This document shows, in pieces, positions 1 to 64,000 of a stretch of DNA of 64,000 nucleotides. The translations under genes were made by a program, and so were the position numbers. The notes beneath the pieces are model-generated. The model was not told the origin of the DNA, did no database searches, and saw only the letters and a program-made list of their open reading frames with translations. The stretch spans positions 69,709 to 133,708 of the forward strand of contig JADGDU010000013.1 in assembly GCA_016744705.1 (NCBI GenBank), written 5' to 3'. How positions within the stretch are numbered: position 1 is the stretch's first letter; every line of letters starts with the position of its first letter. The DNA is from Candidatus Krumholzibacteriia bacterium. Its GTDB lineage: Bacteria > Krumholzibacteriota > Krumholzibacteriia > LZORAL124-64-63.

Positions 1-1
1 T

Positions 2-1144
2 AAATTCCACTCCAATCATTGGGGTGATGTGATGAATGTTGCGGGCTACTCGCCAGCCGACTTCATCGATCCCGAGGTGAAATACCACGAGTACACGGGG
101 GATAAAAAAGCCTACAGTTTGTACGCCAACGAGCGGTACGAAATTGTCAATGGTCTGACCCTGATGGGCGACTTGCAGTACCAGCACAAGGAATACGATT
201 TCCTGCAACGGGAAGTGGGAAACTTTGTAGGAGAAAATCGCAACGGCTACACCGTGGACTATGGCTTCTTCAATCCTAAAGGCGGAGTACACTGGCAAGC
301 TGGTCAGGTTGCCGGGGGTCAGATGGCCATGTATGGCAGCGTCGGTGTGAACCACCGTGAGCCCACGGATAACGAATTGTTCGATACTTGGGACGGGGCC
401 GATGATTTGGGTAAGGACCCTCTGTTCAACAATTCCCGACAGGTGATGAAGAGCGACGGCACTGTGGACTACGTGGAGTGGTGGGACCCTCAGGTCACCG
501 AAGAAAAAGTCGTTGATTATGAATTGGGATTTTCCTGGGCCGGAAGTTTCCTGTCCTTTAGCCTTGGTGGCTACTGGATGGATTTCACCAATGAGATTGT
601 GCCTTATGGTGGAGTTAATGAGGACGGTTATGGCATCCGGGGAAACGCAGAATCTACGTTGCACCGGGGATTTGAATTGGGCCTGCGCGCTAAAATCAAC
701 AATGAAAACTCTTTGGCCGTAGCGGCGTCCCGCAGTTGGGACGAATACGATGTCTTTGACTTCTACGATTGGGATGGCTCTTTAAGCGACTTTTCCGGCA
801 ATCCCATTGCTCTTTTTCCGGAACATTTGCTCTCTGTTTCCTGGCAAACCCAGTGGAATCCCGGCGTACGCACCCAAATCCGGGTGCGGAATGTGGGAAA
901 ACAGTATCTGGATAATACGGGCGATGAAGAGCGAATCATTGACCCCTGGACCACTCTCGATTTCTCTCTCTGGTTTGATTTGGACCAGATTGGCCTTGAG
1001 GCCCTGACCGCGGCCCAGGCTTTTATCCACGTGAGAAATATCGGAGACGTGGAATATGAGACCACGGGATACTATAATAGTGAGAACAATTACATCCCCG
1101 CGGCGGGGCGCAATTTTGCCGTGGGCCTGGACTACGATTTCTGA
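2..1144 (+). CDS. TonB-dependent outer-membrane receptor, C-terminal portion (gene continues upstream of the window)
   Basis: The reading frame is open to the 5' window edge. It has a beta-barrel-like alternating pattern and a terminal ...NFAVGLDYDF with a C-terminal Phe, typical of TonB-dependent receptor (TBDR) C-termini. Confidence 0.65.
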   Translation, partial: KFHSNHWGDVMNVAGYSPADFIDPEVKYHEYTGDKKAYSLYANERYEIVNGLTLMGDLQYQHKEYDFLQREVGNFVGENRNGYTVDYGFFNPKGGVHWQAGQVAGGQMAMYGSVGVNHREPTDNELFDTWDGADDLGKDPLFNNSRQVMKSDGTVDYVEWWDPQVTEEKVVDYELGFSWAGSFLSFSLGGYWMDFTNEIVPYGGVNEDGYGIRGNAESTLHRGFELGLRAKINNENSLAVAASRSWDEYDVFDFYDWDGSLSDFSGNPIALFPEHLLSVSWQTQWNPGVRTQIRVRNVGKQYLDNTGDEERIIDPWTTLDFSLWFDLDQIGLEALTAAQAFIHVRNIGDVEYETTGYYNSENNYIPAAGRNFAVGLDYDF

Positions 1145-1155
1145 AAGCTGAGTGC

Positions 1156-1881
1156 ATGAATTATCAAGACCCTCAAAAAGGCGGAGCCGCCAACACGTTG
1201 TTTCCTAAAACGGGGCTGCGGGCGGTAGTGCTTTGCTCCGGTCCTCCTCCTGAGGATGAACTGTTGCGCTATTGGCTCACCGGGTCTGAATTCTTTGTGT
1301 GCACCGATGCCGCTGGCCACCCTTACGACCAGCTGCCCATGAATCCGGACGTAGTCATCGGCGACTTTGACAGTCTCAGCGGCCGAGTTTTGGATGGTCG
1401 CGCGGGACCCCGCTTCCTGCAGGTGGACGACCAATACACCACCGACAGCGAAAAAGCCCTGCTCTTTCTCATAGAGCAGGGCATCGAAGAAGTGATCATG
1501 CTGGGAGCCACCGGTTGGCGCTTGGATCACACTATCTTCAATTGCCAGTTGATAGAACGTTATGCGCACAAATTGCGCATCTGCATTGCCGGACCCCATG
1601 CTGACACAGTGCGCCTGGGGCCTGGCTCCAATGTCAGTTGGGAATTACCCGCCGGATCCCGGTTCTCAATTTTGCCCATGATGGGCAATGTGTCGGGAGT
1701 GACCCTGGAGGGTGCCCGCTATCCCCTGCTGGGCGATACTCTGGAGTTTGGTGGCCCAGCCCTGATCTCCAATGAGGTTTTTGTCTCGCCGCTATTGATG
1801 TCCGTGGGCAAGGGTGCGTTGCTGGTGGCTGTGGATAGAGACAGTCTGCCCCCCAACCAAAGAAATTTCGGGGAAGACTGA
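1156..1881 (+). CDS. thiamine pyrophosphokinase (thiamine diphosphokinase)
   Basis: 241 aa with a GDFDS motif (VVIGDFDSLSG) and the overall layout of thiamine pyrophosphokinase (TPK) catalytic and B1-binding domains. It starts 12 nt after the TBDR stop. Confidence 0.6.
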   Translation: MNYQDPQKGGAANTLFPKTGLRAVVLCSGPPPEDELLRYWLTGSEFFVCTDAAGHPYDQLPMNPDVVIGDFDSLSGRVLDGRAGPRFLQVDDQYTTDSEKALLFLIEQGIEEVIMLGATGWRLDHTIFNCQLIERYAHKLRICIAGPHADTVRLGPGSNVSWELPAGSRFSILPMMGNVSGVTLEGARYPLLGDTLEFGGPALISNEVFVSPLLMSVGKGALLVAVDRDSLPPNQRNFGED

Positions 1882-1882
1882 T

Positions 1883-3235
1883 TTGGCATCCCTGGCCGGA
1901 GTGTTTTACGCACTTTTTCTGCTCTACGCCGTCGGCCGCCTTTTCCGCAAATCAGCCACCGGTGCTGTCGAATTTATTGTGGCCAGCCGCGGCCTCACGC
2001 TGCCTGCCTTCACCGCCTCATTGGTCTCCACCTGGTACGGGGGCATCCTCGGGGTGGGCGAATACACGTTCTCTTATGGAATTAGCAATTGGCTGGTGTT
2101 TGGGGTGCCTTATTACCTTTACGCGGCCGTTTTTGCTCTTTTCATTGCGAGACGGGCCCGCCGCAGCCAAGTGCTGACGGTGCCCGACCTTCTGGAAAAC
2201 AATTTTGGACGACCCGCTGCCCTGGCCGGTGCCGGTATGATGTTCATCATGACGGTGCCCGCAGCGTACGTGCTGATGCTGGGTGTGCTGCTGAATTTTG
2301 CCACGGGTTGGCCCCTTTGGGTGGGGGTGGTCCTGGGTACTGCCCTTTCGGTGAGCTACGTTTATCGCGGGGGATTGAAGGCGGTGGTGGCCACCGATAT
2401 CATCCAATTTTTTCTCATGTTTCTGGGATTTCTCATTTTGGTTCCCGTCTGTTACAGCAAATTTGGCGGCTGGGATTTTTTACAGGCCAACCTGCCCACC
2501 GGCCACCTGAAATGGGATGGCGGATTGGGAGTGCAGGCCATTGCCGTGTGGTACTTCATAGCCTTGTCCACATTGGTTGAGCCGGCTTTTTATCAGCGCT
2601 GTTTTGCGGCTAAATCGGAGAAGGTGGCCAAGCGTGGAATTTTTGCCGCCATCGGTTTGTGGATGGTCTTTGATTTTCTCACCACTACGGCGGGCCTGTA
2701 CGCCCGGGCTTTGTTGCCCGATTTGGCGAACCCGGTGCAGGCTTTTCCCGCCCTGGCTGCCCATGTTTTGCCGCCCTTTTTTCAGGGAATTTTTACCGTG
2801 GCGTTGTTGGCTACGATTATGTCCACCGTGGACAGTTATGCCTTCATTTGCGCGGTGACTTTGGGACGCGATGTGGTGGGGCGTTGGCGGGGGAAATTGG
2901 CTGATGATGAAGAGCAATCGTTGCCCTTGATTCGGATGAGTTTGACGGTGACGGCTGTATTGGCGGTGGCTATGGCCTTGCTATCGGAATCGGTGATTGA
3001 TTTGTGGAAAATATTGGGGTCTTTGGGGACGCCGGTTTTGCTGGGGCCGATGATGTTGGCTCATAAGGGAGTTCGGCTTTCCGGTGGAAAAACGGCGCTG
3101 GTGATGGTGGGCTCTGGCATGACTGCGGCGGTGTGGTTGTTGCTTGGTGGAGGCGATGCTTGGCTTGGGGTAGAGGCTATTTTTCCTGGATTGTTATTCA
3201 GTGGTTTGGGTTTGTGGTGGGTCTCTCGTTATTGA
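1883..3235 (+). CDS. polytopic membrane transporter, probably sodium:solute symporter family
   Basis: About 12-13 hydrophobic helices and a W/G-rich motif (STWYGGILGVGEY) reminiscent of the sodium:solute symporter family (SSF). The start is uncertain: the ORF opens at 1814 and overlaps the TPK 3' end, and a TTG at 1883 immediately follows the TPK stop. Confidence 0.5.
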   Translation: MASLAGVFYALFLLYAVGRLFRKSATGAVEFIVASRGLTLPAFTASLVSTWYGGILGVGEYTFSYGISNWLVFGVPYYLYAAVFALFIARRARRSQVLTVPDLLENNFGRPAALAGAGMMFIMTVPAAYVLMLGVLLNFATGWPLWVGVVLGTALSVSYVYRGGLKAVVATDIIQFFLMFLGFLILVPVCYSKFGGWDFLQANLPTGHLKWDGGLGVQAIAVWYFIALSTLVEPAFYQRCFAAKSEKVAKRGIFAAIGLWMVFDFLTTTAGLYARALLPDLANPVQAFPALAAHVLPPFFQGIFTVALLATIMSTVDSYAFICAVTLGRDVVGRWRGKLADDEEQSLPLIRMSLTVTAVLAVAMALLSESVIDLWKILGSLGTPVLLGPMMLAHKGVRLSGGKTALVMVGSGMTAAVWLLLGGGDAWLGVEAIFPGLLFSGLGLWWVSRY

Positions 3236-3244
3236 TCCTTTAAT

Positions 3245-4804
3245 TTAGGGAGCCGTGAACAGAATGGGGTTTCCCGACAAAGCCGCCTCACTCTGGCTCA
3301 TCTCGTCAAAAAGCCGGGCCCGACCCTTTAGCATCCAGTCTACCCGATAAACTTCCTGATGATGGCTGGCGGCCCGTTCGTACCATCGCGAAGCAGAGCG
3401 GTAGCGCCCATTGCGAGCCTTGATCTCGCCAACCCTGGCCGAGGCCACCATACGGAACGGCTCCCCATGGTCCGGTCCTTCCCAGGTGGCGACCTTACGG
3501 TAAAGGCGTTCAGCCTGATCCATTTCATCCATTCGTAAATAACATTCGGCAGCGAAGTAGGTGGCGCGTAAAGACGAGTCGGCCATTTGTTGCAGTTGGG
3601 CAGCGATTTTGGGCAGGGAGTCGGCATGAGTGGTCCATACGGCAGCGACCAAGTTGTCGGGCACACCATCGGCACGGTCGGCGGCCAGTTCTACAAGTTG
3701 GCGTTGGGCGAACTCGGTGACCCAATCAGGTCCGGCGGGAGCTGCGGCCACGATGGATTGGAATTCTTTTTCGGCCGCTGCGGGTCCAAGCAGCAGGCGG
3801 TTGGTCCAGGCCTTGTAAGTGCGGCACATCCAAAGGGAGGGATTGTCCACATCTTCAAGTGGCCGGTTGGCTACCATGGCTTCAGTCACACCGATGCGGG
3901 CATCCAGATCTCCACTCAGGGATGGCGCCAAGAGTCGAATAATCGATAAGGGGATGGCCAGACGCACGTAGGCCGGATATTCCTCCTGCAAACTGAGTGC
4001 TTTGGGCAAACCTTCCTCCCAGCGTCCTTCAAAGAACACGTTGACGGTCATGGCCAGAGTGCGGAAATCCTCGGCTTTGGGACTCGGTTTGGTTGCTGCC
4101 AATTCAATCATATGCAGGCCCTGGGCGCGGTCACCGGACGGCAGGAATAAGAGCTTGGAGAGGAGTTGGAACACTTCGGGCACGGCATCTGTGAAGTAAA
4201 GGAAAGCGCCCAGCAGTCCATTGGCTACGGGGTCTTCAGGATGGCTTGCCAGGATGAATTCGAGATCATCCTTTCCGCGTCCTGCTTCACGGCCGGCTGT
4301 GTAGAAGCTTTGGCCCTGGGCATGAGTTTGGGACCGGAGCATCCATGCCCAGCCACGCAGGCGGCGCAGTTCGTGTTCGTCACCCCCGTCATCCAGGCGA
4401 CGGTCGCAGATGTCGATCACCTTTTGCAAAGTCTCCAGTACGGGCTCGCTCTTTTCTTTGGCGACGGATTTGTCGAGGTCGTCCTCGGGTACGGCCTCAA
4501 GCAGTAGCCGCGCTCGGGCAATGAGAAAGAAGGGTTCGCCGCCACATTCGCTTTCAAGGGAATCGAGCAGGGCTTCAGCGGTGCGTTGGTTTCCGCTGTA
4601 GATATGGGACAACAAATGGGCATATTCGCTGTCGGCAAGGTCACGGGCTTGGGTCACTGGGGCAGCGAACAGGAGGATCAATAAAACCGGGACGGTCCAG
4701 GGGAATGCTTTTTCTGGTTGGATCGAGGTAGCGGTTCTGGATTGATGGTATTGCATAACTCTTTCATGCCTTTGCTCGTTAGTTTCAAAACCATTATATG
4801 ACAT
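3245..4804 (-). CDS. hypothetical membrane-anchored or exported helical protein
   Basis: 519-aa ORF with an N-terminal hydrophobic segment (WTVPVLLILLFAAPVTQA) and a Leu/Ala/Glu-rich helical composition. No motif I can assign. Confidence 0.45.
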   Translation of the reverse strand: MSYNGFETNEQRHERVMQYHQSRTATSIQPEKAFPWTVPVLLILLFAAPVTQARDLADSEYAHLLSHIYSGNQRTAEALLDSLESECGGEPFFLIARARLLLEAVPEDDLDKSVAKEKSEPVLETLQKVIDICDRRLDDGGDEHELRRLRGWAWMLRSQTHAQGQSFYTAGREAGRGKDDLEFILASHPEDPVANGLLGAFLYFTDAVPEVFQLLSKLLFLPSGDRAQGLHMIELAATKPSPKAEDFRTLAMTVNVFFEGRWEEGLPKALSLQEEYPAYVRLAIPLSIIRLLAPSLSGDLDARIGVTEAMVANRPLEDVDNPSLWMCRTYKAWTNRLLLGPAAAEKEFQSIVAAAPAGPDWVTEFAQRQLVELAADRADGVPDNLVAAVWTTHADSLPKIAAQLQQMADSSLRATYFAAECYLRMDEMDQAERLYRKVATWEGPDHGEPFRMVASARVGEIKARNGRYRSASRWYERAASHHQEVYRVDWMLKGRARLFDEMSQSEAALSGNPILFTAP

Positions 4805-4880
4805 TTTTAGCCAATACTATAGAATGATTTTATTGTTGTTTATTATGCAGACTGGAACTCTCTGTCCCATTTGCTCAAAA

Positions 4881-4920
4881 CATCAAAAACAGCCCCCCCC
4901 GGGGGGTGCGGTTCTTGATG
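4881..4920. promoter_or_regulatory. nested inverted repeat CATCAA-N-C8G6-N-TTGATG in the divergent promoter region upstream of addB
   Basis: Seen directly in the sequence: catcaaaaacagccccccccggggggtgcggttcttgatg. The core is a perfect CCCCCCGGGGGG palindrome flanked by CATCAA/TTGATG arms. Confidence 0.3.
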
Positions 4921-4948
4921 TTTCACTACCACTCATCGGCGGTTTTGC

Positions 4949-7900
4949 ATGACCTTTCAGATTCATCGGGCACCTATAGAAGAAGACCTTCTGGCTCATC
5001 TTGCCAAAGACTTAATGCTGGTTTGTCCGGATAGTTCCACGGGCGACTTCAGCAGTGCTTTGGTGGTTTTACCATCCAGCCGCGCCTGCCAAACCTTGGG
5101 CCACCTCCTCTTGGAATCTCATACTTCCAGCACACTCTTGTTGCCCAAAACCATCACCATGACGCAGCTCATTGAAGAGCTGAGCCTGGCTGCTGGTCTC
5201 AAATTCGGTGATATGCCTGATGATTTGGTCCGTCCATTGGTATTGGCTCATAGCCTGCGCAGTGAAAGTTGGTTGGAAGATCGCCCCGAAAGCGCGCCTG
5301 GTTTGGCCGAAGAATTTGTCGGTCTGTTTGATGAAGTTCGTCTGCATGATTGCACGGAAGCTGTGTTGGAGGACGGACCCATATCAGATTTACTCTCCTT
5401 GGTTAGCCCCGCCGCCGCTGCGGATTTGGAAGCCGATTTGCTGCGCATCCGACGGGTGTGGCAATTATACCGAGACTGTCTTGGCCGAGACAAGGTGGAC
5501 GCCTTGTGCGAAATCGCGGCAGTCTTGAATGATGCCACCCCCAAGCAGGCAGACCTGGGGCCGGCTTTTGCTTTTGAAAATCTGATGGTGGCCGGTTTTG
5601 CGAATATGGATCCGGTGCGGGCTACTTTACTCAAAGCTCTGGGCCAAAGGTCCACTGAGAGTCGACTTTATCTCCCGGAAACCTCAACGCCGTTGGCCCG
5701 CTTTTTTGCCGACACCTGGAGCAATGCGGCAGCCGATGGGGGGCTGGACCCAATGGCTCCTTCACGGTTGGTGGCTAGTCTTTTGATGCCTGAAATAGAG
5801 GCGCTTCCAGAGGAAAAGGAGCGGCGAACCCTTCGGGAAAAAGTGGCCCAACTGGAGTCTGACGGCGGTACCATTCCCGATGATGGCCCCCTTGAATTAT
5901 TGGCCTGCGGCACTTCCGAAGATGAGAGCCGGGTAGTGGCCAACCGGGTGGTGGAAATTCTTCAAAAGCCAGAAGGAAACAAGGAAACCACGGCGGTGGT
6001 GACCAATGATCCGGTGCTTGCGGCCAGAGTGGTTGCCCAGTTGCGCGATGCTGGAGTGGATACGGATCAAACTTTGGGCTCCCCTTTGTCGTCCTTGCCA
6101 GCTGGCTTGTTGCTGCGGTTTTTGCTACGCACCGCCCTGTCGGATTTCCGATCAGACAGCTTGTTGGAAGTTCTCACACATCCTTACGTCAAGCTGACCA
6201 TGGCCGATGGCAAAAGCCAAAAATGGACACTGCGGCTGGAAAAAATGCTGCGCCGACATGATGGTGGTCAGTTGGGATCTGCTGGAATGATCAAATTGGC
6301 TGCTGAACGCGATGGCTCTGCCCTGGAGCTCTTTGGTAATGACAACCCGGGAATGAGCGCCTTTGTGGATTTATTGCTGGAGGCCTTCAAGCCTCTGACG
6401 GTTTTGACTGGCAAATCTGTCCGGTCTTGGGGGGACATGGTTCCCGCTATAATCAAAGTGTGGAATAATCTGAGCCCTGAAGAACCCCTGGAAGAGAACA
6501 AAGAAAAGAGTGATATCACTGCCGCAGCCCGTTTGTTGGGCCGGTTGGTGGACAACGCCTCTTTGCTGCCCTTGGCTCGTCTGGGTGAGTTGTCGGCAGA
6601 TTTGACCCGGCTGCTGTCGGCGGAAAGTGTGGCGCCGCATCGGGGAAAAGCGAAACCCGTTCTGGTCACAGGGACAGTGGAAGCGCGACTGGAAAAATTC
6701 GACAATTTGATTCTGGCTGGCATGGGGGAAGGAAAGTTCCCGGCACGGGGACGGCAGCCGTTGTTTCTGAATTCACGCCTGCGTCGATTTTTGAGTCTGC
6801 CTGATTGGCGGCATTCTGCCTCCCGCGATGCAGCCCTCTTTTTACGGTTGCTGTTCAACGCTCCCCATGTGTTGGTGACCTGGCCAACGGAACATGATGG
6901 CCGGCTGGTCTTGCCTTCGCCTTTTGTAGCCCGGCTGGCGTTGGCTTTGCCTGGACAGAAAGAGCCGAACAAGGCAGCGGCGGTTCCTTTGTGGCGCAAA
7001 ACAAAGGATACCACGGAAGATTTCTTATCCGCTCAGAGTGATTTCTCTCAGGAGGACCTCGCCCCCAGGACTACAGAGAAAATTCGCCCCCTCAACAATC
7101 TGAGTTGGTCTGCCTTGCGCCAGTGGCGTGAGTGTCCTTACCGCCATCTGTTGGGCCGGGGTTTTGTGCTGCAGAAGGAAGAGGAAGTTCGGGAAGAATT
7201 TGGACGGCGGGAATATGGAAGTCTGGTGCATCAAACGTTGTGTGCGTTTTTGGAGCCAGGGAGTGAAGGGTACAACGCCCTGCTTGGCGGGCACCACCAG
7301 GAAGCCCGGGCCGCTTTGAGAGATTGTGCCCAGGCGGAATTTTTGGAAAAAGGGGATGGCACGGCCGGCCGCCGTTTATGGCTGGCGAATTTTCTGAAAT
7401 GCGTGCCTTCGTTAGTGGACTTCGAGGTGCCGCGTTTTAAAGACTGGCGGCCAGTGTTGTTGGAGAAAAAATTCCAACTGAAACTGACGGATTTGTTGGC
7501 CTGGTTGGAGAAGGAAAGCACGGCAGGAAATCTGAACCTGGTTATCCCCGAGGCGCCTGCGTCAGGCCCGCCCATCCTTCTGCGTGGAGCCATCGACCGG
7601 GTGGATGAAAAGGTTACCGACCTGGATTCCAGCCGGCGCCTGGCTGCTATAATAGATTACAAAACGGGTAAATTACCCCATCCCAAAGATATCATCGAGT
7701 TGAAGGATTTACAGATTCTGCTTTACGCCGTGGCCTTGGAGATGGGGGGGGTGCAGGAAGATGCTCCTGCTAAGTGGGTCACGGGGGAAGGTTTCTATTA
7801 TGAAATAGGTGAAGCTCAATCCGGTCTGGCCAAAAATCCTCATTTGCCGGACGCCCAGGATGGCGGCCGGGGAATTTTAATCGAAGGGGCCCTGGAATTG

Positions 7901-8101
7901 GCCAGCTTGGCCTTGGGTGCTGCTGACCCGAAGCAGGAATTTGGCCTCATCCCCATGGAGATTGCTGGTGAGGGCGAGAAAGATTTGCCCTGCCGGTATT
8001 GCGAATTCCGTGGAGTGTGCCGACTGGAAGATCGAGAACTGCCTGAACCAACGGCTTTGAAGGTAGACAAAATGGTTAACCGAAAGGAAGGGGCCTGGTG
8101 A
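4949..8101 (+). CDS. addB: AddB-type helicase-nuclease subunit (degenerate helicase, RecB-family nuclease with Fe-S cysteines)
   Basis: 1050 aa. The C-terminal PD-(D/E)XK motifs are GAIDRVDEK ... IIDYKTGK, and a Cys cluster (CPYRHLL ... CRYCEFRGVC) flanks the nuclease as in AddB Fe-S domains. No N-terminal Walker A, as in alpha-proteobacterial-type AddB. It overlaps addA by 4 nt. Confidence 0.7.
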   Translation: MTFQIHRAPIEEDLLAHLAKDLMLVCPDSSTGDFSSALVVLPSSRACQTLGHLLLESHTSSTLLLPKTITMTQLIEELSLAAGLKFGDMPDDLVRPLVLAHSLRSESWLEDRPESAPGLAEEFVGLFDEVRLHDCTEAVLEDGPISDLLSLVSPAAAADLEADLLRIRRVWQLYRDCLGRDKVDALCEIAAVLNDATPKQADLGPAFAFENLMVAGFANMDPVRATLLKALGQRSTESRLYLPETSTPLARFFADTWSNAAADGGLDPMAPSRLVASLLMPEIEALPEEKERRTLREKVAQLESDGGTIPDDGPLELLACGTSEDESRVVANRVVEILQKPEGNKETTAVVTNDPVLAARVVAQLRDAGVDTDQTLGSPLSSLPAGLLLRFLLRTALSDFRSDSLLEVLTHPYVKLTMADGKSQKWTLRLEKMLRRHDGGQLGSAGMIKLAAERDGSALELFGNDNPGMSAFVDLLLEAFKPLTVLTGKSVRSWGDMVPAIIKVWNNLSPEEPLEENKEKSDITAAARLLGRLVDNASLLPLARLGELSADLTRLLSAESVAPHRGKAKPVLVTGTVEARLEKFDNLILAGMGEGKFPARGRQPLFLNSRLRRFLSLPDWRHSASRDAALFLRLLFNAPHVLVTWPTEHDGRLVLPSPFVARLALALPGQKEPNKAAAVPLWRKTKDTTEDFLSAQSDFSQEDLAPRTTEKIRPLNNLSWSALRQWRECPYRHLLGRGFVLQKEEEVREEFGRREYGSLVHQTLCAFLEPGSEGYNALLGGHHQEARAALRDCAQAEFLEKGDGTAGRRLWLANFLKCVPSLVDFEVPRFKDWRPVLLEKKFQLKLTDLLAWLEKESTAGNLNLVIPEAPASGPPILLRGAIDRVDEKVTDLDSSRRLAAIIDYKTGKLPHPKDIIELKDLQILLYAVALEMGGVQEDAPAKWVTGEGFYYEIGEAQSGLAKNPHLPDAQDGGRGILIEGALELASLALGAADPKQEFGLIPMEIAGEGEKDLPCRYCEFRGVCRLEDRELPEPTALKVDKMVNRKEGAW

Positions 8102-11100
8102 TGAAGAACTCAGCGGCAGAACAAGCATCCATCATCCAGCGGCAGGCCTCGGACCCCATGATTTCTGTGGCGTTGAGAGCTTCCGCGGGAGCGGGGAAAA
8201 CTAAAGTCCTGGTGGACCGTTTTCTTCGATTATGCATTGAAGAGACCCGGGCCCGGGCGCATCCCCGGTCCATTTTGGCCATCACTTTTACCAAAAAAGC
8301 GGCGGTCGAAATTCAGGAACGATTGCTGGAAGCGGCGCGGGAATTGGCTCTGGCCGATGATGAAAAGCTTCACAGCCACCTAACTGATCTCTTCGGCGGT
8401 CGTCCCGTTAAGGATTCAGAATTGGCCCAGGCGGCCGGTTTGTACGAGCTCATTCTGGAAGATCTTTCAGGCTTGAACGTGGGTACGATTCACAGCTTTT
8501 GCCAACTGATTCTGGGCCGGTTTGCGCCTGAAGCTGGTTTGGATCCTCATTTCACCGTGCTCGATGATAATACCGATTTGGTGGAGGAAGCGCTTGATCT
8601 TTTGGAGGAAGAAATCAGCCTGGATGCGGACCTCAGTGGTGCGGCTCGCCTTTTGGCCAAAGACCCTTCTGGGGTGCGCCGGCAATTGCAGGACACTCAC
8701 CAACAAGGCATGCGCCTGAACCGCTGGTTGCTTGCCAAAGTGCCTGATTCTCCTGATGGGTCGGTACTCCCAGCTTGGAAGCGTTCCCAATTGTTGCCAG
8801 CCCTTTTGGAGGATGTGAGGAGATTTCTCTTCCCGGATTTGCCGGTGGAAAATGAAGTCACCATTCTGGAATTTTTGCCACTTTTAGAAGACTCTCTGGA
8901 GCGTTTTTTAGACCAGGGTTTGCAGCAGGTGGCAGACGATATGGGGGCTGACCTTCAAACCTCCATGGCCGGAGTGATCAAGAAAATCAAAGCCAAAGGA
9001 TTGCCTCTGCTGGACGAGTTGAGGGCTATGGTTGTCGAGTTTGGGCAACCCGATTCCGAAGATCCCGGCAACTTCACCAGAACGCGCCGGGCCACAGAAT
9101 TGGTGAAGCGCATCCAATCGGTTTTCCTGACCCAGAAGGGCACAACTCTCAAACATTCCCGGGTGACCAAAGAGGGAATGGGAGAGGTTTTTAACACCTG
9201 TGTGTGTGAGCAATCTCTGGGAATGCTCACCCTGTTGCGCATGGTGAATTTGTTAGAACTCTATCATGTGAATGCGGCCCTGCTGACACTGATGATGAAG
9301 CTGATGGATATCACCGACAAGTTGAAACGTCGCGATAGAGTTGTCGACTTTCAGGACCTCGAAGATATGGCCTGCCGCCTTCTGGCTGACGAAGGCCGGG
9401 CCCTTTCTCTCCTGCACCGCCTGGATGATAGCCTGAATCATATTCTGCTGGATGAATTTCAGGACACTAATTTCAACCAGTGGGATATGATTGAGCCCTT
9501 TGTTTCTGAATTTCTGTCCTGGAACCACGATAAAACCACCAAGACGGTTTTTGTGGTGGGGGATGTGAAGCAATCCATCTACAGCTTCAGAGCTGCTGAG
9601 CCAGAATTGTTTGCCACAGTGGAAGAACGTTTGGGCGCCCTGAATTTGCCCACGAATTTTCGCAGTTTGAAAGGGGTGGTGGACAGCGTGGGGTGTGCAT
9701 TCACCCACCAACCACTCAAGGGATTTTATTCCGATGCGGAAAGCGAGTCGGCCCATCAAAAGTGTTTCAGGGATGATGGAGAGGGAACCACGGTTCTGCT
9801 CCAACCTTATGCCCCCGAAGAGGATGAACTCCGAAGTGGGGACCAGTTGGCTGCCGACGCTGCCGCTCGTTTGGTGCGCAATTTGGTGGATGGTAAAACA
9901 CAGACCCGTCAGGGCAAAGGACCGGGCACCCGTGATTTGAATTGGGGCGACATTCGTATCCTCTGCCGCACCAGAACCGAAATTGCTGTTTATGAAAAGG
10001 CCTTCCGGTCTTTCAACATTCCCGTGATGCCAGCAGGCCGGGGAATGTTGGCTGCCAGCCGGGAAATACAGGACATTTTGGCCCTGTTGCGCTGGTTGGT
10101 GTACCCCGCTGACGATGTTGCGCTGGCCACTGTCCTGCGCAGTCCCATTTTCCGGTTTAGTGAAGCCAAATTTCAGAAAATTTTGGTCCAACGAGAGCTG
10201 CACCGAAAAACGGATGAGGGTAAACTGCTGCCGCCCTTTGGCCTGTATTCTACTTTGTTGAAATTAAAGGAAGATCCAGAGTTTGGTTCCACCGCGATGC
10301 TTTTAAGTAAATGGCGCGACCATGTGGGCAGGGAAGACAGCCATGATTTTTTACGGCGCATTTTTCGCGAAGGGCGCCTTCTCGAAAAATACCAAGCCGC
10401 CGGCGATGATCAGGTGCGGCACAACCTGACTCGTCTCTTTGATCTGGCCCTGAGTCCCGAAGTGGCGGGCACACCCACAGTGCGCCACCTCAGTGATGTC
10501 ATTGAAAGGGCCGCCCGCCGAGGCACCGAAGAAGAGGCCATCATGCCCGAAGAATCCGGGCGCGGGCGGGTGGTATTCATGACCATTCACGGAGCCAAGG
10601 GATTGCAATCTCCAGTGGTGTTGCTGGTGGATGCGGATCGCAAAAAATCGAGCCGCAGGTCAATGTTGCGTTTGCCTATCCATGGTGAAGGTGAGCCGCT
10701 GCTTTTCAAGACAAAGAAAGCCCACACCGATGGCATCCAGCTTATGCATGTGGGGGCGGTTGATTGGGCAGAGCACCCCTTGCAGGATGTGGCTCGTCTG
10801 GCTGATCGCAGCGACGAAGTGGAGTCGGCCAATTTGCTCTATGTGGCCATGACCCGAGCCGAAGAACAGCTCTATATTTTGGGAGCCGACAAAGCCCGCG
10901 GGCAAAACCATGTGAGCATGATGAGCCAGGTCAGAGATGCGGCTGAGGCCGGCCAATGCACCTTGATTTCTCAAGAGGATCCTGAAGGATTGAATCGCCC
11001 TGCTGAGGCCATGGACCAGGGGCCCAATGATTCGGATTTCAAAAAGACTCCAGTGTCGTCATCAAGCACTGCCACCAGTGAAGAGACGGCTTGGACTCCG

Positions 11101-11670
11101 CCCAAGCTGGGCACCCGCTACAAAGTGGAAACTCCGTCCACCATTGAGAATGGGGATAAGAAGACCGGCAGTTCTTCCAGTGAGAGCAGGCGCGCAGCCA
11201 TGGAGCGGGGCAACCGCGTGCATTTGTTGCTTCAATTGGCTGCAGATGGGGGAGCTCTTCCTGCTGGCGAAGGGCCGGAGTATGATGAAGCGGCCGCCGT
11301 TCTGGCCAACCCTGAATTCGATTGGGTGTTCCATCCGGAAAACCATGGTGGGCGAGGGTTGAGCGAAGCTGCCGTTATCCAGCAAGTGGTGGAGAAATCG
11401 GAAGTGCGCACCACCGGATCCATTGACCGGCTGATCTTGCGGCCTGGTCGCATCGACATCATTGACTACAAAACCAATCGCACCGGTGGTGATGTCGCCC
11501 TGCTGGATGAGTTGTGTCATCACTACCAACCCCAGTTGGAATCATACCGCAAAGTGATGGCGGCCATGCATAAGGACAGTGAAGTTCGGACCTGGCTTTT
11601 GTTCACAGACCCGGAGCTGATGAATGATGGTGGAGCCGCCGGCCGGTTGATGGAGGTGACGGAATCATGA
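8098..11670 (+). CDS. addA: AddA-type ATP-dependent helicase/nuclease (UvrD/REP helicase plus C-terminal RecB nuclease)
   Basis: Walker A (SAGAGKTKVL), helicase motif II (DEFQDTN) and the C-terminal nuclease motif GSIDRLIL ... IDIIDYKTN. 1190 aa. Confidence 0.8.
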   Translation: MMKNSAAEQASIIQRQASDPMISVALRASAGAGKTKVLVDRFLRLCIEETRARAHPRSILAITFTKKAAVEIQERLLEAARELALADDEKLHSHLTDLFGGRPVKDSELAQAAGLYELILEDLSGLNVGTIHSFCQLILGRFAPEAGLDPHFTVLDDNTDLVEEALDLLEEEISLDADLSGAARLLAKDPSGVRRQLQDTHQQGMRLNRWLLAKVPDSPDGSVLPAWKRSQLLPALLEDVRRFLFPDLPVENEVTILEFLPLLEDSLERFLDQGLQQVADDMGADLQTSMAGVIKKIKAKGLPLLDELRAMVVEFGQPDSEDPGNFTRTRRATELVKRIQSVFLTQKGTTLKHSRVTKEGMGEVFNTCVCEQSLGMLTLLRMVNLLELYHVNAALLTLMMKLMDITDKLKRRDRVVDFQDLEDMACRLLADEGRALSLLHRLDDSLNHILLDEFQDTNFNQWDMIEPFVSEFLSWNHDKTTKTVFVVGDVKQSIYSFRAAEPELFATVEERLGALNLPTNFRSLKGVVDSVGCAFTHQPLKGFYSDAESESAHQKCFRDDGEGTTVLLQPYAPEEDELRSGDQLAADAAARLVRNLVDGKTQTRQGKGPGTRDLNWGDIRILCRTRTEIAVYEKAFRSFNIPVMPAGRGMLAASREIQDILALLRWLVYPADDVALATVLRSPIFRFSEAKFQKILVQRELHRKTDEGKLLPPFGLYSTLLKLKEDPEFGSTAMLLSKWRDHVGREDSHDFLRRIFREGRLLEKYQAAGDDQVRHNLTRLFDLALSPEVAGTPTVRHLSDVIERAARRGTEEEAIMPEESGRGRVVFMTIHGAKGLQSPVVLLVDADRKKSSRRSMLRLPIHGEGEPLLFKTKKAHTDGIQLMHVGAVDWAEHPLQDVARLADRSDEVESANLLYVAMTRAEEQLYILGADKARGQNHVSMMSQVRDAAEAGQCTLISQEDPEGLNRPAEAMDQGPNDSDFKKTPVSSSSTATSEETAWTPPKLGTRYKVETPSTIENGDKKTGSSSSESRRAAMERGNRVHLLLQLAADGGALPAGEGPEYDEAAAVLANPEFDWVFHPENHGGRGLSEAAVIQQVVEKSEVRTTGSIDRLILRPGRIDIIDYKTNRTGGDVALLDELCHHYQPQLESYRKVMAAMHKDSEVRTWLLFTDPELMNDGGAAGRLMEVTES

Positions 11671-12020
11671 AGGGCTTTTTGAAAGGTTTTACTTTTGCTT
11701 TTGCTGGTCTTCGGGCTGGTTGGAAAGGGCAGCGGAACATCAAGGTGATGGTTGTGCTGGCTGCGCTGGCGGTGGCTTTGGGGTGGTGGCTGGGCATCAA
11801 CAGGGTGGAATGGGCTGTGGTGGCCCTGGCTTGTGGGTTGGTGCTGGGGCTGGAATTGGTGAACACCGCGGGGGAAAAACTAGTTGATATTCTCAGCCCG
11901 GAAATCAATCTAAAGTATGGTGAGATCAAAGACATTTTAGCGGGGGCCGTGTTGGTTGCTGCTGTGTTTTCTGCTGTTGCGGGTTTGATTATTTTCATAC
12001 CATACATTTTGAATTCATGA
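11667..12020 (+). CDS. dgkA: diacylglycerol kinase / undecaprenol kinase family (DgkA)
   Basis: 117 aa with three TM helices and a conserved E...N.A.E pattern (GLELVNTAGEKLVD) typical of prokaryotic DgkA. It overlaps the addA stop by 4 nt. Confidence 0.7.
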   Translation: MKGFLKGFTFAFAGLRAGWKGQRNIKVMVVLAALAVALGWWLGINRVEWAVVALACGLVLGLELVNTAGEKLVDILSPEINLKYGEIKDILAGAVLVAAVFSAVAGLIIFIPYILNS

Positions 12021-12117
12021 TTTTGGCCGGATGATATGTTGAATTAAGAGGGAATAAAAAAAGAAACGTTTTATTGTTGACAGCGCTCTTGAAACTGAAT
12101 AGAGTGCCTTTATCGCC

Positions 12118-12170
12118 CACCGACCCTTGCCCGTCGGTTACCCACTTCGCCCAACGAGTGGGTTATTTTA
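12118..12170 (+). terminator. two adjacent stem-loops, the second followed by a U-rich tract (putative intrinsic terminator for addB-addA-dgkA)
   Basis: accgac-N8-gtcggt at 12119-12138. Then acccact-N10-agtgggt at 12140-12163, followed by tatttta. Confidence 0.4.
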
Positions 12171-12226
12171 TCGCATCAATCATTCCAATGGTATGGTCAG
12201 GTATTTGTATCTGGCTCGGGGGAGCT

Positions 12227-12245
12227 TTAGTCAAATTTTGACTAA
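12227..12245. promoter_or_regulatory. 19-bp perfect palindrome TTAGTCAAA-T-TTTGACTAA in the long AT-richer leader upstream of the surface-protein cluster
   Basis: Seen directly in the sequence. It lies about 525 nt upstream of the first cluster gene start (12771), inside a ~750-nt non-coding region. Confidence 0.3.
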
Positions 12246-12770
12246 GGTCGTAGCTAGGGTGGATTGAATTTTGGCAATTTTTTTGGGTAATACGACTTTT
12301 ATTGCAGGGGCCGTTTCAGGCCAGGGCCAACGCCTAATTATTAATGAAAAGTGTTTTAGCACTTGTGCGCCAGACCGTAGCCATTTCCCGTTTGAACATT
12401 CCAATCAAAAAAATAACCCAGCCCTGGGGTATATAAATTCCTTCGGGCTCTTCGGTGAAAAATCATTCCGAGGAGCGCACACCATCCCGATCTTTTTTGG
12501 CGCAAAACAATCAACGGCTATGTCGTTTGGGAGTTTGGCGAAGAGGGTCGCGGGCACTTCAGAAGCATTTTTAAAAATGGGAGAGGAGGCAAATTCCAAC
12601 ATCCACTAGCCAGTTCAAGCATTTCTGATTTGAGAACCTGACATGCTTGCACTACAGAGGAGCGGTTTCTAGCCGCCCTCTCCCTAAACCGCACAGGGCG
12701 GCCTACTTGTGATTATCTCACATTTACCCCCCCTGTGTCAATTACATGTCCTGAGGGAGGTCTCATTGTG

Positions 12771-15700
12771 ATGAGAAACAGATTATTAGCCCAAATTTGC
12801 CTGGTTATTTTGGTTGCAGGGTTTACTGCAGCTGTACAGGCGGAACCGATTATTTCCGTAACTACTGATGCCGTTGGTCCCATCGGCTGTACAGATCCTG
12901 TCACGTATACTGTGAACTACGATCCGAACGGCTATGAAGCCGGTGGCGCTCCACTGGAGCTCTTTGGTTTCGATATTGTCATGGAGAATGATGATTTAGA
13001 TGTTGTTACATTTGAAGCTTCTGATGTGGCTAATATTGATTGGCCGGGACTCTTTCTCAATGTAGATGTTGGCGAGCAGGTCAAGGTCAGCGGTACTTTC
13101 CTGTCAGCAGAAAGAGTCACTGAAGCAACAGACTTGTTCTCCATAGTAGTGCATGGCAATAGTACTTCAGGAATTGGAGAACTAAATATTGTTGATGTAA
13201 CTCTGACTCGCGATGTTGGGCAATTAAATCCCCAAATTATTCCGGCGGAGCCTTGGGCGACTCCTATTGCTACCATCGCAGTTGATTGCACTCCCCCTGA
13301 TGCTCCGATCTTTTTTGCGGAACCTGAATTCACACCCGGAACCGTCAACACTGTTTATTGGAATGCACTTGTTGATGCAGCTGAGTACAATGTGGTTTGC
13401 AGCAATGGCGAGGTAAGTGGATGGCAGGCCGCTACGGAATTTACGTTTGGTAACCTGATGCATAACATCACGTACACCTACGAAGTTCAGGCAAGAGATG
13501 CCTTGGGAAATGAAGGGGTTTTCTCTGCTTCTGTGATCAGCACCCAGGATGCAGTAACGCCAGAATCTGCAGTGGGCGTATTGGATCCTGCCTACGGTAC
13601 TGTGTTATTCGATGTTCCCTGGACTGCCAGCGATGATATGAGCGGCGTGGCGTATGTCCAACTGCGGTACCGGTTAGTTGGCGGTGCCTGGGATGATTTC
13701 GAACTCACTCACACAGTTTCGCCCATCGCATTTGAGGCTGATTTGGGTGACGGTTTATATGAATTCTACACTATTGCCACAGACAATGCTGGGAATGTGG
13801 AAGTTGACCCTGAAATCGGCACGGTTCAGGTCAATGTAGATACAACTGAACCGATTGCCCCGACGATTATTGCCGAACCTGATTTCACTCCTGGTACGAC
13901 AAATACGATTTATTGGGATCCAGTCGAGGGAGCTACCCTGTACTTGGTCTCTTGCAGTAATGGTACCGATTCCGGCTGGATTGCGGGTCTGGAATGGACC
14001 TTCAGCGATTTAATTGACGGTACTACATACGAATATAGAGTGCGCGCCAAAGACGCTCTCGAAAATCTTGGCGATTTTTCAGATCCAGCTGAATCATCCA
14101 CTCAGGATGACTTAGCTCCGGATTCTGATATTGATGCTCCCGCACCAGGGAACATTGCAGTCCAGGCCTTCGATATTGAAGTGGTGCTTGATGACTTTGG
14201 TGGCAGCGGTGTAGTCCTGACCCGGTTGTTCTACAACATGGACGGAACAACCTGGATTCAATTTGGTGATGGGTTTCCCGGGTTAATTATTCCTTTCGTG
14301 GCACCCGATGATGGTGTGTTCGAATTCTACACCATCGCGGAAGATGCTGTGGGTAATGTGGAAGACGCTCCCGACGAACCTCTTCTCACTTTGACCGTCG
14401 ATACGTATGGGCCTATTGGTACTTTTGCTATTAATGACGGTGCTGAATATACCACAAGCTGTGATGTGATTCTAAATAACGACTACGATGACATCAATGA
14501 TGTTGTTTCCATGCGTTTCCGCGACCAACCTGTGGACCCAGAAGAAGTGTGGACAGAAGGATGGATCGCTTATGTGGACTCTTTCCTCTGGACTCTGGAT
14601 TGTGTTGGTGAGGATTACATCATCCAGGCACAATTTAAGGACGGAACAGATCAAATCACCAATGCGTCCGATTCTATCATCCTGGATAATACACCGCCTT
14701 CGGCTGTAACACTTCCCTGGAATGTTGGCCTGGTGTCTGGCAACAATTCCATAACCATCAATTGGATTGAAAATGAAGTTGACACCGATTTGGAGAAGGT
14801 GGAAATCTGGGCGGCTCTCTGGGATACTTTGGCCAACGATGTAGGAGTATCGGCTTACCCCGAATACGATGACATTTTCGGTGCACCCACTACGCCATCT
14901 CCAGTTTCATTGGATAGTCTGATGGTTGATCCTGACTATATTCTCCTGGCAGAAGTTCCTGCTGGAGAACTGACTTTCTTGCATGAAGCATCTGCTCGTG
15001 GAGCATATTTCTATTATCTCTTCGCAAAGGACCATGCTGGAAATTACAGCGCTCCTCAAACAACGTACCCCGCGCGTACGGTAAACTATATTTTGGGTGA
15101 TTTTGATGAAGACGGTGAAATCGGAATCATTACAGATGTCTCTCTTTTTGCCTCTGCCTACGGAACAAGAGAAGTAGCTGGCGTGCCGGAAGCTGGTTAC
15201 GACGGTGTGTATGATATCGGACTATACAACGACCCTTGGTTCCAACCGATCCCCGTGACTGATAATGAAATTGAATTCAACGATCTTATGGTTCTGGCAT
15301 CCAATTTCAATGCTCAATCTGGTGGGAAATCATCAACCGGGACCCCGGAAACACCCGTGTTGACCTGGTACCAGCTCGATGACCTGAACTGGGCCCTCGG
15401 TCTGGTAGAGCCTTGCAACAGCCTCAAAGGTCTTCGGGTTTCCCATTTGTTACCTGAAAATGCAACGATTGAATACAATCTGAGTCAGAATCTCAAAAGT
15501 ACGCCGACTTACTTCCTGGCCAACAACGAACGTAATGGTCTGGATCTAGGTTTTGCAGTACTCGGCAACAACTCGGTATTCCCGGGATCTGGTGAAATTC
15601 TGAAGGTTACAACCTCTGAACCCATGGACTTGACTAACGTCACCATCCAGGTTCGGGATGCCAACAACGAAAGCATCAAATTTGAACTGAAGTCTGAGCC

Positions 15701-15995
15701 TCTGGTGACTCTGCCCTCAGTTTACAGTTTGAATGCAAATTATCCCAACCCCTTCAATCCACAAACCACCATCAAGTTTGCACTGCCCGAAGCCCAGGAT
15801 GTGAGGTTGGAGATCTTCAACATCAAGGGCCAACGTGTGCGTGTGCTGATGAGTGAAAGCATGTCGGCCGGAGTCCACAGTGTGATTTGGAACGGCACCG
15901 ACGGTGGCGGAAGAACGGTAGCCTCGGGCACCTACTTCTACCGCCTCCAGGCTGGTCCCATGAATGAGACCCAACGGATGTTGCTGCTGAAATAG
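12771..15995 (+). CDS. secreted multidomain surface protein: cohesin-like N-terminal domain, FN3-type modules, dockerin-like segment, T9SS C-terminal sorting domain
   Basis: Signal peptide MRNRLLAQICLVILVAGFTAAVQA with a GGGAGG ribosome-binding site upstream. The N-terminal segment VTYTVNYDPNG...LELFGFDIV resembles a cohesin core. Two FN3-like modules (AEPEFTPGTVNTVYWN..., AEPDFTPGTTNTIYWD...YEYRVRAKDALEN). Dockerin-like GDFDEDGEIGIITDVSLFASAYG ... VTDNEIEFNDLMVLASNFN at about 15081-15310. CTD ...NYPNPFNPQTTIKF...GTYFYRLQAGPMNETQRMLLLK. Confidence 0.8.
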   Translation: MRNRLLAQICLVILVAGFTAAVQAEPIISVTTDAVGPIGCTDPVTYTVNYDPNGYEAGGAPLELFGFDIVMENDDLDVVTFEASDVANIDWPGLFLNVDVGEQVKVSGTFLSAERVTEATDLFSIVVHGNSTSGIGELNIVDVTLTRDVGQLNPQIIPAEPWATPIATIAVDCTPPDAPIFFAEPEFTPGTVNTVYWNALVDAAEYNVVCSNGEVSGWQAATEFTFGNLMHNITYTYEVQARDALGNEGVFSASVISTQDAVTPESAVGVLDPAYGTVLFDVPWTASDDMSGVAYVQLRYRLVGGAWDDFELTHTVSPIAFEADLGDGLYEFYTIATDNAGNVEVDPEIGTVQVNVDTTEPIAPTIIAEPDFTPGTTNTIYWDPVEGATLYLVSCSNGTDSGWIAGLEWTFSDLIDGTTYEYRVRAKDALENLGDFSDPAESSTQDDLAPDSDIDAPAPGNIAVQAFDIEVVLDDFGGSGVVLTRLFYNMDGTTWIQFGDGFPGLIIPFVAPDDGVFEFYTIAEDAVGNVEDAPDEPLLTLTVDTYGPIGTFAINDGAEYTTSCDVILNNDYDDINDVVSMRFRDQPVDPEEVWTEGWIAYVDSFLWTLDCVGEDYIIQAQFKDGTDQITNASDSIILDNTPPSAVTLPWNVGLVSGNNSITINWIENEVDTDLEKVEIWAALWDTLANDVGVSAYPEYDDIFGAPTTPSPVSLDSLMVDPDYILLAEVPAGELTFLHEASARGAYFYYLFAKDHAGNYSAPQTTYPARTVNYILGDFDEDGEIGIITDVSLFASAYGTREVAGVPEAGYDGVYDIGLYNDPWFQPIPVTDNEIEFNDLMVLASNFNAQSGGKSSTGTPETPVLTWYQLDDLNWALGLVEPCNSLKGLRVSHLLPENATIEYNLSQNLKSTPTYFLANNERNGLDLGFAVLGNNSVFPGSGEILKVTTSEPMDLTNVTIQVRDANNESIKFELKSEPLVTLPSVYSLNANYPNPFNPQTTIKFALPEAQDVRLEIFNIKGQRVRVLMSESMSAGVHSVIWNGTDGGGRTVASGTYFYRLQAGPMNETQRMLLLK

Positions 15996-16010
15996 GTTTT
16001 AAAACCTAAA

Positions 16011-16034
16011 GGGAGCCCGCTGCGGCGGGCTCCC
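16011..16034 (+). other. GC-rich 10-bp stem-loop (gggagcccgc-tgcg-gcgggctccc) in the 125-nt spacer between the two large surface-protein genes
   Basis: Perfect inverted repeat seen in the sequence. There is no U-tract on the + strand (an A-run follows), so it is more likely an attenuator or stabiliser element than a canonical terminator. Confidence 0.3.
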
Positions 16035-16147
16035 TAAAAAACAATGAAAATCGCCCTATTAGCAAAGGCATTGATCTGAGGGATATGTGCCTTTAAAGCC
16101 AAAAAAGGATTTTTGCGTTATTGACCATCATTGCGGGAGGTCGCCCC

Positions 16148-19100
16148 ATGAAAAATTTTACTATTCCCAAATCTTTGTTGATTGCCTTAATGGTGGTCTT
16201 TGTTGCGGGCGCTGCCAACGCCCAGGTTTCTCTGCGCTTTGAGCCCGAAAATTCCACCGTCGAGATGGGTGGTAGCCAGCGTGTAGGTGTTTGGCTTGAT
16301 GAAGCAATGGACGTGCGAACCATTGAATTAACGGTGTCATATGATACGGAATTTTTAGCAAGTATCGGCGGAGGGCCAGGTGCCGCTTATGACGCTTTGC
16401 CCGGCTCTCCACAAATATTTGAAGGATTTGATGACAGTACACCAGGTCAATGGACGGGATATGCTGTCGCCATAGGCGCCTCGGTTTACATTACCGGACC
16501 GGGCGAATTGTACTTCTGGGATATCGAGGGATTGGTCCCAGGAGTGGCAAACATTACTACGGTGTCAGTGGCATTGGCTGGTGCCGACGGTTTGGCCATT
16601 GCCGATGTTACTCTGGATGCTACCACCCTGGAAGTCCTGGCCCCATTTGATAGCCCTGCCTTCATTCCAGAACCGGAATTCACCCCCGGAACCACCAATA
16701 CAGTTTCCTGGAATGACGCCGGTGCCACCGAGTATCAGGTACAAATGGCCGACAGCCCAGCTTTCACAAGCATTGTAGCGGATACTGATTGGATCAGCGC
16801 AACCAGCTACGATTTTGCTGGTTTGACCAATGGGCAAACATATTATTACCGAATCAGAGCCCGATCCGATGCTCCGGTATACGAAGGCGAGTGGATGGCC
16901 GGAACCGTTTTCTCCACCCAGGATGATGGTCCGCCAAGCTCTCAAGCGGAGCCCTTGGACATCTATCAAACGAACTTCACTTTTCCGGTTCCCTGGACCG
17001 GCAGTGACGCCGTCAGCGGTCTCTCCAAAGTAGAGCTCTGGGTAGACGGTGGCAGTGGTTATTCACTGTATGAAACAAACACAGACCCTGACTCCGGAAC
17101 CCCCTTCTCTTATACCGCACCAATAGAAGGATCCTATAGTTTTTACACGATTGCCTATGATGATGTGGATAACGCGGAAGCCGCTCCTGAGGTTGCCGAC
17201 GCGTTAACAACGGTCGACGTCACCGCGCCCTCAGGCGATTTGTTGATCAATGTCGGGGCGACCTTGACCAACGATCAGGCGGTGACGTTGACTAATAGTA
17301 TTATTGATGCGACGCTGATGCGTTTCACCAATATTGAAAACGATTTTTCCGCGATGGAGTCACAATGGCAGACTTTCGGTGCCTCTCTGGCTTGGAACTT
17401 AACTGCCGGTGATGGAGAAAAAACCGTATATGCCGAGTATATCGATGTGGCTGGTAATATTTACCGCATCAGTGCGGACATTCTTCTCGACATGACCCCT
17501 CCTGCCGATTCCTTTGTCATTAACAATGGGAATCTAATGACCAACAGCCAAGCGGTGATGCTGACCAATGCCGGCAGCGACGCAGTAGAAATGCGTTTCA
17601 CCAACACCGACGGTGTCTGGCCGGGTTGGGCAACTTATGCAGCTACTATGGATTGGGAAATCCCCGCAGGGGAAGCAGAACATACTGTTTTTGCCCAATA
17701 CCGTGACGAAGCAGGGAATGTTTCTGATGAGAGCGCTGCTATCACTTTGGACACCATTGCTCCAGTGGCTTCATTTTTCATCAACGGTGATGATCCTTTG
17801 ACCAACGCCACCAGTGTTGTCCTGAACAATACCAGCACTGAAGCCGCCATGATGCAATTCAGCAATGATGGCGCCACCTGGTCCGGTTGGCTGACTTTTA
17901 CTGAAGCCCACGACTGGGTTCTCGCTGATGTTGAAGGGGCACACACTGTCTTCGGTGAGTTCCGGGACGAAGCAGGTAATATTACTGCCATTACGGATGA
18001 GATCACCCTCGACTCTATTGATCCTGTAGCCGGTTTCGTCATCAACGACGATGCCGCTGCCACCAACCTGACTGCTGTTACATTGACCAGCACCACCGTG
18101 GATGCCGTGTCGATGCAATTCAGTAATGATGGAATCACTTATTCCGGTTGGGTGCCCTTTGCCGAAACCTACTCGTGGGAATTGGTGATGGCCGATGGTG
18201 ACCACACTGTTTATGGCCAGTTCCAGGATCTGGCCGGTAATGTGCTGGATACTGAGGATGAAATTTCCCTCGATACCACTGCGCCCCTGGGTGTGATCGT
18301 TATTAACAATGGTGCGTCTCTGACTAATGATCCCGATATCACTCTGACCAACGCCATCACCGGTGCCACCACCATGCAATTCAGCAACGATGGCCTGACT
18401 TGGTCCGCGGTCCTGCCGTTCAGCGGCACACATGCCTGGTCGCTGCCCGATGTTGACGGCTCTCATACCGTTCTCGGGAAATTCTTTGATGCGGCGGGCA
18501 ACGAATATAATGCCGAGGATAGTATCACTCTCGATTCCAGTCCTCCTGATGGGAGCTTCGTTATTAACAACGATGAAGCCATCACCAATAGCCAGGATGT
18601 TGGCCTTACCAACTCGGTTTTTGGCGCGGTGGAAATGCGTTTCACAAACACCGAGGACTATTGGGACGGTGTGGGGTCGGAATGGCAATCCTACGCTGTG
18701 GCAATAGCTTGGACCCTGGAAGCGGGCGAAGGCAGCCACACAGTCTATGGCCAATACCGGGACACGGCTGGCAACATCATCGACGCCGAGGACGCCATCG
18801 TGCTGGACACTGTGGGGCCACCGGCAACCTTTGTGGTTAACAATGACGATGTTTATACCAACAGCACTCTGGTTTTGTTGACCAATACCAGCACCGAAGC
18901 TGAGCAGATGCGGTTCAGCAACGACGGAGTGACTTATTCAGGTTGGACCGCCTACCTGGAGAGTTACGACTGGACTCTGACCGACACCGAAGGTGAACGG
19001 ACTGTCTATGGTCAATTCATGGACATCGCCGGAAATATTACTCAAGACGATGATACCATCACCCTGGATACCGTGGAGCCGGTTGCCAGCTTTGTCATCA

Positions 19101-22100
19101 ACAACGACGAAGCTGTGACCGGTGATCTGGCTATCGTGCTGACAAACACCGCCACTGATGCGGCGGCCATGCAGTTCAGTAATGACGGCACCACCTATTC
19201 TGGTTGGGTGGACTATTCTGATACCCTGCCTTGGATCTTGGAAGCCGGTGAGGGTGATCATACTGTGTACGGTCAATTCCGGGATTTAGCCGGAAATGTG
19301 ACCGATGCGGACGACATCATCACCCTTGACCAAGCCGCTCCTGCGGGCAGCTTCGTCATCAATGACAATGATGCCTTTACCAATGACCTGAATGTTGTTT
19401 TAACCAATAGCATCACCGGTGCTACGGAAATGCAGTTCAGCAACGACGGGATTTCTTTCGCCAACTGGGTGGCCTACACGGCCACTTCTGATTGGGTTTT
19501 GACCACCGTCGATGGTGACAAAACGGTTTATGGAAATTTCCGGGATGCCGTAGGGAATGTTTTCCAAAGCACCGACTTGATCACCCTGGACACAGCCCCG
19601 CCGGCTGCCCTGTTCGTAATCAACGGCGATGATGTAACGACGGGAAATCCCAGTGTCAGTTTGACCAATACCAGCACTGAAGCTGTGCAAATGCAGTTCA
19701 GCAATGACGGCGTAACCTTCTCGAATTGGGTTGGCTACGACACATATTTCGCCTGGGATATCCCCAATGTTGATGGCGAGCACACGGTGTACGGAATATT
19801 CCGGGATGCCGCTGGTAATACTACCGAAGCCAGCGACATGATCACCCTGGATACAACCGCTCCCGATGCTGACTTTGTCATCAATGATGACGCAGTCTTC
19901 ACCAACAGCGAAAATGTTGTTCTGACCAACACAGTGGTTGGGGCGACAGAGATGCAGTTCCGCAATGAGACTGGTGCCTGGACCAACTGGATGCCGTTCT
20001 CGCCCACTCACAATTGGATTCTCTCCGCTGGTGATGGGGAAAAAACAGTGGGCGGAATATTCCGCGACAGCAGCGGCAATACAACCGAAGCCACTGATGA
20101 GATCATCCTCGACACCACCGAACCCGACGGCAGTTTCGTTGTCAACAACGACGAACAGTTCACCAACAGTGTGGATGTGGTGTTGACCAACAGCATGACT
20201 GGCGCCACGGAAATGCAGTTCCGCAATGCGGATGGCCAGTGGTCTGACTGGGTCGGTTATTCTGCAACCTTCGCTTGGGTTCTGGACGATGTGGAAGGCC
20301 TGCAAACCGTGAATGGGCAGTACCGGGATAATGCCGGAAATTCTACCTTCGTAAGCGACCAGATCACCTTGGACCGAGTGGTGCCTACGGCCGCCTTCGT
20401 CATCAATGATGATGATGTGTTCACCGGTGATCCCAATGTTGTACTCACCAATACCAGTGCTGATGCGGTACAAATGCAGTTCAGCAACGATGGCATCACG
20501 TTCTTTGATTTGGTTCCTTATGCTCAGACCCATGACTGGGTTCTTGGCGGTGGCGACGGACAGCACACCGTGTACGGTCAATTCTTTGACCAGGCCGGAA
20601 ACATGACTGCCACCACCGATGAGATCGTTCTGGATACAACAGCGCCAGACGTGCCTGTCTTGGCTGCAGAGCCGCTGTTCACCCAGGGTGAGGCCAATAC
20701 CTTAGTATGGAATGACCTGGGCGCAGAAGCCTACTACGTGGAAATGGCCACTGATGGATCCTTCGGGACCGTCTTGGCCAACTCCGATTGGATCTCGGCC
20801 ACCGAGTTCGCATTCTCGGGTCTGGATCATGGTCAGACCTATTTCTACAGGGTTAAGGCTCGGGATGATCTGGGTAATGAAACCGAATGGTCCGGTGTTG
20901 AAAGCTCCACTCAGGATGCCCTGGCACCAGTTTCATCGGCTGGCCCACTCGATACGTATCAAACCAATGCAACATTCGAAATTCCCTGGAGTGGCAGCGA
21001 CGAGACCAGCGGACTGGCCAGTGTTGAACTGTTTGTTGATGGCGGCAGCGGGTTCGTCTCCGCCGGCATCACAACGGAAATGGCTACACCAGTTCCTTTC
21101 TCTTACACCGCTTCTGGTGAAGGGATATACAGCTTCTATACCGTGGCCACGGATATTGCCGGTCTGGAGGAGGACGCACCTGGGGCAGGGGATGCTGTGA
21201 CCACGGTTGATTTTACTGCACCTGTGGGAACCATTGCCATCAACGATGGCGCGGATCTGACCAACGATCCCAATGTCGAACTCACTTTGGCAGTGACCGA
21301 TGCTGTTCAGATGCGGTTCCGCAATGCGGGAGACAGTTGGTCGGAACTGGAGGCCTACGCCAATACCCGAGCCTGGATTCTTCCATCAGTTGATGGCCTG
21401 GCCACGGTTGAAGCGGAATTCCTGGATGCGGCTGGCAACTTACTGGAAGCCAATGATGGCATCGAATTTGACATGACACCACCCGAAGGCACCCTGGCCA
21501 TCAACGGTGATGCGCCTGTGACCAATGATCCGGTTGTGGTACTGGACAACGGTATTACCGGGGCAACTCAGATGCGGTTCAGCAATGATGGTTCCAGCTG
21601 GCCTTCATGGCTTGATTATGCCGATACCCACGTCTGGACTCTGACACCAGGTGATGGACTGAAAACAGTTTATGGCCAGTATCGTGATCTGGCTGGCAAT
21701 GTGTTGGCCCTCAACGATCAAATTACGGTCGACACCACGGCTCCCGAAATGCCAGTGATGGTGGCGGAACCGGCATTCACTCAGGGTGAAAGCAACATCG
21801 TGGCCTGGAGTAATATCGGAGCCGATTCTTATTATGCGGAAATGGCTGATGATGAGCTGTTCACTAATGTCCTGACCCAATCGGATTGGATCCCAGGAAC
21901 AGAGTTCACTTTTGCCGGGCTCAGTGATGGCCAACGCTATTACTTCCGGGTGAAAGCGCGTGATGCTTTGTTTAACGAAACGGGTTGGTCAGGAGCAGTG
22001 TATTCTACTCAGGATGCTGGTGCCCCTGTTTCGGCCGCAGGTCCTTTGGATGCCTACCAAACCAACCTCACAGTTTCGGTACCCTGGACTGGCAGCGATG

Positions 22101-24421
22101 CCACCAGTGGTCTGGCCAGTGTGGAGCTCTTTGTCAATGATGGCGGCGGTTGGATCTCCGCGGGCGTCACAACAGATGTGGGCACACCAGAGCCCTTCAC
22201 CTTCACCGCACCAATTGAAGGCACATATAGTTTCTACACCCTGGCCACTGACGTGGTTGGTTTGATAGAGGCAGTCCCTGCCGAAGGCGATGCAACCACC
22301 ACAGTGGATGTGACCTTCCCAGCAGGGGCCCTGGCCATCAACGCCGGTGATGAAATGACCAATACGGTGGCTGTCGTCCTGACCAGCACCGTCACCGATG
22401 ACCTGGGTGTGACCTCCATGCGGTTCACCAATGTGGATGGCGACTGGCCCGAGTGGGTGCCATACGCGCTTAGTTTTGATTGGACTCTGACTGGTGGCGA
22501 TGGACTGAAAACAGTCTTCGCACAGTACCAGGATCCGGCCGGAAATGTTCTGGCCGTCCACGATCAAATCACCCTTGATACCACGCCTCCGGGCCTGCCT
22601 GCCTTCATTGCCGAGCCGGCGTTCACTGCTGGTCTCAGCAATACTTTGGAATGGGGCGATTCTGGTGCCACCAGTTACTTCCTGCAATCTGCGCTGGAAG
22701 AAGGCTTCGATACCATCGTCACCAACTCCGGTTGGGTCAGTAACCTGAATCATACATTCATTGAGTTGGATGATGGTCAAATCTATTACTACCGGATCAG
22801 AGGGCGCGATGCCCAGGAGAATGAGACAGCGTGGGCTTCTCCCACTTTCTCCACCCAGGATGCCACGGCTCCTGTGTCTCAGGTTGGCGTTTTGCCAGCG
22901 TTGCAAGGAGCCACCGAAATCACCGTGCCCTGGACTGGTGAAGACTCCGTCAGTGGTTTGTTACAAGTAGAACTGATGGTTGATGATGGAACCGGTTGGG
23001 TGTCTGCTGGAGTGACTACTGAAATCTCCACTCCCACCGATTTCGTCTTCACTGTCCCCGCCGGCGGTACTTACCAATTCTACACCATCGCCACAGATGT
23101 TGTGGGTAATGTTGAATTGGCACCATCCGAAGCGGACGCCACCACCGTGGTTGATTTCAGTGCCCCGGCTATGGCCACCAGCTTGGACGCGAGTCCGGGA
23201 GATCATGCCATCACCGTGAACTGGACTAACCCCGAGGATGAGGACTTGGCTCTCGTCGAGATTTGGTCCGCCATTTGGGCCACTGATGAAGGCCTTTCCG
23301 CTTATCCAGAATACGATGACATAGCTGCCGAACCGTTGCGCCCCAGCTCTCGGGCTGCTGCTCTGGCATCGGCTGAATGGCACCTTGTTGGGTCGGTGGA
23401 TCCCACTGCGACCATGTTCCTCCACAACGAAGGATTGGAAGAACGTGGTGTCTATTATTATGAAGTGTTCGCCCAGGATATGGCAGGCAATTTTGGCGCT
23501 CCGGCTTCCCAGGGAACCCGTGCCATCAATTACCTACTGGGTGATCAGAATGATGACTATGAAATCAATGTCATGGATATCACCAGCCTCGGTGTGACTT
23601 ATGGGTCGTTTGAAGGGGATGCCGCTTACAACAATGAAGTTGATGTGGGACCCACCGACGATCACTCCAGGACCGGTATTCCTCAAACAGATAACCGCAT
23701 CGACTTTGAGGATTTGACCATCATGGCCATGAATTATGGACTGAATAAATCGGCCATGGAAGTTTCAGGTTCGGAAACGCCTTACCTGACCTGGTACCAG
23801 GTTGATGAATATTCATGGACGCTGGCCTTGGTTGAGCCCTGTGCAACCTTGAAGGCATTGCACCTGGTCCACAGTTTACCTGAAGGTGTCTCCGTTACGG
23901 TGGAAGCGGGTTCAGCCCTGACCGAAAGCCTGCCTTACTTCCTGGCCAACATCGATGGTCATGGATTGGATGCAGGCTTTGCTGTGCTGGGCCAGAATGC
24001 GGTTCTTCCGGTGGATGGTGAAATTTTGAGAGTCACCACTTCAGATCCGGTGGACTTCAGTGGTGTGAGCATTCAGACCCGTGATGCAGACAACCAAAAA
24101 TTGGGATTTGATTTGTCCTCCGAGCCGTTGCAGGTGCTGCCTACAGCCTATCGGTTGGCCAATAATTACCCCAACCCATTCAACCCACAAACCACTATCG
24201 CATTTGATCTGCCTCAACCGCAGAACGTGCGCCTGGTGATTTATGATCTCAAGGGACGCCTGGTGAAGGAACTGATCAGTGAATCCATGGCAGCGGGAGC
24301 CCATAGCATCATTTGGAACGGTACCAACCGATCCGATGCCCGGGTGGCTTCCGGTGTGTATTTCTATCAGATCCAGGCAGGCCCCATGAGTGATACCAAA
24401 CGTATGTTGCTGGTCAAATAA
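16148..24421 (+). CDS. giant (about 2757 aa) repetitive surface protein: cohesin-like N-terminal domain, 4 FN3-type modules, 16 Ig-like repeats, dockerin-like segment, T9SS C-terminal sorting domain
   Basis: Signal peptide MKNFTIPKSLLIALMVVFVAGAANA with a GGGAGG ribosome-binding site. The N-terminal domain VSLRFEPENSTVEMGGSQRVGVWLD...ELTVSYDTEFL...GPGELYFWDIEG resembles cohesin. It is repeated in the next two genes. The FN3 modules read (AEP.FT.G..NT..W.......Y.....YYYR.RA.D..GNE..WS). The 16 Ig-like repeats are ~88 aa each, with consensus ..P...F.IN.....TN...V.LTN......MQFSNDG...S.W..Y.....W.L...DG.HTVYGQFRD.AGN......I.LDT. Dockerin-like GDQNDDYEINVMDITSLGVTYGS...TDNRIDFEDLTIMAMNYG at about 23524-23742. 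CTD NNYPNPFNPQTTIAF...GVYFYQIQAGPMSDTKRMLLVK. Confidence 0.85.
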   Translation: MKNFTIPKSLLIALMVVFVAGAANAQVSLRFEPENSTVEMGGSQRVGVWLDEAMDVRTIELTVSYDTEFLASIGGGPGAAYDALPGSPQIFEGFDDSTPGQWTGYAVAIGASVYITGPGELYFWDIEGLVPGVANITTVSVALAGADGLAIADVTLDATTLEVLAPFDSPAFIPEPEFTPGTTNTVSWNDAGATEYQVQMADSPAFTSIVADTDWISATSYDFAGLTNGQTYYYRIRARSDAPVYEGEWMAGTVFSTQDDGPPSSQAEPLDIYQTNFTFPVPWTGSDAVSGLSKVELWVDGGSGYSLYETNTDPDSGTPFSYTAPIEGSYSFYTIAYDDVDNAEAAPEVADALTTVDVTAPSGDLLINVGATLTNDQAVTLTNSIIDATLMRFTNIENDFSAMESQWQTFGASLAWNLTAGDGEKTVYAEYIDVAGNIYRISADILLDMTPPADSFVINNGNLMTNSQAVMLTNAGSDAVEMRFTNTDGVWPGWATYAATMDWEIPAGEAEHTVFAQYRDEAGNVSDESAAITLDTIAPVASFFINGDDPLTNATSVVLNNTSTEAAMMQFSNDGATWSGWLTFTEAHDWVLADVEGAHTVFGEFRDEAGNITAITDEITLDSIDPVAGFVINDDAAATNLTAVTLTSTTVDAVSMQFSNDGITYSGWVPFAETYSWELVMADGDHTVYGQFQDLAGNVLDTEDEISLDTTAPLGVIVINNGASLTNDPDITLTNAITGATTMQFSNDGLTWSAVLPFSGTHAWSLPDVDGSHTVLGKFFDAAGNEYNAEDSITLDSSPPDGSFVINNDEAITNSQDVGLTNSVFGAVEMRFTNTEDYWDGVGSEWQSYAVAIAWTLEAGEGSHTVYGQYRDTAGNIIDAEDAIVLDTVGPPATFVVNNDDVYTNSTLVLLTNTSTEAEQMRFSNDGVTYSGWTAYLESYDWTLTDTEGERTVYGQFMDIAGNITQDDDTITLDTVEPVASFVINNDEAVTGDLAIVLTNTATDAAAMQFSNDGTTYSGWVDYSDTLPWILEAGEGDHTVYGQFRDLAGNVTDADDIITLDQAAPAGSFVINDNDAFTNDLNVVLTNSITGATEMQFSNDGISFANWVAYTATSDWVLTTVDGDKTVYGNFRDAVGNVFQSTDLITLDTAPPAALFVINGDDVTTGNPSVSLTNTSTEAVQMQFSNDGVTFSNWVGYDTYFAWDIPNVDGEHTVYGIFRDAAGNTTEASDMITLDTTAPDADFVINDDAVFTNSENVVLTNTVVGATEMQFRNETGAWTNWMPFSPTHNWILSAGDGEKTVGGIFRDSSGNTTEATDEIILDTTEPDGSFVVNNDEQFTNSVDVVLTNSMTGATEMQFRNADGQWSDWVGYSATFAWVLDDVEGLQTVNGQYRDNAGNSTFVSDQITLDRVVPTAAFVINDDDVFTGDPNVVLTNTSADAVQMQFSNDGITFFDLVPYAQTHDWVLGGGDGQHTVYGQFFDQAGNMTATTDEIVLDTTAPDVPVLAAEPLFTQGEANTLVWNDLGAEAYYVEMATDGSFGTVLANSDWISATEFAFSGLDHGQTYFYRVKARDDLGNETEWSGVESSTQDALAPVSSAGPLDTYQTNATFEIPWSGSDETSGLASVELFVDGGSGFVSAGITTEMATPVPFSYTASGEGIYSFYTVATDIAGLEEDAPGAGDAVTTVDFTAPVGTIAINDGADLTNDPNVELTLAVTDAVQMRFRNAGDSWSELEAYANTRAWILPSVDGLATVEAEFLDAAGNLLEANDGIEFDMTPPEGTLAINGDAPVTNDPVVVLDNGITGATQMRFSNDGSSWPSWLDYADTHVWTLTPGDGLKTVYGQYRDLAGNVLALNDQITVDTTAPEMPVMVAEPAFTQGESNIVAWSNIGADSYYAEMADDELFTNVLTQSDWIPGTEFTFAGLSDGQRYYFRVKARDALFNETGWSGAVYSTQDAGAPVSAAGPLDAYQTNLTVSVPWTGSDATSGLASVELFVNDGGGWISAGVTTDVGTPEPFTFTAPIEGTYSFYTLATDVVGLIEAVPAEGDATTTVDVTFPAGALAINAGDEMTNTVAVVLTSTVTDDLGVTSMRFTNVDGDWPEWVPYALSFDWTLTGGDGLKTVFAQYQDPAGNVLAVHDQITLDTTPPGLPAFIAEPAFTAGLSNTLEWGDSGATSYFLQSALEEGFDTIVTNSGWVSNLNHTFIELDDGQIYYYRIRGRDAQENETAWASPTFSTQDATAPVSQVGVLPALQGATEITVPWTGEDSVSGLLQVELMVDDGTGWVSAGVTTEISTPTDFVFTVPAGGTYQFYTIATDVVGNVELAPSEADATTVVDFSAPAMATSLDASPGDHAITVNWTNPEDEDLALVEIWSAIWATDEGLSAYPEYDDIAAEPLRPSSRAAALASAEWHLVGSVDPTATMFLHNEGLEERGVYYYEVFAQDMAGNFGAPASQGTRAINYLLGDQNDDYEINVMDITSLGVTYGSFEGDAAYNNEVDVGPTDDHSRTGIPQTDNRIDFEDLTIMAMNYGLNKSAMEVSGSETPYLTWYQVDEYSWTLALVEPCATLKALHLVHSLPEGVSVTVEAGSALTESLPYFLANIDGHGLDAGFAVLGQNAVLPVDGEILRVTTSDPVDFSGVSIQTRDADNQKLGFDLSSEPLQVLPTAYRLANNYPNPFNPQTTIAFDLPQPQNVRLVIYDLKGRLVKELISESMAAGAHSIIWNGTNRSDARVASGVYFYQIQAGPMSDTKRMLLVK
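17219..20650 (+). repeat. tandem array of 13 diverged ~264-bp (88-aa) Ig-like coding repeats inside the giant gene; three further copies at about 21215-21745 and 22315-22585
   Basis: Periodic recurrence of the F(V/I)IN(D/N)... and LD(T/S)..P motifs at the protein level, with matching ~264-nt periodicity at the DNA level. The copies are diverged (not identical), so this is an old array rather than an assembly artefact. Confidence 0.8.
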
Positions 24422-24447
24422 TGATGGGCAACCTGGAGGTCATTAAG

Positions 24448-25242
24448 ATGAGAACTGGAAAGAAACAAACGCTGATTGCAGTAGCCATTCTGTGGGGACT
24501 GCTTCAGGTTTCGGTGGCCAGTGCGGTGACCTTGCGGTTTTCGCCCCTGGATCAGAATATGGAGTTGGGAGAGCAAGGGACTGTGTCCATCATGTTGGAC
24601 GAGGTCCTGGAAGTACGAACCATCGAAGTCACCGTGACTTTTGACGGTAATATTATTTCAAGTCTGGAGGGCGGCGGTGGCGCTGCCTTCCAGGATCTTC
24701 CCTGCTATGTGTGGGAAGATTTTTCCGCCGATGAAAACCAGTGGACCGGCTTTGCTGTTTCCATGGGGTTTGATTGTTTTGTCGTCGGTCCAGGAGAGCT
24801 CTTCACCTGGAACTTTGAAGCCGTCGGATATGGGCCCAGCGACATTACGGCCATTTCTGTTGTCCTGTTGGATGCTGCAGGTGTGGAATATCCGGATGTT
24901 GAACTGGCAAATGGAACTGTATTGGTTGAGGGAGGAGAATCGGCGGTGGGCGATGGTTTGCCGTTTGCACAGCCTCGCATTACTGCTATGCCGAATCCCT
25001 TCAACCCGATGACCAATATCAAATTCTGGCTTCCGGAGGCCACTGACGCCCGGCTTTCCATCTACGACATGAGTGGCCGATGCGTCAGAAAACTCCTGGA
25101 TGGTCCAGTATCGTCAGAGTGGACTTCTGTGCGTTGGAATGGCCGTGGCGACCAGGGACGGGCTGCTCCCAGTGGAATTTACCTGTACCAGTTGGTGACG
25201 AAAAAGAAAACATTGTCTGGTCGTTTGACCTTGGCCAGATAA
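24448..25242 (+). CDS. small secreted protein: single cohesin-like domain plus T9SS C-terminal sorting domain
   Basis: Signal peptide MRTGKKQTLIAVAILWGLLQVSVASA with a GGAGG ribosome-binding site. The domain VTLRFSPLDQNMELGEQGTVSIML...EVTVTFDGNII...GPGELFTWNFE is collinear with the N-terminal domain of the giant protein. CTD MPNPFNPMTNIKFWLPEATDARLSIYDMSGRCVRKL...GIYLYQLVTKKKTLSGRLTLAR. Confidence 0.75.
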   Translation: MRTGKKQTLIAVAILWGLLQVSVASAVTLRFSPLDQNMELGEQGTVSIMLDEVLEVRTIEVTVTFDGNIISSLEGGGGAAFQDLPCYVWEDFSADENQWTGFAVSMGFDCFVVGPGELFTWNFEAVGYGPSDITAISVVLLDAAGVEYPDVELANGTVLVEGGESAVGDGLPFAQPRITAMPNPFNPMTNIKFWLPEATDARLSIYDMSGRCVRKLLDGPVSSEWTSVRWNGRGDQGRAAPSGIYLYQLVTKKKTLSGRLTLAR

Positions 25243-25306
25243 AAATGATACAATGGAGGTTGGCAGCACGGTAGTCGTTGCAAACCATAATGAGGGGATA
25301 ATTATT

Positions 25307-26266
25307 ATGATTCATTTCAATTCAGCGGCAAAAACTTTGAGTCTGGTGATCATGGGCACCGTCTTTTTGGCCGGGACGGCTTTGGGGGCCACTCTGGGCT
25401 TCACTCCCGACAACCCTGTTTTTGCAGGGGAGGATCTGCAAACCATCCAAGTGTTGGTTGAAGATGTGGAGGATTTACTGGGAGCGTCCCTGACCATTGA
25501 ATTTGATCCGGCCGTGGTTTCTCCGGTGGGAGTGAGTTTGGGCGGACTCATGGCTGATGGATCCTGTGGAGCTTTTTTCCAGTGGGTGAATGCCAGTGAT
25601 TTCACCAACACCATTGAATTGGATGCTGCCATGTTGGGTTGCACCGTCGGTGGCAGCGGTGTTCTTTTCGATATTACTTTTGAAGGGGTTGCAACGGGCA
25701 CCTCGGAATTGGTTGTTTTGGAAGAAGATCTGCGCGACAGCATCAATGATCCCATTGAATTCACATCCTCCAACGGCTCGCTGAGTTATGTTGCCGAGGT
25801 TACGGGGGATATCCGTTTCGAACCAGACAATGTTCTGTTTGAAGAAGACAGCACTTGTGAAATTTGTATAGACCTAGAAGGCGTCACAGATTTCATGGGG
25901 TTGTCAGTGGAATTTCAGTTTGATCCCAGCGTGATTTGGCCTCTGGCCGTTTTTTCCGGGGACACCCTGGACGATACCGGATGCCCTTATTTTCTGGACT
26001 GGATTAATACAGGCAGTGTAGTGGATACGGTGGAAATTGATCTGGCTCTTCTCGGGTGCAGCGCCGATGTGGACGGCCCCATGATTTGCCTGACCTTCCA
26101 GGGTGTGGCGTTCGGGGAAAGCCCCTTGACCTGGTTGGATGTTTTGGTGCGTGACAGTGAAAACAACAGCATTCTCGTCAATTGGCACGATGGAATGGTT
26201 TCTTATAACTCAGCTGTTGATGTGGTTCCCGTCAATTTTGGTGAATTGAAGTCAATTTACAGATAG
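25307..26266 (+). CDS. secreted protein with two tandem cohesin-like domains, no T9SS CTD
   Basis: Signal peptide MIHFNSAAKTLSLVIMGTVFLAGTALGA with a GAGGGG ribosome-binding site. There are two collinear ~140-aa domains (ATLGFTPDN...LTIEFDPAVVSP...GSGVLFDITFEG and GDIRFEPDN...LSVEFQFDPSVIWP...GPMICLTFQG). Both share the V.L.F.P ... E..YD...L ... G.G.L pattern with the upstream genes. Confidence 0.7.
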   Translation: MIHFNSAAKTLSLVIMGTVFLAGTALGATLGFTPDNPVFAGEDLQTIQVLVEDVEDLLGASLTIEFDPAVVSPVGVSLGGLMADGSCGAFFQWVNASDFTNTIELDAAMLGCTVGGSGVLFDITFEGVATGTSELVVLEEDLRDSINDPIEFTSSNGSLSYVAEVTGDIRFEPDNVLFEEDSTCEICIDLEGVTDFMGLSVEFQFDPSVIWPLAVFSGDTLDDTGCPYFLDWINTGSVVDTVEIDLALLGCSADVDGPMICLTFQGVAFGESPLTWLDVLVRDSENNSILVNWHDGMVSYNSAVDVVPVNFGELKSIYR

Positions 26267-26284
26267 GATACCAACATAAAAAAC

Positions 26285-26306
26285 GGGGCGCCTTTGCGGG
26301 CGCCCC
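26285..26306. terminator. bidirectional intrinsic terminator between convergent genes (ggggcgcc-tttgcg-ggcgcccc, with an A-run on the + strand meaning a T-run for the minus-strand gene)
   Basis: Perfect 8-bp GC stem. It is preceded by aaaaaac on the + strand, which is the U-tract for the PDZ gene transcribed leftwards. Confidence 0.55.
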
Positions 26307-26321
26307 GAGTATTCCTGAAGG

Positions 26322-27344
26322 CTATTTTTTCAATTCTTCCTTCATCTTTTTTAATTCTTTTTTCATGTTCTCAAGTTCCTGGCGCATCTCCTTCAAGTCT
26401 TCATCGTCATCATAAATGATCCGCATTTCATTCAGTCTTTCATTGTGCATCTTGGGGCTTTGGATGAAAAAATCATTGTCGCCGCCAATCATGCCCATAT
26501 GCTTGACCATTTGGCTTTCTGGAACTTCACCCAAAGTGATCTCCAGGCTTTTCTTCTTGCCTTTGCGGATCAGCTCAATGTCGAGTTTCTGACCCGGCTG
26601 GGTACCAGCGAGGGCCTCGTACACCTCTGCGGCCTCATCCACTTCATCGTCTCCAATGTTGATGATGACATCGCCTGCCTTCAATCCAGCCTGTTCCGCT
26701 GCACTGTTTTCCGTGACAGAAGTGATCAGGGCGCCTTCTCCGTCCTCCACATCCAGGAAATCACCCATTTGTTCACTGATGTCATCAACCTCAATACCCA
26801 TGAAGCCTCGTTCTTCATGCATGCCATCAAGGTCTTTGATCATGATTTCAAATTGCTTGTTATCACCGTGCTCGTTTCCTCGCCAGACGAAAACATTTTC
26901 GCCTCCATGGGAAGAATGAACACGGTCTTCATCACTGAAAAAGGACATGTGGGTTTCTTGGCGCTCACCCAGCTTGACTTTGAGTTTCTTTTTATTGCCA
27001 TCGCGTAATACGATAACTTCCACTTTTTCACCGGGAGCAGACTTGCTCACGGCTTTAGTGAGGGCTTTATGGTTAGCCAGGTCTTTGCCGTTGAATGAAA
27101 TGATGACGTCGCCGTCTTGCAGGCCGGCCTCGTGAGCGGGGCTGCCGTCGACAACTTCATTGACCAGAACGCCGTTTTCATCGTCCATATCCATGGCTTT
27201 GGCCATGCTGGTATTGATATCTTGCAGCATCACACCGAGATATGCGCCCTTTTCGCCGGCCTGAGCCAATCCGGCGGCCAGCATCATAAGGATGGCCATC
27301 AGGGTGGTTAGCGGCAGTGTTTTGGCTGTCTTGAGGGTAGACAT
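26322..27344 (-). CDS. periplasmic protein with two PDZ domains and a C-terminal K/E-rich coiled coil (no protease domain)
   Basis: Signal peptide MSTLKTAKTLPLTTLMAILMMLAAGLAQA. Two PDZ-like segments (GAYLGVML...VLVNEVVDGSPAHEAGLQDGDVIISFNG and ...ALITSVTENSAAEQAGLKAGDVIINIGD). Tail ...ELENMKKELKKMKEELKK. No trypsin-like catalytic triad was seen. Confidence 0.65.
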   Translation of the reverse strand: MSTLKTAKTLPLTTLMAILMMLAAGLAQAGEKGAYLGVMLQDINTSMAKAMDMDDENGVLVNEVVDGSPAHEAGLQDGDVIISFNGKDLANHKALTKAVSKSAPGEKVEVIVLRDGNKKKLKVKLGERQETHMSFFSDEDRVHSSHGGENVFVWRGNEHGDNKQFEIMIKDLDGMHEERGFMGIEVDDISEQMGDFLDVEDGEGALITSVTENSAAEQAGLKAGDVIINIGDDEVDEAAEVYEALAGTQPGQKLDIELIRKGKKKSLEITLGEVPESQMVKHMGMIGGDNDFFIQSPKMHNERLNEMRIIYDDDEDLKEMRQELENMKKELKKMKEELKK

Positions 27345-27584
27345 GCTTGTGTCCTTTCAGGGGTATTTCGGCCCACCTTTTGATGTGATAACGTGGGCTT
27401 TTCAATGCGCGGGGGATGCATTGCTTGCTTCCCTATACGATATTTTTTCATGACAGTTCCAGCTATTTTCTGTGCTCGCAAAGGAACGATAGGGGATAGT
27501 CAGAAATAATGAGGAACGATGAGGAGCGGAACGTCATGAAAGCGTTACAATTAGGGGAGGCACTTGATAAATAAGAATAATGAA

Positions 27585-27614
27585 TTGAAATAATATCAGA
27601 ACAAAGTGTATAAT
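27585..27614 (+). promoter_or_regulatory. sigma70-like promoter TTGAAA-N18-TATAAT upstream of the mini T9SS gene
   Basis: Seen directly: ttgaaa (27585-27590), 18-nt spacer, tataat (27609-27614), about 67 nt upstream of the ATG at 27681. Whether this lineage uses canonical -35/-10 elements is unknown. Confidence 0.35.
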
Positions 27615-27680
27615 ACCTATCCTATTTTAGGGAGAACAGCTTAGACCAGCATCCACATGCAAGATTGGAAATATTAAGCA

Positions 27681-28076
27681 ATGAGCCTTACCTCGCCCAA
27701 GGCCCCATTTCTTTCACATTTGGCTATGCCATTGCTCTTAGGAGCATGGGTGGTTGTGCTGGCTGTTGCTGGCGCCTGGGCCGGTGAAAGTGCCTCAAGG
27801 GAAGATTTCCGCAAGGAACTGAACTTGGTTTATAACCACCCCAACCCCTTTAACCCGAGCACCACCATCAATTACGTCTTGCTGCAGCCTGCGGAGGTGA
27901 CGGTGGATGTGTTTGACCTTCGGGGGCGGCATATGGCCCGTTTGGTCGATTCTTATCAAGAGGAAGGTGAAAATTTTGCCGTCTGGAAAACCCTAACCGC
28001 CCCCTCCGGAACATACATCTTTCGCCTTGAGGCCGACGAAGTGCAGGTCTTCCGCAAAATGATGCTAGTGCGCTAA
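27681..28076 (+). CDS. mini T9SS substrate: signal peptide plus T9SS C-terminal sorting domain with almost no passenger
   Basis: 131 aa. Hydrophobic N-terminus (MPLLLGAWVVVLAVAGAWAG), about 15 residues of linker, then [19 protein letters not shown]...GTYIFRLEADEVQVFRKMMLVR. Confidence 0.6.
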   Translation: MSLTSPKAPFLSHLAMPLLLGAWVVVLAVAGAWAGESASREDFRKELNLVYNHPNPFNPSTTINYVLLQPAEVTVDVFDLRGRHMARLVDSYQEEGENFAVWKTLTAPSGTYIFRLEADEVQVFRKMMLVR

Positions 28077-28193
28077 TTTATTAAGTTTCCCCAAAAAATA
28101 GTTTAAATTTTTTGAATTTCCTCCGATAGAACACTCAAGCACAGGAGCTGGTTTTCTCCTGATAGGGTTGGGCTAAGCGGAGGTTTGAAGGCC

Positions 28194-28601
28194 ATGGCAC
28201 TCATTGATTGGACCGATGATTTTGAAACGGGTATTAACAGCGTGGACGACCAGCATCGCAAGTTGGTTGAAATAGTAAATAAATTTGATGATGCCGCCAA
28301 AAAGGGTAAAGGGTCGCGCATCATGAATGAAATCCTCACGGATTTGATTGCTTACACTGGAGAACATTTCGTATCTGAAGAAAAGCTTCTGGCAGATGCT
28401 GGGTATCCAAAATTGAAGCAACACCACGCCCAGCATCAACAATTGCTGCGAAAAGTGGAGCGCCTACAATTTGAATTTGACCAACAAGGCAAACGCATCA
28501 CTGTCGAAGTTAGGGATTTCCTGAAGCATTGGTTGACCAACCATATTTTGAAGGAAGATAAGGCCTATGTCTCCACGGTGTTGCAAAGTAGCCCCAGCTG
28601 A
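28194..28601 (+). CDS. bacteriohemerythrin (stand-alone hemerythrin-like domain)
   Basis: About 135 aa with the His/Glu/Asp ligand pattern in register with hemerythrins: DDQHRKLV ... EHFVSEEKLL ... HHAQHQQLL ... HWLTNHILKEDKAY. Confidence 0.75.
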   Translation: MALIDWTDDFETGINSVDDQHRKLVEIVNKFDDAAKKGKGSRIMNEILTDLIAYTGEHFVSEEKLLADAGYPKLKQHHAQHQQLLRKVERLQFEFDQQGKRITVEVRDFLKHWLTNHILKEDKAYVSTVLQSSPS

Positions 28602-28653
28602 TAATTCTGCACCTTTAATACTCCTAAATGTGCTATGATAACGGCATGAATGA

Positions 28654-28684
28654 ATCAGGATTGCATTAGGCGTCCTGATTTTGG
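28654..28684 (+). terminator. stem-loop plus U-tract after the hemerythrin gene (atcagga-N12-tcctgat-tttt)
   Basis: 7-bp stem followed by TTTT. It lies inside the 5' extension of the annotated ORF 28650, which supports the downstream start at 28722. Confidence 0.35.
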
Positions 28685-28721
28685 TGCCATTTCATATCAT
28701 TTCATTTTTGGGGAGATAATA

Positions 28722-30803
28722 ATGAAGCGCAGCTTGTCATTTCTGGGAGCCTTCTGTTTTGTATTGGGACTGAGCACCGCAGCCCATGCCGACATCGTGA
28801 TCAATGAGATCATGTACAATTCACCCGGCTCGCCCGATGTGGAGTGGATTGAGCTGCACAACAGTGGCTTGGCCATGGTGGAATTGGACGACTTTTATTT
28901 CATCGACAGTGATCCCACCCACCCCCATTGCAATCTCACAGGCGACTTGGCTCCTGGGGAATATTTCCTGGTCGTGGGCGATCTCACTGCTTTCGCTGCT
29001 CAATATCCTGGCGTGGGGCCTTTGAACATCAATGGCTTTGATTCCGCCGGCACCGGTTTTGGCCTCAGCAATAGTGGAGAAGCCATTTTCCTTTATGATG
29101 ACGATGGCATTTTGGTGGACACGGTGGCCTATGAGGATGGTGGCACGTGGCCCGGTTCTCCCGATGGTGATGGTCCTACTCTGGAGTTGGTCAATCCCGG
29201 ACTCGATAACAGCAACTCCACAGCCTGGGATCCCAGCCTTGCCAATGGAGGCACACCGGGCGCTATCAATAGTGTCTACCAGGGCAACCAAGCCCCCCTC
29301 ATTCATGACACGGATAAAACGCCAGACCTGCCACAGGTTGGAGACAATGTCCTGATCACCGCCAAGGTCAGTGATGCTTCGGATCTGGACAGGGTGGAAG
29401 TTTTCGTAGACCTGGGAGCCGGCTTTGTTTCTCGCCCCATGTTCGACGATGGTTTTCACGGTGATGGCGCCGCTGCAGACAGCCTCTTTGGTGCCGTGAT
29501 TGATGCGGAACCAGAAGGCACGTTAGTGCGATATTATGTGGCTGCCTACGACGATTTTGGCAATGCAGTGACCAAGCCTTCTGATGCACCAGCATCCTTC
29601 CACGCCTACACCGTAGGTTACAACCCCCTGGGTAATCTGCGCATCTCTGAGGTCATGGCCAGCAACGCCACCACCCTTGCCGATGAATTTGGTGAGTACG
29701 ACGATTGGGTGGAAATTTTCAACATGTCCCATCTGGCCACAGATTTGAGCGGTATGTTTCTGACGGATAATTTTGGCCACCATCGGGCCTGGCCCATGCC
29801 TGAAGTGATTCTGGAAGGTGGAGCCTCACTGGTGATCTGGTGTGATGGCGAACCTGAACAGGGTCCTTTGCATACTAACTTCAAACTCTCGGCAAGCGGC
29901 GAAGAAATCGCCATATATGATTCCGAAGAACATGGTAATACGCGGTTGCATGGCATCCATTTTGGTCTTCAAAGTGAGGATGTCTCTGTGGGACTGGTCC
30001 CTGAAGTTACGGTGGGCGTTCCTCTTCCCGGGAAAAGCACCCTTCGCTTCGAAGAACCGGAATACATGCTTGAGCCCACTCCCGGTAGTGAAAACACACT
30101 GCCCTTGTCGGCGGTTGTGATCAATGAATTCCAAACCACCAGTAACAACGGCGGGGTGGATGACTGGATCGAATTTACCAACCGCTCGAATCTGGCTGTG
30201 AATATCAGTGGCTGGGGTGTCAGTGATGATTCCACCGTTCCCCTCAAGTGGGTGTTCCCTGTGGGCACTCTCCTGGAGGCTGGCAGTTTTCTCGTAGTTG
30301 ATGAATTGGAGCTAGGCTTTTCCCTGAGCTCCGCTGGTGAAATGATCCAATTGAGCAGTGCTGATGGATTATCAGGAGTGGATTTTATCCAATTTGATGA
30401 GCAACAGGCAGATATCAGCTATGGCCGTTCAGGAGATTATGGATTTTGGTGTTTCTTTGATGAAGCAACTCCAGGAGCAGCCAACCCCAATTCTTTATCC
30501 GCTGTGGATGATGGTGTCATTCCTTCTGCCTTGCGGGTAACTGGGGTGTACCCAAATCCGTTTAATCCTGCTACTAAGATTCATTTTGAATTGCCGGGTG
30601 AAGCTCGGGTCACGGTGGATATTTACGGGGTGGATGGACGCTTGGTGCGCACCATTGATGGTGGTGTGATGGGCGCAGGAAAAGGTAGTCTCACTTTTAA
30701 TGGGTTGGATAATAGTGGACAAAGGATGGCCAGTGGGGCTTTCTTTGCTCGAGTGCGGGCAGGGGCCGAGGTGTCGGTTGTGAAAATGATGCTGGTCAAA
30801 TAG
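28722..30803 (+). CDS. secreted protein with three lamin-tail-domain (LTD)-like modules and a T9SS C-terminal sorting domain
   Basis: Signal peptide MKRSLSFLGAFCFVLGLSTAAHA. The three LTD-like modules are IVINEIMYNSPGSPDVEWIELHNSG...DDFYFID, LRISEVMASNATT...DDWVEIFNMS...GMFLTDN and VVINEFQTTSNNGGVDDWIEFTNRSN...GWGVSDD. CTD VYPNPFNPATKIHFELPGEARVTVDIYGVDGRLVRT...GAFFARVRAGAEVSVVKMMLVK. Confidence 0.75.
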   Translation: MKRSLSFLGAFCFVLGLSTAAHADIVINEIMYNSPGSPDVEWIELHNSGLAMVELDDFYFIDSDPTHPHCNLTGDLAPGEYFLVVGDLTAFAAQYPGVGPLNINGFDSAGTGFGLSNSGEAIFLYDDDGILVDTVAYEDGGTWPGSPDGDGPTLELVNPGLDNSNSTAWDPSLANGGTPGAINSVYQGNQAPLIHDTDKTPDLPQVGDNVLITAKVSDASDLDRVEVFVDLGAGFVSRPMFDDGFHGDGAAADSLFGAVIDAEPEGTLVRYYVAAYDDFGNAVTKPSDAPASFHAYTVGYNPLGNLRISEVMASNATTLADEFGEYDDWVEIFNMSHLATDLSGMFLTDNFGHHRAWPMPEVILEGGASLVIWCDGEPEQGPLHTNFKLSASGEEIAIYDSEEHGNTRLHGIHFGLQSEDVSVGLVPEVTVGVPLPGKSTLRFEEPEYMLEPTPGSENTLPLSAVVINEFQTTSNNGGVDDWIEFTNRSNLAVNISGWGVSDDSTVPLKWVFPVGTLLEAGSFLVVDELELGFSLSSAGEMIQLSSADGLSGVDFIQFDEQQADISYGRSGDYGFWCFFDEATPGAANPNSLSAVDDGVIPSALRVTGVYPNPFNPATKIHFELPGEARVTVDIYGVDGRLVRTIDGGVMGAGKGSLTFNGLDNSGQRMASGAFFARVRAGAEVSVVKMMLVK

Positions 30804-30820
30804 CTCGCAACGTTTTTAGG

Positions 30821-33148
30821 ATGACCTCTCCGGTCACCGACCAACCTTTTGGCAGTGAGCAAATGATGGCCAATTCAGATAACACAAAAGTCATCCGCAC
30901 CGGTTGCCCCGCCCACAACTGCGGTGGCCGGTGCTTGTTAAAAGCCCATGTCCAAGACGGTCGCATCGTCAGGGTGGAGACGGATGATCGCCCCGAAGAT
31001 CCCCTGGCCAATCCTCAATTGCGGGCCTGCACTCGTGGGCGTGCCTATTTACGGCGGCAATACCACCCCGATCGTTTGACAACACCACTGCGCCGGGTTG
31101 GTGCCAGAGGCGAAGGCCAATTCGAACCTATCAGCTGGGATGAAGCACTCAAAGAAATGGCCCATCAGATGACCCGGGTGCGGGACACTTATGGCCACGG
31201 CTCTTTGTTTGTTCCCTACGGCACCGGCGGCTACACCCAAATGACAGGCAGTCAAACCGCCCGGCGCCTGCTGAATGTTTTTGGTGGGCATCTGGGTCAT
31301 TACAACAGCTACAGCTGGGGCGCGACCAACATCGTCACCCCCACCACTGTGGGTACGGTCAATTGCGGCAGCGAGCGACAGGATTGGCTCAACAGCAAAC
31401 TCATTCTGATGTGGGGATGGAACCCGGCCGAAGCTCGGGACGGCACCAATAGTGATTATTTCATTTTGCAGGCCCGCCGCAACGGAGCCAGGGTGGTGTG
31501 CATCGATCCGCGCCACACCGCCAGTGCAGCCAGCCTGGCCGACCAATGGATTGCCCTGAGGCCTGGCACCGACGCGGCCCTGATGACGGCCATGGCCTAT
31601 GTCATCATCACTGAAAACCTTCACGATGCAGATTTCATCCAACGTTGTTGTTCTGGGTTTGATGGCAGCCAGATGCCCCATGAGGTGAAGGGTCTTGAGT
31701 CTTACCAGGACTATGTCTTGGGCACCTTCGACTCCGTGGCTAAAACACCGGAGTGGGCTGAAGAGATCACCACCGTACCGCGCGATGTTATTGTCGATTT
31801 GGCTCGTCAATATGCCACCTGCAAACCGGCTGTGTTGTACCAGGGATACGCCATGCAACGGCGGGCTTATGGTGAACAAGTGGTGCGCGCAGGGATGGCT
31901 TTGGCCGCTATCACAGGAAATCTTGGCATCAAGGGAGGATGGGCCAGTGGCTTGTCCAGCCAGCCTACACCGGGGCCGTATTGGACTGTTCTGCCTGAAG
32001 GGGAAAACCCGCACGGCCTGCGCATTCCTTGTTTCCTTTGGACCGAGGCCGTTTTGCGGGGTAAGGAGATGGGACAGGACCATGGGGTGCTGGGCTTGCC
32101 GGAGCAGGGCATGAAAACCCTGGACAGCAACATCAAATTCATCTGGTCGGTGGCCTCGAACATTTTGGCCAACCAGCACGGCAACCTGAACTGGACAGCA
32201 GAGATTTTACGCGATGAATCCCTGGTGGAGTTCATTGTTGTGCAAGACAATTTCCTGACGCCGTCCGGTCGTTTTGCGGACCTGATTTTACCTGCCTGCA
32301 CCCAATTTGAAACCTGGGGGGTGGCCGACGGTTGGAAGTATGGTCAGGAAGTGATTTTACTGCCCAAGTTGGTTGAGCCTCTGGGTGAGTCGAAAAGCGA
32401 TTACCGCATCGCAGCGGATTTGGCCCAACATCTGGGCATTGGGCAACAATACACCGAAGGTCGGGACGAGAAACAGTGGACAGTCTGGGCTTTGGATTAT
32501 TACCGGAAAAATTGGTTCCCCGAGTTGCCCACTCTGGAAGAAATGCTTGAGAAAAACATGGGAGCGTACACCGTTCCGGTTCATGAACCGGCCATTGGTT
32601 TGGCCGATTTCCGCCGCGACCCCCAAGCTCATCCTTTGGATACTCCTTCGGGAAAAATCGAATTGTTTTCTTTGCAAATGCACCAATTTGGTCAACCGGA
32701 AGTGGTCCCGGCGGTGCCAAAATATATCCAGGAATGGGAGAGTCCTTTTGGGGAAGAGGCCGTAAAATTCCCTCTGCAGTGCATTTCCAACCATACTCTG
32801 GCGAGGGTGCATTCCACCCATGAAAACAACGACTGGTTGCGGGAAGCCCATCCCCACCAGCTCTGGATTCACCCGGTGGATGCCGAGTCCCGCCAGCTGA
32901 AGGACGGGGACCTTGTGTGTATCTTTAACGACCGAGGCACCACCGTTGTGGCCTGCGCCGTGACTCGCCGCATCTTACCCGGAGTGGTCAACTTGCCCCA
33001 AGGCACCTGGTGGACTCCCGATGCACAGGGCGTCGACCAGCGTGGCTCCATCAACGTGTTGACCAGTGAACGATGGACTCCTTTCGCCTTCGGGGCTGCG
33101 TTGCAGACGGTTATGGTGCAAGTGGCCCGACAGGAGGTTCTGTCGTGA
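30821..33148 (+). CDS. molybdopterin (bis-MGD) oxidoreductase catalytic subunit, DMSO reductase superfamily, no Tat signal
   Basis: N-terminal FS0-type Cys motif (CPAHNCGGRC ... C, giving Cx4Cx3C instead of the usual Cx2Cx3C) without a twin-arginine leader. 775 aa, with the conserved molybdopterin-domain layout (GTGGYTQM, VCIDPRHT, the C-terminal MPT dinucleotide-binding region and FNDRGTTVVA). Confidence 0.7.
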   Translation: MTSPVTDQPFGSEQMMANSDNTKVIRTGCPAHNCGGRCLLKAHVQDGRIVRVETDDRPEDPLANPQLRACTRGRAYLRRQYHPDRLTTPLRRVGARGEGQFEPISWDEALKEMAHQMTRVRDTYGHGSLFVPYGTGGYTQMTGSQTARRLLNVFGGHLGHYNSYSWGATNIVTPTTVGTVNCGSERQDWLNSKLILMWGWNPAEARDGTNSDYFILQARRNGARVVCIDPRHTASAASLADQWIALRPGTDAALMTAMAYVIITENLHDADFIQRCCSGFDGSQMPHEVKGLESYQDYVLGTFDSVAKTPEWAEEITTVPRDVIVDLARQYATCKPAVLYQGYAMQRRAYGEQVVRAGMALAAITGNLGIKGGWASGLSSQPTPGPYWTVLPEGENPHGLRIPCFLWTEAVLRGKEMGQDHGVLGLPEQGMKTLDSNIKFIWSVASNILANQHGNLNWTAEILRDESLVEFIVVQDNFLTPSGRFADLILPACTQFETWGVADGWKYGQEVILLPKLVEPLGESKSDYRIAADLAQHLGIGQQYTEGRDEKQWTVWALDYYRKNWFPELPTLEEMLEKNMGAYTVPVHEPAIGLADFRRDPQAHPLDTPSGKIELFSLQMHQFGQPEVVPAVPKYIQEWESPFGEEAVKFPLQCISNHTLARVHSTHENNDWLREAHPHQLWIHPVDAESRQLKDGDLVCIFNDRGTTVVACAVTRRILPGVVNLPQGTWWTPDAQGVDQRGSINVLTSERWTPFAFGAALQTVMVQVARQEVLS

Positions 33149-34578
33149 GCACCCGTCAGTCCTTTTATTTTGACGCGTCCGCCTGTTCCGGGTGCAAGGC
33201 CTGTCAGGTTGCCTGCAAGGATCGTCACGGCTTGGAAGTAGGACGTTTGTGGCGTCGGGTTTCCGAAGTCACTGGTGGCAGTTGGCAACAAGAAGGCTCT
33301 GCCTGGCACAACAATATTTTTGCCTACCATCTGTCCGTGTCCTGCAATCATTGTGAGAAAGCCATCTGCCTGGAAGGCTGTCCGGCTCAAGCCATCTCGC
33401 GTCGGGACGACGGCATTGTTCTGATCAACGCCGAGCATTGTCTGGGGTGCGGTTATTGCAGTTGGGTGTGCCCCTATAGTGCTCCGCAGTATCAACCCGA
33501 CCGTGGAGTGATGACCAAGTGTACCCTCTGTGTTGAGGATTTGGATAGGGGCAACGAACCAGCCTGTGTGGCCGCTTGTCCGGTGCGGGCTCTGGACTTT
33601 GGCGACTTTTCTGAATTGGCCCAAGGCCATGGATTTGTTGACCAACCAGCCGAATTGCCTCCGCTGCCAAACCCTCGGCTGACGGAACCTTCCCTGGTGT
33701 TGGCACCTCACGCCGATGCCCACCGTTCCACAGAACCAGATGTTGTCCTGACACCGAGGCCAGCTCGCGGGCTTCGGGAAATGTCCCTGGTGGCGTTCAC
33801 TCTTCTCTCACAGATGGCTGCGGGTTTGGCTTTAGTCGGAGGCGGGTTGCGAGTTTGGTTAGGCCCGGAAATGGCTTCTGTTGATGCAGTTCTCTGGCCC
33901 CTGACCGCTGCCCTGATGGCTTTGGCCATGATTGTTTCAACCCTTCATCTGGGCAAGCCCAGCAATGCCCGACGCGCCCTGCTGAACTTGTCTACATCCT
34001 GGCTGAGCCGGGAGATCCTTCTGGCATCACTCTTTTTTGGAACGACCATTTTGGCAGGGTTGCCTCTGTCCTCTCATTGGCTGTCAGGGGCCGCCAGTTG
34101 GCTGACCATACCCATGGCGTTTGCGTACCTTTGGGGGATGGCCGGAGTGTACCGGCAACGTACAGTGCCGGTTTGGAATCGGGCGAGCACACTTTGGTCT
34201 TTTCTGGTCTCGGCTTTGCTCTTGGGTGGGCTGGGGCTCAATGCTTTGGTTTGGGGTTTTGCTCATTTTGAAGAGGGCTTAGTTCAGAGCATCAGCATTT
34301 GGCTGCTGTCGCTGTGTGTGGTTGGTGTGGGGGTTCCTTGGTATTGGTGGCTGATGCGTGAGGTAAGGGATACTGAAGGTCGTTCTGAATTGGGATTGAG
34401 CGGAGCTATGGGGATTGCATTTGGGCTGGGCTTCCTTGTTTTATTGGTGGGCGGTCCAGATTTGATGGCGGGAAGTCTTGCGTTGTGGATGTCTTGGGGG
34501 CTTTTAATTCTAGTGGGGGCGGATCAGGTTAAGCAAAGACGCCGGTATTATGGTGGGTATGAAAGGGTTGGGGTTTGA
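33145..34578 (+). CDS. four-cluster 4Fe-4S ferredoxin subunit fused to a polytopic membrane anchor (DmsB-DmsC-like fusion)
   Basis: A GTG start overlaps the stop of the catalytic-subunit gene (gtGTGAgc), with AGGAGG just upstream. Four Cys clusters (CSGCKACQVAC, CNHCEKAICLEGCP, CLGCGYCSWVCP, CTLCVEDL...CVAACP) are followed by about 8 TM helices including an HLGKP motif. Confidence 0.7.
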   Translation: MSTRQSFYFDASACSGCKACQVACKDRHGLEVGRLWRRVSEVTGGSWQQEGSAWHNNIFAYHLSVSCNHCEKAICLEGCPAQAISRRDDGIVLINAEHCLGCGYCSWVCPYSAPQYQPDRGVMTKCTLCVEDLDRGNEPACVAACPVRALDFGDFSELAQGHGFVDQPAELPPLPNPRLTEPSLVLAPHADAHRSTEPDVVLTPRPARGLREMSLVAFTLLSQMAAGLALVGGGLRVWLGPEMASVDAVLWPLTAALMALAMIVSTLHLGKPSNARRALLNLSTSWLSREILLASLFFGTTILAGLPLSSHWLSGAASWLTIPMAFAYLWGMAGVYRQRTVPVWNRASTLWSFLVSALLLGGLGLNALVWGFAHFEEGLVQSISIWLLSLCVVGVGVPWYWWLMREVRDTEGRSELGLSGAMGIAFGLGFLVLLVGGPDLMAGSLALWMSWGLLILVGADQVKQRRRYYGGYERVGV

Positions 34579-34636
34579 GAGTGTTTTGAGCCGTGATTTG
34601 AATCGTGAATGCACTTATTCCAGATAGAATGGTTCC

Positions 34637-34903
34637 ATGCCTGCGAAAAAAAAGAAACCCACTGATCCCGTAAAAGAGACCACCCGGCTGATCCGGTTGG
34701 CCCGGTCGTATTGGGATGCACACAATAACCTTGCCTGCCGCACCCACCGGGATATGGCCATGAAGCAGTATGAAAGTTTGAATAAAGAGCAGAAGGGCCG
34801 GGTACCTCAAACGCTGCGAGTGTGGCTTCGGTACCGGAGTGAAAAATATTTTGGCCCCGGACGGACAGCCCCTGGTTCAAGGAGAAAGACCAAGGGCAAG
34901 TAA
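34637..34903 (+). CDS. small basic hypothetical protein (88 aa)
   Basis: ORF only, Lys/Arg-rich (MPAKKKKPTDP...RRKTKGK), with no recognisable motif. It may not be expressed. Confidence 0.3.
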   Translation: MPAKKKKPTDPVKETTRLIRLARSYWDAHNNLACRTHRDMAMKQYESLNKEQKGRVPQTLRVWLRYRSEKYFGPGRTAPGSRRKTKGK

Positions 34904-35079
34904 GCTTCTGTCGTATATTTGACGGGGAATTATTGAGATACGGGATGGTGATGTGCCTAAATTTCATTAATTGAGATCCGATTTGAAAATTTTCCTGATT
35001 ATTGCTGGACGAATTAAGTGAAACAATGCCCAGAATGGAATACAATGGTTGAAACATTCAGTCTAAATGGGGGTAAGTC

Positions 35080-35676
35080 ATGAATGAGTGGTGGGGCGAA
35101 TTATCAGGAATGACACAAGCATTCTACGGGATGGCTGTGTTTTTCAGCGGCTTTTTTCTCTGGCAGATCATCGCTGCATTTGCAGGGCTGGATGGCGACG
35201 CCATCGATCCTGATGTGCTGGATGATATGGGCCATTCCGACGTGGTTGAATCTTCGCAGGCCTTCAAGATTCTGAGTTCTCGTTCCATTATCACTTTTTT
35301 CACGCTGTTCTCCTGGATGGCCGCCCTCTATACCACGAGAGGCGTTGGACTTTCTCAAGCGCTTCTTTGGTCCAGCCTTTGGGGGTTGGTTGGCATGTTT
35401 GTTGTCGCCTTCATTTTTTACGGAATGCACCGACTGGCTGAGACCGGCACAAAAGATTTGGCCACTGCAAAAGGGAAAATGGGAACTGTTTACCTGAATA
35501 TTCCAGCTGAAGGTTTTGGAGAGATCACGGTGGAAGTCAACGGCGCGGTTGAGCACGTTAAGGCCAAAAGTATGGATGGATCTGAATTGCTGACCGGAAC
35601 AGAAGTAGAAATCGTTCAAATTATGAGCCAGACATTGGTTGGGGTTGTTAAACTTATACGTAAAGGAGAGAAATAA
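35080..35676 (+). CDS. NfeD-like membrane protein (partner of flotillin/SPFH proteins)
   Basis: N-terminal TM helices and a C-terminal OB-fold-like beta segment (GTVYLNIPAEGFGEITVEVNGAVEHVKAKS...EVEIVQI). It sits immediately upstream of the flotillin gene and overlaps it by 1 nt. Confidence 0.6.
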   Translation: MNEWWGELSGMTQAFYGMAVFFSGFFLWQIIAAFAGLDGDAIDPDVLDDMGHSDVVESSQAFKILSSRSIITFFTLFSWMAALYTTRGVGLSQALLWSSLWGLVGMFVVAFIFYGMHRLAETGTKDLATAKGKMGTVYLNIPAEGFGEITVEVNGAVEHVKAKSMDGSELLTGTEVEIVQIMSQTLVGVVKLIRKGEK

Positions 35677-37217
35677 TGGAATGGTTAGTTGGAATGGTTA
35701 TCATCGCTATTGCGGCGCTCGGGGCGATTTTGGCACTGGTCAGTCGCTACCGCAGGTGTCCTTCGAACAAAATTTTGGTGATTTATGGTAAGACGTCCAG
35801 CGGTGCTGCAAAATGTATTCATGGGGGCGCGGCCTTTGTATGGCCATTGATTCAGGACTTTGCTTACCTCGATCTGGAACCCTTTGTGGTGCCGATCGAT
35901 CTGAAAAACGCTTTGTCACAGGAAAATATCCGCGTAACGGTTCCCACCTCTGTCACCGCTGCGATCTCCAACGCTAAAGGTGTCATGCAGAATGCCGCCG
36001 TACGCTTGCTGGGATTGTCCCGGCAGGAGATTGAAAATCAGGCCCAGGACATTATTCTGGGGCAGATGCGTGCCGTGATTGCGACCATGTTGATTGAAGA
36101 AATCAACCGCGATCGTCAGGCCTTCCTGGCCAAGGTCAATGAAGCGGTATCCGGTGAGTTGGAAAAAATCGGATTGTATTTGATCAACGTCAACATCCGC
36201 GACATTGAGGACGAGTCCGGGTATATCGAGGCCCTCGGCCGGAGAGCTGCTGCGGAAGCGATCAACCAAGCGCTTGTGGATGTGGCCGAGCAGGAAAAAC
36301 TGGGCCAGACCGGTGTTGCCGTCCGCGAGCGTGACAAACGCATTGCGGTTGCTGCTGCCAATTCGGAAGCCCAGATCGGAGAGGCTTCGGCCGACCGTGA
36401 CCGTCGCTCGCAATCAGCCGGACTTGATGCCGAAGCTGCCTTGGGGGAAACCGAAGCGCGCGCCAAAAAAGCCGCCTATGAAGCGAACCAGTCCGTTGCC
36501 GAGGAAGTGGCGCGTAACCGCCGTGAATCTGCAGCCAAAGATGCCGACGGTGCCATCCGCGTGGCTCAAGAAATGGCCGAAAAGAACGCCGAAGAAGCCC
36601 GTGCCGAGCGGGAGGCTGCCCGTTTGAATGCTACGATCATTGTCTCTGCATCAGCCGATAAAAAACAGACGATCATTATGGCCGAAGCTGCGAAGGCACG
36701 CACTATCATCACGGCGGAAGCAAGCAAAGAACAGCAGATCATTGCGGCGGAAGGTAAGAAACAACAATTGATTATCTCTGCGGAAGGTGAGAAGGAAAGT
36801 TCGATCCGTATCGCCGAAGGACAGGCGGAAGGTACACTGGCGAAAATGACAGCAGAGGGCCAAGGTGTGAAGGCTATCCTCGATGGCAAAGCACAAGGGT
36901 ATGAAGCACTGGTGAGTGCTTGCGATTCGGCCAATGATGTTGCTTCGCTGCTGTTGATCGAAAAACTGGAAGACATCGCAGGTGTGCAGGCGCAGGCCAT
37001 CGCTGATCTGCCCATTGAGAAAGTCGTTGTTTGGGATGGTGGCGGAAAAGAAGGTGGCGGGCTATCCGGCCTCGGCGGTCGTCTGATGGGGGCGCTGCCT
37101 CCCATGCATGATCTTGCCAAGCAAGTCGGCCTGGATCTACCTGAGTTTCTGGGAAAATTGTCAGACGATAAACGTCCGTCGAAAATCGAAGAACCACCAG
37201 CACCGGCAGCCGAATAA
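35676..37217 (+). CDS. flotillin-like SPFH/band-7 protein
   Basis: N-terminal TM segment, SPFH core and a long Ala/Glu/Arg-rich coiled coil (EAEAARKAA-type repeats). This is the typical NfeD-flotillin operon arrangement. Confidence 0.75.
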   Translation: MEWLVGMVIIAIAALGAILALVSRYRRCPSNKILVIYGKTSSGAAKCIHGGAAFVWPLIQDFAYLDLEPFVVPIDLKNALSQENIRVTVPTSVTAAISNAKGVMQNAAVRLLGLSRQEIENQAQDIILGQMRAVIATMLIEEINRDRQAFLAKVNEAVSGELEKIGLYLINVNIRDIEDESGYIEALGRRAAAEAINQALVDVAEQEKLGQTGVAVRERDKRIAVAAANSEAQIGEASADRDRRSQSAGLDAEAALGETEARAKKAAYEANQSVAEEVARNRRESAAKDADGAIRVAQEMAEKNAEEARAEREAARLNATIIVSASADKKQTIIMAEAAKARTIITAEASKEQQIIAAEGKKQQLIISAEGEKESSIRIAEGQAEGTLAKMTAEGQGVKAILDGKAQGYEALVSACDSANDVASLLLIEKLEDIAGVQAQAIADLPIEKVVVWDGGGKEGGGLSGLGGRLMGALPPMHDLAKQVGLDLPEFLGKLSDDKRPSKIEEPPAPAAE

Positions 37218-37239
37218 ACTGCCAGAGTCTGGAAATAGG

Positions 37240-37270
37240 GAAGCCGTCTTTAAACGGGCGGCTTCTTTTA
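37240..37270 (+). terminator. intrinsic terminator after the flotillin gene (gaagccg-N12-cggcttc-tttt)
   Basis: 7-bp GC-rich stem followed by TTTT, 23 nt after the stop codon. Confidence 0.5.
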
Positions 37271-37404
37271 TGTTTCCGGCGCGCCCATGGTCCACTAGCA
37301 ATATCCACCGGCTTCCAAGATCCAGCCAATTGACATACAGAAGGCGAGTATGTTAGTTGTTGCCTCCAAAATGCGCCCTTCAGTTTTTCAATGGAGTCAT
37401 ATAA

Positions 37405-39693
37405 ATGAACCTCTTTCAAGAGTTGCGCGAACGCCGGGTACCACAAATTGCCAGTGGTTATGTTGTGGGAGGCTGGGGTGTTATCCAGTTTTTAGAATTT
37501 CTCGAGGGACGGATGGCCGTGACTTCTACTTTGGTCAACCTGGTGGGGGTTGGCTTGCTGCTGCTTTTGCCTTCCATTGTGGTTTTGGCCTGGGTTCACG
37601 GTCGTCCCGGTAGAGATACCTGGGGCCGCATCCCCAAGGTGCTTTTGCCGGCCAACGTTTTGGCCATCATTTTAATGTTATTCTTTTTGTTTAGAGGTGA
37701 GGAGCTGGGCGCCATCACCGAAACCATTGAAATCCAGGATGAAAATGGAGCTGTGAGTGAGCGGGTGGTTCCCAAAAGCCAGTTCCTGCGCCGCCTCTTG
37801 GTGTTCTACCCTGAAAACATTGGTGACCAAGAGAGCGATTGGGCCAGGGAAACATTAGGTGTTCTTTTGGGACTGGACTTGAAACAGGATGTTTTTGTGA
37901 GCCCGATTTTACCTCATTCCATAGTGGGTGCGATGAAGGACGCAGGCGTTGATGATGGCCATGTTCCCACCCGATCATTGCAGCGAAAAATAGCCCGCGA
38001 TGGGCATGTGGAATTTTTTCTTACCAGCACCATAAAACATGAAAATAATGTGTGGATCTATACCAGTGAATTACACGAAAGTGAAAGTGGGCGTATTCTG
38101 GCGAATCGAACCACCGAGGCAGATAATCTTTACACTCTCACTGATTTAGCATCCCGCCAAATCAGAGAGGATTTGGGGATCCCGTCTGCTCAGTTGGAAA
38201 GCAGCCCAGATCTGCCCGTAGTGGAATTGACCAGTAGTGATTTGGAAGCCGTGAAGAGCCAGGTGTTGGGCGTGATAGCCATCACCCATGAAAACAATTG
38301 GGAAAAAGCTGCCCCCCTATTAGATGATGCTGTGAGTCGAGACCCGGGAAACGCCATGGCCCAATTCCTGCGGTTTGCGGTTTATCAAACTCTGGGCGAT
38401 CAGGAAAAATCAAACGAGGCCATCGACGCGGCCATGCAGAATCTTTATCGGGCCCCCGAGCGCACTGGATTCATGATAAAGGCTCAGTATTATTACAACA
38501 GGCAAGAAGTCGATAAATCCATGGCCGTGTTGAAGATGTGGAGTCAGATTTACCCTTATGACAGTGAAGCTTACACCATCCAGGCCCTCTATTGTATCAT
38601 ACAGCAGGATTTACCCGGTGCCATTGCAGCCTATGAAAAAATTATGGCCATTGACCCGGGCCAAGTGAGATTGGTACGGGAAATCGCTACACTGCAACAA
38701 CAGATGGGAAATTTTGCCGAAGCTGAAAGCAGCTTTTTGAAATTTGTGGAAATGTACCCCACGGATACGGGCGGGTATAAGGATCTGGCTGAGTGTTTTG
38801 TGGCTACAGGAAAATTTGAAAAAGCCAGAGAAGCTCTTGAAAAAGCCCAGCTCATTGATCCTCGTGAACTAGATATTATTTTGGGTTTGGTTGACGTTGA
38901 TATTAGAACAGGGAAATTTGAAAAGAGTGAAAATGTTTTGGTTGAAGAGTTTGCCAGAGCCAAGACCGCCAGGGATAGGATTAAAATTCTGACTCGCCAG
39001 TTGGTTCTCACGGAGTTGTTAGGTCGTTCTGACCAGTTGAGTCAGGTGATTGACTCATTCCACTCCTCCCTGTTGGATATGCAAAGTCCTATGCAAGCCG
39101 ATCTCATGTATTCGATGCTTTTGACATCTCTGGCCAATGCCGGAAAGCCTGCTCTTTCTCTGGAAAAAATCGAAGTAGCAACAGCTAAAATCATTCCTCC
39201 TTATGATAAGCTGACAGGAGTCAGCCGAGCATGGGCTCTGGTTAGTCTGGGGCGCCTCGAAGAGGCGAAGGTGGCCTTAGCCGAAGCTACTGAATTGGCT
39301 GAAACCTTTAAGATTGAAGCGTTCCGTTCAGTCCTTTCCTTGGTCGGCGGGATGATTTTCGAAGAAGAAGATAATCTTGAAGCAGCCATTCCCCTGTTCA
39401 GAGAAGCGGTTGCTACAAAAACGGAGGCGGCTTCTATTTTCGAAGTCCGATTGGCGAGGGCTTTGCGGAAGAATGGTCAGTCTCAAGGGGCTCTTGAAGT
39501 GTTGGAAGCTGTCATGAAGGCGGACCCGGCTCAGCCTGAGTATCATCTTGAAATGGCGCTGACTCTACACCAATTGGGGAAGACATCCCAAGCCAGGCGT
39601 CACTTGGAAACCGCCCAGTTGGCCTGGGTTTCTGCCCATCCGGATTATCCGCCTGCTTTGGAAGCCAAGGCCTTGGCTTCGGAAATCAATTAA
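37405..39693 (+). CDS. membrane-anchored tetratricopeptide-repeat protein
   Basis: N-terminal ...RERRVPQIASGYVVGGWGVIQ... motif followed by two TM helices, then multiple TPR-like repeats (W..A...Y..A...G....A-type periodicity). 762 aa. Confidence 0.65.
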   Translation: MNLFQELRERRVPQIASGYVVGGWGVIQFLEFLEGRMAVTSTLVNLVGVGLLLLLPSIVVLAWVHGRPGRDTWGRIPKVLLPANVLAIILMLFFLFRGEELGAITETIEIQDENGAVSERVVPKSQFLRRLLVFYPENIGDQESDWARETLGVLLGLDLKQDVFVSPILPHSIVGAMKDAGVDDGHVPTRSLQRKIARDGHVEFFLTSTIKHENNVWIYTSELHESESGRILANRTTEADNLYTLTDLASRQIREDLGIPSAQLESSPDLPVVELTSSDLEAVKSQVLGVIAITHENNWEKAAPLLDDAVSRDPGNAMAQFLRFAVYQTLGDQEKSNEAIDAAMQNLYRAPERTGFMIKAQYYYNRQEVDKSMAVLKMWSQIYPYDSEAYTIQALYCIIQQDLPGAIAAYEKIMAIDPGQVRLVREIATLQQQMGNFAEAESSFLKFVEMYPTDTGGYKDLAECFVATGKFEKAREALEKAQLIDPRELDIILGLVDVDIRTGKFEKSENVLVEEFARAKTARDRIKILTRQLVLTELLGRSDQLSQVIDSFHSSLLDMQSPMQADLMYSMLLTSLANAGKPALSLEKIEVATAKIIPPYDKLTGVSRAWALVSLGRLEEAKVALAEATELAETFKIEAFRSVLSLVGGMIFEEEDNLEAAIPLFREAVATKTEAASIFEVRLARALRKNGQSQGALEVLEAVMKADPAQPEYHLEMALTLHQLGKTSQARRHLETAQLAWVSAHPDYPPALEAKALASEIN

Positions 39694-39696
39694 AAG

Positions 39697-39740
39697 AAAA
39701 AAAACCACCGACAGTCCTAAGACTGCCGGTGGTTCTTTTC
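39697..39740. terminator. bidirectional terminator between convergent genes (A-run - ccaccgacagtc-ctaa-gactgccggtgg - T-run)
   Basis: 12-bp stem with one mismatch. It is flanked by aaaaaaaa upstream and ttcttttc downstream, so it can serve both strands. Confidence 0.55.
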
Positions 39741-39779
39741 ATTTACTCCGTCCTTCTCAGGACATTGTATTTCAGGGTA

Positions 39780-42700
39780 TTACCTGACCAACATGATCTT
39801 GGTCGCGTAAACGCCTTCTTCACTATTCATCCGCACAAAGTAAGTACCACTGGATACTCCACGTCCGGCAGAATCAGTACCATTCCACTGCACAGGATAA
39901 TTTCCTGCTTCTACAACGCTATTGACCAGAGTTTTAATTCTCTGACCCAAGACGTTATACACCGAAAGGGTAATGTGTTGCTGGTGTGCAACCGAATACT
40001 TGATCGTTGTCATGGGGTTGAAGGGGTTGGGGTGAGCGCCTGCAACACCTGTCACCACTGACGGCAGATCATTCTGGTTCACGCCGTCGCCGCCGCCTTC
40101 GATACCCACGGTACCGTCAACGTTCAGGACCACGGGAATCTCGATTGCGGGAGTTATAGGATCGTTGCTGGCAATAGACAGCACAGCCTGATAGACACCC
40201 ATTTCCAGATCGGTGCTGTCGAACGTCAAATCGATGTTCTGGCTGCTCATCATGGGAATCATGCCCGTCAGAGGAGCTGCGGTGACCCAGGTCAAAGGCT
40301 CAGCGGTGGCCAGGCGGATAGCCAGACCGTCGTGCAGGTAGCTACCATCGTTGAAGGCGACCAGGAGGCCGTCATCGCCGGTGGCGTTTTCGATTCCCAC
40401 CGTGCATCCACTACCATCGGCTACTGTTTCGTATTGGTAAATGATGCTGCCATCCGCATTGAGGATGATCTGGAAGGTTTCGGCTGCAGGGTTGTTGTAA
40501 TGAGGGACATCCTGCCACTGGACAATGAAGCGGTTGGCTTCACTGAGATAGTAGATGGTGCCGCCATCGTTGGGGTTAAGGTCATCCCACAGGGGTGCCA
40601 GCAGATTGTTAGGATCTGCAGCGTCGGGAATGCCCTGGTTGCTGTAACTGGTTGCTGTGGCGGTAAAGGACGCCCAGCCGTTGGTGCAAACGTTGATCGT
40701 TTCGAACGTATTGCCATAGTAGCTGATGGGGAAGCCCAACTCGAATGGTCCAAAGTTGGCGTCATCGCCAGAGCCGACAACATTTCCGGTGCCGGAGATG
40801 TCGACCCAGTTGTAAACAGGACCGCCAGTTTCATCGCTGTCCATCCAGGTGTAACCAAATTCATCAGGACCGCCAGCACCGGTGATGGGGCTGATTGTGC
40901 CACGTTGGTCGTCTTCACCCTTGGTGAATTCTTTGTGAGGCACAGGGTTGATCACTGTGGTCCGAGTGGGCATCACTTCTACCAGACCCAGAGCGTAGGT
41001 CAGAGCTGCGTCGCCCACATTATCAATGAGGAAAGGCATGTCAGCAGTTTCGTTCATGCCCAAAGTCATTTCGATGGGTGTGGTTGAAACGCTGATTTCG
41101 GGGACACCAGGCAAGGCCACGGCTGGCAATTCCATGAAGTCGATCCAGGCCGCATCGCTACCGCCGTCCACAGAACCGTCTTTGGCGTAGATGAAGCTGA
41201 AGGTGCGCATACCAGGTTCCACGGTGTGCACATACTCGGCCCATTCGTGTTCGCCGGCCCATTGGTCAATAAGCACTCCGTCTACCATGAACTGGAAGTA
41301 ATCGTAGCCTTCTTCACTGGATACCTTGTAGAAGAATTTGATTTCGCCTTGGGCGAGAACTTCCAGGCTCAGTTCCAGGCCAGTGGACCCGTTGTCGTTG
41401 ATGGCACCACTCTGGGCTGCGTAAGAACCTTCATAGGTGGTGCTGGAATCGATGGTCCAGGCGGTTCCATCCATTTCCCATGGGAAACGACTGAAGTTAC
41501 CGGATTCGAAGTCATCACCAATCCACTCGGGAAGGTTGAAATCGAGGGTCATGTCGGCCAACAATTCCACAGTCTGAACCAGAGTTCCCATGCCATTGGC
41601 GCGGGCTGCCATGTCGTAATTCTGACCGGCGCCTGAAGGCAGGACCAGAGAGTAGAATCCGGCGGCGTCACTGGTTACAGGACCCAGAGGAGTGTTGGCG
41701 GCGCGGACAGTGGCACCTTCCACAACAGCACCGTTGGGATCGAAGATGGTTCCGCTGATGGTGGCACTGGGCAGCATGCTGATGGCCAGGTCTTCCATAA
41801 CAGTGGCGTCTTCAGGAATGGTGGTGAAGATGGAACTGTTGTTGTAACCAAATTTGGCTACGGACAATTCGACAGCTTCAGCAGGCATGGTCATACGGTA
41901 ATAACCGTTTTCATCGGTGATGTCCTGGTTATAACCGCCAACTTTCCGCACCAGGGCGCCTTCAATAGGCAGGCCAGTGTCGGCGTCGGTGATGATGCCT
42001 TCCACAGAACCAATGCCGCCCATGACGGCCATGACAGCCTCGTAGGCATCCACGAATCCGTGACCATAGATGTTGTCTTCACCAGGGGCACCAAGATCGA
42101 TGGAGGTGGCCATCAATACTTCTTTGATGGTGATCACATCGATGTTGGGGTTGGAGGCGACCATCAGGGCCACAATACCAGCAACGTGAGGTCCAGCCAT
42201 GGAGGTACCGCTGAGAAGCTGGTATCCGCCACCGGGCTCGGCGCTGTAGATGTCACTACCAGGAGCGGAAACTTCAGGCTTCATGGCAAATTCGCCACCG
42301 CAACCACTGGGTCCGCGGCTGGAGAAACTGCTGATTTCAAAGGGAGCGTAAGGTTGGGTGGAACCGACGCTGAAGCAATTGGTCGGGGAAGCGGCACGGT
42401 CAGAAGGAGAACGCAGGCTGCCGTCACCAGGGCCTTCGTTACCAGCGGACCAGGTCAGGCAGACGCCAGCGGCTTCACAGTTATCCAGGGCATCCCACCA
42501 GCGGCTGTCACAGTCGTAATAACCACTGAAGTTTTCGTTTACGCCCCAGGAGTTTTGAACAACTGCGGGAACGTCGAGGTGAGTGTCAGGATTTCCATCA
42601 GGGTCGGCCATGAACTCGAGAGAGGCGATGACGCCATTGTCGAACTCAATGCCGGTGCCGGAATTGATAATATTGGTAGCGATCCACAGGGCGCCGGGGG

Positions 42701-43472
42701 CTACACCGATGGTATCATCGGCAGCAAGACCGGTGATGGTTCCCATAACGTGGGTACCATGATAGTGGCGGTCGGCGGGGAAATCGGGGTCGCCCAGGTT
42801 GGCGGCGTCAAGCCAGCATTCTTCTGCTGGAGCGTAGTTGCCCCGCCAGCGATCCATGAGGGCAGGGTGGGTGCCGTCAACACCGGTGTCCAGGATACCA
42901 ACGACAACGCCGGTACCATCAATGCCCAGTTCTTCCCAAACCCGGGGCGCATTGATGGCCTGCAGACCAGGGGTCATGCCGATGCCACGAGTGCCAGCGG
43001 CGAAGTGTACTTCTTTTTCACTCTGGATGGGCTCGATAAGCTCGACCACGAGGTCGGCTTCCACGCGCTCAACATCATCCCGCATGGCCAGTTCGCGGAT
43101 AGCTTCCACGGTACCAACGACCACGACAGAGTTGACGATCCAGTGAGGAGTGTAACCCAGGATGCGTCCACCGGCTTTGTCTGCTTCCAGACTGGCCAGC
43201 AGGTCACCCTGCGATTTTTGGGCACTGCTTTGCAGTGTGTTCAGGACGATGCGGTGGCGCACATCCACATCTGCTTTGCTGTCATGCAGTTCCCAGTTCA
43301 AACTATTGATATCAGCCTGGTCTTTCATGACGACCAGAACTTTGGTGATATCAGAACCTTTTTGACCCTCCAGTTGTTGCTCCAGACCGGGAGTCATGAA
43401 GCCTGCTTGAGCGTTGGCTGCTATTAAAAGCACCAGCAAGCTGAGGGTTATGAGTTTTATCGATTTCATCAA
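39780..43472 (-). CDS. subtilisin-like serine peptidase (S8 family) with inhibitor-I9-like propeptide and T9SS C-terminal sorting domain
   Basis: Catalytic triad motifs VGILDTGVD, HGTHVMGTITG and GTSMAGPHVAGIVAL. Signal peptide MMKSIKLITLSLLVLLIAANAQA. CTD AHPNPFNPMTTIKYSV...GTYFVRMNSEEGVYATKIMLVR. 1230 aa. Confidence 0.85.
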   Translation of the reverse strand: MMKSIKLITLSLLVLLIAANAQAGFMTPGLEQQLEGQKGSDITKVLVVMKDQADINSLNWELHDSKADVDVRHRIVLNTLQSSAQKSQGDLLASLEADKAGGRILGYTPHWIVNSVVVVGTVEAIRELAMRDDVERVEADLVVELIEPIQSEKEVHFAAGTRGIGMTPGLQAINAPRVWEELGIDGTGVVVGILDTGVDGTHPALMDRWRGNYAPAEECWLDAANLGDPDFPADRHYHGTHVMGTITGLAADDTIGVAPGALWIATNIINSGTGIEFDNGVIASLEFMADPDGNPDTHLDVPAVVQNSWGVNENFSGYYDCDSRWWDALDNCEAAGVCLTWSAGNEGPGDGSLRSPSDRAASPTNCFSVGSTQPYAPFEISSFSSRGPSGCGGEFAMKPEVSAPGSDIYSAEPGGGYQLLSGTSMAGPHVAGIVALMVASNPNIDVITIKEVLMATSIDLGAPGEDNIYGHGFVDAYEAVMAVMGGIGSVEGIITDADTGLPIEGALVRKVGGYNQDITDENGYYRMTMPAEAVELSVAKFGYNNSSIFTTIPEDATVMEDLAISMLPSATISGTIFDPNGAVVEGATVRAANTPLGPVTSDAAGFYSLVLPSGAGQNYDMAARANGMGTLVQTVELLADMTLDFNLPEWIGDDFESGNFSRFPWEMDGTAWTIDSSTTYEGSYAAQSGAINDNGSTGLELSLEVLAQGEIKFFYKVSSEEGYDYFQFMVDGVLIDQWAGEHEWAEYVHTVEPGMRTFSFIYAKDGSVDGGSDAAWIDFMELPAVALPGVPEISVSTTPIEMTLGMNETADMPFLIDNVGDAALTYALGLVEVMPTRTTVINPVPHKEFTKGEDDQRGTISPITGAGGPDEFGYTWMDSDETGGPVYNWVDISGTGNVVGSGDDANFGPFELGFPISYYGNTFETINVCTNGWASFTATATSYSNQGIPDAADPNNLLAPLWDDLNPNDGGTIYYLSEANRFIVQWQDVPHYNNPAAETFQIILNADGSIIYQYETVADGSGCTVGIENATGDDGLLVAFNDGSYLHDGLAIRLATAEPLTWVTAAPLTGMIPMMSSQNIDLTFDSTDLEMGVYQAVLSIASNDPITPAIEIPVVLNVDGTVGIEGGGDGVNQNDLPSVVTGVAGAHPNPFNPMTTIKYSVAHQQHITLSVYNVLGQRIKTLVNSVVEAGNYPVQWNGTDSAGRGVSSGTYFVRMNSEEGVYATKIMLVR

Positions 43473-43789
43473 GGAAACCCCTTTTGGTAAGAATGGCGAG
43501 AGATCATGAAGTTTTTTGAATTAAGGTTACAATCAAGTCCCGTTCTTGGGATCTTGGATGATTTTCCGTAACTCCATGCGGTGATTAGATTTATTGTATC
43601 ACAAGTGAAGTTCTTTTGCAGTAAAAATATGTCATTGAGTTTGATAACCGGAATGCAAAAAAAGGAGGGTTCTCAAATTGGAGATCACCCAAGGGTACTA
43701 TGAGGTTCGGATAACAATGGTAAGATATTGAAATGTGGTTATCATAGAGGGCAGAGCGAGCAGTGAGAGTTTATTTTCTGGAGGAGAAG

Positions 43790-44941
43790 ATGAGTTCCTA
43801 CACAGAGCCTGAATTCCGGTCCACACCTTACGATATTTCCCAGTCTTTTAGTCTTGTGACCAAGAGCCCAATTCTTGATGCCTTACTGGATTCGGTGGGT
43901 GGCTTGTTGGCTGTTTTGGATAAAAACAGGCAAATCATTTCGGTGAACGAAAAATTTCTGAAAGATCTGTTGGGCCATGGCCAGTCCGGGGAGGATGTTA
44001 AAAGTATCCTGGGCTTGCGGCTGGGAGAAGTTCTTCATTGCGTCCATGCAGGTGATGGCCCCGATGGATGTGGAACTTCAGCCTGCTGTTCTTCCTGTGG
44101 GGCGGCATTGGCGATGGTGGCCAGCCTCGCCTTAAATAATCCTGTGGAAAAAAAATGTGCCATAAAGACTGAAAAAAATGGCGTTCCAGTGGACTTTTTC
44201 TTTGAGGTCCGCTCACAGTCCCTGCAAATAGATGGGGAAACTTATATCCTCCTTTTTCTACGAGACATTACCAGCGAGCAGCGGAGGGCTGCTTTGGAGC
44301 AGGTTTTTTTTCACGATATTAACAACACCCTCGGGGCCTTGCTGGGGGCCAGCGAATTGATGATGGAAGATCCTGGAAATCATGAATTACCCGAAATTTT
44401 GAAACAAGGAGTTTTGCGGCTCGAGGGTGAAATCAATATCCAAAAAATCCTTTTGTATGATTCTGGACCCGATGCAGGACTGAGTTTCAGCCAGGTTTCC
44501 CTCGAAGAAATTATTGAAGAATTAAAGACCACCATGCCCCTTCGACCTGAGGCAAAAAACAAAAAAATTGCCATTTCCAAAGAGATTCCCAACTGCAATC
44601 TCTACACGAACCGGGCCTTACTCATGCGCATTTTAACAAACATGTTAGTGAACGCTTTCGAAGCGACCCTGGACCATGGAACAGTCCATTTATGGGTTGA
44701 AAAAGGCAGGAAGGAAGCCTCTTTCCGCGTCTGGAACTCTCAAATGATTCCCCCATTGGTGGCAGATCGTGTTTTTCAACGAAATTATTCCACCAAAAAA
44801 GGAAGTGGGCGAGGAGTGGGAACTTATTCCATGAAGCTTTTTGGTGAAAAATTTCTGGGAGGCGAAGTTGGTTTTTTAACTTCTCAAAGCCATGGAACTG
44901 TGTTTTTCCTCACACTCCCTTTCTCTCCAACACTCCATTAA
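43790..44941 (+). CDS. orphan cytoplasmic sensor histidine kinase with Cys-rich PAS-like N-terminal domain
   Basis: H-box FFHDINNTLGALLGASELM and ATP-binding motifs (LVNAFEAT..., KGSGRGVGTYSMKLF). Cys cluster HCVHAGDGPDGCGTSACCSSCG in the N-terminal sensor. GGAGGA ribosome-binding site before the ATG at 43790. No adjacent response regulator. Confidence 0.7.
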   Translation: MSSYTEPEFRSTPYDISQSFSLVTKSPILDALLDSVGGLLAVLDKNRQIISVNEKFLKDLLGHGQSGEDVKSILGLRLGEVLHCVHAGDGPDGCGTSACCSSCGAALAMVASLALNNPVEKKCAIKTEKNGVPVDFFFEVRSQSLQIDGETYILLFLRDITSEQRRAALEQVFFHDINNTLGALLGASELMMEDPGNHELPEILKQGVLRLEGEINIQKILLYDSGPDAGLSFSQVSLEEIIEELKTTMPLRPEAKNKKIAISKEIPNCNLYTNRALLMRILTNMLVNAFEATLDHGTVHLWVEKGRKEASFRVWNSQMIPPLVADRVFQRNYSTKKGSGRGVGTYSMKLFGEKFLGGEVGFLTSQSHGTVFFLTLPFSPTLH

Positions 44942-45090
44942 GTCATGGCCACTGATCTGGCCTGCCCATTGCAAAACCTTCCTTATTAGAAGATACTCCC
45001 AGGCTGCTTTGGTTGGCCGGAGATTTCATCAACTTAGCCAATTCCAATGGGTTGCTGCTACTGCTAGCCTGTTCCGGAAGGTAATCGGAA

Positions 45091-48000
45091 ATGCTGTTTT
45101 CACAACGTGTGGTCACCTTTTTTGCTCTCCTGGTATGTTTTTCTGTCATTTCCGCCCTTGACCCGGGCTCAGCATTGGCCCGGGATTGGGTGGTACCAGA
45201 CCAGGCTCCCACTATCCAATCGGCCATGGATTCCTGCGTTACGGGTGATGTTGTGGTGATCCAGGCGGGCCTTTACGATGATTGCAGCAACTTGAGCAAT
45301 GGAGCCCTGCACATCGCTGTGGTGCCTTCGGGAGTGAGTATGCGCGGGGCTACCGGGAACCCAGCTGATGTGGTTCTGGACGCTGGATACCTGGGCCGTT
45401 GTCTGGAAATCAGAAACAATACGGCAAACTTTAGCATCGAAGGTATCACCATGCGCCGCGGACGGGCTTTTGCTCCCTTGGGTAAAGGGGGGGCTGTGTT
45501 TGCCATGTTCGCCAGTCCCGTTTTCCGCAACTGTGTCTTTGACAGTAACTATGCTGATTTTGGTGGCGGCGCCATTTCCGTTGGCTACGGCGACAGCCTC
45601 AAGGTTGAAGATTGCATTTTCATGGCTAATGAAACTGACGGCATAGGGGCGGCCATTCAAGCCAGCAATACTAAGACCACAATCATTGGCAGTACTTTTC
45701 ATGGATCCCGCGGAGCATCGATCCACTATGCCAACGAAGACATTTCCTTGGAGCGTTGCATCATCGCCGGGGGTGACGCGGAGGCTTTAGTCCAGAATGT
45801 CAGTACAGATCCTGACCCGGAAATTTCCTGTTGCGACATCTTTGGCAATGAAGAGGATTACTCCGAATTTTTTGAAGACGAGCTGGATCAAAACGGAAAC
45901 ATTTCCATCAACCCTTTATTCTGTAATCCATATTTTGGTGATTTGCACTTGTCGGCTGTATCGGCCTGTGCCCTGGAAAATTCCGGAGATTGTGGGCAAA
46001 TTGGCGCCTTACCTGTGGGCTGCGGAGTCGGTGCTGTAACATACCTCATTGAAGCAGATGGCAGCGGCGATTGGCCCACCATTCAGGAGGCCATCGATAT
46101 CTCAGTGGTGGGCGATACCATCGTCCTGGCCCCCGGGGTTTTCACAGGCGAAGGAAACCGCGACCTGGATTTCCTGGGCAAGGCCATCACCATTCAAGGT
46201 CAAAGCACCGATCCGGAATTAACGGTCATCGATTGTCAGGGTACTTTATTGGAGAACCACCGAGGGTTCATTTTCCAGTCCGGTGAAGTGGCCACTTCCA
46301 TTCTACGCAATGTGAGCATCATCAATGGAAATGTAGCCGATGAGGGAGGCGCCATCCTCTGCATGTCTTCGCCCCTCATTGAAAATTGCCGGTTCGCCAT
46401 GAACCATGCGGACTATGGCGGCGGCATTTTCTGCGCCCACGGCTCTCCCACCATCAACAACTGCGAGTTTACCCAAAATGAAGGCCGGGCCAAGGGTGGT
46501 GGCATCGGGCTGTTTGCCTCCGAAGCCATCATCACCAATACAATTATTACGGGGAACTGGGGATATATGGGAGCAGCCATTTTCCTGCCCGATTCTTCAA
46601 GCGTTCAAGTGACGGGATGCACCCTCACCAACAATGCCAACTCTCTGGACAAAGCCACCATCGGCCTGGATGGAAATTCCGTTTTAACCATCAGCAATAC
46701 CATCGTGGCCTATGGACCTCATAATGCTTTTGGGGAATATGATCAAGGCAGTGTGAGCATGAGCGGGTGCAATGTTTATGGACACGGTGCCTTGGATTAC
46801 GGGGGCCCCATTTCGGGTGAAAACGGATCGTCGGGTAACATTTCCGCAGATCCCCTATATTGCGGCGGTGGTAGTGGTGACTTTACTCTGCGTGGCGATT
46901 CACCATGCTCTGAGCACAGTGCTCCCAATGGTGTGTTGATTGGAAAATACCCAGTGGGCTGTCCTGCGCCTTCCCTATTTTCCGATATGTCGGCTAACCT
47001 TCCGGAGGCCTCCGGCCTCAGCTCTGGGGTGAACTTGGTTGACTGGAATGATGATGGTTTTCTGGATTTGATGCTCACCAATGAAGGCAGCGCCAACGAG
47101 GCTTATGATGGTTCAGAGAACTGGCATTTCACAGCTCACACGGGCGATTTCTTTGAAACCTTTGGATCAGGAGGGTTGTCAGCAGCTTTCGCCGATTACG
47201 ATGCAGACGGCGATTTGGATATGTACCTCAGCACCCTGGGTCTACCCAATTTCATGGTTGAAAACGACGGGGGTGTTTTTGAACTCGCCACCGTGGACAG
47301 CTTACAGCGCACTTATGCAGGCGGCAGTTCCAGTTGGACGGATCACAATGGAGACGGAAGTTTGGATCTCTTTATTGCTGCCATCGATAGCACCAGCGTT
47401 TTGATGACTTCTGACGGCGAAGGCAACTATACCAGTTCGACCACCGGGGCTTTGGCGGGAGTGGGCCACTGCATAAGCTCCACCTGGGTCGATTATGACA
47501 ATGATGGTGATCAGGATCTCTATGTTGTCCAGCAGGGCGGCGCCGACCAACTGATCCAAAACGAGGATGGGTTTGTTCTAGTGAGCGATAGTGCGGTGCA
47601 GCACGAGGGCAATGGGCGAGGGGCATCCTGGGGTGACTATAACAACGATGGATTTCTGGACTTATACTTGGCCGTTGATGGTGCAGAAAATCAGCTTATA
47701 AAGAATAGCGGCGGGTCAGATTTTACTGTTGTCCAGAGTGGCCCTCTGGCCCACGAAGGCCCGGGGCGCAGTGGCATCTGGGGAGATTGGGATAATGATG
47801 GCGACCTGGATCTCTTTCTCGCCAACTTTGGTGCCCCGGATCATCTTCTGCGCAATAACGAGGGCGTCTTTTCAGACACCCAGGATCCGGTTTTTGCAGC
47901 TCCGGACAGTAGCGAAGGAGCAGCCTGGGGCGACATTGATAACGATGGTGACCTGGATCTGGTGGTGGGAGTGCGTGGAGGCCCGACCCGTTTGTACCGC

Positions 48001-48603
48001 AACAATACCCTCAATGATAACCATTGGCTGAAGCTGGACCTGCGTAGCTTTTTTGGTATGATTGGCAGCGTGGGGGCCCGAGTGAAAGTGACCACGGCAT
48101 CCGGGAAAGAGCAGATTCGCCAAGTCGCAGCTGGGGGCGGTTGGCGTAGCGGCCAGGATTTCATTGTGCACTTTGGGCTTGGTACTGAAGAAGTGATTCG
48201 TTCAGTAGTAGTGAGATGGCCAGGTGGCGCTCCCCTGATCAGAACCAATGTGGCGGTGGATCAACTGCTGGTTTTGGTGGGAGAAGAGTTGGACCTGACC
48301 GACGTCCCGGGAAATCTGACTCTGGAGTCTTTCCGATTGGACCACGCTTATCCCAACCCTTTCAATCCAAGTACCAATATTAGATTTGCGGTACCGAAGG
48401 ACGATCTGGTTTCCCTCCGGATTTACGATGTGGCCGGTCGGTTGGTGAAGGTTCTGGTGGATGAGCACCGCACCGCCGGGGAGCATGCGGTGGTTTGGCG
48501 CGGACGCGACAACGCCGACCGTGTGGTGGCGGCCGGCGTATACTTTGTGCGTTTGAAAACTGGCCGTTTTACTACAGCCCGGCCCTTGACTCTGGTCAAG
48601 TAA
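45091..48603 (+). CDS. secreted protein: right-handed beta-helix region, FG-GAP/VCBS repeat beta-propeller, ASPIC/UnbV-like domain, T9SS C-terminal sorting domain
   Basis: Signal peptide. Beta-helix-type GGAI repeats ([45 protein letters not shown]). Seven D.D.DGD.D FG-GAP repeats ([80 protein letters not shown]). The stretch [35 protein letters not shown] is ASPIC/UnbV-like. [17 protein letters not shown]...[22 protein letters not shown]. Confidence 0.75.
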
Positions 48604-50188
48604 CCATCTGGCGGGAACTCAACACACAGGAGGTGTACTTTTTGTCCACCTTCTGAATATGATTGAGGAGCCAATCCTGAAGGAAGGCCAGTGTCTGAGC
48701 GCTGGCCATGGGATTTCCACCATCAAACTCTTCAGCAATCTCTCCGAATTTTTTGAGCAAAGACTTGTGCACTTTGATGTGGCCTTCAAGGTCCGGGTAA
48801 CCGGCTTGCCTGATCAGGTTCTCTTCAAAGGCAAAGTGATCCACAGCGTACTCGCCCAAACGACCCAAAATACTTTTCATAGCGGAGTGAGATTGCCCCA
48901 GGGCCATTGCGGAACCAAGATCGTTGATGATGTCCACCAACTGTTTGTGCTGGGCGTCTATTTCCGGAACCTGAACACTGAAATCATCCGACCATTCAAT
49001 AAGGCTGGCACTGCCTGAACCGTCACCTTCATCAATCACCGTATGCTGGCCGATAAGACCTTTCAAGTTGGCCGATTGATTGGAAAGTTGGCGGGCTGAA
49101 GCGGCATTGGATTCTGCGGCCGCCGCATTGTTCATGGTCACTTCTTCGATTTTTGTCATACCGGTGGTGATTTCCTGTAGGCCCAATGCTTGGTCCTGGC
49201 TGGCCACGGTGATTTCATTCACCAGAGAAGAAGCCTGGCTGATGGTTTGCACGATCTCATTTAGAGCTTTGCCCGTGCTGTTAGCAATGTCATTGCCATG
49301 GTTCACCTTGTTGTGACTCTCTTGGATCATTTTGGAGGTTTCACCGGCGGCCTTGGAGCTGCGTGCCGCTAGAGACCGAACTTCTTCAGCCACCACGGCA
49401 AAGCCCTTCCCATGTTTGCCGGCTCGGGCTGCCTCTACCGCGGCGTTGAGGGCTAGCAGGTTGGTTTGGAAAGCAATTTCATCGATGGTTTTGATGATTT
49501 TGGAAATTTCCTGACTGGAGTCGTTGATGGCGGTCATTGCCACAATCATTTCCTGCATTTGGCTGTCACCATGTTCACCGGCGAGACGGGCCTCTTCGGT
49601 GAGCTTGTTGGCCGTGCTGGCATTTTCAGCGTTGCTGCGGGTTTGGTTTTCCAGCACTGTGAGGGAACTGGAAACTTCTTCAATGGCCGCTGCCTGGGTT
49701 GAGGCACCCTGGCTCAGGGCCTCACTTGATTTGGCAATGAGGTTGCTTCCCCGTTCCATGCGTCCCACCATAGACCCACTGTCGCGCATGGCATTGATCA
49801 GAGTTTGGGCTTCTTTTTCTTTGGTGTCGCGCTGAAGCCGGAGACCACTGGTCATTTGAACAAGGGCCTGCTGGACTTCACCATTTGCTGAATAGTTGGG
49901 AAAAAAGGAATCTGTAGGCAGTCCGCCGTTTTTGACTTCAGCAATGAACTCAACGGTGCTGCTGGAGTTACCGCTGGATACTCGAGGCAGGAACCAGGCA
50001 CCAAATCCCAGAGCTGCCATGGAAAAACCAAGCAGGAGTGCCGCTGTTGCCGAAGACAACTGAGAGCTAAGGCTCAAGATTCCCATCAGAAGAACCGGAA
50101 CCGCAATCAGGGCCAAAAATGCAAATATTTTCATTTGTTGTGTTTCAAAATGCCGTGACATGATCCATCCCATCAATAGCAAGCCCAA
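48596..50188 (-). CDS. methyl-accepting chemotaxis protein with C-terminal hemerythrin domain (DcrH-like)
   Basis: N-terminal TM helices. MCP signalling domain ([34 protein letters not shown]). The C-terminal ~130 aa carry hemerythrin ligand motifs (IDAQHKQLV ... [10 protein letters not shown] ... HIKVHKSLL ... [14 protein letters not shown]). Confidence 0.75.
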
Positions 50189-50270
50189 AGGCGTGGCTCG
50201 GTGAACAACTACTTCTGTAGTCTGTTTTCGGGGGATTCATGTTTTGCTTTAGGAATAAGAAGGGGATTGT

Positions 50271-51206
50271 TTATCTCAAAAAAAGCAAAGCACCGCCGGC
50301 TACAGCAACCAAAACACCCAAAAGACTCAGCACCGTAGGACGATCCCGGTACACAATCCAGGCAGGGGCTACTACAAAAATGGGCACCATGCCCAGCAGC
50401 ACCTGGGCAATGCCGGCTTCCGTGTTTTTGATGGCAATGAGGGAAATCCATACCGAGATGAACGGGCCCATGAGGATGGCGCCCACCAGCGCTGCACTCC
50501 CTCGCCGATCCTGTAACTTTTGGAAGAGCACAGGGATGTTCTGTTTGGGTAAAACCACAACCCAGTAACCGAGGGTGGCCCAACTCAAACGAACCAGGGT
50601 TGCACCCAGAGGGTCCACACCCAAGCTGCCTGATGTGCCTCCACTCATGCCAATTTTAGCAAAGACACTGCCCAGGCCTTGTCCTGCAGAAGCTAACAGA
50701 GCCAACAGCAAACCAGTTCGCAAAACCTTGGCTTCAATGGATCCGAATTCCCCACTGCCACTGTCACGTCCCAAAGATGCCAGCATGACGCCGGCAATGA
50801 CGGTGAAAATACCAACCAGGGCCCACATTCCCAGATGCTCTCCAAGGGCGCTCCAGGCGATGATCACCGTGAAAACCGGGGAGAGGGCCATCATGGTCAT
50901 GGATCGGCGAGGCCCGATGGTGACAAAGGCGCGGAAGAGAGCGGAATCGCCAATGGCCAGGCCAATAATGCCGCTCAATCCAATCCAAAGTTGGTCCACA
51001 GGGGAGAGGTTCTGGGGCCAGATGTGGCCAGTAAGAGCCAGGTGGGTCAAGGCCAGGCATAGGGTAGCCCCGGGTAATCGCAACAAGTTAACCAGGGTCA
51101 CGCCAAGGCGGCGTCCCGCGGTGGTGAACAAAACGCTGGTCCATGAAAAAATAAGGGCTGCCATGATGGCCATGGACTCACCGAAGTAAGGATATGGGGC
51201 TTGCAA
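50271..51206 (-). CDS. EamA/DMT-superfamily transporter (10 TM)
   Basis: Two internally repeated 5-TM halves and a Gly/Ala-rich hydrophobic composition typical of the drug/metabolite transporter (DMT) family. The start is uncertain (alternative Met 33 nt downstream). Confidence 0.55.
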   Translation of the reverse strand: MQAPYPYFGESMAIMAALIFSWTSVLFTTAGRRLGVTLVNLLRLPGATLCLALTHLALTGHIWPQNLSPVDQLWIGLSGIIGLAIGDSALFRAFVTIGPRRSMTMMALSPVFTVIIAWSALGEHLGMWALVGIFTVIAGVMLASLGRDSGSGEFGSIEAKVLRTGLLLALLASAGQGLGSVFAKIGMSGGTSGSLGVDPLGATLVRLSWATLGYWVVVLPKQNIPVLFQKLQDRRGSAALVGAILMGPFISVWISLIAIKNTEAGIAQVLLGMVPIFVVAPAWIVYRDRPTVLSLLGVLVAVAGGALLFLR

Positions 51207-51370
51207 CGTAGGGCCTTATCTGTCGGAGCCATGGAGAGAATAGATGAGACAGTAAGATAGCTTTCCTAGGGCCTCATGTAAAACGCACAGGGCTTGCAGG
51301 AATTCTACAGATCCTGTAGCTTATCAACCTCTATAGAATCCTCATAACTACAACAATAGGAATGTGAGTC

Positions 51371-52051
51371 ATGAAACCCGTGAAACATCTCTCGTTTTGG
51401 GCTTTGGGCCTGATTTTATTGACCGCCTTTGGTTCATCTGACGCTTTGGCTCAACGCGGGGGCGGCTTGGCTGGTCCCATTGAATTCAGTGCCACTTACG
51501 GCTCCATGTGGGGCGGAAACGTAGGCAGCCGGTATGGAAAAATTCGCACTGCAACGGGCCCAAGCCTCGGACTTGCTTTGGACATTCCTGTGCATCCGTC
51601 CATGGCCGTGGAATTGAGCTACACCCGTCAGGATGGCGCCCTGGATTATGATTCTCGAGGCAGCATCACCAAGTTAACCGACATGTCGGTGAACTATTGG
51701 CAAATTGGTGCAGTGCGCGGTTTGACCAAAGGCAAAATCAGACCCTTTGTGACGACCAGTTTGGGTTTGACTTATTACAGCCCCAGTGATAACTCGGTGG
51801 TTATCGAAGACGAGACTTTCGATGTTTCCTCCAGTACAAAGTTCTCCTTTGTCATTGGTGCCGGTTTTAAAGCCTACTTCGGAAAGGCTGAAAAAATTGG
51901 TATCCGGGCAACCATGAAGGTATTGCCTACCCTTTATAATACTGGTGGCGGAGTCTGGTTTGGTTCTGGCGGTGCCAGCGTGGGTGTCACCGGGGATGCC
52001 ATTTGGCAATGGGAAGCAGCCGCGGGTCTGACAGTGAAATTCGGAAGTTGA
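51371..52051 (+). CDS. small outer-membrane beta-barrel protein (OmpA-like/OMP_b-brl type)
   Basis: Signal peptide MKPVKHLSFWALGLILLTAFGSSDALA. Alternating hydrophobic beta-strand pattern with aromatic girdles. 226 aa. Confidence 0.55.
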   Translation: MKPVKHLSFWALGLILLTAFGSSDALAQRGGGLAGPIEFSATYGSMWGGNVGSRYGKIRTATGPSLGLALDIPVHPSMAVELSYTRQDGALDYDSRGSITKLTDMSVNYWQIGAVRGLTKGKIRPFVTTSLGLTYYSPSDNSVVIEDETFDVSSSTKFSFVIGAGFKAYFGKAEKIGIRATMKVLPTLYNTGGGVWFGSGGASVGVTGDAIWQWEAAAGLTVKFGS

Positions 52052-52055
52052 GATT

Positions 52056-54278
52056 ATGAAATACTTGCAGGTGCCCCTTCTGATTCTCTTTCTCCTGCTG
52101 GTTAGTCCAGTTGGGGCTTCTGATCCTGTTGAAACTCCCACTTGGCCAAAGACCCTTAGTGGAGTTAAGGGTGAAGTCATCATGTACCAACCGCAAATTG
52201 AGTCATTTGTGGGCGACAAATTAGAATCTCGATCTGCGGTGGCTGTAAAGCTAAAGGGGCAGGACAACTTGGTTTTCGGGGCCATGTGGTTTGAATCCCA
52301 TTTGGCCACCGACATGGAGGCGCGCACGGCCACTCTTGTACGCACCAAAGTGACAGCAGCTAATTTTCCCGATACGAAACAAGAAGATATTGATAGATTG
52401 AGCGCCTATCTGGAGAAAGAGATTCCCACTTGGGATTTTCACATTTCCATAGACCGACTCCTGGCTTCCTTGCCGGAGGTTGAAGGAAACGAGGAAGCTT
52501 ACAAAGCAGATTCTCCGGTGGTGTATTTTCGCCAGGTTCCTTCGGTTCTGGTGCTTATAGATGGCGACCCCATCTTCACTGCTCTGGAGGGATTTGATCT
52601 GGAGTATATTGCGAACTCGGCCTTTTTCATCACCAAAGACAAAAACAAAAACCTCTACCTTCGGGGCAGTGGTATGTGGTTTGTCAGCGACGACCTGGGT
52701 GGCCCCTGGAAGTTGACCTCAGATTTGCCCGATGAAGTGGCCAAAGTATCCCAGAGGATCACTGAAGAGGAAGCGGCCCAGGCGGCTGAGCAAAAGGACG
52801 ATGCGGCCAACCTCGGGCTTGTGGCGGCAGAGGATGAAGCTCCTCCCGAGATCATCATCAGCACGGTTCCTGCAGAGTTGATCACCACCGATGGCGAACC
52901 GGACTTTGCCTCGGTTGAGGGCACGCAATTGCTCTACCTCAAGAATACCGAAAATGACGTGCTGATGGACATTGGCAGCCAGAAGTATTTTCTATTGGTT
53001 TCAGGTCGCTGGTACCAATCCAAAGATCTGGCAGCCGAGAAGTGGACTCACGTGTCCTTCGATCAGTTGCCAGCTGATTTTGCCAAAATCCCGGTAGGGT
53101 CCGACATGGCTACCGTTTTGGCCAGTGTGCCTGGCAGCCTGGAATCCAAGGAAGCTCTGCTGGAAACGCAAATTCCCCAAACAGCAGAAGTGGACCGAAA
53201 AACCGCCAGTTGTAAAGTTCAGTTTGACGGAGATCCACAGTTTAAGGCCTGTGGTGAAGGTGTTTCTTACGCGGAGAATTCAGACAAACCTGTGCTGTTG
53301 ATCGAAAACAGATATTTCTGTGTCGATTCCGCTGTATGGTTCGAATCTGCGGGGCCGGCAGGCCCATGGGTGGTGGCCACCGCGGTGCCCGCAGTGGTTC
53401 AGGACCTACCTCCTGATTGCCCCGTTTACAACGTCAAATACGTCTACATTTACGATTCGACTCCAGAGATTGTATACACTGGTTACACCACAGGTTATTA
53501 CGGGTCTTATGTGTGGGGACCGTGCGTGGTTTATGGTACCGGTTATTACTACAATCCTTGGTACCATCACTACTATTACCCACGTCCGGTGACTTATGGT
53601 TTTGGAGTTCATTACAGCCCATATTCTGGTTGGGGGTATTCTTTTGGCGTGAGTTACGGGTGGCTGAGCATCGGTGTGGGGTGGGGACGCCCACCTTACG
53701 GGTGTTGGGGTGCCGGCGGATACCGATATGGATACCGTCGTGGATATTGGCACGGATATAACCGGGGATATCGACATGGATATAACCGTGGTGCCGCCGC
53801 GGGGTATCGCGCCGGTTATCGCGCTGGCCAACGTCACGATAACAGTTACCGAAAGCGTAGTGATGGCGTACGGCATACGGGGGACGTGCGCCAACGTAAT
53901 GGCAAACGACCAACTACTTCGAACCGTAAGAATAATATCTATACCGATAAACAAGGTGAGGTGTTTCGGGACAAGGGTGGCAGTTGGGAAAAACGTGAAG
54001 GCGGAAATTGGACCGGAGATAGGGATAAACCTAGCAGAGATCGCCAGGCCAAACCGGAGCAAAGAGATAGACAGGTCCAGCCTGAGAAACGTGACCGCCA
54101 AGCCCAGCCCGCGCAACGTGACCGCCAGGGCAACCAGAAGTTAGACCAAAATCGTGGCGGAAATGGCAGCCAGCTGGACCGGGATCGTAGCAACCGAAAT
54201 CGAGGAAACCAAAGGCAACGGCAGACACCGTCTCGCTCCGGTGGACAAAGAAGTGGCGGCGGAGCCCGGCGAAGGTGA
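52056..54278 (+). CDS. secreted protein with C-terminal Tyr/Gly/Arg-rich low-complexity tail
   Basis: Signal peptide MKYLQVPLLILFLLLVSPVGASDP. The ~480-aa N-terminal region has no motif I recognise. The ~250-aa tail starts YTGYTTGYYGSYVWG...YYYNPWYHHYYYP...GYRYGYRRGYWHGYNRGYRHGYNRG. The tail continues with RDRQ(A/V)(K/Q)PE(Q/K) repeats and ends ...GGARRR. Confidence 0.6.
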   Translation: MKYLQVPLLILFLLLVSPVGASDPVETPTWPKTLSGVKGEVIMYQPQIESFVGDKLESRSAVAVKLKGQDNLVFGAMWFESHLATDMEARTATLVRTKVTAANFPDTKQEDIDRLSAYLEKEIPTWDFHISIDRLLASLPEVEGNEEAYKADSPVVYFRQVPSVLVLIDGDPIFTALEGFDLEYIANSAFFITKDKNKNLYLRGSGMWFVSDDLGGPWKLTSDLPDEVAKVSQRITEEEAAQAAEQKDDAANLGLVAAEDEAPPEIIISTVPAELITTDGEPDFASVEGTQLLYLKNTENDVLMDIGSQKYFLLVSGRWYQSKDLAAEKWTHVSFDQLPADFAKIPVGSDMATVLASVPGSLESKEALLETQIPQTAEVDRKTASCKVQFDGDPQFKACGEGVSYAENSDKPVLLIENRYFCVDSAVWFESAGPAGPWVVATAVPAVVQDLPPDCPVYNVKYVYIYDSTPEIVYTGYTTGYYGSYVWGPCVVYGTGYYYNPWYHHYYYPRPVTYGFGVHYSPYSGWGYSFGVSYGWLSIGVGWGRPPYGCWGAGGYRYGYRRGYWHGYNRGYRHGYNRGAAAGYRAGYRAGQRHDNSYRKRSDGVRHTGDVRQRNGKRPTTSNRKNNIYTDKQGEVFRDKGGSWEKREGGNWTGDRDKPSRDRQAKPEQRDRQVQPEKRDRQAQPAQRDRQGNQKLDQNRGGNGSQLDRDRSNRNRGNQRQRQTPSRSGGQRSGGGARRR

Positions 54279-54310
54279 TTTGAAATTAATCTCAAAAGAG
54301 GAGAAAAAAG

Positions 54311-54976
54311 ATGATCCGAAAAATATTACTTCTGACTGTTGTGGTTCTCAGTCTTGCAACCTTGGTCCAAGCCCAACCTGATCCAAATTTCAGATTTCAA
54401 AGGGCAGGCAAATGGGATTACAGCCTGCAGACCCGTTATGTGGGGGCGAAGGATTACAAGGGGGAAAATGGTTCTTCTCTTTCGCTTCAGGATGACTTGG
54501 GTTTTGGATTTGGTTTCAATTACAACTTCAACCAGAAATTCAGTTTGGGTCTTGAATTCAGTTGGCATTCTATAAATTACAATGCTTTGGCTATTCCGGA
54601 AGATCCGGCTATGGACAATCTGACTTATAGCAATTCTCTTGATACTTCGAAGTTTGGCTTGGCCGGCAACTGGAATATTCTGGAAGGGCATTTCACGCCC
54701 TATGTGAATGGGGGCATTGGCTGGTCCTTGATTGATACTAATATTTTTGCTGGTTATGGTGAAGGATGTTATTGGGATCCTTATTGGGGGTATATTTGTG
54801 GGACTTACCCTTCAACTTATGGGACTAATGCTACGGCTTATAATGTTGGCTTGGGGGGACGGTTGGAAGTGGGGAAGTCTATGTTTTTGCGATTGGGGTA
54901 TGAGTATAGTGGGGTTAGTGTTGATGTGATTGAGGCTCAGCATATGGTCCGCTTCGATATGGGATTCTTCAACTAG
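54311..54976 (+). CDS. small outer-membrane beta-barrel protein (OMP_b-brl type), paralogous in architecture to 51371-52051
   Basis: Signal peptide MIRKILLLTVVVLSLATLVQA and a C-terminal ...RFDMGFFN ending with aromatic residues. AGAGGAG ribosome-binding site. Confidence 0.55.
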   Translation: MIRKILLLTVVVLSLATLVQAQPDPNFRFQRAGKWDYSLQTRYVGAKDYKGENGSSLSLQDDLGFGFGFNYNFNQKFSLGLEFSWHSINYNALAIPEDPAMDNLTYSNSLDTSKFGLAGNWNILEGHFTPYVNGGIGWSLIDTNIFAGYGEGCYWDPYWGYICGTYPSTYGTNATAYNVGLGGRLEVGKSMFLRLGYEYSGVSVDVIEAQHMVRFDMGFFN

Positions 54977-55007
54977 GTTGTGCCATCGAAATTGTGTCTA
55001 TCCCCAG

Positions 55008-55047
55008 CCCGCTTTGCCTGGCACTTGGCGAAGCGGGTTCTTTTATT
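55008..55047 (+). terminator. intrinsic terminator (cccgctt-N16-aagcggg-ttcttttatt) nested within a longer inverted repeat (ggttgtgcc ... ggcacaacc)
   Basis: 7-bp stem plus U-tract 30 nt after the stop. The outer 9-bp inverted repeat spans about 54976-55068 between the convergent genes. Confidence 0.5.
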
Positions 55048-55069
55048 CAGGAAGCCACTGGGGCACAAC

Positions 55070-56434
55070 CTACCGGACCCGTTTTTTTCGTTCATCGAAG
55101 ATTGCTCTCACCCCAAAATTGAACTCAAAGTCACCAAATTGATTTCGGCCCACATCCAAGCGGAGGCTTTCCATTCCTGGAACCAGCAGCCGAAGGCCAA
55201 CACCGTAACCGGCCCTTGAACGGGCCATGTTGAAGTCATTCGAACGGCTCCAAGCCAGACCTGCATCGCCAAAGGCAGCCATTTCCAAACCCAGACTGAA
55301 TGTCCATTTGAAAACCTTTATGGGAGTGGGCTGGACGAGAAGGTAACGGTATTCCAAGGTGTAGAGAAGTTGGTTTTTGCCGTAGATTTCCTTGCCCAGT
55401 TCTTCGAGTTTGTAACCTCGGATGCTGTTGGCACCACCGACGAAGAATTGCATATACGATGGAACATCCTGATTTACCGTGCCGGATTGAAGGGCCAGAA
55501 ACGGTCCCGTGGCAATGGTGTGGCGGTCCCCTATGGGTTCGTACCGCCGGACGTCGGCACTCAGGGTCCAGGAATTAGCGTCTCCTCCGATGTAGAGCAG
55601 TTCTAATTCGTTGTGCCACCCTTCATGGGGGTTGCGCCAGGAATCTCGGCCGTCGTAGCCAACTGAAATGCCGGCAAACAACAAATTGTCAGCGTTGTCA
55701 GCGCTCAGGGTGCGGTCGGGTTGGTCACTTTTCACTCTATAATATCCAACACTGCTATTGAGACGGCCGTTTTGGCCGATGTACTTTCCTGCATTGAAAG
55801 CCAGGAAATTAGTATGTTGCTGAAACTCCAGCAATTCGTTGCGACGGGACTGATCCCAAAATGATATTCCACCTGAAACATGATTGCCGGTGATCCAGGG
55901 GTTTGACGCGGAAAGCCTGTACTGGGTGGCGCCGCCGTATACTGCGGAACCGGACAAGGAAATCCGCCGACCAGCAAAGTTAGGTGAGGCAACGCCGACG
56001 CCCAGGGAGAAGCCGTTTTCCTCATTGTAGTTTATGGCAGGGTAGGGGATGATCCAGGGCATTTCGGTGAAATGGTAATTCAGGGCCACGCCGCCAGCTT
56101 GGGGTGTTGGTGTCACCAGTACACTGCCGAATATCGCGAGGTTTTCCAGGCGGGTAATATCTTGAGCGATCAGATCCGGGTCCAGTTTCTGGCCCTCGGT
56201 TGTCCAGATTTCGCGGGCAATGACCCAATCCTTCGTGACTTGATTGCCGGCAACCTGAATGTTGGCGATGATTTGTCCACGATAGATTTCGAGGTCTGGT
56301 TGGGTTTCTTCATCGGCCCAACAATGACTGATACCACTGAGGCTTCCAGCCACATAGAAAAGGAGAAAGACTGCCAAAAACAACCATCGCATGGTGCACC
56401 TATCTACAATTCGACCGAATATCCCAAATTCCAC
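55070..56434 (-). CDS. Omp85-family outer-membrane protein (one POTRA-like domain plus surface-antigen beta-barrel)
   Basis: N-terminal POTRA-like segment (IYRGQIIANIQVAGNQVTKDWVIAREIWTTEGQKLDPDLIAQDITRLENLAIFGSV) and a C-terminal barrel with aromatic-rich strands (...FGDFEFNFGVRAIF). It overlaps the upstream gene by 31 nt. Confidence 0.55.
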   Translation of the reverse strand: MEFGIFGRIVDRCTMRWLFLAVFLLFYVAGSLSGISHCWADEETQPDLEIYRGQIIANIQVAGNQVTKDWVIAREIWTTEGQKLDPDLIAQDITRLENLAIFGSVLVTPTPQAGGVALNYHFTEMPWIIPYPAINYNEENGFSLGVGVASPNFAGRRISLSGSAVYGGATQYRLSASNPWITGNHVSGGISFWDQSRRNELLEFQQHTNFLAFNAGKYIGQNGRLNSSVGYYRVKSDQPDRTLSADNADNLLFAGISVGYDGRDSWRNPHEGWHNELELLYIGGDANSWTLSADVRRYEPIGDRHTIATGPFLALQSGTVNQDVPSYMQFFVGGANSIRGYKLEELGKEIYGKNQLLYTLEYRYLLVQPTPIKVFKWTFSLGLEMAAFGDAGLAWSRSNDFNMARSRAGYGVGLRLLVPGMESLRLDVGRNQFGDFEFNFGVRAIFDERKKRVR

Positions 56435-57678
56435 TCCAGGTTGTCGGCGCTGCCCAATTCATGGAAGCGGACATTTAAGCCGGCGAACCAGTCCTTGTAA
56501 ACGAATTGTTTGACGCCCAAACGCTGGTAAAAGACCGGTAAGCGACCGGGTTCATCTTTATACAGCAATTTGTAGCCCAGATGCAAAATCAGGTGGGTCC
56601 GGTTGGCGATGACCTCGTAGCCACCAAATACGGCCAATTCGTAATTGTCACTGGTTTTGCCCTGTTCATTGCGGCCTTCGTTGTAAGCGTTGAGTTCTAC
56701 GAGGTCGCTTACGGATTCGTCATAGCCTAAATCCAAACCTACCACGACACGGGATTTGTGGGTGAAGCGATGGCCTAGCCCGACAGTCAGGTTGCCAACC
56801 ATATAATTACGGTTAAGGTAATCTGCCCGCTGTTCTGCGTCTTCTATGGTAAGGTTGAGGTTACGCTTCCCCATGGAACCGCAAACAGTGAGATCCCAAC
56901 TGGGGTCATAGTCTCCTATGTTACGCCGGGTTGGGGTCTGAACAGGGGGGGCGAGGTCATATTTGACGTACATCATGGGACCAGCTGTATTGATGCCGTT
57001 GTTGGGGCGTTGGGTGCCACCGTTTGAGAAGTGAGTGAAGGTTAATGCACCGATCAGAGACCATTGCTTGGCCAGGCGGTACTGCACGTTGGGCCCACCT
57101 TCGATATGCACCGAGCGACCCAGCCCCATGGCGATGTTCTGGGGATTGTTCACCGGGTCGTAGGCTTCCCAATTGTGGGTGAATCCGAAGGCGATATCGA
57201 AATTGAATGTCCAGTTGCTGGAACGGTGCAATGGCCAGACGTAGAAGCCGTAGAGTGAGGTTGGAGTGCCCAGCTCCTCATCATTGAAAAAATCTGCGCC
57301 ATAAATACCCACACCATAAGAAGGAAAATTGTAGGCGTGGTGCCAGTCTTGGGAACCGTCGGTCTGCCAACCGAAGTCCAAACGGAGAGAGTGGAAACGG
57401 TCAATAGGCTGGCCCGCCTGGTTGTCTCCTGTGAGGAAATCGTTTGTTCCCAGCACCACACCAGCCTGATAGGCGGAACGAAGGTAGTGGGAGGGGCCGG
57501 GATGAGTTTCGGCGGGGTCATTGGCCAAGGATGAGGCAGCTGGCAGGAAGAAGAGTAGAGAGAATAGTATCGGGATCCAACGTATTGGGTTCCAAGACAG
57601 AATTATGGGGAAACACATGAAACACCTCTTGTTACCTAGGGCTGCCGGGATTTCTGTTATGGCCAATACCTGGATCAA
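56404..57678 (-). CDS. hypothetical exported (probably outer-membrane) protein co-transcribed with the Omp85 gene
   Basis: Hydrophobic leader (IPILFSLLFFLPAASSLA). Asp/Gly/Tyr-rich composition with an alternating beta pattern. No assignable motif. Confidence 0.45.
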   Translation of the reverse strand: MIQVLAITEIPAALGNKRCFMCFPIILSWNPIRWIPILFSLLFFLPAASSLANDPAETHPGPSHYLRSAYQAGVVLGTNDFLTGDNQAGQPIDRFHSLRLDFGWQTDGSQDWHHAYNFPSYGVGIYGADFFNDEELGTPTSLYGFYVWPLHRSSNWTFNFDIAFGFTHNWEAYDPVNNPQNIAMGLGRSVHIEGGPNVQYRLAKQWSLIGALTFTHFSNGGTQRPNNGINTAGPMMYVKYDLAPPVQTPTRRNIGDYDPSWDLTVCGSMGKRNLNLTIEDAEQRADYLNRNYMVGNLTVGLGHRFTHKSRVVVGLDLGYDESVSDLVELNAYNEGRNEQGKTSDNYELAVFGGYEVIANRTHLILHLGYKLLYKDEPGRLPVFYQRLGVKQFVYKDWFAGLNVRFHELGSADNLEWNLGYSVEL

Positions 57679-57798
57679 ATTATCGTGATTGAAATTCGAT
57701 CATAGTGGAAAATTTGGGGAATGTAGAGCTGTTAATTATTTGGACCCACTTATTTGATTTCGAACTTATGATCTACTTTGGAGGAGTTGGTGTGTGGA

Positions 57799-60165
57799 TT
57801 AGCGCTCAGCGGCCTGTTTTACCTGCTCATGCATACCCCTGACTTCGCTGTTGTCAGGGTCCAAGGCCAGAAGCCGCTCAGACGCGGACAATCCTCGTCC
57901 CGGCTGTCCCGCCTCCATGGAATACATGACCAAAGCCTGCAGGCTGGCCACATCCCACGGGGTGTTTTTCATGACTGTTTCCAAGGCATCTAAACTGGCA
58001 GAGAGGTTGCCTCCTGAATGCAGAGCTATGGCATGGACATAGCCGAATCGCGCATCATTGGGCATTTGAAAGGCGGCCAGCTCCAACTGTTCAGTGGCGG
58101 CTGGTAGCTTTCCCTGACCCACGAGCAATAAGCCCAGAGCATGGTGGCAAGCTGCGGGTTCAGTAGCCAGACTGATACCCTGGCGCAGGATGGTTTCGGC
58201 CTTGTTCAGGCGCTGGGAAAGGCGTAGAAAGTCGGCATAGTTTACATAGCCGGGAGCAAAGCGAGGCCCCAGTTCAATAGCCTTTGTAAATGCTGATTCC
58301 GCTAGGGCAAGACTGTCGCTGGCCATGTAAACAGTGGCCATGTCCAAATGGGTTTCTGCACGCTCAAGGTTGGCATTCAAATAGTCCAGGTACATGGTCC
58401 TGGCCCTGGCGATGTCGCCAGCGCCACCGGATTGAACCGCCTGATGTGGTAAGGTGGCCAGGTTTCGGGCAGCCGCCAGGCGTACTCGTCGGACCGAATC
58501 ATCAAGTAGGGGTTTGCATAGGGTATATTGGCGTTCTGCTGGGGAGGAGGCCAGAGCATCGAGGGCCGCGGAACGCACCAGGGGATCGTCATCTTTCAAG
58601 GCGTCCACCACTTCAGGGATGTCTGACGCCGCCGCATAGCGGTTGATAAGAGAAAGCCCGGTGGCTTTTGCCATATTCGGCTGGTCTTCGGCCAATAGAA
58701 GGGCTTGCAAACGTTCCAGGGCCAGAGGCGCACCTGTGCGTCCGGCGTGAAGCGCCACGGCATAGTGGCTCCCTTGTTTGCGCTCGGCACCATACCATTT
58801 GACGATGGCATCCTGAGACCACTGCAAACTCTGGTCCTGGTGGCAATCGTTACAGGCATTGGGTGTGCCCAACTCCAGGGAAAGGTCAGGGCGGGGGATG
58901 CGGAAACTGTGGTCGCGCCGGGCATCGACAACCATCAACTTGCGCGCTTGCTGGTGGCAGTCGAGACAGCTGTCCCCACCCTTGCCCATTTGATGGAAAT
59001 GATGTTCCGGTGTGTCGAAGACATCAGTGCGGTGGCAGCGGGCGCAGACTTGGTTGCCGTCACCATTGGTTTTGGTGGAGTGGTAGTCATGGCAATCGCT
59101 ACAGGTGACGCCGGCGGCGTACATTTTTGACTGTAGGAAGGATCCGTAGACATAGACTTCATCCTGGTTCTGGCCGTCTGCGAAATATAGGCCTTCGTCT
59201 AAGAGGATCAGGCGATAGTTGTCCAGGAAGCGTTGGCCGTATTCGTGATTCAGGGTGAGCGGGCCTCGGCGGGCATGGCAGCGGGCGCAGGATTCCACTT
59301 CAACCGGCGAGGCTAAAGGCTCGGTGCGTTTGGCGGTGTCTTCTCCAGGCTCGAAGGCCCATATCCCCTGGTCGGGGGATTTCAGGCTGGCCACAAGACC
59401 GCGGGCGCCATCCAGGTTTTGCGGACGCAGGCCACGGGCTTCTGCTCTTTCCCACTGTATGTGGCGGGAGCCGGGGCCGTGGCAGGCCTCACAGGAAACA
59501 TTGAGTTCGGACCAGGTGGTGCTGTAAGTGTCGGTTGCTAAATCGTATTTGCGTTGCAGGTTGGTGGAGTGGCAGTCGGCGCACATGAAATTCCAGTTTT
59601 GCAGTGGGCCGGTCCAGTGGAAAAGGTCCGAGGCAGGAGTTTCATCATCGGGATAGAGATGGAACCAACGCTGGCCGCCATCGGCGGCCGGTGTGGTGTC
59701 CCAGCAGACGTTCAATGCTTGCATTCGTCCGTCGGGAAAGCGAATTAAAAACTGTTCAAGAGGGTCGTAGCCGAAGACATAGGCGACTTCAAAATCCTTC
59801 AACGTTCCATCTGGTCCATCGGTGCGGACCATGTATTTTTCGCCGTCACGGTAGAAGGTGCTGGTGACACCAAAGTGGGTGTAGGTGGCATTGTTAAAGT
59901 TGGCGGTGATGTTTTCAGGGTTGGGCAGCTGCATGGCCAGGTCGTGGTCTGAACCAGTCCAGACACTGTCGGCTTGGGCGTGGCATTCCACACAGGCTTG
60001 GCGACCCACCCAGGTCATGGGTGCATGGGAATAATCAGGGCCTGTACCGGCTGGAACCGGGGCGTTGCTATGAATGAGTCGTTGCCAATGGTTGTTGCTA
60101 ACTAGAAGAACGATTCCCACCAAGAAAAAGGCAGCTAGGAAAATGCCGACTTCACGCCTCCACAT
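57799..60165 (-). CDS. membrane-anchored octaheme c-type cytochrome fused to a C-terminal TPR-repeat domain
   Basis: N-terminal TM helix (VGIFLAAFFLVGIVLLV). Eight CxxCH motifs (CVECH, CADCH, CEACH, CARCH, CSDCH, CARCH, CLDCH, CNDCH). The C-terminal ~330 aa are TPR-like (AYV.YA...L...A....KA-type repeats). Confidence 0.75.
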   Translation of the reverse strand: MWRREVGIFLAAFFLVGIVLLVSNNHWQRLIHSNAPVPAGTGPDYSHAPMTWVGRQACVECHAQADSVWTGSDHDLAMQLPNPENITANFNNATYTHFGVTSTFYRDGEKYMVRTDGPDGTLKDFEVAYVFGYDPLEQFLIRFPDGRMQALNVCWDTTPAADGGQRWFHLYPDDETPASDLFHWTGPLQNWNFMCADCHSTNLQRKYDLATDTYSTTWSELNVSCEACHGPGSRHIQWERAEARGLRPQNLDGARGLVASLKSPDQGIWAFEPGEDTAKRTEPLASPVEVESCARCHARRGPLTLNHEYGQRFLDNYRLILLDEGLYFADGQNQDEVYVYGSFLQSKMYAAGVTCSDCHDYHSTKTNGDGNQVCARCHRTDVFDTPEHHFHQMGKGGDSCLDCHQQARKLMVVDARRDHSFRIPRPDLSLELGTPNACNDCHQDQSLQWSQDAIVKWYGAERKQGSHYAVALHAGRTGAPLALERLQALLLAEDQPNMAKATGLSLINRYAAASDIPEVVDALKDDDPLVRSAALDALASSPAERQYTLCKPLLDDSVRRVRLAAARNLATLPHQAVQSGGAGDIARARTMYLDYLNANLERAETHLDMATVYMASDSLALAESAFTKAIELGPRFAPGYVNYADFLRLSQRLNKAETILRQGISLATEPAACHHALGLLLVGQGKLPAATEQLELAAFQMPNDARFGYVHAIALHSGGNLSASLDALETVMKNTPWDVASLQALVMYSMEAGQPGRGLSASERLLALDPDNSEVRGMHEQVKQAAER

Positions 60166-60252
60166 GAGGTGACCTGTCTTTCCTACCAGTACCTCGCAAT
60201 GGAGCGGTACGGTATGTTGTCATGGAATATTTTGCCGTCCTACCACCGGGTC

Positions 60253-61953
60253 TCATTTGGTAGGCGGCGCCCCCATTCTCTTCATATAAGCCGCGGGATC
60301 AACCGGGGCCTTAAATCCAGCTTCAGCAAAACGGTTTTTGATGGTTTTGGTAAGAGCCCACCGCACCTTCCAGTAATCTGAAGTCCGCACCCAGGGACGG
60401 CAGATGAAGTTCACGGTGAAATCACTCAATTCGTGCATCTGGATATTGGGTTCCGGCTCGGTAAGAATCAAATCTGTTTCGCTGATGACCTCGTGAATGA
60501 TTTTTTCGGCCAGATCTGTGTCATCACCGTAGGCGATGCGGAAGACCAGATCAACGCGTCTGGTTTCGCTACCGGTAATGTTGGTGATCACGCCGCCCCA
60601 GATGTTGTTGTTGGGTACGATGACCAGTTTGTTATCAAAGGTATTGATGATTGTGGAGGTCAGGTTCATGGTTTTGACAGACCCCATGACACCGGCCGCA
60701 TCAATGGCATCTCCCACATCAAAAGGTTTGTAGATCATGATCATGATGCCGCTGGCAAAATTTCCGAGAGTGCTTTGCAATGCGAAGGCGAGCACAAAAC
60801 CAGCGGCTCCGATGACGCCCAGAATGGGGGTGATGTTGATTCCCGCCAGGGATAGGCTCATCATAAAACCCACCAGGATGATGACGCGCCTTATGGAGCG
60901 GATGATGAAATCGCGCATCAGATGGGAAATGTTTTCAGTGCGGTGCAGGGCTTTGCTGGTGATTGATCCGATCACCATCGCCAGCAAAACAAAGAGCAGC
61001 ATGACACCCAGAAACCGGGCTAAATTTTTTGCGAGCTTAATGCCGCCGCCTTCGGAGGTGATCCAAAGCTCAATCAGGGACCAGCGGGTGGCATTGTCGG
61101 CCACATCCAAATGGAAGCTGGTGACGTCATCCACAAAAGTATTGATGGAAACCAGCTCTTCTACAGTGGCGCCCTTTTTCTCCCATACGGAAATGACCAT
61201 GCGGATTCTTTTGACCAGTTCTTCCCGGGCGTCCATGGCGAAAGATAGGTATTCCAGCACCAAATCCCGGGCGCCCGATTTCTTTCTCAGAATTTCTTCC
61301 AGTTCAGAATTTATCAGGTCCATCATTTCTTTATTGTTGGGGTCAAACTCATTGTCCATTTCCACTATCCGGGCCCGAAGTTGCGTTAATCCTTGATCCA
61401 GCAGGGCAAACTCAGCCAGATCTAAATTCTCATCATCAGGGTGCAGGGAGTTTTTGGCAGCGCGGAGAATGAGCTTCAAATTGTGGACTTCTGAGGCTCT
61501 GGCTTCGGCAGCCATAGCCAATCCGACGGCGGTTTTGAGCTGGAAACGGGATTCAAGAAAGGCTTGATCCATTTCTCTCAGGTTGTCGGCCGAGGCTTGG
61601 GTTGTATCGCCAAGGGCCGCAGCGTGGGCTGCATTGAGGGTGGAGGAGGTCGAAAGGAACTCTTGCAGTTGGTTTTGTGCATCCTCAAAAATCTGGATAT
61701 CCTGGTTGAGATATTTCAGTGAAATTTGCACCTCACTGATGGTGCGCAGCTTGCTCTGGAGCAAATCCTGCCAAAGAACAACCTCATTGGCCAGATCATC
61801 GCGGGTTAAGGGAATCAGCAGCAGAGACAGTTCATCAACCGGGAGTGTTTCATCTTTGGGCAAAAGGTAGGTGGCCTCATGGGGTGCTTCGGCCAGAACC
61901 ATGGCTTGCCCTGCAGTCAGCAGGACCAAAAGGGAGATAAGAAAGGCTTTCAT
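60253..61953 (-). CDS. mechanosensitive channel, MscS family, with a long N-terminal periplasmic coiled-coil domain (MscK/KefA-like)
   Basis: Signal peptide plus a ~280-aa helical region, then 3 TM helices and the MscS beta-domain (GDAIDAAGVMGSVKTMNLTSTIINTFDNKLVIVPNNNIWGGVITNIT). Confidence 0.75.
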   Translation of the reverse strand: MKAFLISLLVLLTAGQAMVLAEAPHEATYLLPKDETLPVDELSLLLIPLTRDDLANEVVLWQDLLQSKLRTISEVQISLKYLNQDIQIFEDAQNQLQEFLSTSSTLNAAHAAALGDTTQASADNLREMDQAFLESRFQLKTAVGLAMAAEARASEVHNLKLILRAAKNSLHPDDENLDLAEFALLDQGLTQLRARIVEMDNEFDPNNKEMMDLINSELEEILRKKSGARDLVLEYLSFAMDAREELVKRIRMVISVWEKKGATVEELVSINTFVDDVTSFHLDVADNATRWSLIELWITSEGGGIKLAKNLARFLGVMLLFVLLAMVIGSITSKALHRTENISHLMRDFIIRSIRRVIILVGFMMSLSLAGINITPILGVIGAAGFVLAFALQSTLGNFASGIMIMIYKPFDVGDAIDAAGVMGSVKTMNLTSTIINTFDNKLVIVPNNNIWGGVITNITGSETRRVDLVFRIAYGDDTDLAEKIIHEVISETDLILTEPEPNIQMHELSDFTVNFICRPWVRTSDYWKVRWALTKTIKNRFAEAGFKAPVDPAAYMKRMGAPPTK

Positions 61954-63023
61954 ATGGTTTCACCCAACCAGGTTTCGGTCATTTTATATCCCAATGAGAG
62001 AATGACGGCTCCTATGAACAAACCGATTATGCCTGCTGTCACCATGCCGCCGATGGCCCCAATGAGGATCACAAACATGGGCACGGCCACACCGCGGCCC
62101 AGGAAGATGGGCTTGAGAAATCCGTCAGCCATGCTGGTGATGATGCTCCAAATGAGGAAGATCACCGCCACAGTGGTGCTGTCATGGGCCGAAAAGAGAA
62201 AGATGGTGATGGGTCCCAGGATGAGCAGGGGGGGAAGCTGCATGATGGCCACAATCATGACCAGAAGGGCCCAAAAACCAGCCCCACCCACTCCGGCAAA
62301 AATCAATCCGGCAGCTGCCATCAGTCCCTGGATCATGGCCACCAGCAAAACTCCGCGCACCACACTGCGGATGGTCGCAATGGCAACGGTGACCAGCTCA
62401 CGGCCTTTTTCGCCACCTAGTCGGTTGGCAAATTTATAGGCAATGCGTCCTGCACCAATGGAATTGGCCATAAAAATTCCGGCCAGCACCAGGGAGAAAA
62501 CCATTTGCAGCATGGTGCCTCCTAAAGAGGCAATGGAGCTGGCCATATACGAAGCCAAAGATTTGAGCTGATCGGAGTATTTTGCAGCCGCAAGCTGGAG
62601 GTCCTGGGAAATGTTTTGCCAGGAATCAAAAACCGGTTCTCCGATTACCGGCCATTGTTTGACACTGGCATTGGGTGGGGGAATGGTCAGGGTACCGTTT
62701 TCCATGCCTGTCTTCATGCCGTTGGCGCCCTGAATGATGGAGTCGGTAAGGATGATGGAAGGAACCAGGACCAAAGCCAGGCTGAGAATGATGAAGATGC
62801 CTGCTGCCAACTTTTCTCGTCCGCCAAGGCTGTTTTTTAACTTTTCAAAAACGGGGTAGAAGGCCACGGCGATGGTCACTCCCCATAGGACCGGCAGGAA
62901 AAACGGAGCCACTATGCGGATACACCAGTATGCGATCAGTCCCACGAAGGCCAATCGGATGGCGATATCCATGGCGCGGTTCATATGAGTTTGGTTTTGG
63001 GGTTCTTCTTCTGAAGACATCAA
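61950..63023 (-). CDS. AI-2E family transporter (PerM/UPF0118)
   Basis: 8 TM helices with the characteristic long first periplasmic loop and the FLPVLWGVTIAVAFYP region. It overlaps the MscS gene by 4 nt. Confidence 0.7.
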   Translation of the reverse strand: MMSSEEEPQNQTHMNRAMDIAIRLAFVGLIAYWCIRIVAPFFLPVLWGVTIAVAFYPVFEKLKNSLGGREKLAAGIFIILSLALVLVPSIILTDSIIQGANGMKTGMENGTLTIPPPNASVKQWPVIGEPVFDSWQNISQDLQLAAAKYSDQLKSLASYMASSIASLGGTMLQMVFSLVLAGIFMANSIGAGRIAYKFANRLGGEKGRELVTVAIATIRSVVRGVLLVAMIQGLMAAAGLIFAGVGGAGFWALLVMIVAIMQLPPLLILGPITIFLFSAHDSTTVAVIFLIWSIITSMADGFLKPIFLGRGVAVPMFVILIGAIGGMVTAGIIGLFIGAVILSLGYKMTETWLGETI

Positions 63024-63177
63024 GGCAGGCCTTTCAAGGAGGCGTGGGGGAGATAATTAAGTGAGGGTATCTTAAGGGATGGAACAAAGAACTGTCGAGG
63101 GCAAGTTCTATAAAAAAGGGCCCGAGATATATCTCGGGCCCCAACAAATATTTTCAACTCAAACGCGGCGGACGAAT

Positions 63178-63906
63178 TTAGCGATACAGGCTCTTTACGC
63201 CATCAAAAGACATTTCCTCAGTGCTGACTGCTCCCGTTTCGTGGTAAAGCGTCACGTTGTCAGAACCCATCTGGTACGGGTGGAAGTTGGCAAACATACC
63301 GAATCGAAGGGTACGAACTTCAAGGCGTCCAGCGTTGGTCATCATGTCTTGCCAGGTCATACCGTCAGGCAAAACATCCCACACTGCCCAATTTCCACCA
63401 CTCCAACCTTCAGGAAGCTCACCGGGGCCACCGACAAAGTCGCTCGGGATGTCCCACTGGTAGCTTTGCCAACCGGTACCGGCGCCGGGGGCAAAGTAGG
63501 TGTCAGGGTTAGAGTAGACGAAAACATCGTCAGTGATGTCACCAGGGGTGCCCATGTGGTTCATGATTGCGATGAACATCGGGTATTCGTGAAACCAGTT
63601 GTTTTGGGTCGCGACGGTCATGACGTCGATGGAGAAGCCAGTGACGCCCATGGCTGCAAAATCGCCACTCCAGCCGGAAGCATCCCAGTCGGTCCAGTAT
63701 GAAGGCGTGGGGACCCAGTGCTCAGGCCCAAAACCATAGGCATCTGGATTCCCGCCTTCAGAGACGATGAAATCCGCGCTACTCCAAGACCATCCGCCAT
63801 CAATCACTCCATCTTCAAAATCTTCTACGATTCCGGTTTGCGCTATGGCCATGGTGCTCATTGCCAAAACCAAGGCTAGTGTGATTACTGTCATTAACGT
63901 ACGCAT
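63178..63906 (-). CDS. hypothetical secreted protein
   Basis: Signal peptide MRTLMTVITLALVLAMSTMAIA with an AAGGAG ribosome-binding site 10 nt upstream. Trp/Gly/Asp-rich with no recognised motif. The ORF could extend to 63954 but the ribosome-binding site favours 63906. Confidence 0.5.
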   Translation of the reverse strand: MRTLMTVITLALVLAMSTMAIAQTGIVEDFEDGVIDGGWSWSSADFIVSEGGNPDAYGFGPEHWVPTPSYWTDWDASGWSGDFAAMGVTGFSIDVMTVATQNNWFHEYPMFIAIMNHMGTPGDITDDVFVYSNPDTYFAPGAGTGWQSYQWDIPSDFVGGPGELPEGWSGGNWAVWDVLPDGMTWQDMMTNAGRLEVRTLRFGMFANFHPYQMGSDNVTLYHETGAVSTEEMSFDGVKSLYR

Positions 63907-64000
63907 CGTTGTTTTCTCCTTGTTTGCTGATAAATATTGGGCTAACTGAGACATAGTATGACGGTTTTGGGAATGCGTGACTATTGGACTTTAGTCCAAT

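Follow-up and report, generated by a model that had tools for sequence, protein, structure and literature searches.

Small non-catalytic proteins that consist of a single cohesin or a pair, anchored to the cell surface or not, are known among cellulosomal scaffoldins, as exemplified by Clostridium thermocellum OlpA and OlpC, which combine one cohesin with a cell-wall anchor (3ul4, 4dh2), and by the type II dyad of A. cellulolyticus ScaA (3l8q). Non-cellulosomal cohesin and dockerin modules have been surveyed by Peer et al. (2009; PMC3035643, as cited in PMC8542988), and those of Archaeoglobus fulgidus (2xdh) and Clostridium perfringens GH84C (2w1n, 2jh2) lie outside plant cell-wall degradation, as do the proteins described here. 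In the FCB group, Williams et al. (2021) proposed a cellulosome-like complex for the Cloacimonadota candidate 'Ca. Stygibacter', where a cohesin protein with a T9SS-type CTD would display dockerin partners on the surface; this single 3755-aa scaffoldin carries many cohesins and CBMs, and the dockerins reside on GH18, GH57, S8 and C25 enzymes (PMC8542988). T9SS type-A cargo, such as the Porphyromonas gingivalis gingipains, is anchored through A-LPS by PorU/PorZ (PMC8545088, PMC4804311), and the CTD can be cleaved and the cargo released, a process that involves cleavage and an A-LPS step (PMC8545088).

Krumholzibacteria are a diderm lineage that encodes many proteins with T9SS sorting domains. 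The locus described here, genes F, G, A and B (Table 1), lies in a 64-kb stretch of Krumholzibacteria DNA, hereafter the window. A and B share their fold with cellulosomal scaffoldins, 3l8q being the best structural match of B and 3ul4 being retrieved by profile (E=1e-4). However, the host is diderm, a T9SS CTD takes the place of SLH or sortase as the anchor, and the dockerins are carried by two giant non-enzymatic fibril-like proteins, not by glycoside hydrolases. We found no CBM and no primary scaffoldin of many cohesins, the small proteins having at most two each. We thus rejected a cellulosome reading, given that no enzyme in the window has a dockerin and that F and G lack catalytic Pfam domains.

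The locus also differs from other non-cellulosomal modules in being a conserved four-gene cassette tied to T9SS, with giants that end in a dockerin-cohesin-CTD tail and one cohesin protein that ends in a separate C-terminal tag. In contrast to 'Ca. Stygibacter', the cohesins reside here on tiny proteins, and the dockerins on giant adhesin-like ones with CTDs of their own. As in gingipains, the TIGR04183 cutoff is exceeded by the C-termini of F, G and A, whose processing and anchoring are putative here, whereas B has no such sorting domain.

Table 1. Features of the F-G-A-B locus and related elements in the window
Feature	Position	Strand	Description
Gene F	12771-15995	+	1074-aa T9SS cargo; Pfam fn3, Big_13, FlgD_ig, Por_Secre_tail
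Gene F architecture		+	signal peptide, N-domain, fn3/Ig modules, dockerin, X, CTD
Gene F dockerin	~15075-15326	+	dockerin HMM
Gene F cohesin-like module X	~15345-15731	+	X HMM
Gene F type-A CTD	~15732-15992	+	TIGR04183 34.0 bits, cutoff 23
GC-rich hairpin between F and G	16010-16035	.	coding strand: followed by A-run, no T-run
Gene G	16148-24421	+	2757-aa T9SS cargo, signal peptide; Shine-Dalgarno GGGAGG
Gene G N-terminal cohesin	~16226-16639	+	41% identity to A cohesin
Gene G middle		+	fn3 modules and ~16 copies of an 87-aa Ig-like repeat
Gene G dockerin	~23519-23764	+	profile vs PDB dockerins
Gene G cohesin-like module X	~23771-24157	+	cohesin profile comparison
Gene G type-A CTD	~24161-24418	+	TIGR04183 38.9 bits, cutoff 23
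Gene A	24448-25242	+	264 aa; ORF present at these positions
Gene A signal peptide	24448-24525	+	n/h/c pattern, ends ...VASA/V; read by eye
Gene A cohesin	24526-24933	+	residues ~27-162; AF2 and Foldseek
Gene A linker	between cohesin and CTD	+	~14 aa, low-confidence
Gene A T9SS type-A CTD	24976-25239	+	residues ~177-264; TIGR04183
Gene B	25307-26266	+	319 aa; ORF present at these positions
Gene B signal peptide	25307-25387	+	ends ...TALG/A
Gene B cohesin 1	25388-25801	+	AF2 and Foldseek; Pfam Cohesin
Gene B cohesin 2	25802-26206	+	AF2 and Foldseek
Gene B conserved C-terminal tag	26207-26263	+	ends ...PVNFGELKSIYR
All-GC hairpin	26284-26307	.	between convergent genes B and PDZ gene; perfect 9-10 bp stem
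Tag-bearing unrelated secreted protein	63178-63954	-	258 aa; signal peptide starts at internal Met; ends ...STEEMSFDGVKSLYR

Genes A and B encode small cohesin proteins with different C-termini

Both small genes are preceded by Shine-Dalgarno sequences, GGAGG at 8 nt from the ATG of A (24448) and GAGGGG at 9 nt from that of B (25307). AF2 modelling yielded one cohesin fold for A (pLDDT 79.7) and two for B (pLDDT 86.7), each displaying the ~140-aa nine-stranded β-sandwich (jelly-roll) by which a cohesin is defined. Indeed, cohesins dominated the Foldseek comparison of both models with the PDB (TM(target) 0.75-0.81, rmsd 2.2-3 Å). The top matches of A were nearly all cohesins, with TM(target) of ~0.8 to 5nrm_A, 2xdh and 2vn5, and the closest match of B was the type II dyad 3l8q (E=5e-17); the non-cellulosomal cohesins 2xdh and 2w1n ranked among the top structural matches of the two proteins.

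Sequence profiles agree with the models to different extents. Pfam Cohesin (PF00963) matched domain 1 of B (27.3 bits, cutoff 24.1) and gave no direct match to either domain 2 of B or the A cohesin. The B family profile matched the PDB cohesins 3l8q and 3ul4 at E~1e-4, and hhalign related the A and B families to each other with 98% probability (E=1e-13). The two domains of B are 37% identical, and the A cohesin aligned with the N-terminal domain of G at E=7e-34. Each cohesin has a conserved Cys pair which, together with the Sec signal peptides recognised by eye in all four proteins, fits an oxidising extracytoplasmic compartment.

The C-termini set both proteins apart. T9SS type-A cargo is recognised by a sorting domain of ~80 aa at the C-terminus (TIGR04183, PF18962). 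That of A matched TIGR04183 (31.1 bits, cutoff 23) and Pfam FlgD_ig (33 bits, cutoff 27), and the CTD is kept in all 14 A homologues. On the other hand, TIGR04183 gave no match on B, and a CTD is absent from all 19 of its homologues, although a B-like double cohesin with a CTD does exist among relatives (P0057). A profile search with a 7-sequence subset of the B family retrieved three genome loci. These data bear out the domain composition put forward in the earlier note, that is, a signal peptide, one cohesin and a T9SS CTD in A, and a signal peptide and two cohesins without CTD in B. Judged by its sequence, A is a minimal cohesin predicted to be addressed to T9SS and a paralogue of the G tip cohesin. 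Derivation of A from G by deletion of the middle part found no support, the A CTD being 37% identical to that of G, compared with 45% to that of F and 40% to that of another protein of the window, V45091. As a Sec-only protein without CTD in a diderm, and with no recognised outer-membrane export signal, B would by default be periplasmic, so that extracellular cross-linking would need a putative export route.

Giants F and G end in a dockerin, a divergent cohesin and a CTD

The T9SS cargo proteins F and G are non-catalytic, fibril-like and of great length, and they have in common a C-terminal cassette of dockerin, divergent cohesin (X) and type-A CTD. The C-terminal domains of F, G and A also match those of PorU and gingipains. 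The earlier domain picture was incomplete in this respect, as it comprised neither the N-terminal cohesin of G, a paralogue of A, nor the cohesin that follows the dockerin in both giants. No similarity of the F N-domain to cohesins could be detected (hhalign against the A family, 0.2% probability; no PDB sequence match), and the domain is left unassigned.

A dockerin is defined by two tandem segments of ~22 residues, each made up of an EF-hand-like Ca loop (D-x-[ND]-x-D...I...D) and then a helix. In the giants, segment 1 has the canonical Ca loop GDxNxDxxINVxDI, and segment 2 keeps D...D..I...D and the helix, with a 10-12-aa insertion inside the Ca loop when aligned to 2y3n_B. This chain was also the best PDB match of a 7-sequence dockerin profile (E=2.9e-7 over 72 positions), and 12 of the 13 PDB matches up to E=10 were dockerin-containing chains. 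Pfam Dockerin_1 (PF00404) stayed below threshold on the seven members, with two of them matched and a best E of 0.05. By profile comparison, the dockerin-like segments which the earlier note had pointed out on the large proteins are true dockerin homologues. Those of F and G are 36% identical, and each subtype is conserved among its own orthologues.

Module X is the most divergent of the cohesins; it is not recognised by Pfam, and a sequence-profile search of the PDB returned nothing meaningful. We call it a cohesin on profile-profile comparison with the B family (hhalign, 88.9%, E=2.4e-6) and on transitive HMM evidence, namely the match of an A+B cohesin HMM to the equivalent X modules of Eisenbacteria proteins (iE 6e-9 to 9e-10).

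Gene order is conserved across candidate phyla

A giant with Doc-X-CTD, then A, then B is the order at every one of the seven Krumholzibacteria loci that extend far enough upstream (the window, L001, L002, L003, L004, L005 and L007). The same pattern appears in more distant lineages, represented by a Ca. Eisenbacteria MAG (L014) and an unclassified JGI metagenome contig (L015). The synteny check recommended in the earlier note thus came out in favour of co-occurrence of the small genes with dockerin genes. At L009, a partial B-like gene stands by itself, neither A nor a giant being found close to it. Genes downstream of B vary among loci, and two membrane-protein genes that follow it at L002, L004 and L007 were rejected as part of the core cassette, since they are absent from the window and L001.

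Scanning of the 64-kb window with the dockerin HMM identified F and G only, the other four CTD proteins being devoid of dockerin. A combined Doc+X profile run against 5.8 billion proteins retrieved just 10, all of them fragments of the same kind. No T9SS machinery (SprA/Sov, PorK/L/M/N, PorU/V) was found among the window ORFs scanned; with seven CTD-bearing proteins encoded in 64 kb, the organism is likely to have a T9SS.

The hairpin between B and the convergent PDZ gene lies 17 nt past the B stop and 14 nt past the PDZ gene stop, and its folding in a 64-nt context gave dG values of -25 and -27.5 kcal/mol with z-scores of -3.1 and -3.7. The stem is followed by TTTTTT on the minus strand only, while the plus strand reads A6 before and AGTATTCC after it. 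The PDZ gene is thus served by a canonical terminator, and B by a hairpin without a tail. Of the strong bidirectional terminator proposed earlier at 26285-26306, the hairpin itself is real and the minus-strand terminator is canonical in sequence, whereas the plus strand lacks a T-tract.

Gene B ends in a recurrent C-terminal tag

The C-terminus of B conforms to a conserved tag, …[WF][GD]x[ILVM]K[SA][LIM][YF]R-COOH, with the consensus (C)..P-T-P-V-E-x-x-[TS]-W-G-x-[IV]-K-[AS]-L-Y-R-COOH over the last ~17 residues. B had been described as unanchored, which holds as far as the missing CTD is concerned but overlooks this tag, which also ends unrelated secreted proteins. It is present at 120 or more metagenome loci, on a wide variety of small signal-peptide proteins from soil and sediment metagenomes; among the B relatives sampled, tag and T9SS CTD never occur in the same protein. 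In the AF2 model, the tag of B forms a short helix with many W, Y, K and R residues.

NCBIfam models did not match any of six tagged proteins including B, even at E up to 10, nor did a Pfam scan of three proteins with the tag give any match in their tails, and literature searches with the tag string returned irrelevant papers only, with no description of it. The possibility that the B tail is a remnant of a lost CTD ('...LKSIYR' resembling '...AYRL/ANNYPNPFNP') was dropped, because the tail is self-standing on unrelated proteins. Among the neighbours of 120 tagged loci, no dedicated tag-processing enzyme recurred; the sole recurrent neighbour class was that of FlgD_ig-type CTD proteins (30/120 loci).

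We tentatively consider it possible that the tag serves T9SS-bearing candidate phyla as a modular C-terminal signal, so far undescribed, for sorting or attachment, alternative to the CTD, in which case A and B may be receptors of the same dockerin-bearing giants with two different addresses. If so, the CTD would send A to the outer surface, and the tag would direct B to another envelope location or export route.

A proposed surface assembly and its alternatives

On balance, we think it probable that the F-G-A-B genes are a conserved cassette for a cohesin-dockerin assembly, other than a cellulosome, of the Krumholzibacteria cell envelope, with putative binding among their products. Ca-dependent cohesin-dockerin interactions, likewise putative, would join the four proteins into a surface network. 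The cohesin of A would sit at the outer membrane and the F and G dockerins one module higher, such that A could clamp the bases of both giants in cis. The tip cohesin of G, which we estimate from ~27 modules to lie ~100 nm out, could capture dockerins on other fibres or cells. The two non-identical cohesins of B could pair two dockerins, the F-type and G-type being distinct and each conserved, and its site of action would depend on the role of the C-terminal tag.

Several observations are counterpoints to this cassette model. F and G have their own CTDs, hence anchoring by A is not required, and adjacent Doc and X could bind each other within one molecule, leaving nothing for A and B. In addition, the dockerins do not reach Pfam Dockerin_1 and have an insertion in Ca-loop 2, B lacks a recognised signal for export across the outer membrane, no T9SS machinery is seen in the window, and the B-like gene at L009 stands alone.

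An alternative that we regard as unlikely makes B a periplasmic dockerin-capping chaperone or holdase, whose putative binding would mask the F and G dockerins against premature polymerisation. With a cohesin as well as a dockerin on G, and with T9SS cargo folding before export, such masking would be needed; the gene of B comes immediately after the cargo genes in what appears to be an operon. The Sec signal without CTD in 19/19 B homologues fits this location, and the two distinct, separately conserved B cohesins match in number the two dockerin subtypes. With similarly low probability, B would then be stripped at the translocon or exported with the cargo, and the tag would hold it at the membrane or peptidoglycan; its sequence, a short predicted helix rich in W/Y/K/R, would suit an interfacial anchor. 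However, the CTD-bearing double cohesin P0057 suggests action outside the cell, and we know of no precedent for periplasmic cohesin-dockerin chaperoning.

Less likely still, the dockerin of each giant may bind its own X, as a clasp within the molecule or as a daisy chain, with A and B binding another ligand (glycan or protein), capping or competing. Doc and X lie only ~15 residues apart, and no other part of the giants is as well conserved as this pair, in which G orthologues share 62-68% identity. Eisenbacteria have the Doc-X-CTD cassette as well, and the cohesin fold resembles carbohydrate-binding β-sandwiches. This explanation nonetheless leaves two facts unaccounted for, namely that A and B are strictly syntenic with the giants and that A is a paralogue of the G tip cohesin. 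In addition, X is the most divergent cohesin, beyond Pfam recognition.

Finally, it is improbable that A is the dedicated surface receptor holding F and G and B a freely secreted bivalent cross-linker by putative binding, along the lines suggested in the earlier note: the composition of A (cohesin and CTD) and B (two cohesins) accords with such roles and CTD cleavage (PMC8545088) could free F and G, which would expose Doc-X as a new C-terminus, but F and G bear the same kind of CTD as A and do not need it, no route of B across the outer membrane is known, and the conserved tag of B looks like an address signal.

Significance

Non-cellulosomal cohesin-dockerin pairs have been catalogued for years, and almost none has an assigned function. 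The assembly cassette that we favour is compact and conserved across phyla, and its putative partners are obvious from gene order. The set to be tested is small, six cohesin modules against two dockerins. Its geometry suggests self-assembly of ~100-nm surface fibres, tip-to-base or base-to-base, and not enzyme display. As for the tag, a role in sorting or anchoring, if borne out, would make its carriers a new class of envelope proteins in phyla of which little is known.

Domain architecture of the small genes A and B

Genes A and B, two small cohesin genes 64 nt apart and downstream of the giant T9SS cargo genes F and G (G-A gap, 26 nt), both start behind a plausible ribosome-binding site (see table). 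By eye, their N-termini display a basic n-region, a hydrophobic core of 14 residues and a small-residue cleavage motif (between VASA and V in A, and between TALG and A in B), and the AF2 models fold each signal-peptide region as a helix. The C-terminus of A scored 31.1 bits against TIGR04183, the T9SS type-A sorting domain (CTD; cutoff 23), and 33 bits against FlgD_ig (cutoff 27). A Pfam scan returned no direct match for its N-domain; the AF2 model of this domain (pLDDT 79.7) retrieved PDB structures that are nearly all cohesins, including 5nrm_A, 2xdh, 2vn5 and 1g1k, with TM(target) of ~0.8. Domain 1 of B passed the Pfam Cohesin threshold (27.3 bits vs 24.1), and the AF2 model of B (pLDDT 86.7) comprises two β-sandwiches with the type II cohesin dyad 3l8q as top structural match (E=5e-17). 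The B family profile also matched PDB sequences of cohesin 3l8q (E=4e-5) and, across the full domain, 3ul4 (E=1e-4). The domain of A is homologous to those of B (hhalign 98%, E=1e-13), which share 37% identity with each other, and a CTD occurs in 14/14 A homologues and 0/19 B homologues. These domain identities and the CTD status therefore confirm the earlier note, which had described A as one cohesin-like domain plus a T9SS CTD and B as two such domains with no CTD.

Features of the cassette and of other tagged or CTD-bearing genes (window positions unless a locus is named)
Feature	Position	Strand	Description
Gene F	12771-15995	+	1074 aa; CTD protein
Module X of F	15345-15731		Between dockerin and CTD, ~130 residues
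Hairpin between co-oriented F and G	16010-16035		Strong, GC-rich, tail-less; A-run after it on the coding strand, no T-run
Gene G	16148-24421	+	2757 aa; CTD protein
N-terminal cohesin of G	16226-16639		Mature N-terminus
Ig-like repeats of G	~17200-20700		aa 365-1508; further copies present
Module X of G	23771-24157		Between dockerin and CTD, ~130 residues
Gene A	24448-25242	+	264 aa; CTD protein; GGAGG 8 nt 5' of ATG at 24448
Gene B	25307-26266	+	319 aa; GAGGGG 9 nt 5' of ATG at 25307
Tag at the end of B	26207-26263		
Hairpin between B and PDZ gene	26284-26307		Stem of 9-10 consecutive G-C pairs
Convergent neighbour of B	26322-27344	-	Secreted double-PDZ protein, K/E-rich coiled-coil tail
131-aa ORF	27681-28076		CTD protein, barely more than signal peptide and CTD; Por_Secre_tail E=2.7e-5
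Lamin-tail gene	28650-30803		CTD protein; triple lamin-tail-domain
Subtilase gene	39780-43472	-	CTD protein; S8 subtilase
β-helix gene	45091-48603		CTD protein; β-helix/FG-GAP/ASPIC
Unrelated tagged gene	63178-63954	-	Signal-peptide protein
Unrelated tagged gene, L002	15847-16893	-	Signal-peptide protein, 348 aa; orthologue in L004

Dockerins and further cohesins in the giants F and G

Both giants consist of a signal peptide, fn3 and Ig-like modules and a terminal type-A CTD, with no catalytic domain found by Pfam. G accommodates ~16 copies of an Ig-like 87-aa repeat (FVINxDxxxTN...TVYGQFRDxAGN...ITLDTxxP), 13 of them in a single tandem run, interspersed with an fn3-containing block that is present several times along the protein. 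The final ~330 residues form a block common to F and G (46% identity between the two, and 62-68% among G orthologues), whose first ~80 residues are a dockerin. A 7-sequence profile of this segment matched the Cel48 dockerin 2y3n_B over both repeats (E=2.9e-7), which establishes the dockerin-like segments reported earlier in the large proteins as dockerin homologues; 11/12 of the next PDB matches were also dockerin chains. Repeat 1 is canonical (GDxNxDxxINVxDI); in repeat 2 the helix and the positions of the Ca ligands are retained, but 10-12 residues are inserted. Matches to Pfam Dockerin_1 stayed below threshold (E=0.05). The segment 12735-48603 of the 64-kb window encodes seven CTD proteins (FlgD_ig/Por_Secre_tail), with dockerins only in F and G; the dockerin HMM yielded no further match over the window, the four CTD proteins other than F, G and A included. 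The shortest of these, the 131-aa ORF, may represent a minimal cargo protein, or else act as a decoy.

Between dockerin and CTD, each giant carries a module that we call X. An X profile with more diverse homologues aligned to the B family over 105 columns (hhalign probability 88.9%, E=2.4e-6), and the A+B cohesin HMM directly matched the X-equivalent modules of Eisenbacteria relatives (iE 6e-9 to 9e-10). X is therefore a divergent cohesin, and the tail of the giants reads Doc-Coh-CTD, an arrangement that might allow self-binding or daisy-chain assembly. The mature N-terminus of G is also a cohesin, with 41% identity to that of A (E=7e-34), and G thus combines a cohesin at the distal end with a basal dockerin. 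No cohesin similarity was detected in the N-domain of F. On this count, the window encodes two dockerins (F and G) and six cohesins (the N-terminal one of G, that of A, the two of B and the X modules of F and G).

B ends in a conserved C-terminal tag

The earlier description of B as simply unanchored does not hold, as the protein ends in a conserved tag common to unrelated signal-peptide proteins. Every B homologue terminates in ...[FWL]-x-x-[LIVM]-K-[SA]-x-[YF]-R(D/N), with the Lys invariant. Among the best 147 of 7083 family representatives, 26 have the tag ending and 18 others a PNPF-type CTD; the 26 tagged proteins are all small, carry a signal peptide and have either one cohesin or two, and none combines tag and CTD. 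The consensus spans ~17-20 aa (...P-T-P-V-E-x-x-[TS]-W-G-x-[IV]-K-[AS]-L-Y-R-COOH). The unrelated tagged proteins of the window and of the related locus L002 are alignable over the last 20 residues only, with 55% identity. The tag is abundant in metagenomes: a scan with the pattern W-G-x-[ILV]-K-[SA]-[LIM]-Y-R-stop returned at least 120 loci (L016-L135), and several ~1-kb contigs harbor two tagged genes. Among the matches listed, conservation is also strong where the pattern leaves residues free (-10 is T/S in 120/125, and further P -15, T -16, E -13 and Cys -19/-20), a signal-peptide-like start is evident in 73 of 90 complete ORFs (median 235 aa), 1/128 is cohesin-like, and the commonest neighbours are CTD proteins (30/120). 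No NCBIfam model matched the tag-bearing proteins tested, and a literature search found no paper describing the tag.

These sequence patterns suggest that the tag is a modular signal at the C-terminus that would address or attach proteins in place of a CTD. One lead, drawn from sequence, is a short amphipathic W/Y/K/R helix serving as an interfacial anchor. Two further leads are likenesses to the CTD terminus, which runs basic-hydrophobic-basic (...KMLLVK), and to the peptidoglycan-linking end of Lpp (...KYRK). C-terminal peptides are ligands of PDZ domains; in other genomes, the double-PDZ gene is not a conserved neighbour of B.

Conservation of the cassette

The order giant (Doc-X-CTD), A and B is retained in the related loci L001, L002, L003, L004/L005 and L007, with varying downstream genes; record titles place the relatives in Candidatus Krumholzibacteriia. 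L003 (6794-11815) is a second giant-A-B cassette in the MAG of L002 (GCA_942491155.1); its giant gene and its B gene are both interrupted by frameshifts, reflecting either pseudogenisation or an assembly error. At L006/L008, a contig end carries an A-type CTD immediately before B. The sole synteny exception comes from a Krumholzibacteriia MAG: at L009 (7383-7958), an incomplete B-like ORF with the second cohesin and tag only stands by itself, with no A and no dockerin-bearing giant within ±7 kb. Two conserved genes of ~300 aa each follow B in L002 (11019-12808), L004 (9409-11183) and L007 (10071-11899); they encode hydrophobic stretches, have no Pfam match and are missing from the window and L001.

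The cohesin type of B belongs to a huge family (7083 representatives at E≤1e-3 in an exhaustive profile search) that includes multi-cohesin proteins, some carrying T9SS CTDs; P0057 is a B-like double cohesin with a CTD. The logic of the cassette is repeated at two distant loci. In L014 (Ca. Eisenbacteria), three large Doc-Coh-CTD proteins and two small Coh-CTD proteins precede a tagged double cohesin, and the JGI contig L015 encodes a 1164-aa Big_5 protein with Doc-X-CTD, an A orthologue (E=4e-75 against the A-family HMM) and then a tagged single cohesin. Small cohesin genes and dockerin-bearing giants hence co-occur in the window, in L001-L005 and L007 and in L014 and L015, clearly the opposite of the lack of conserved co-occurrence that the earlier note had named, along with no predicted interaction, as counter-evidence to its receptor and cross-linker proposal.

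Hairpins and a candidate promoter

The bidirectional terminator proposed after B stands as a GC stem, with folding energies of -25 and -27.5 kcal/mol in 64-nt context (z about -3 to -3.7). Its terminator signature is one-sided rather than bidirectional: a T6 tail exists on the minus strand only, downstream of the double-PDZ gene, and the plus strand reads A6 before the stem and AGTATTCC after it. The hairpin after F is of the same style, and such tail-less GC hairpins may still function downstream of genes on the plus strand of this organism. A sigma-70-like match (TTGACC-18-TACAAT, 10/12, extended TG; 25225-25254), scored against a consensus that may not fit this phylum, overlaps the end of A just 5' of B, and may be an internal promoter.

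Proposed working and relation to known systems

Our analysis establishes the module identities, gene linkage and addressing signals of F, G, A and B, and suggests that the four proteins would be joined in the envelope through cohesin-dockerin binding. T9SS export would leave F, G and A with their C-termini at the outer membrane. The A cohesin would then stand roughly level with the dockerins of the giants, which would make cis binding possible, and the tip cohesin of G, which would be about 100 nm out, could permit trans capture. The two dockerin subtypes could be paired by the two different cohesins of B. The CTDs that F and G themselves carry make A unnecessary as "the" anchor. Since B is devoid of a CTD, its site of action hinges on the tag and may be the periplasm.

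The system is not a cellulosome, because the window contains no dockerin-bearing enzyme (dockerin HMM) and no CBM or multi-cohesin scaffoldin (Pfam). Among the closest known systems are the small cellulosomal anchoring/adaptor scaffoldins OlpA/OlpC and the ScaA dyad, the non-cellulosomal cohesins of A. fulgidus and C. perfringens, and a T9SS-CTD scaffoldin proposed in silico in Cloacimonadota (PMC8542988). Here, by comparison, the dockerins reside on giant non-catalytic proteins; the Doc-Coh-CTD tail of F and G, the paralogy of the G tip and A cohesins, the paired Coh-CTD (A) and Coh-tag (B) genes and the tag itself further set the cassette apart. The B-type tag is a separately interesting element, and possibly a new one.
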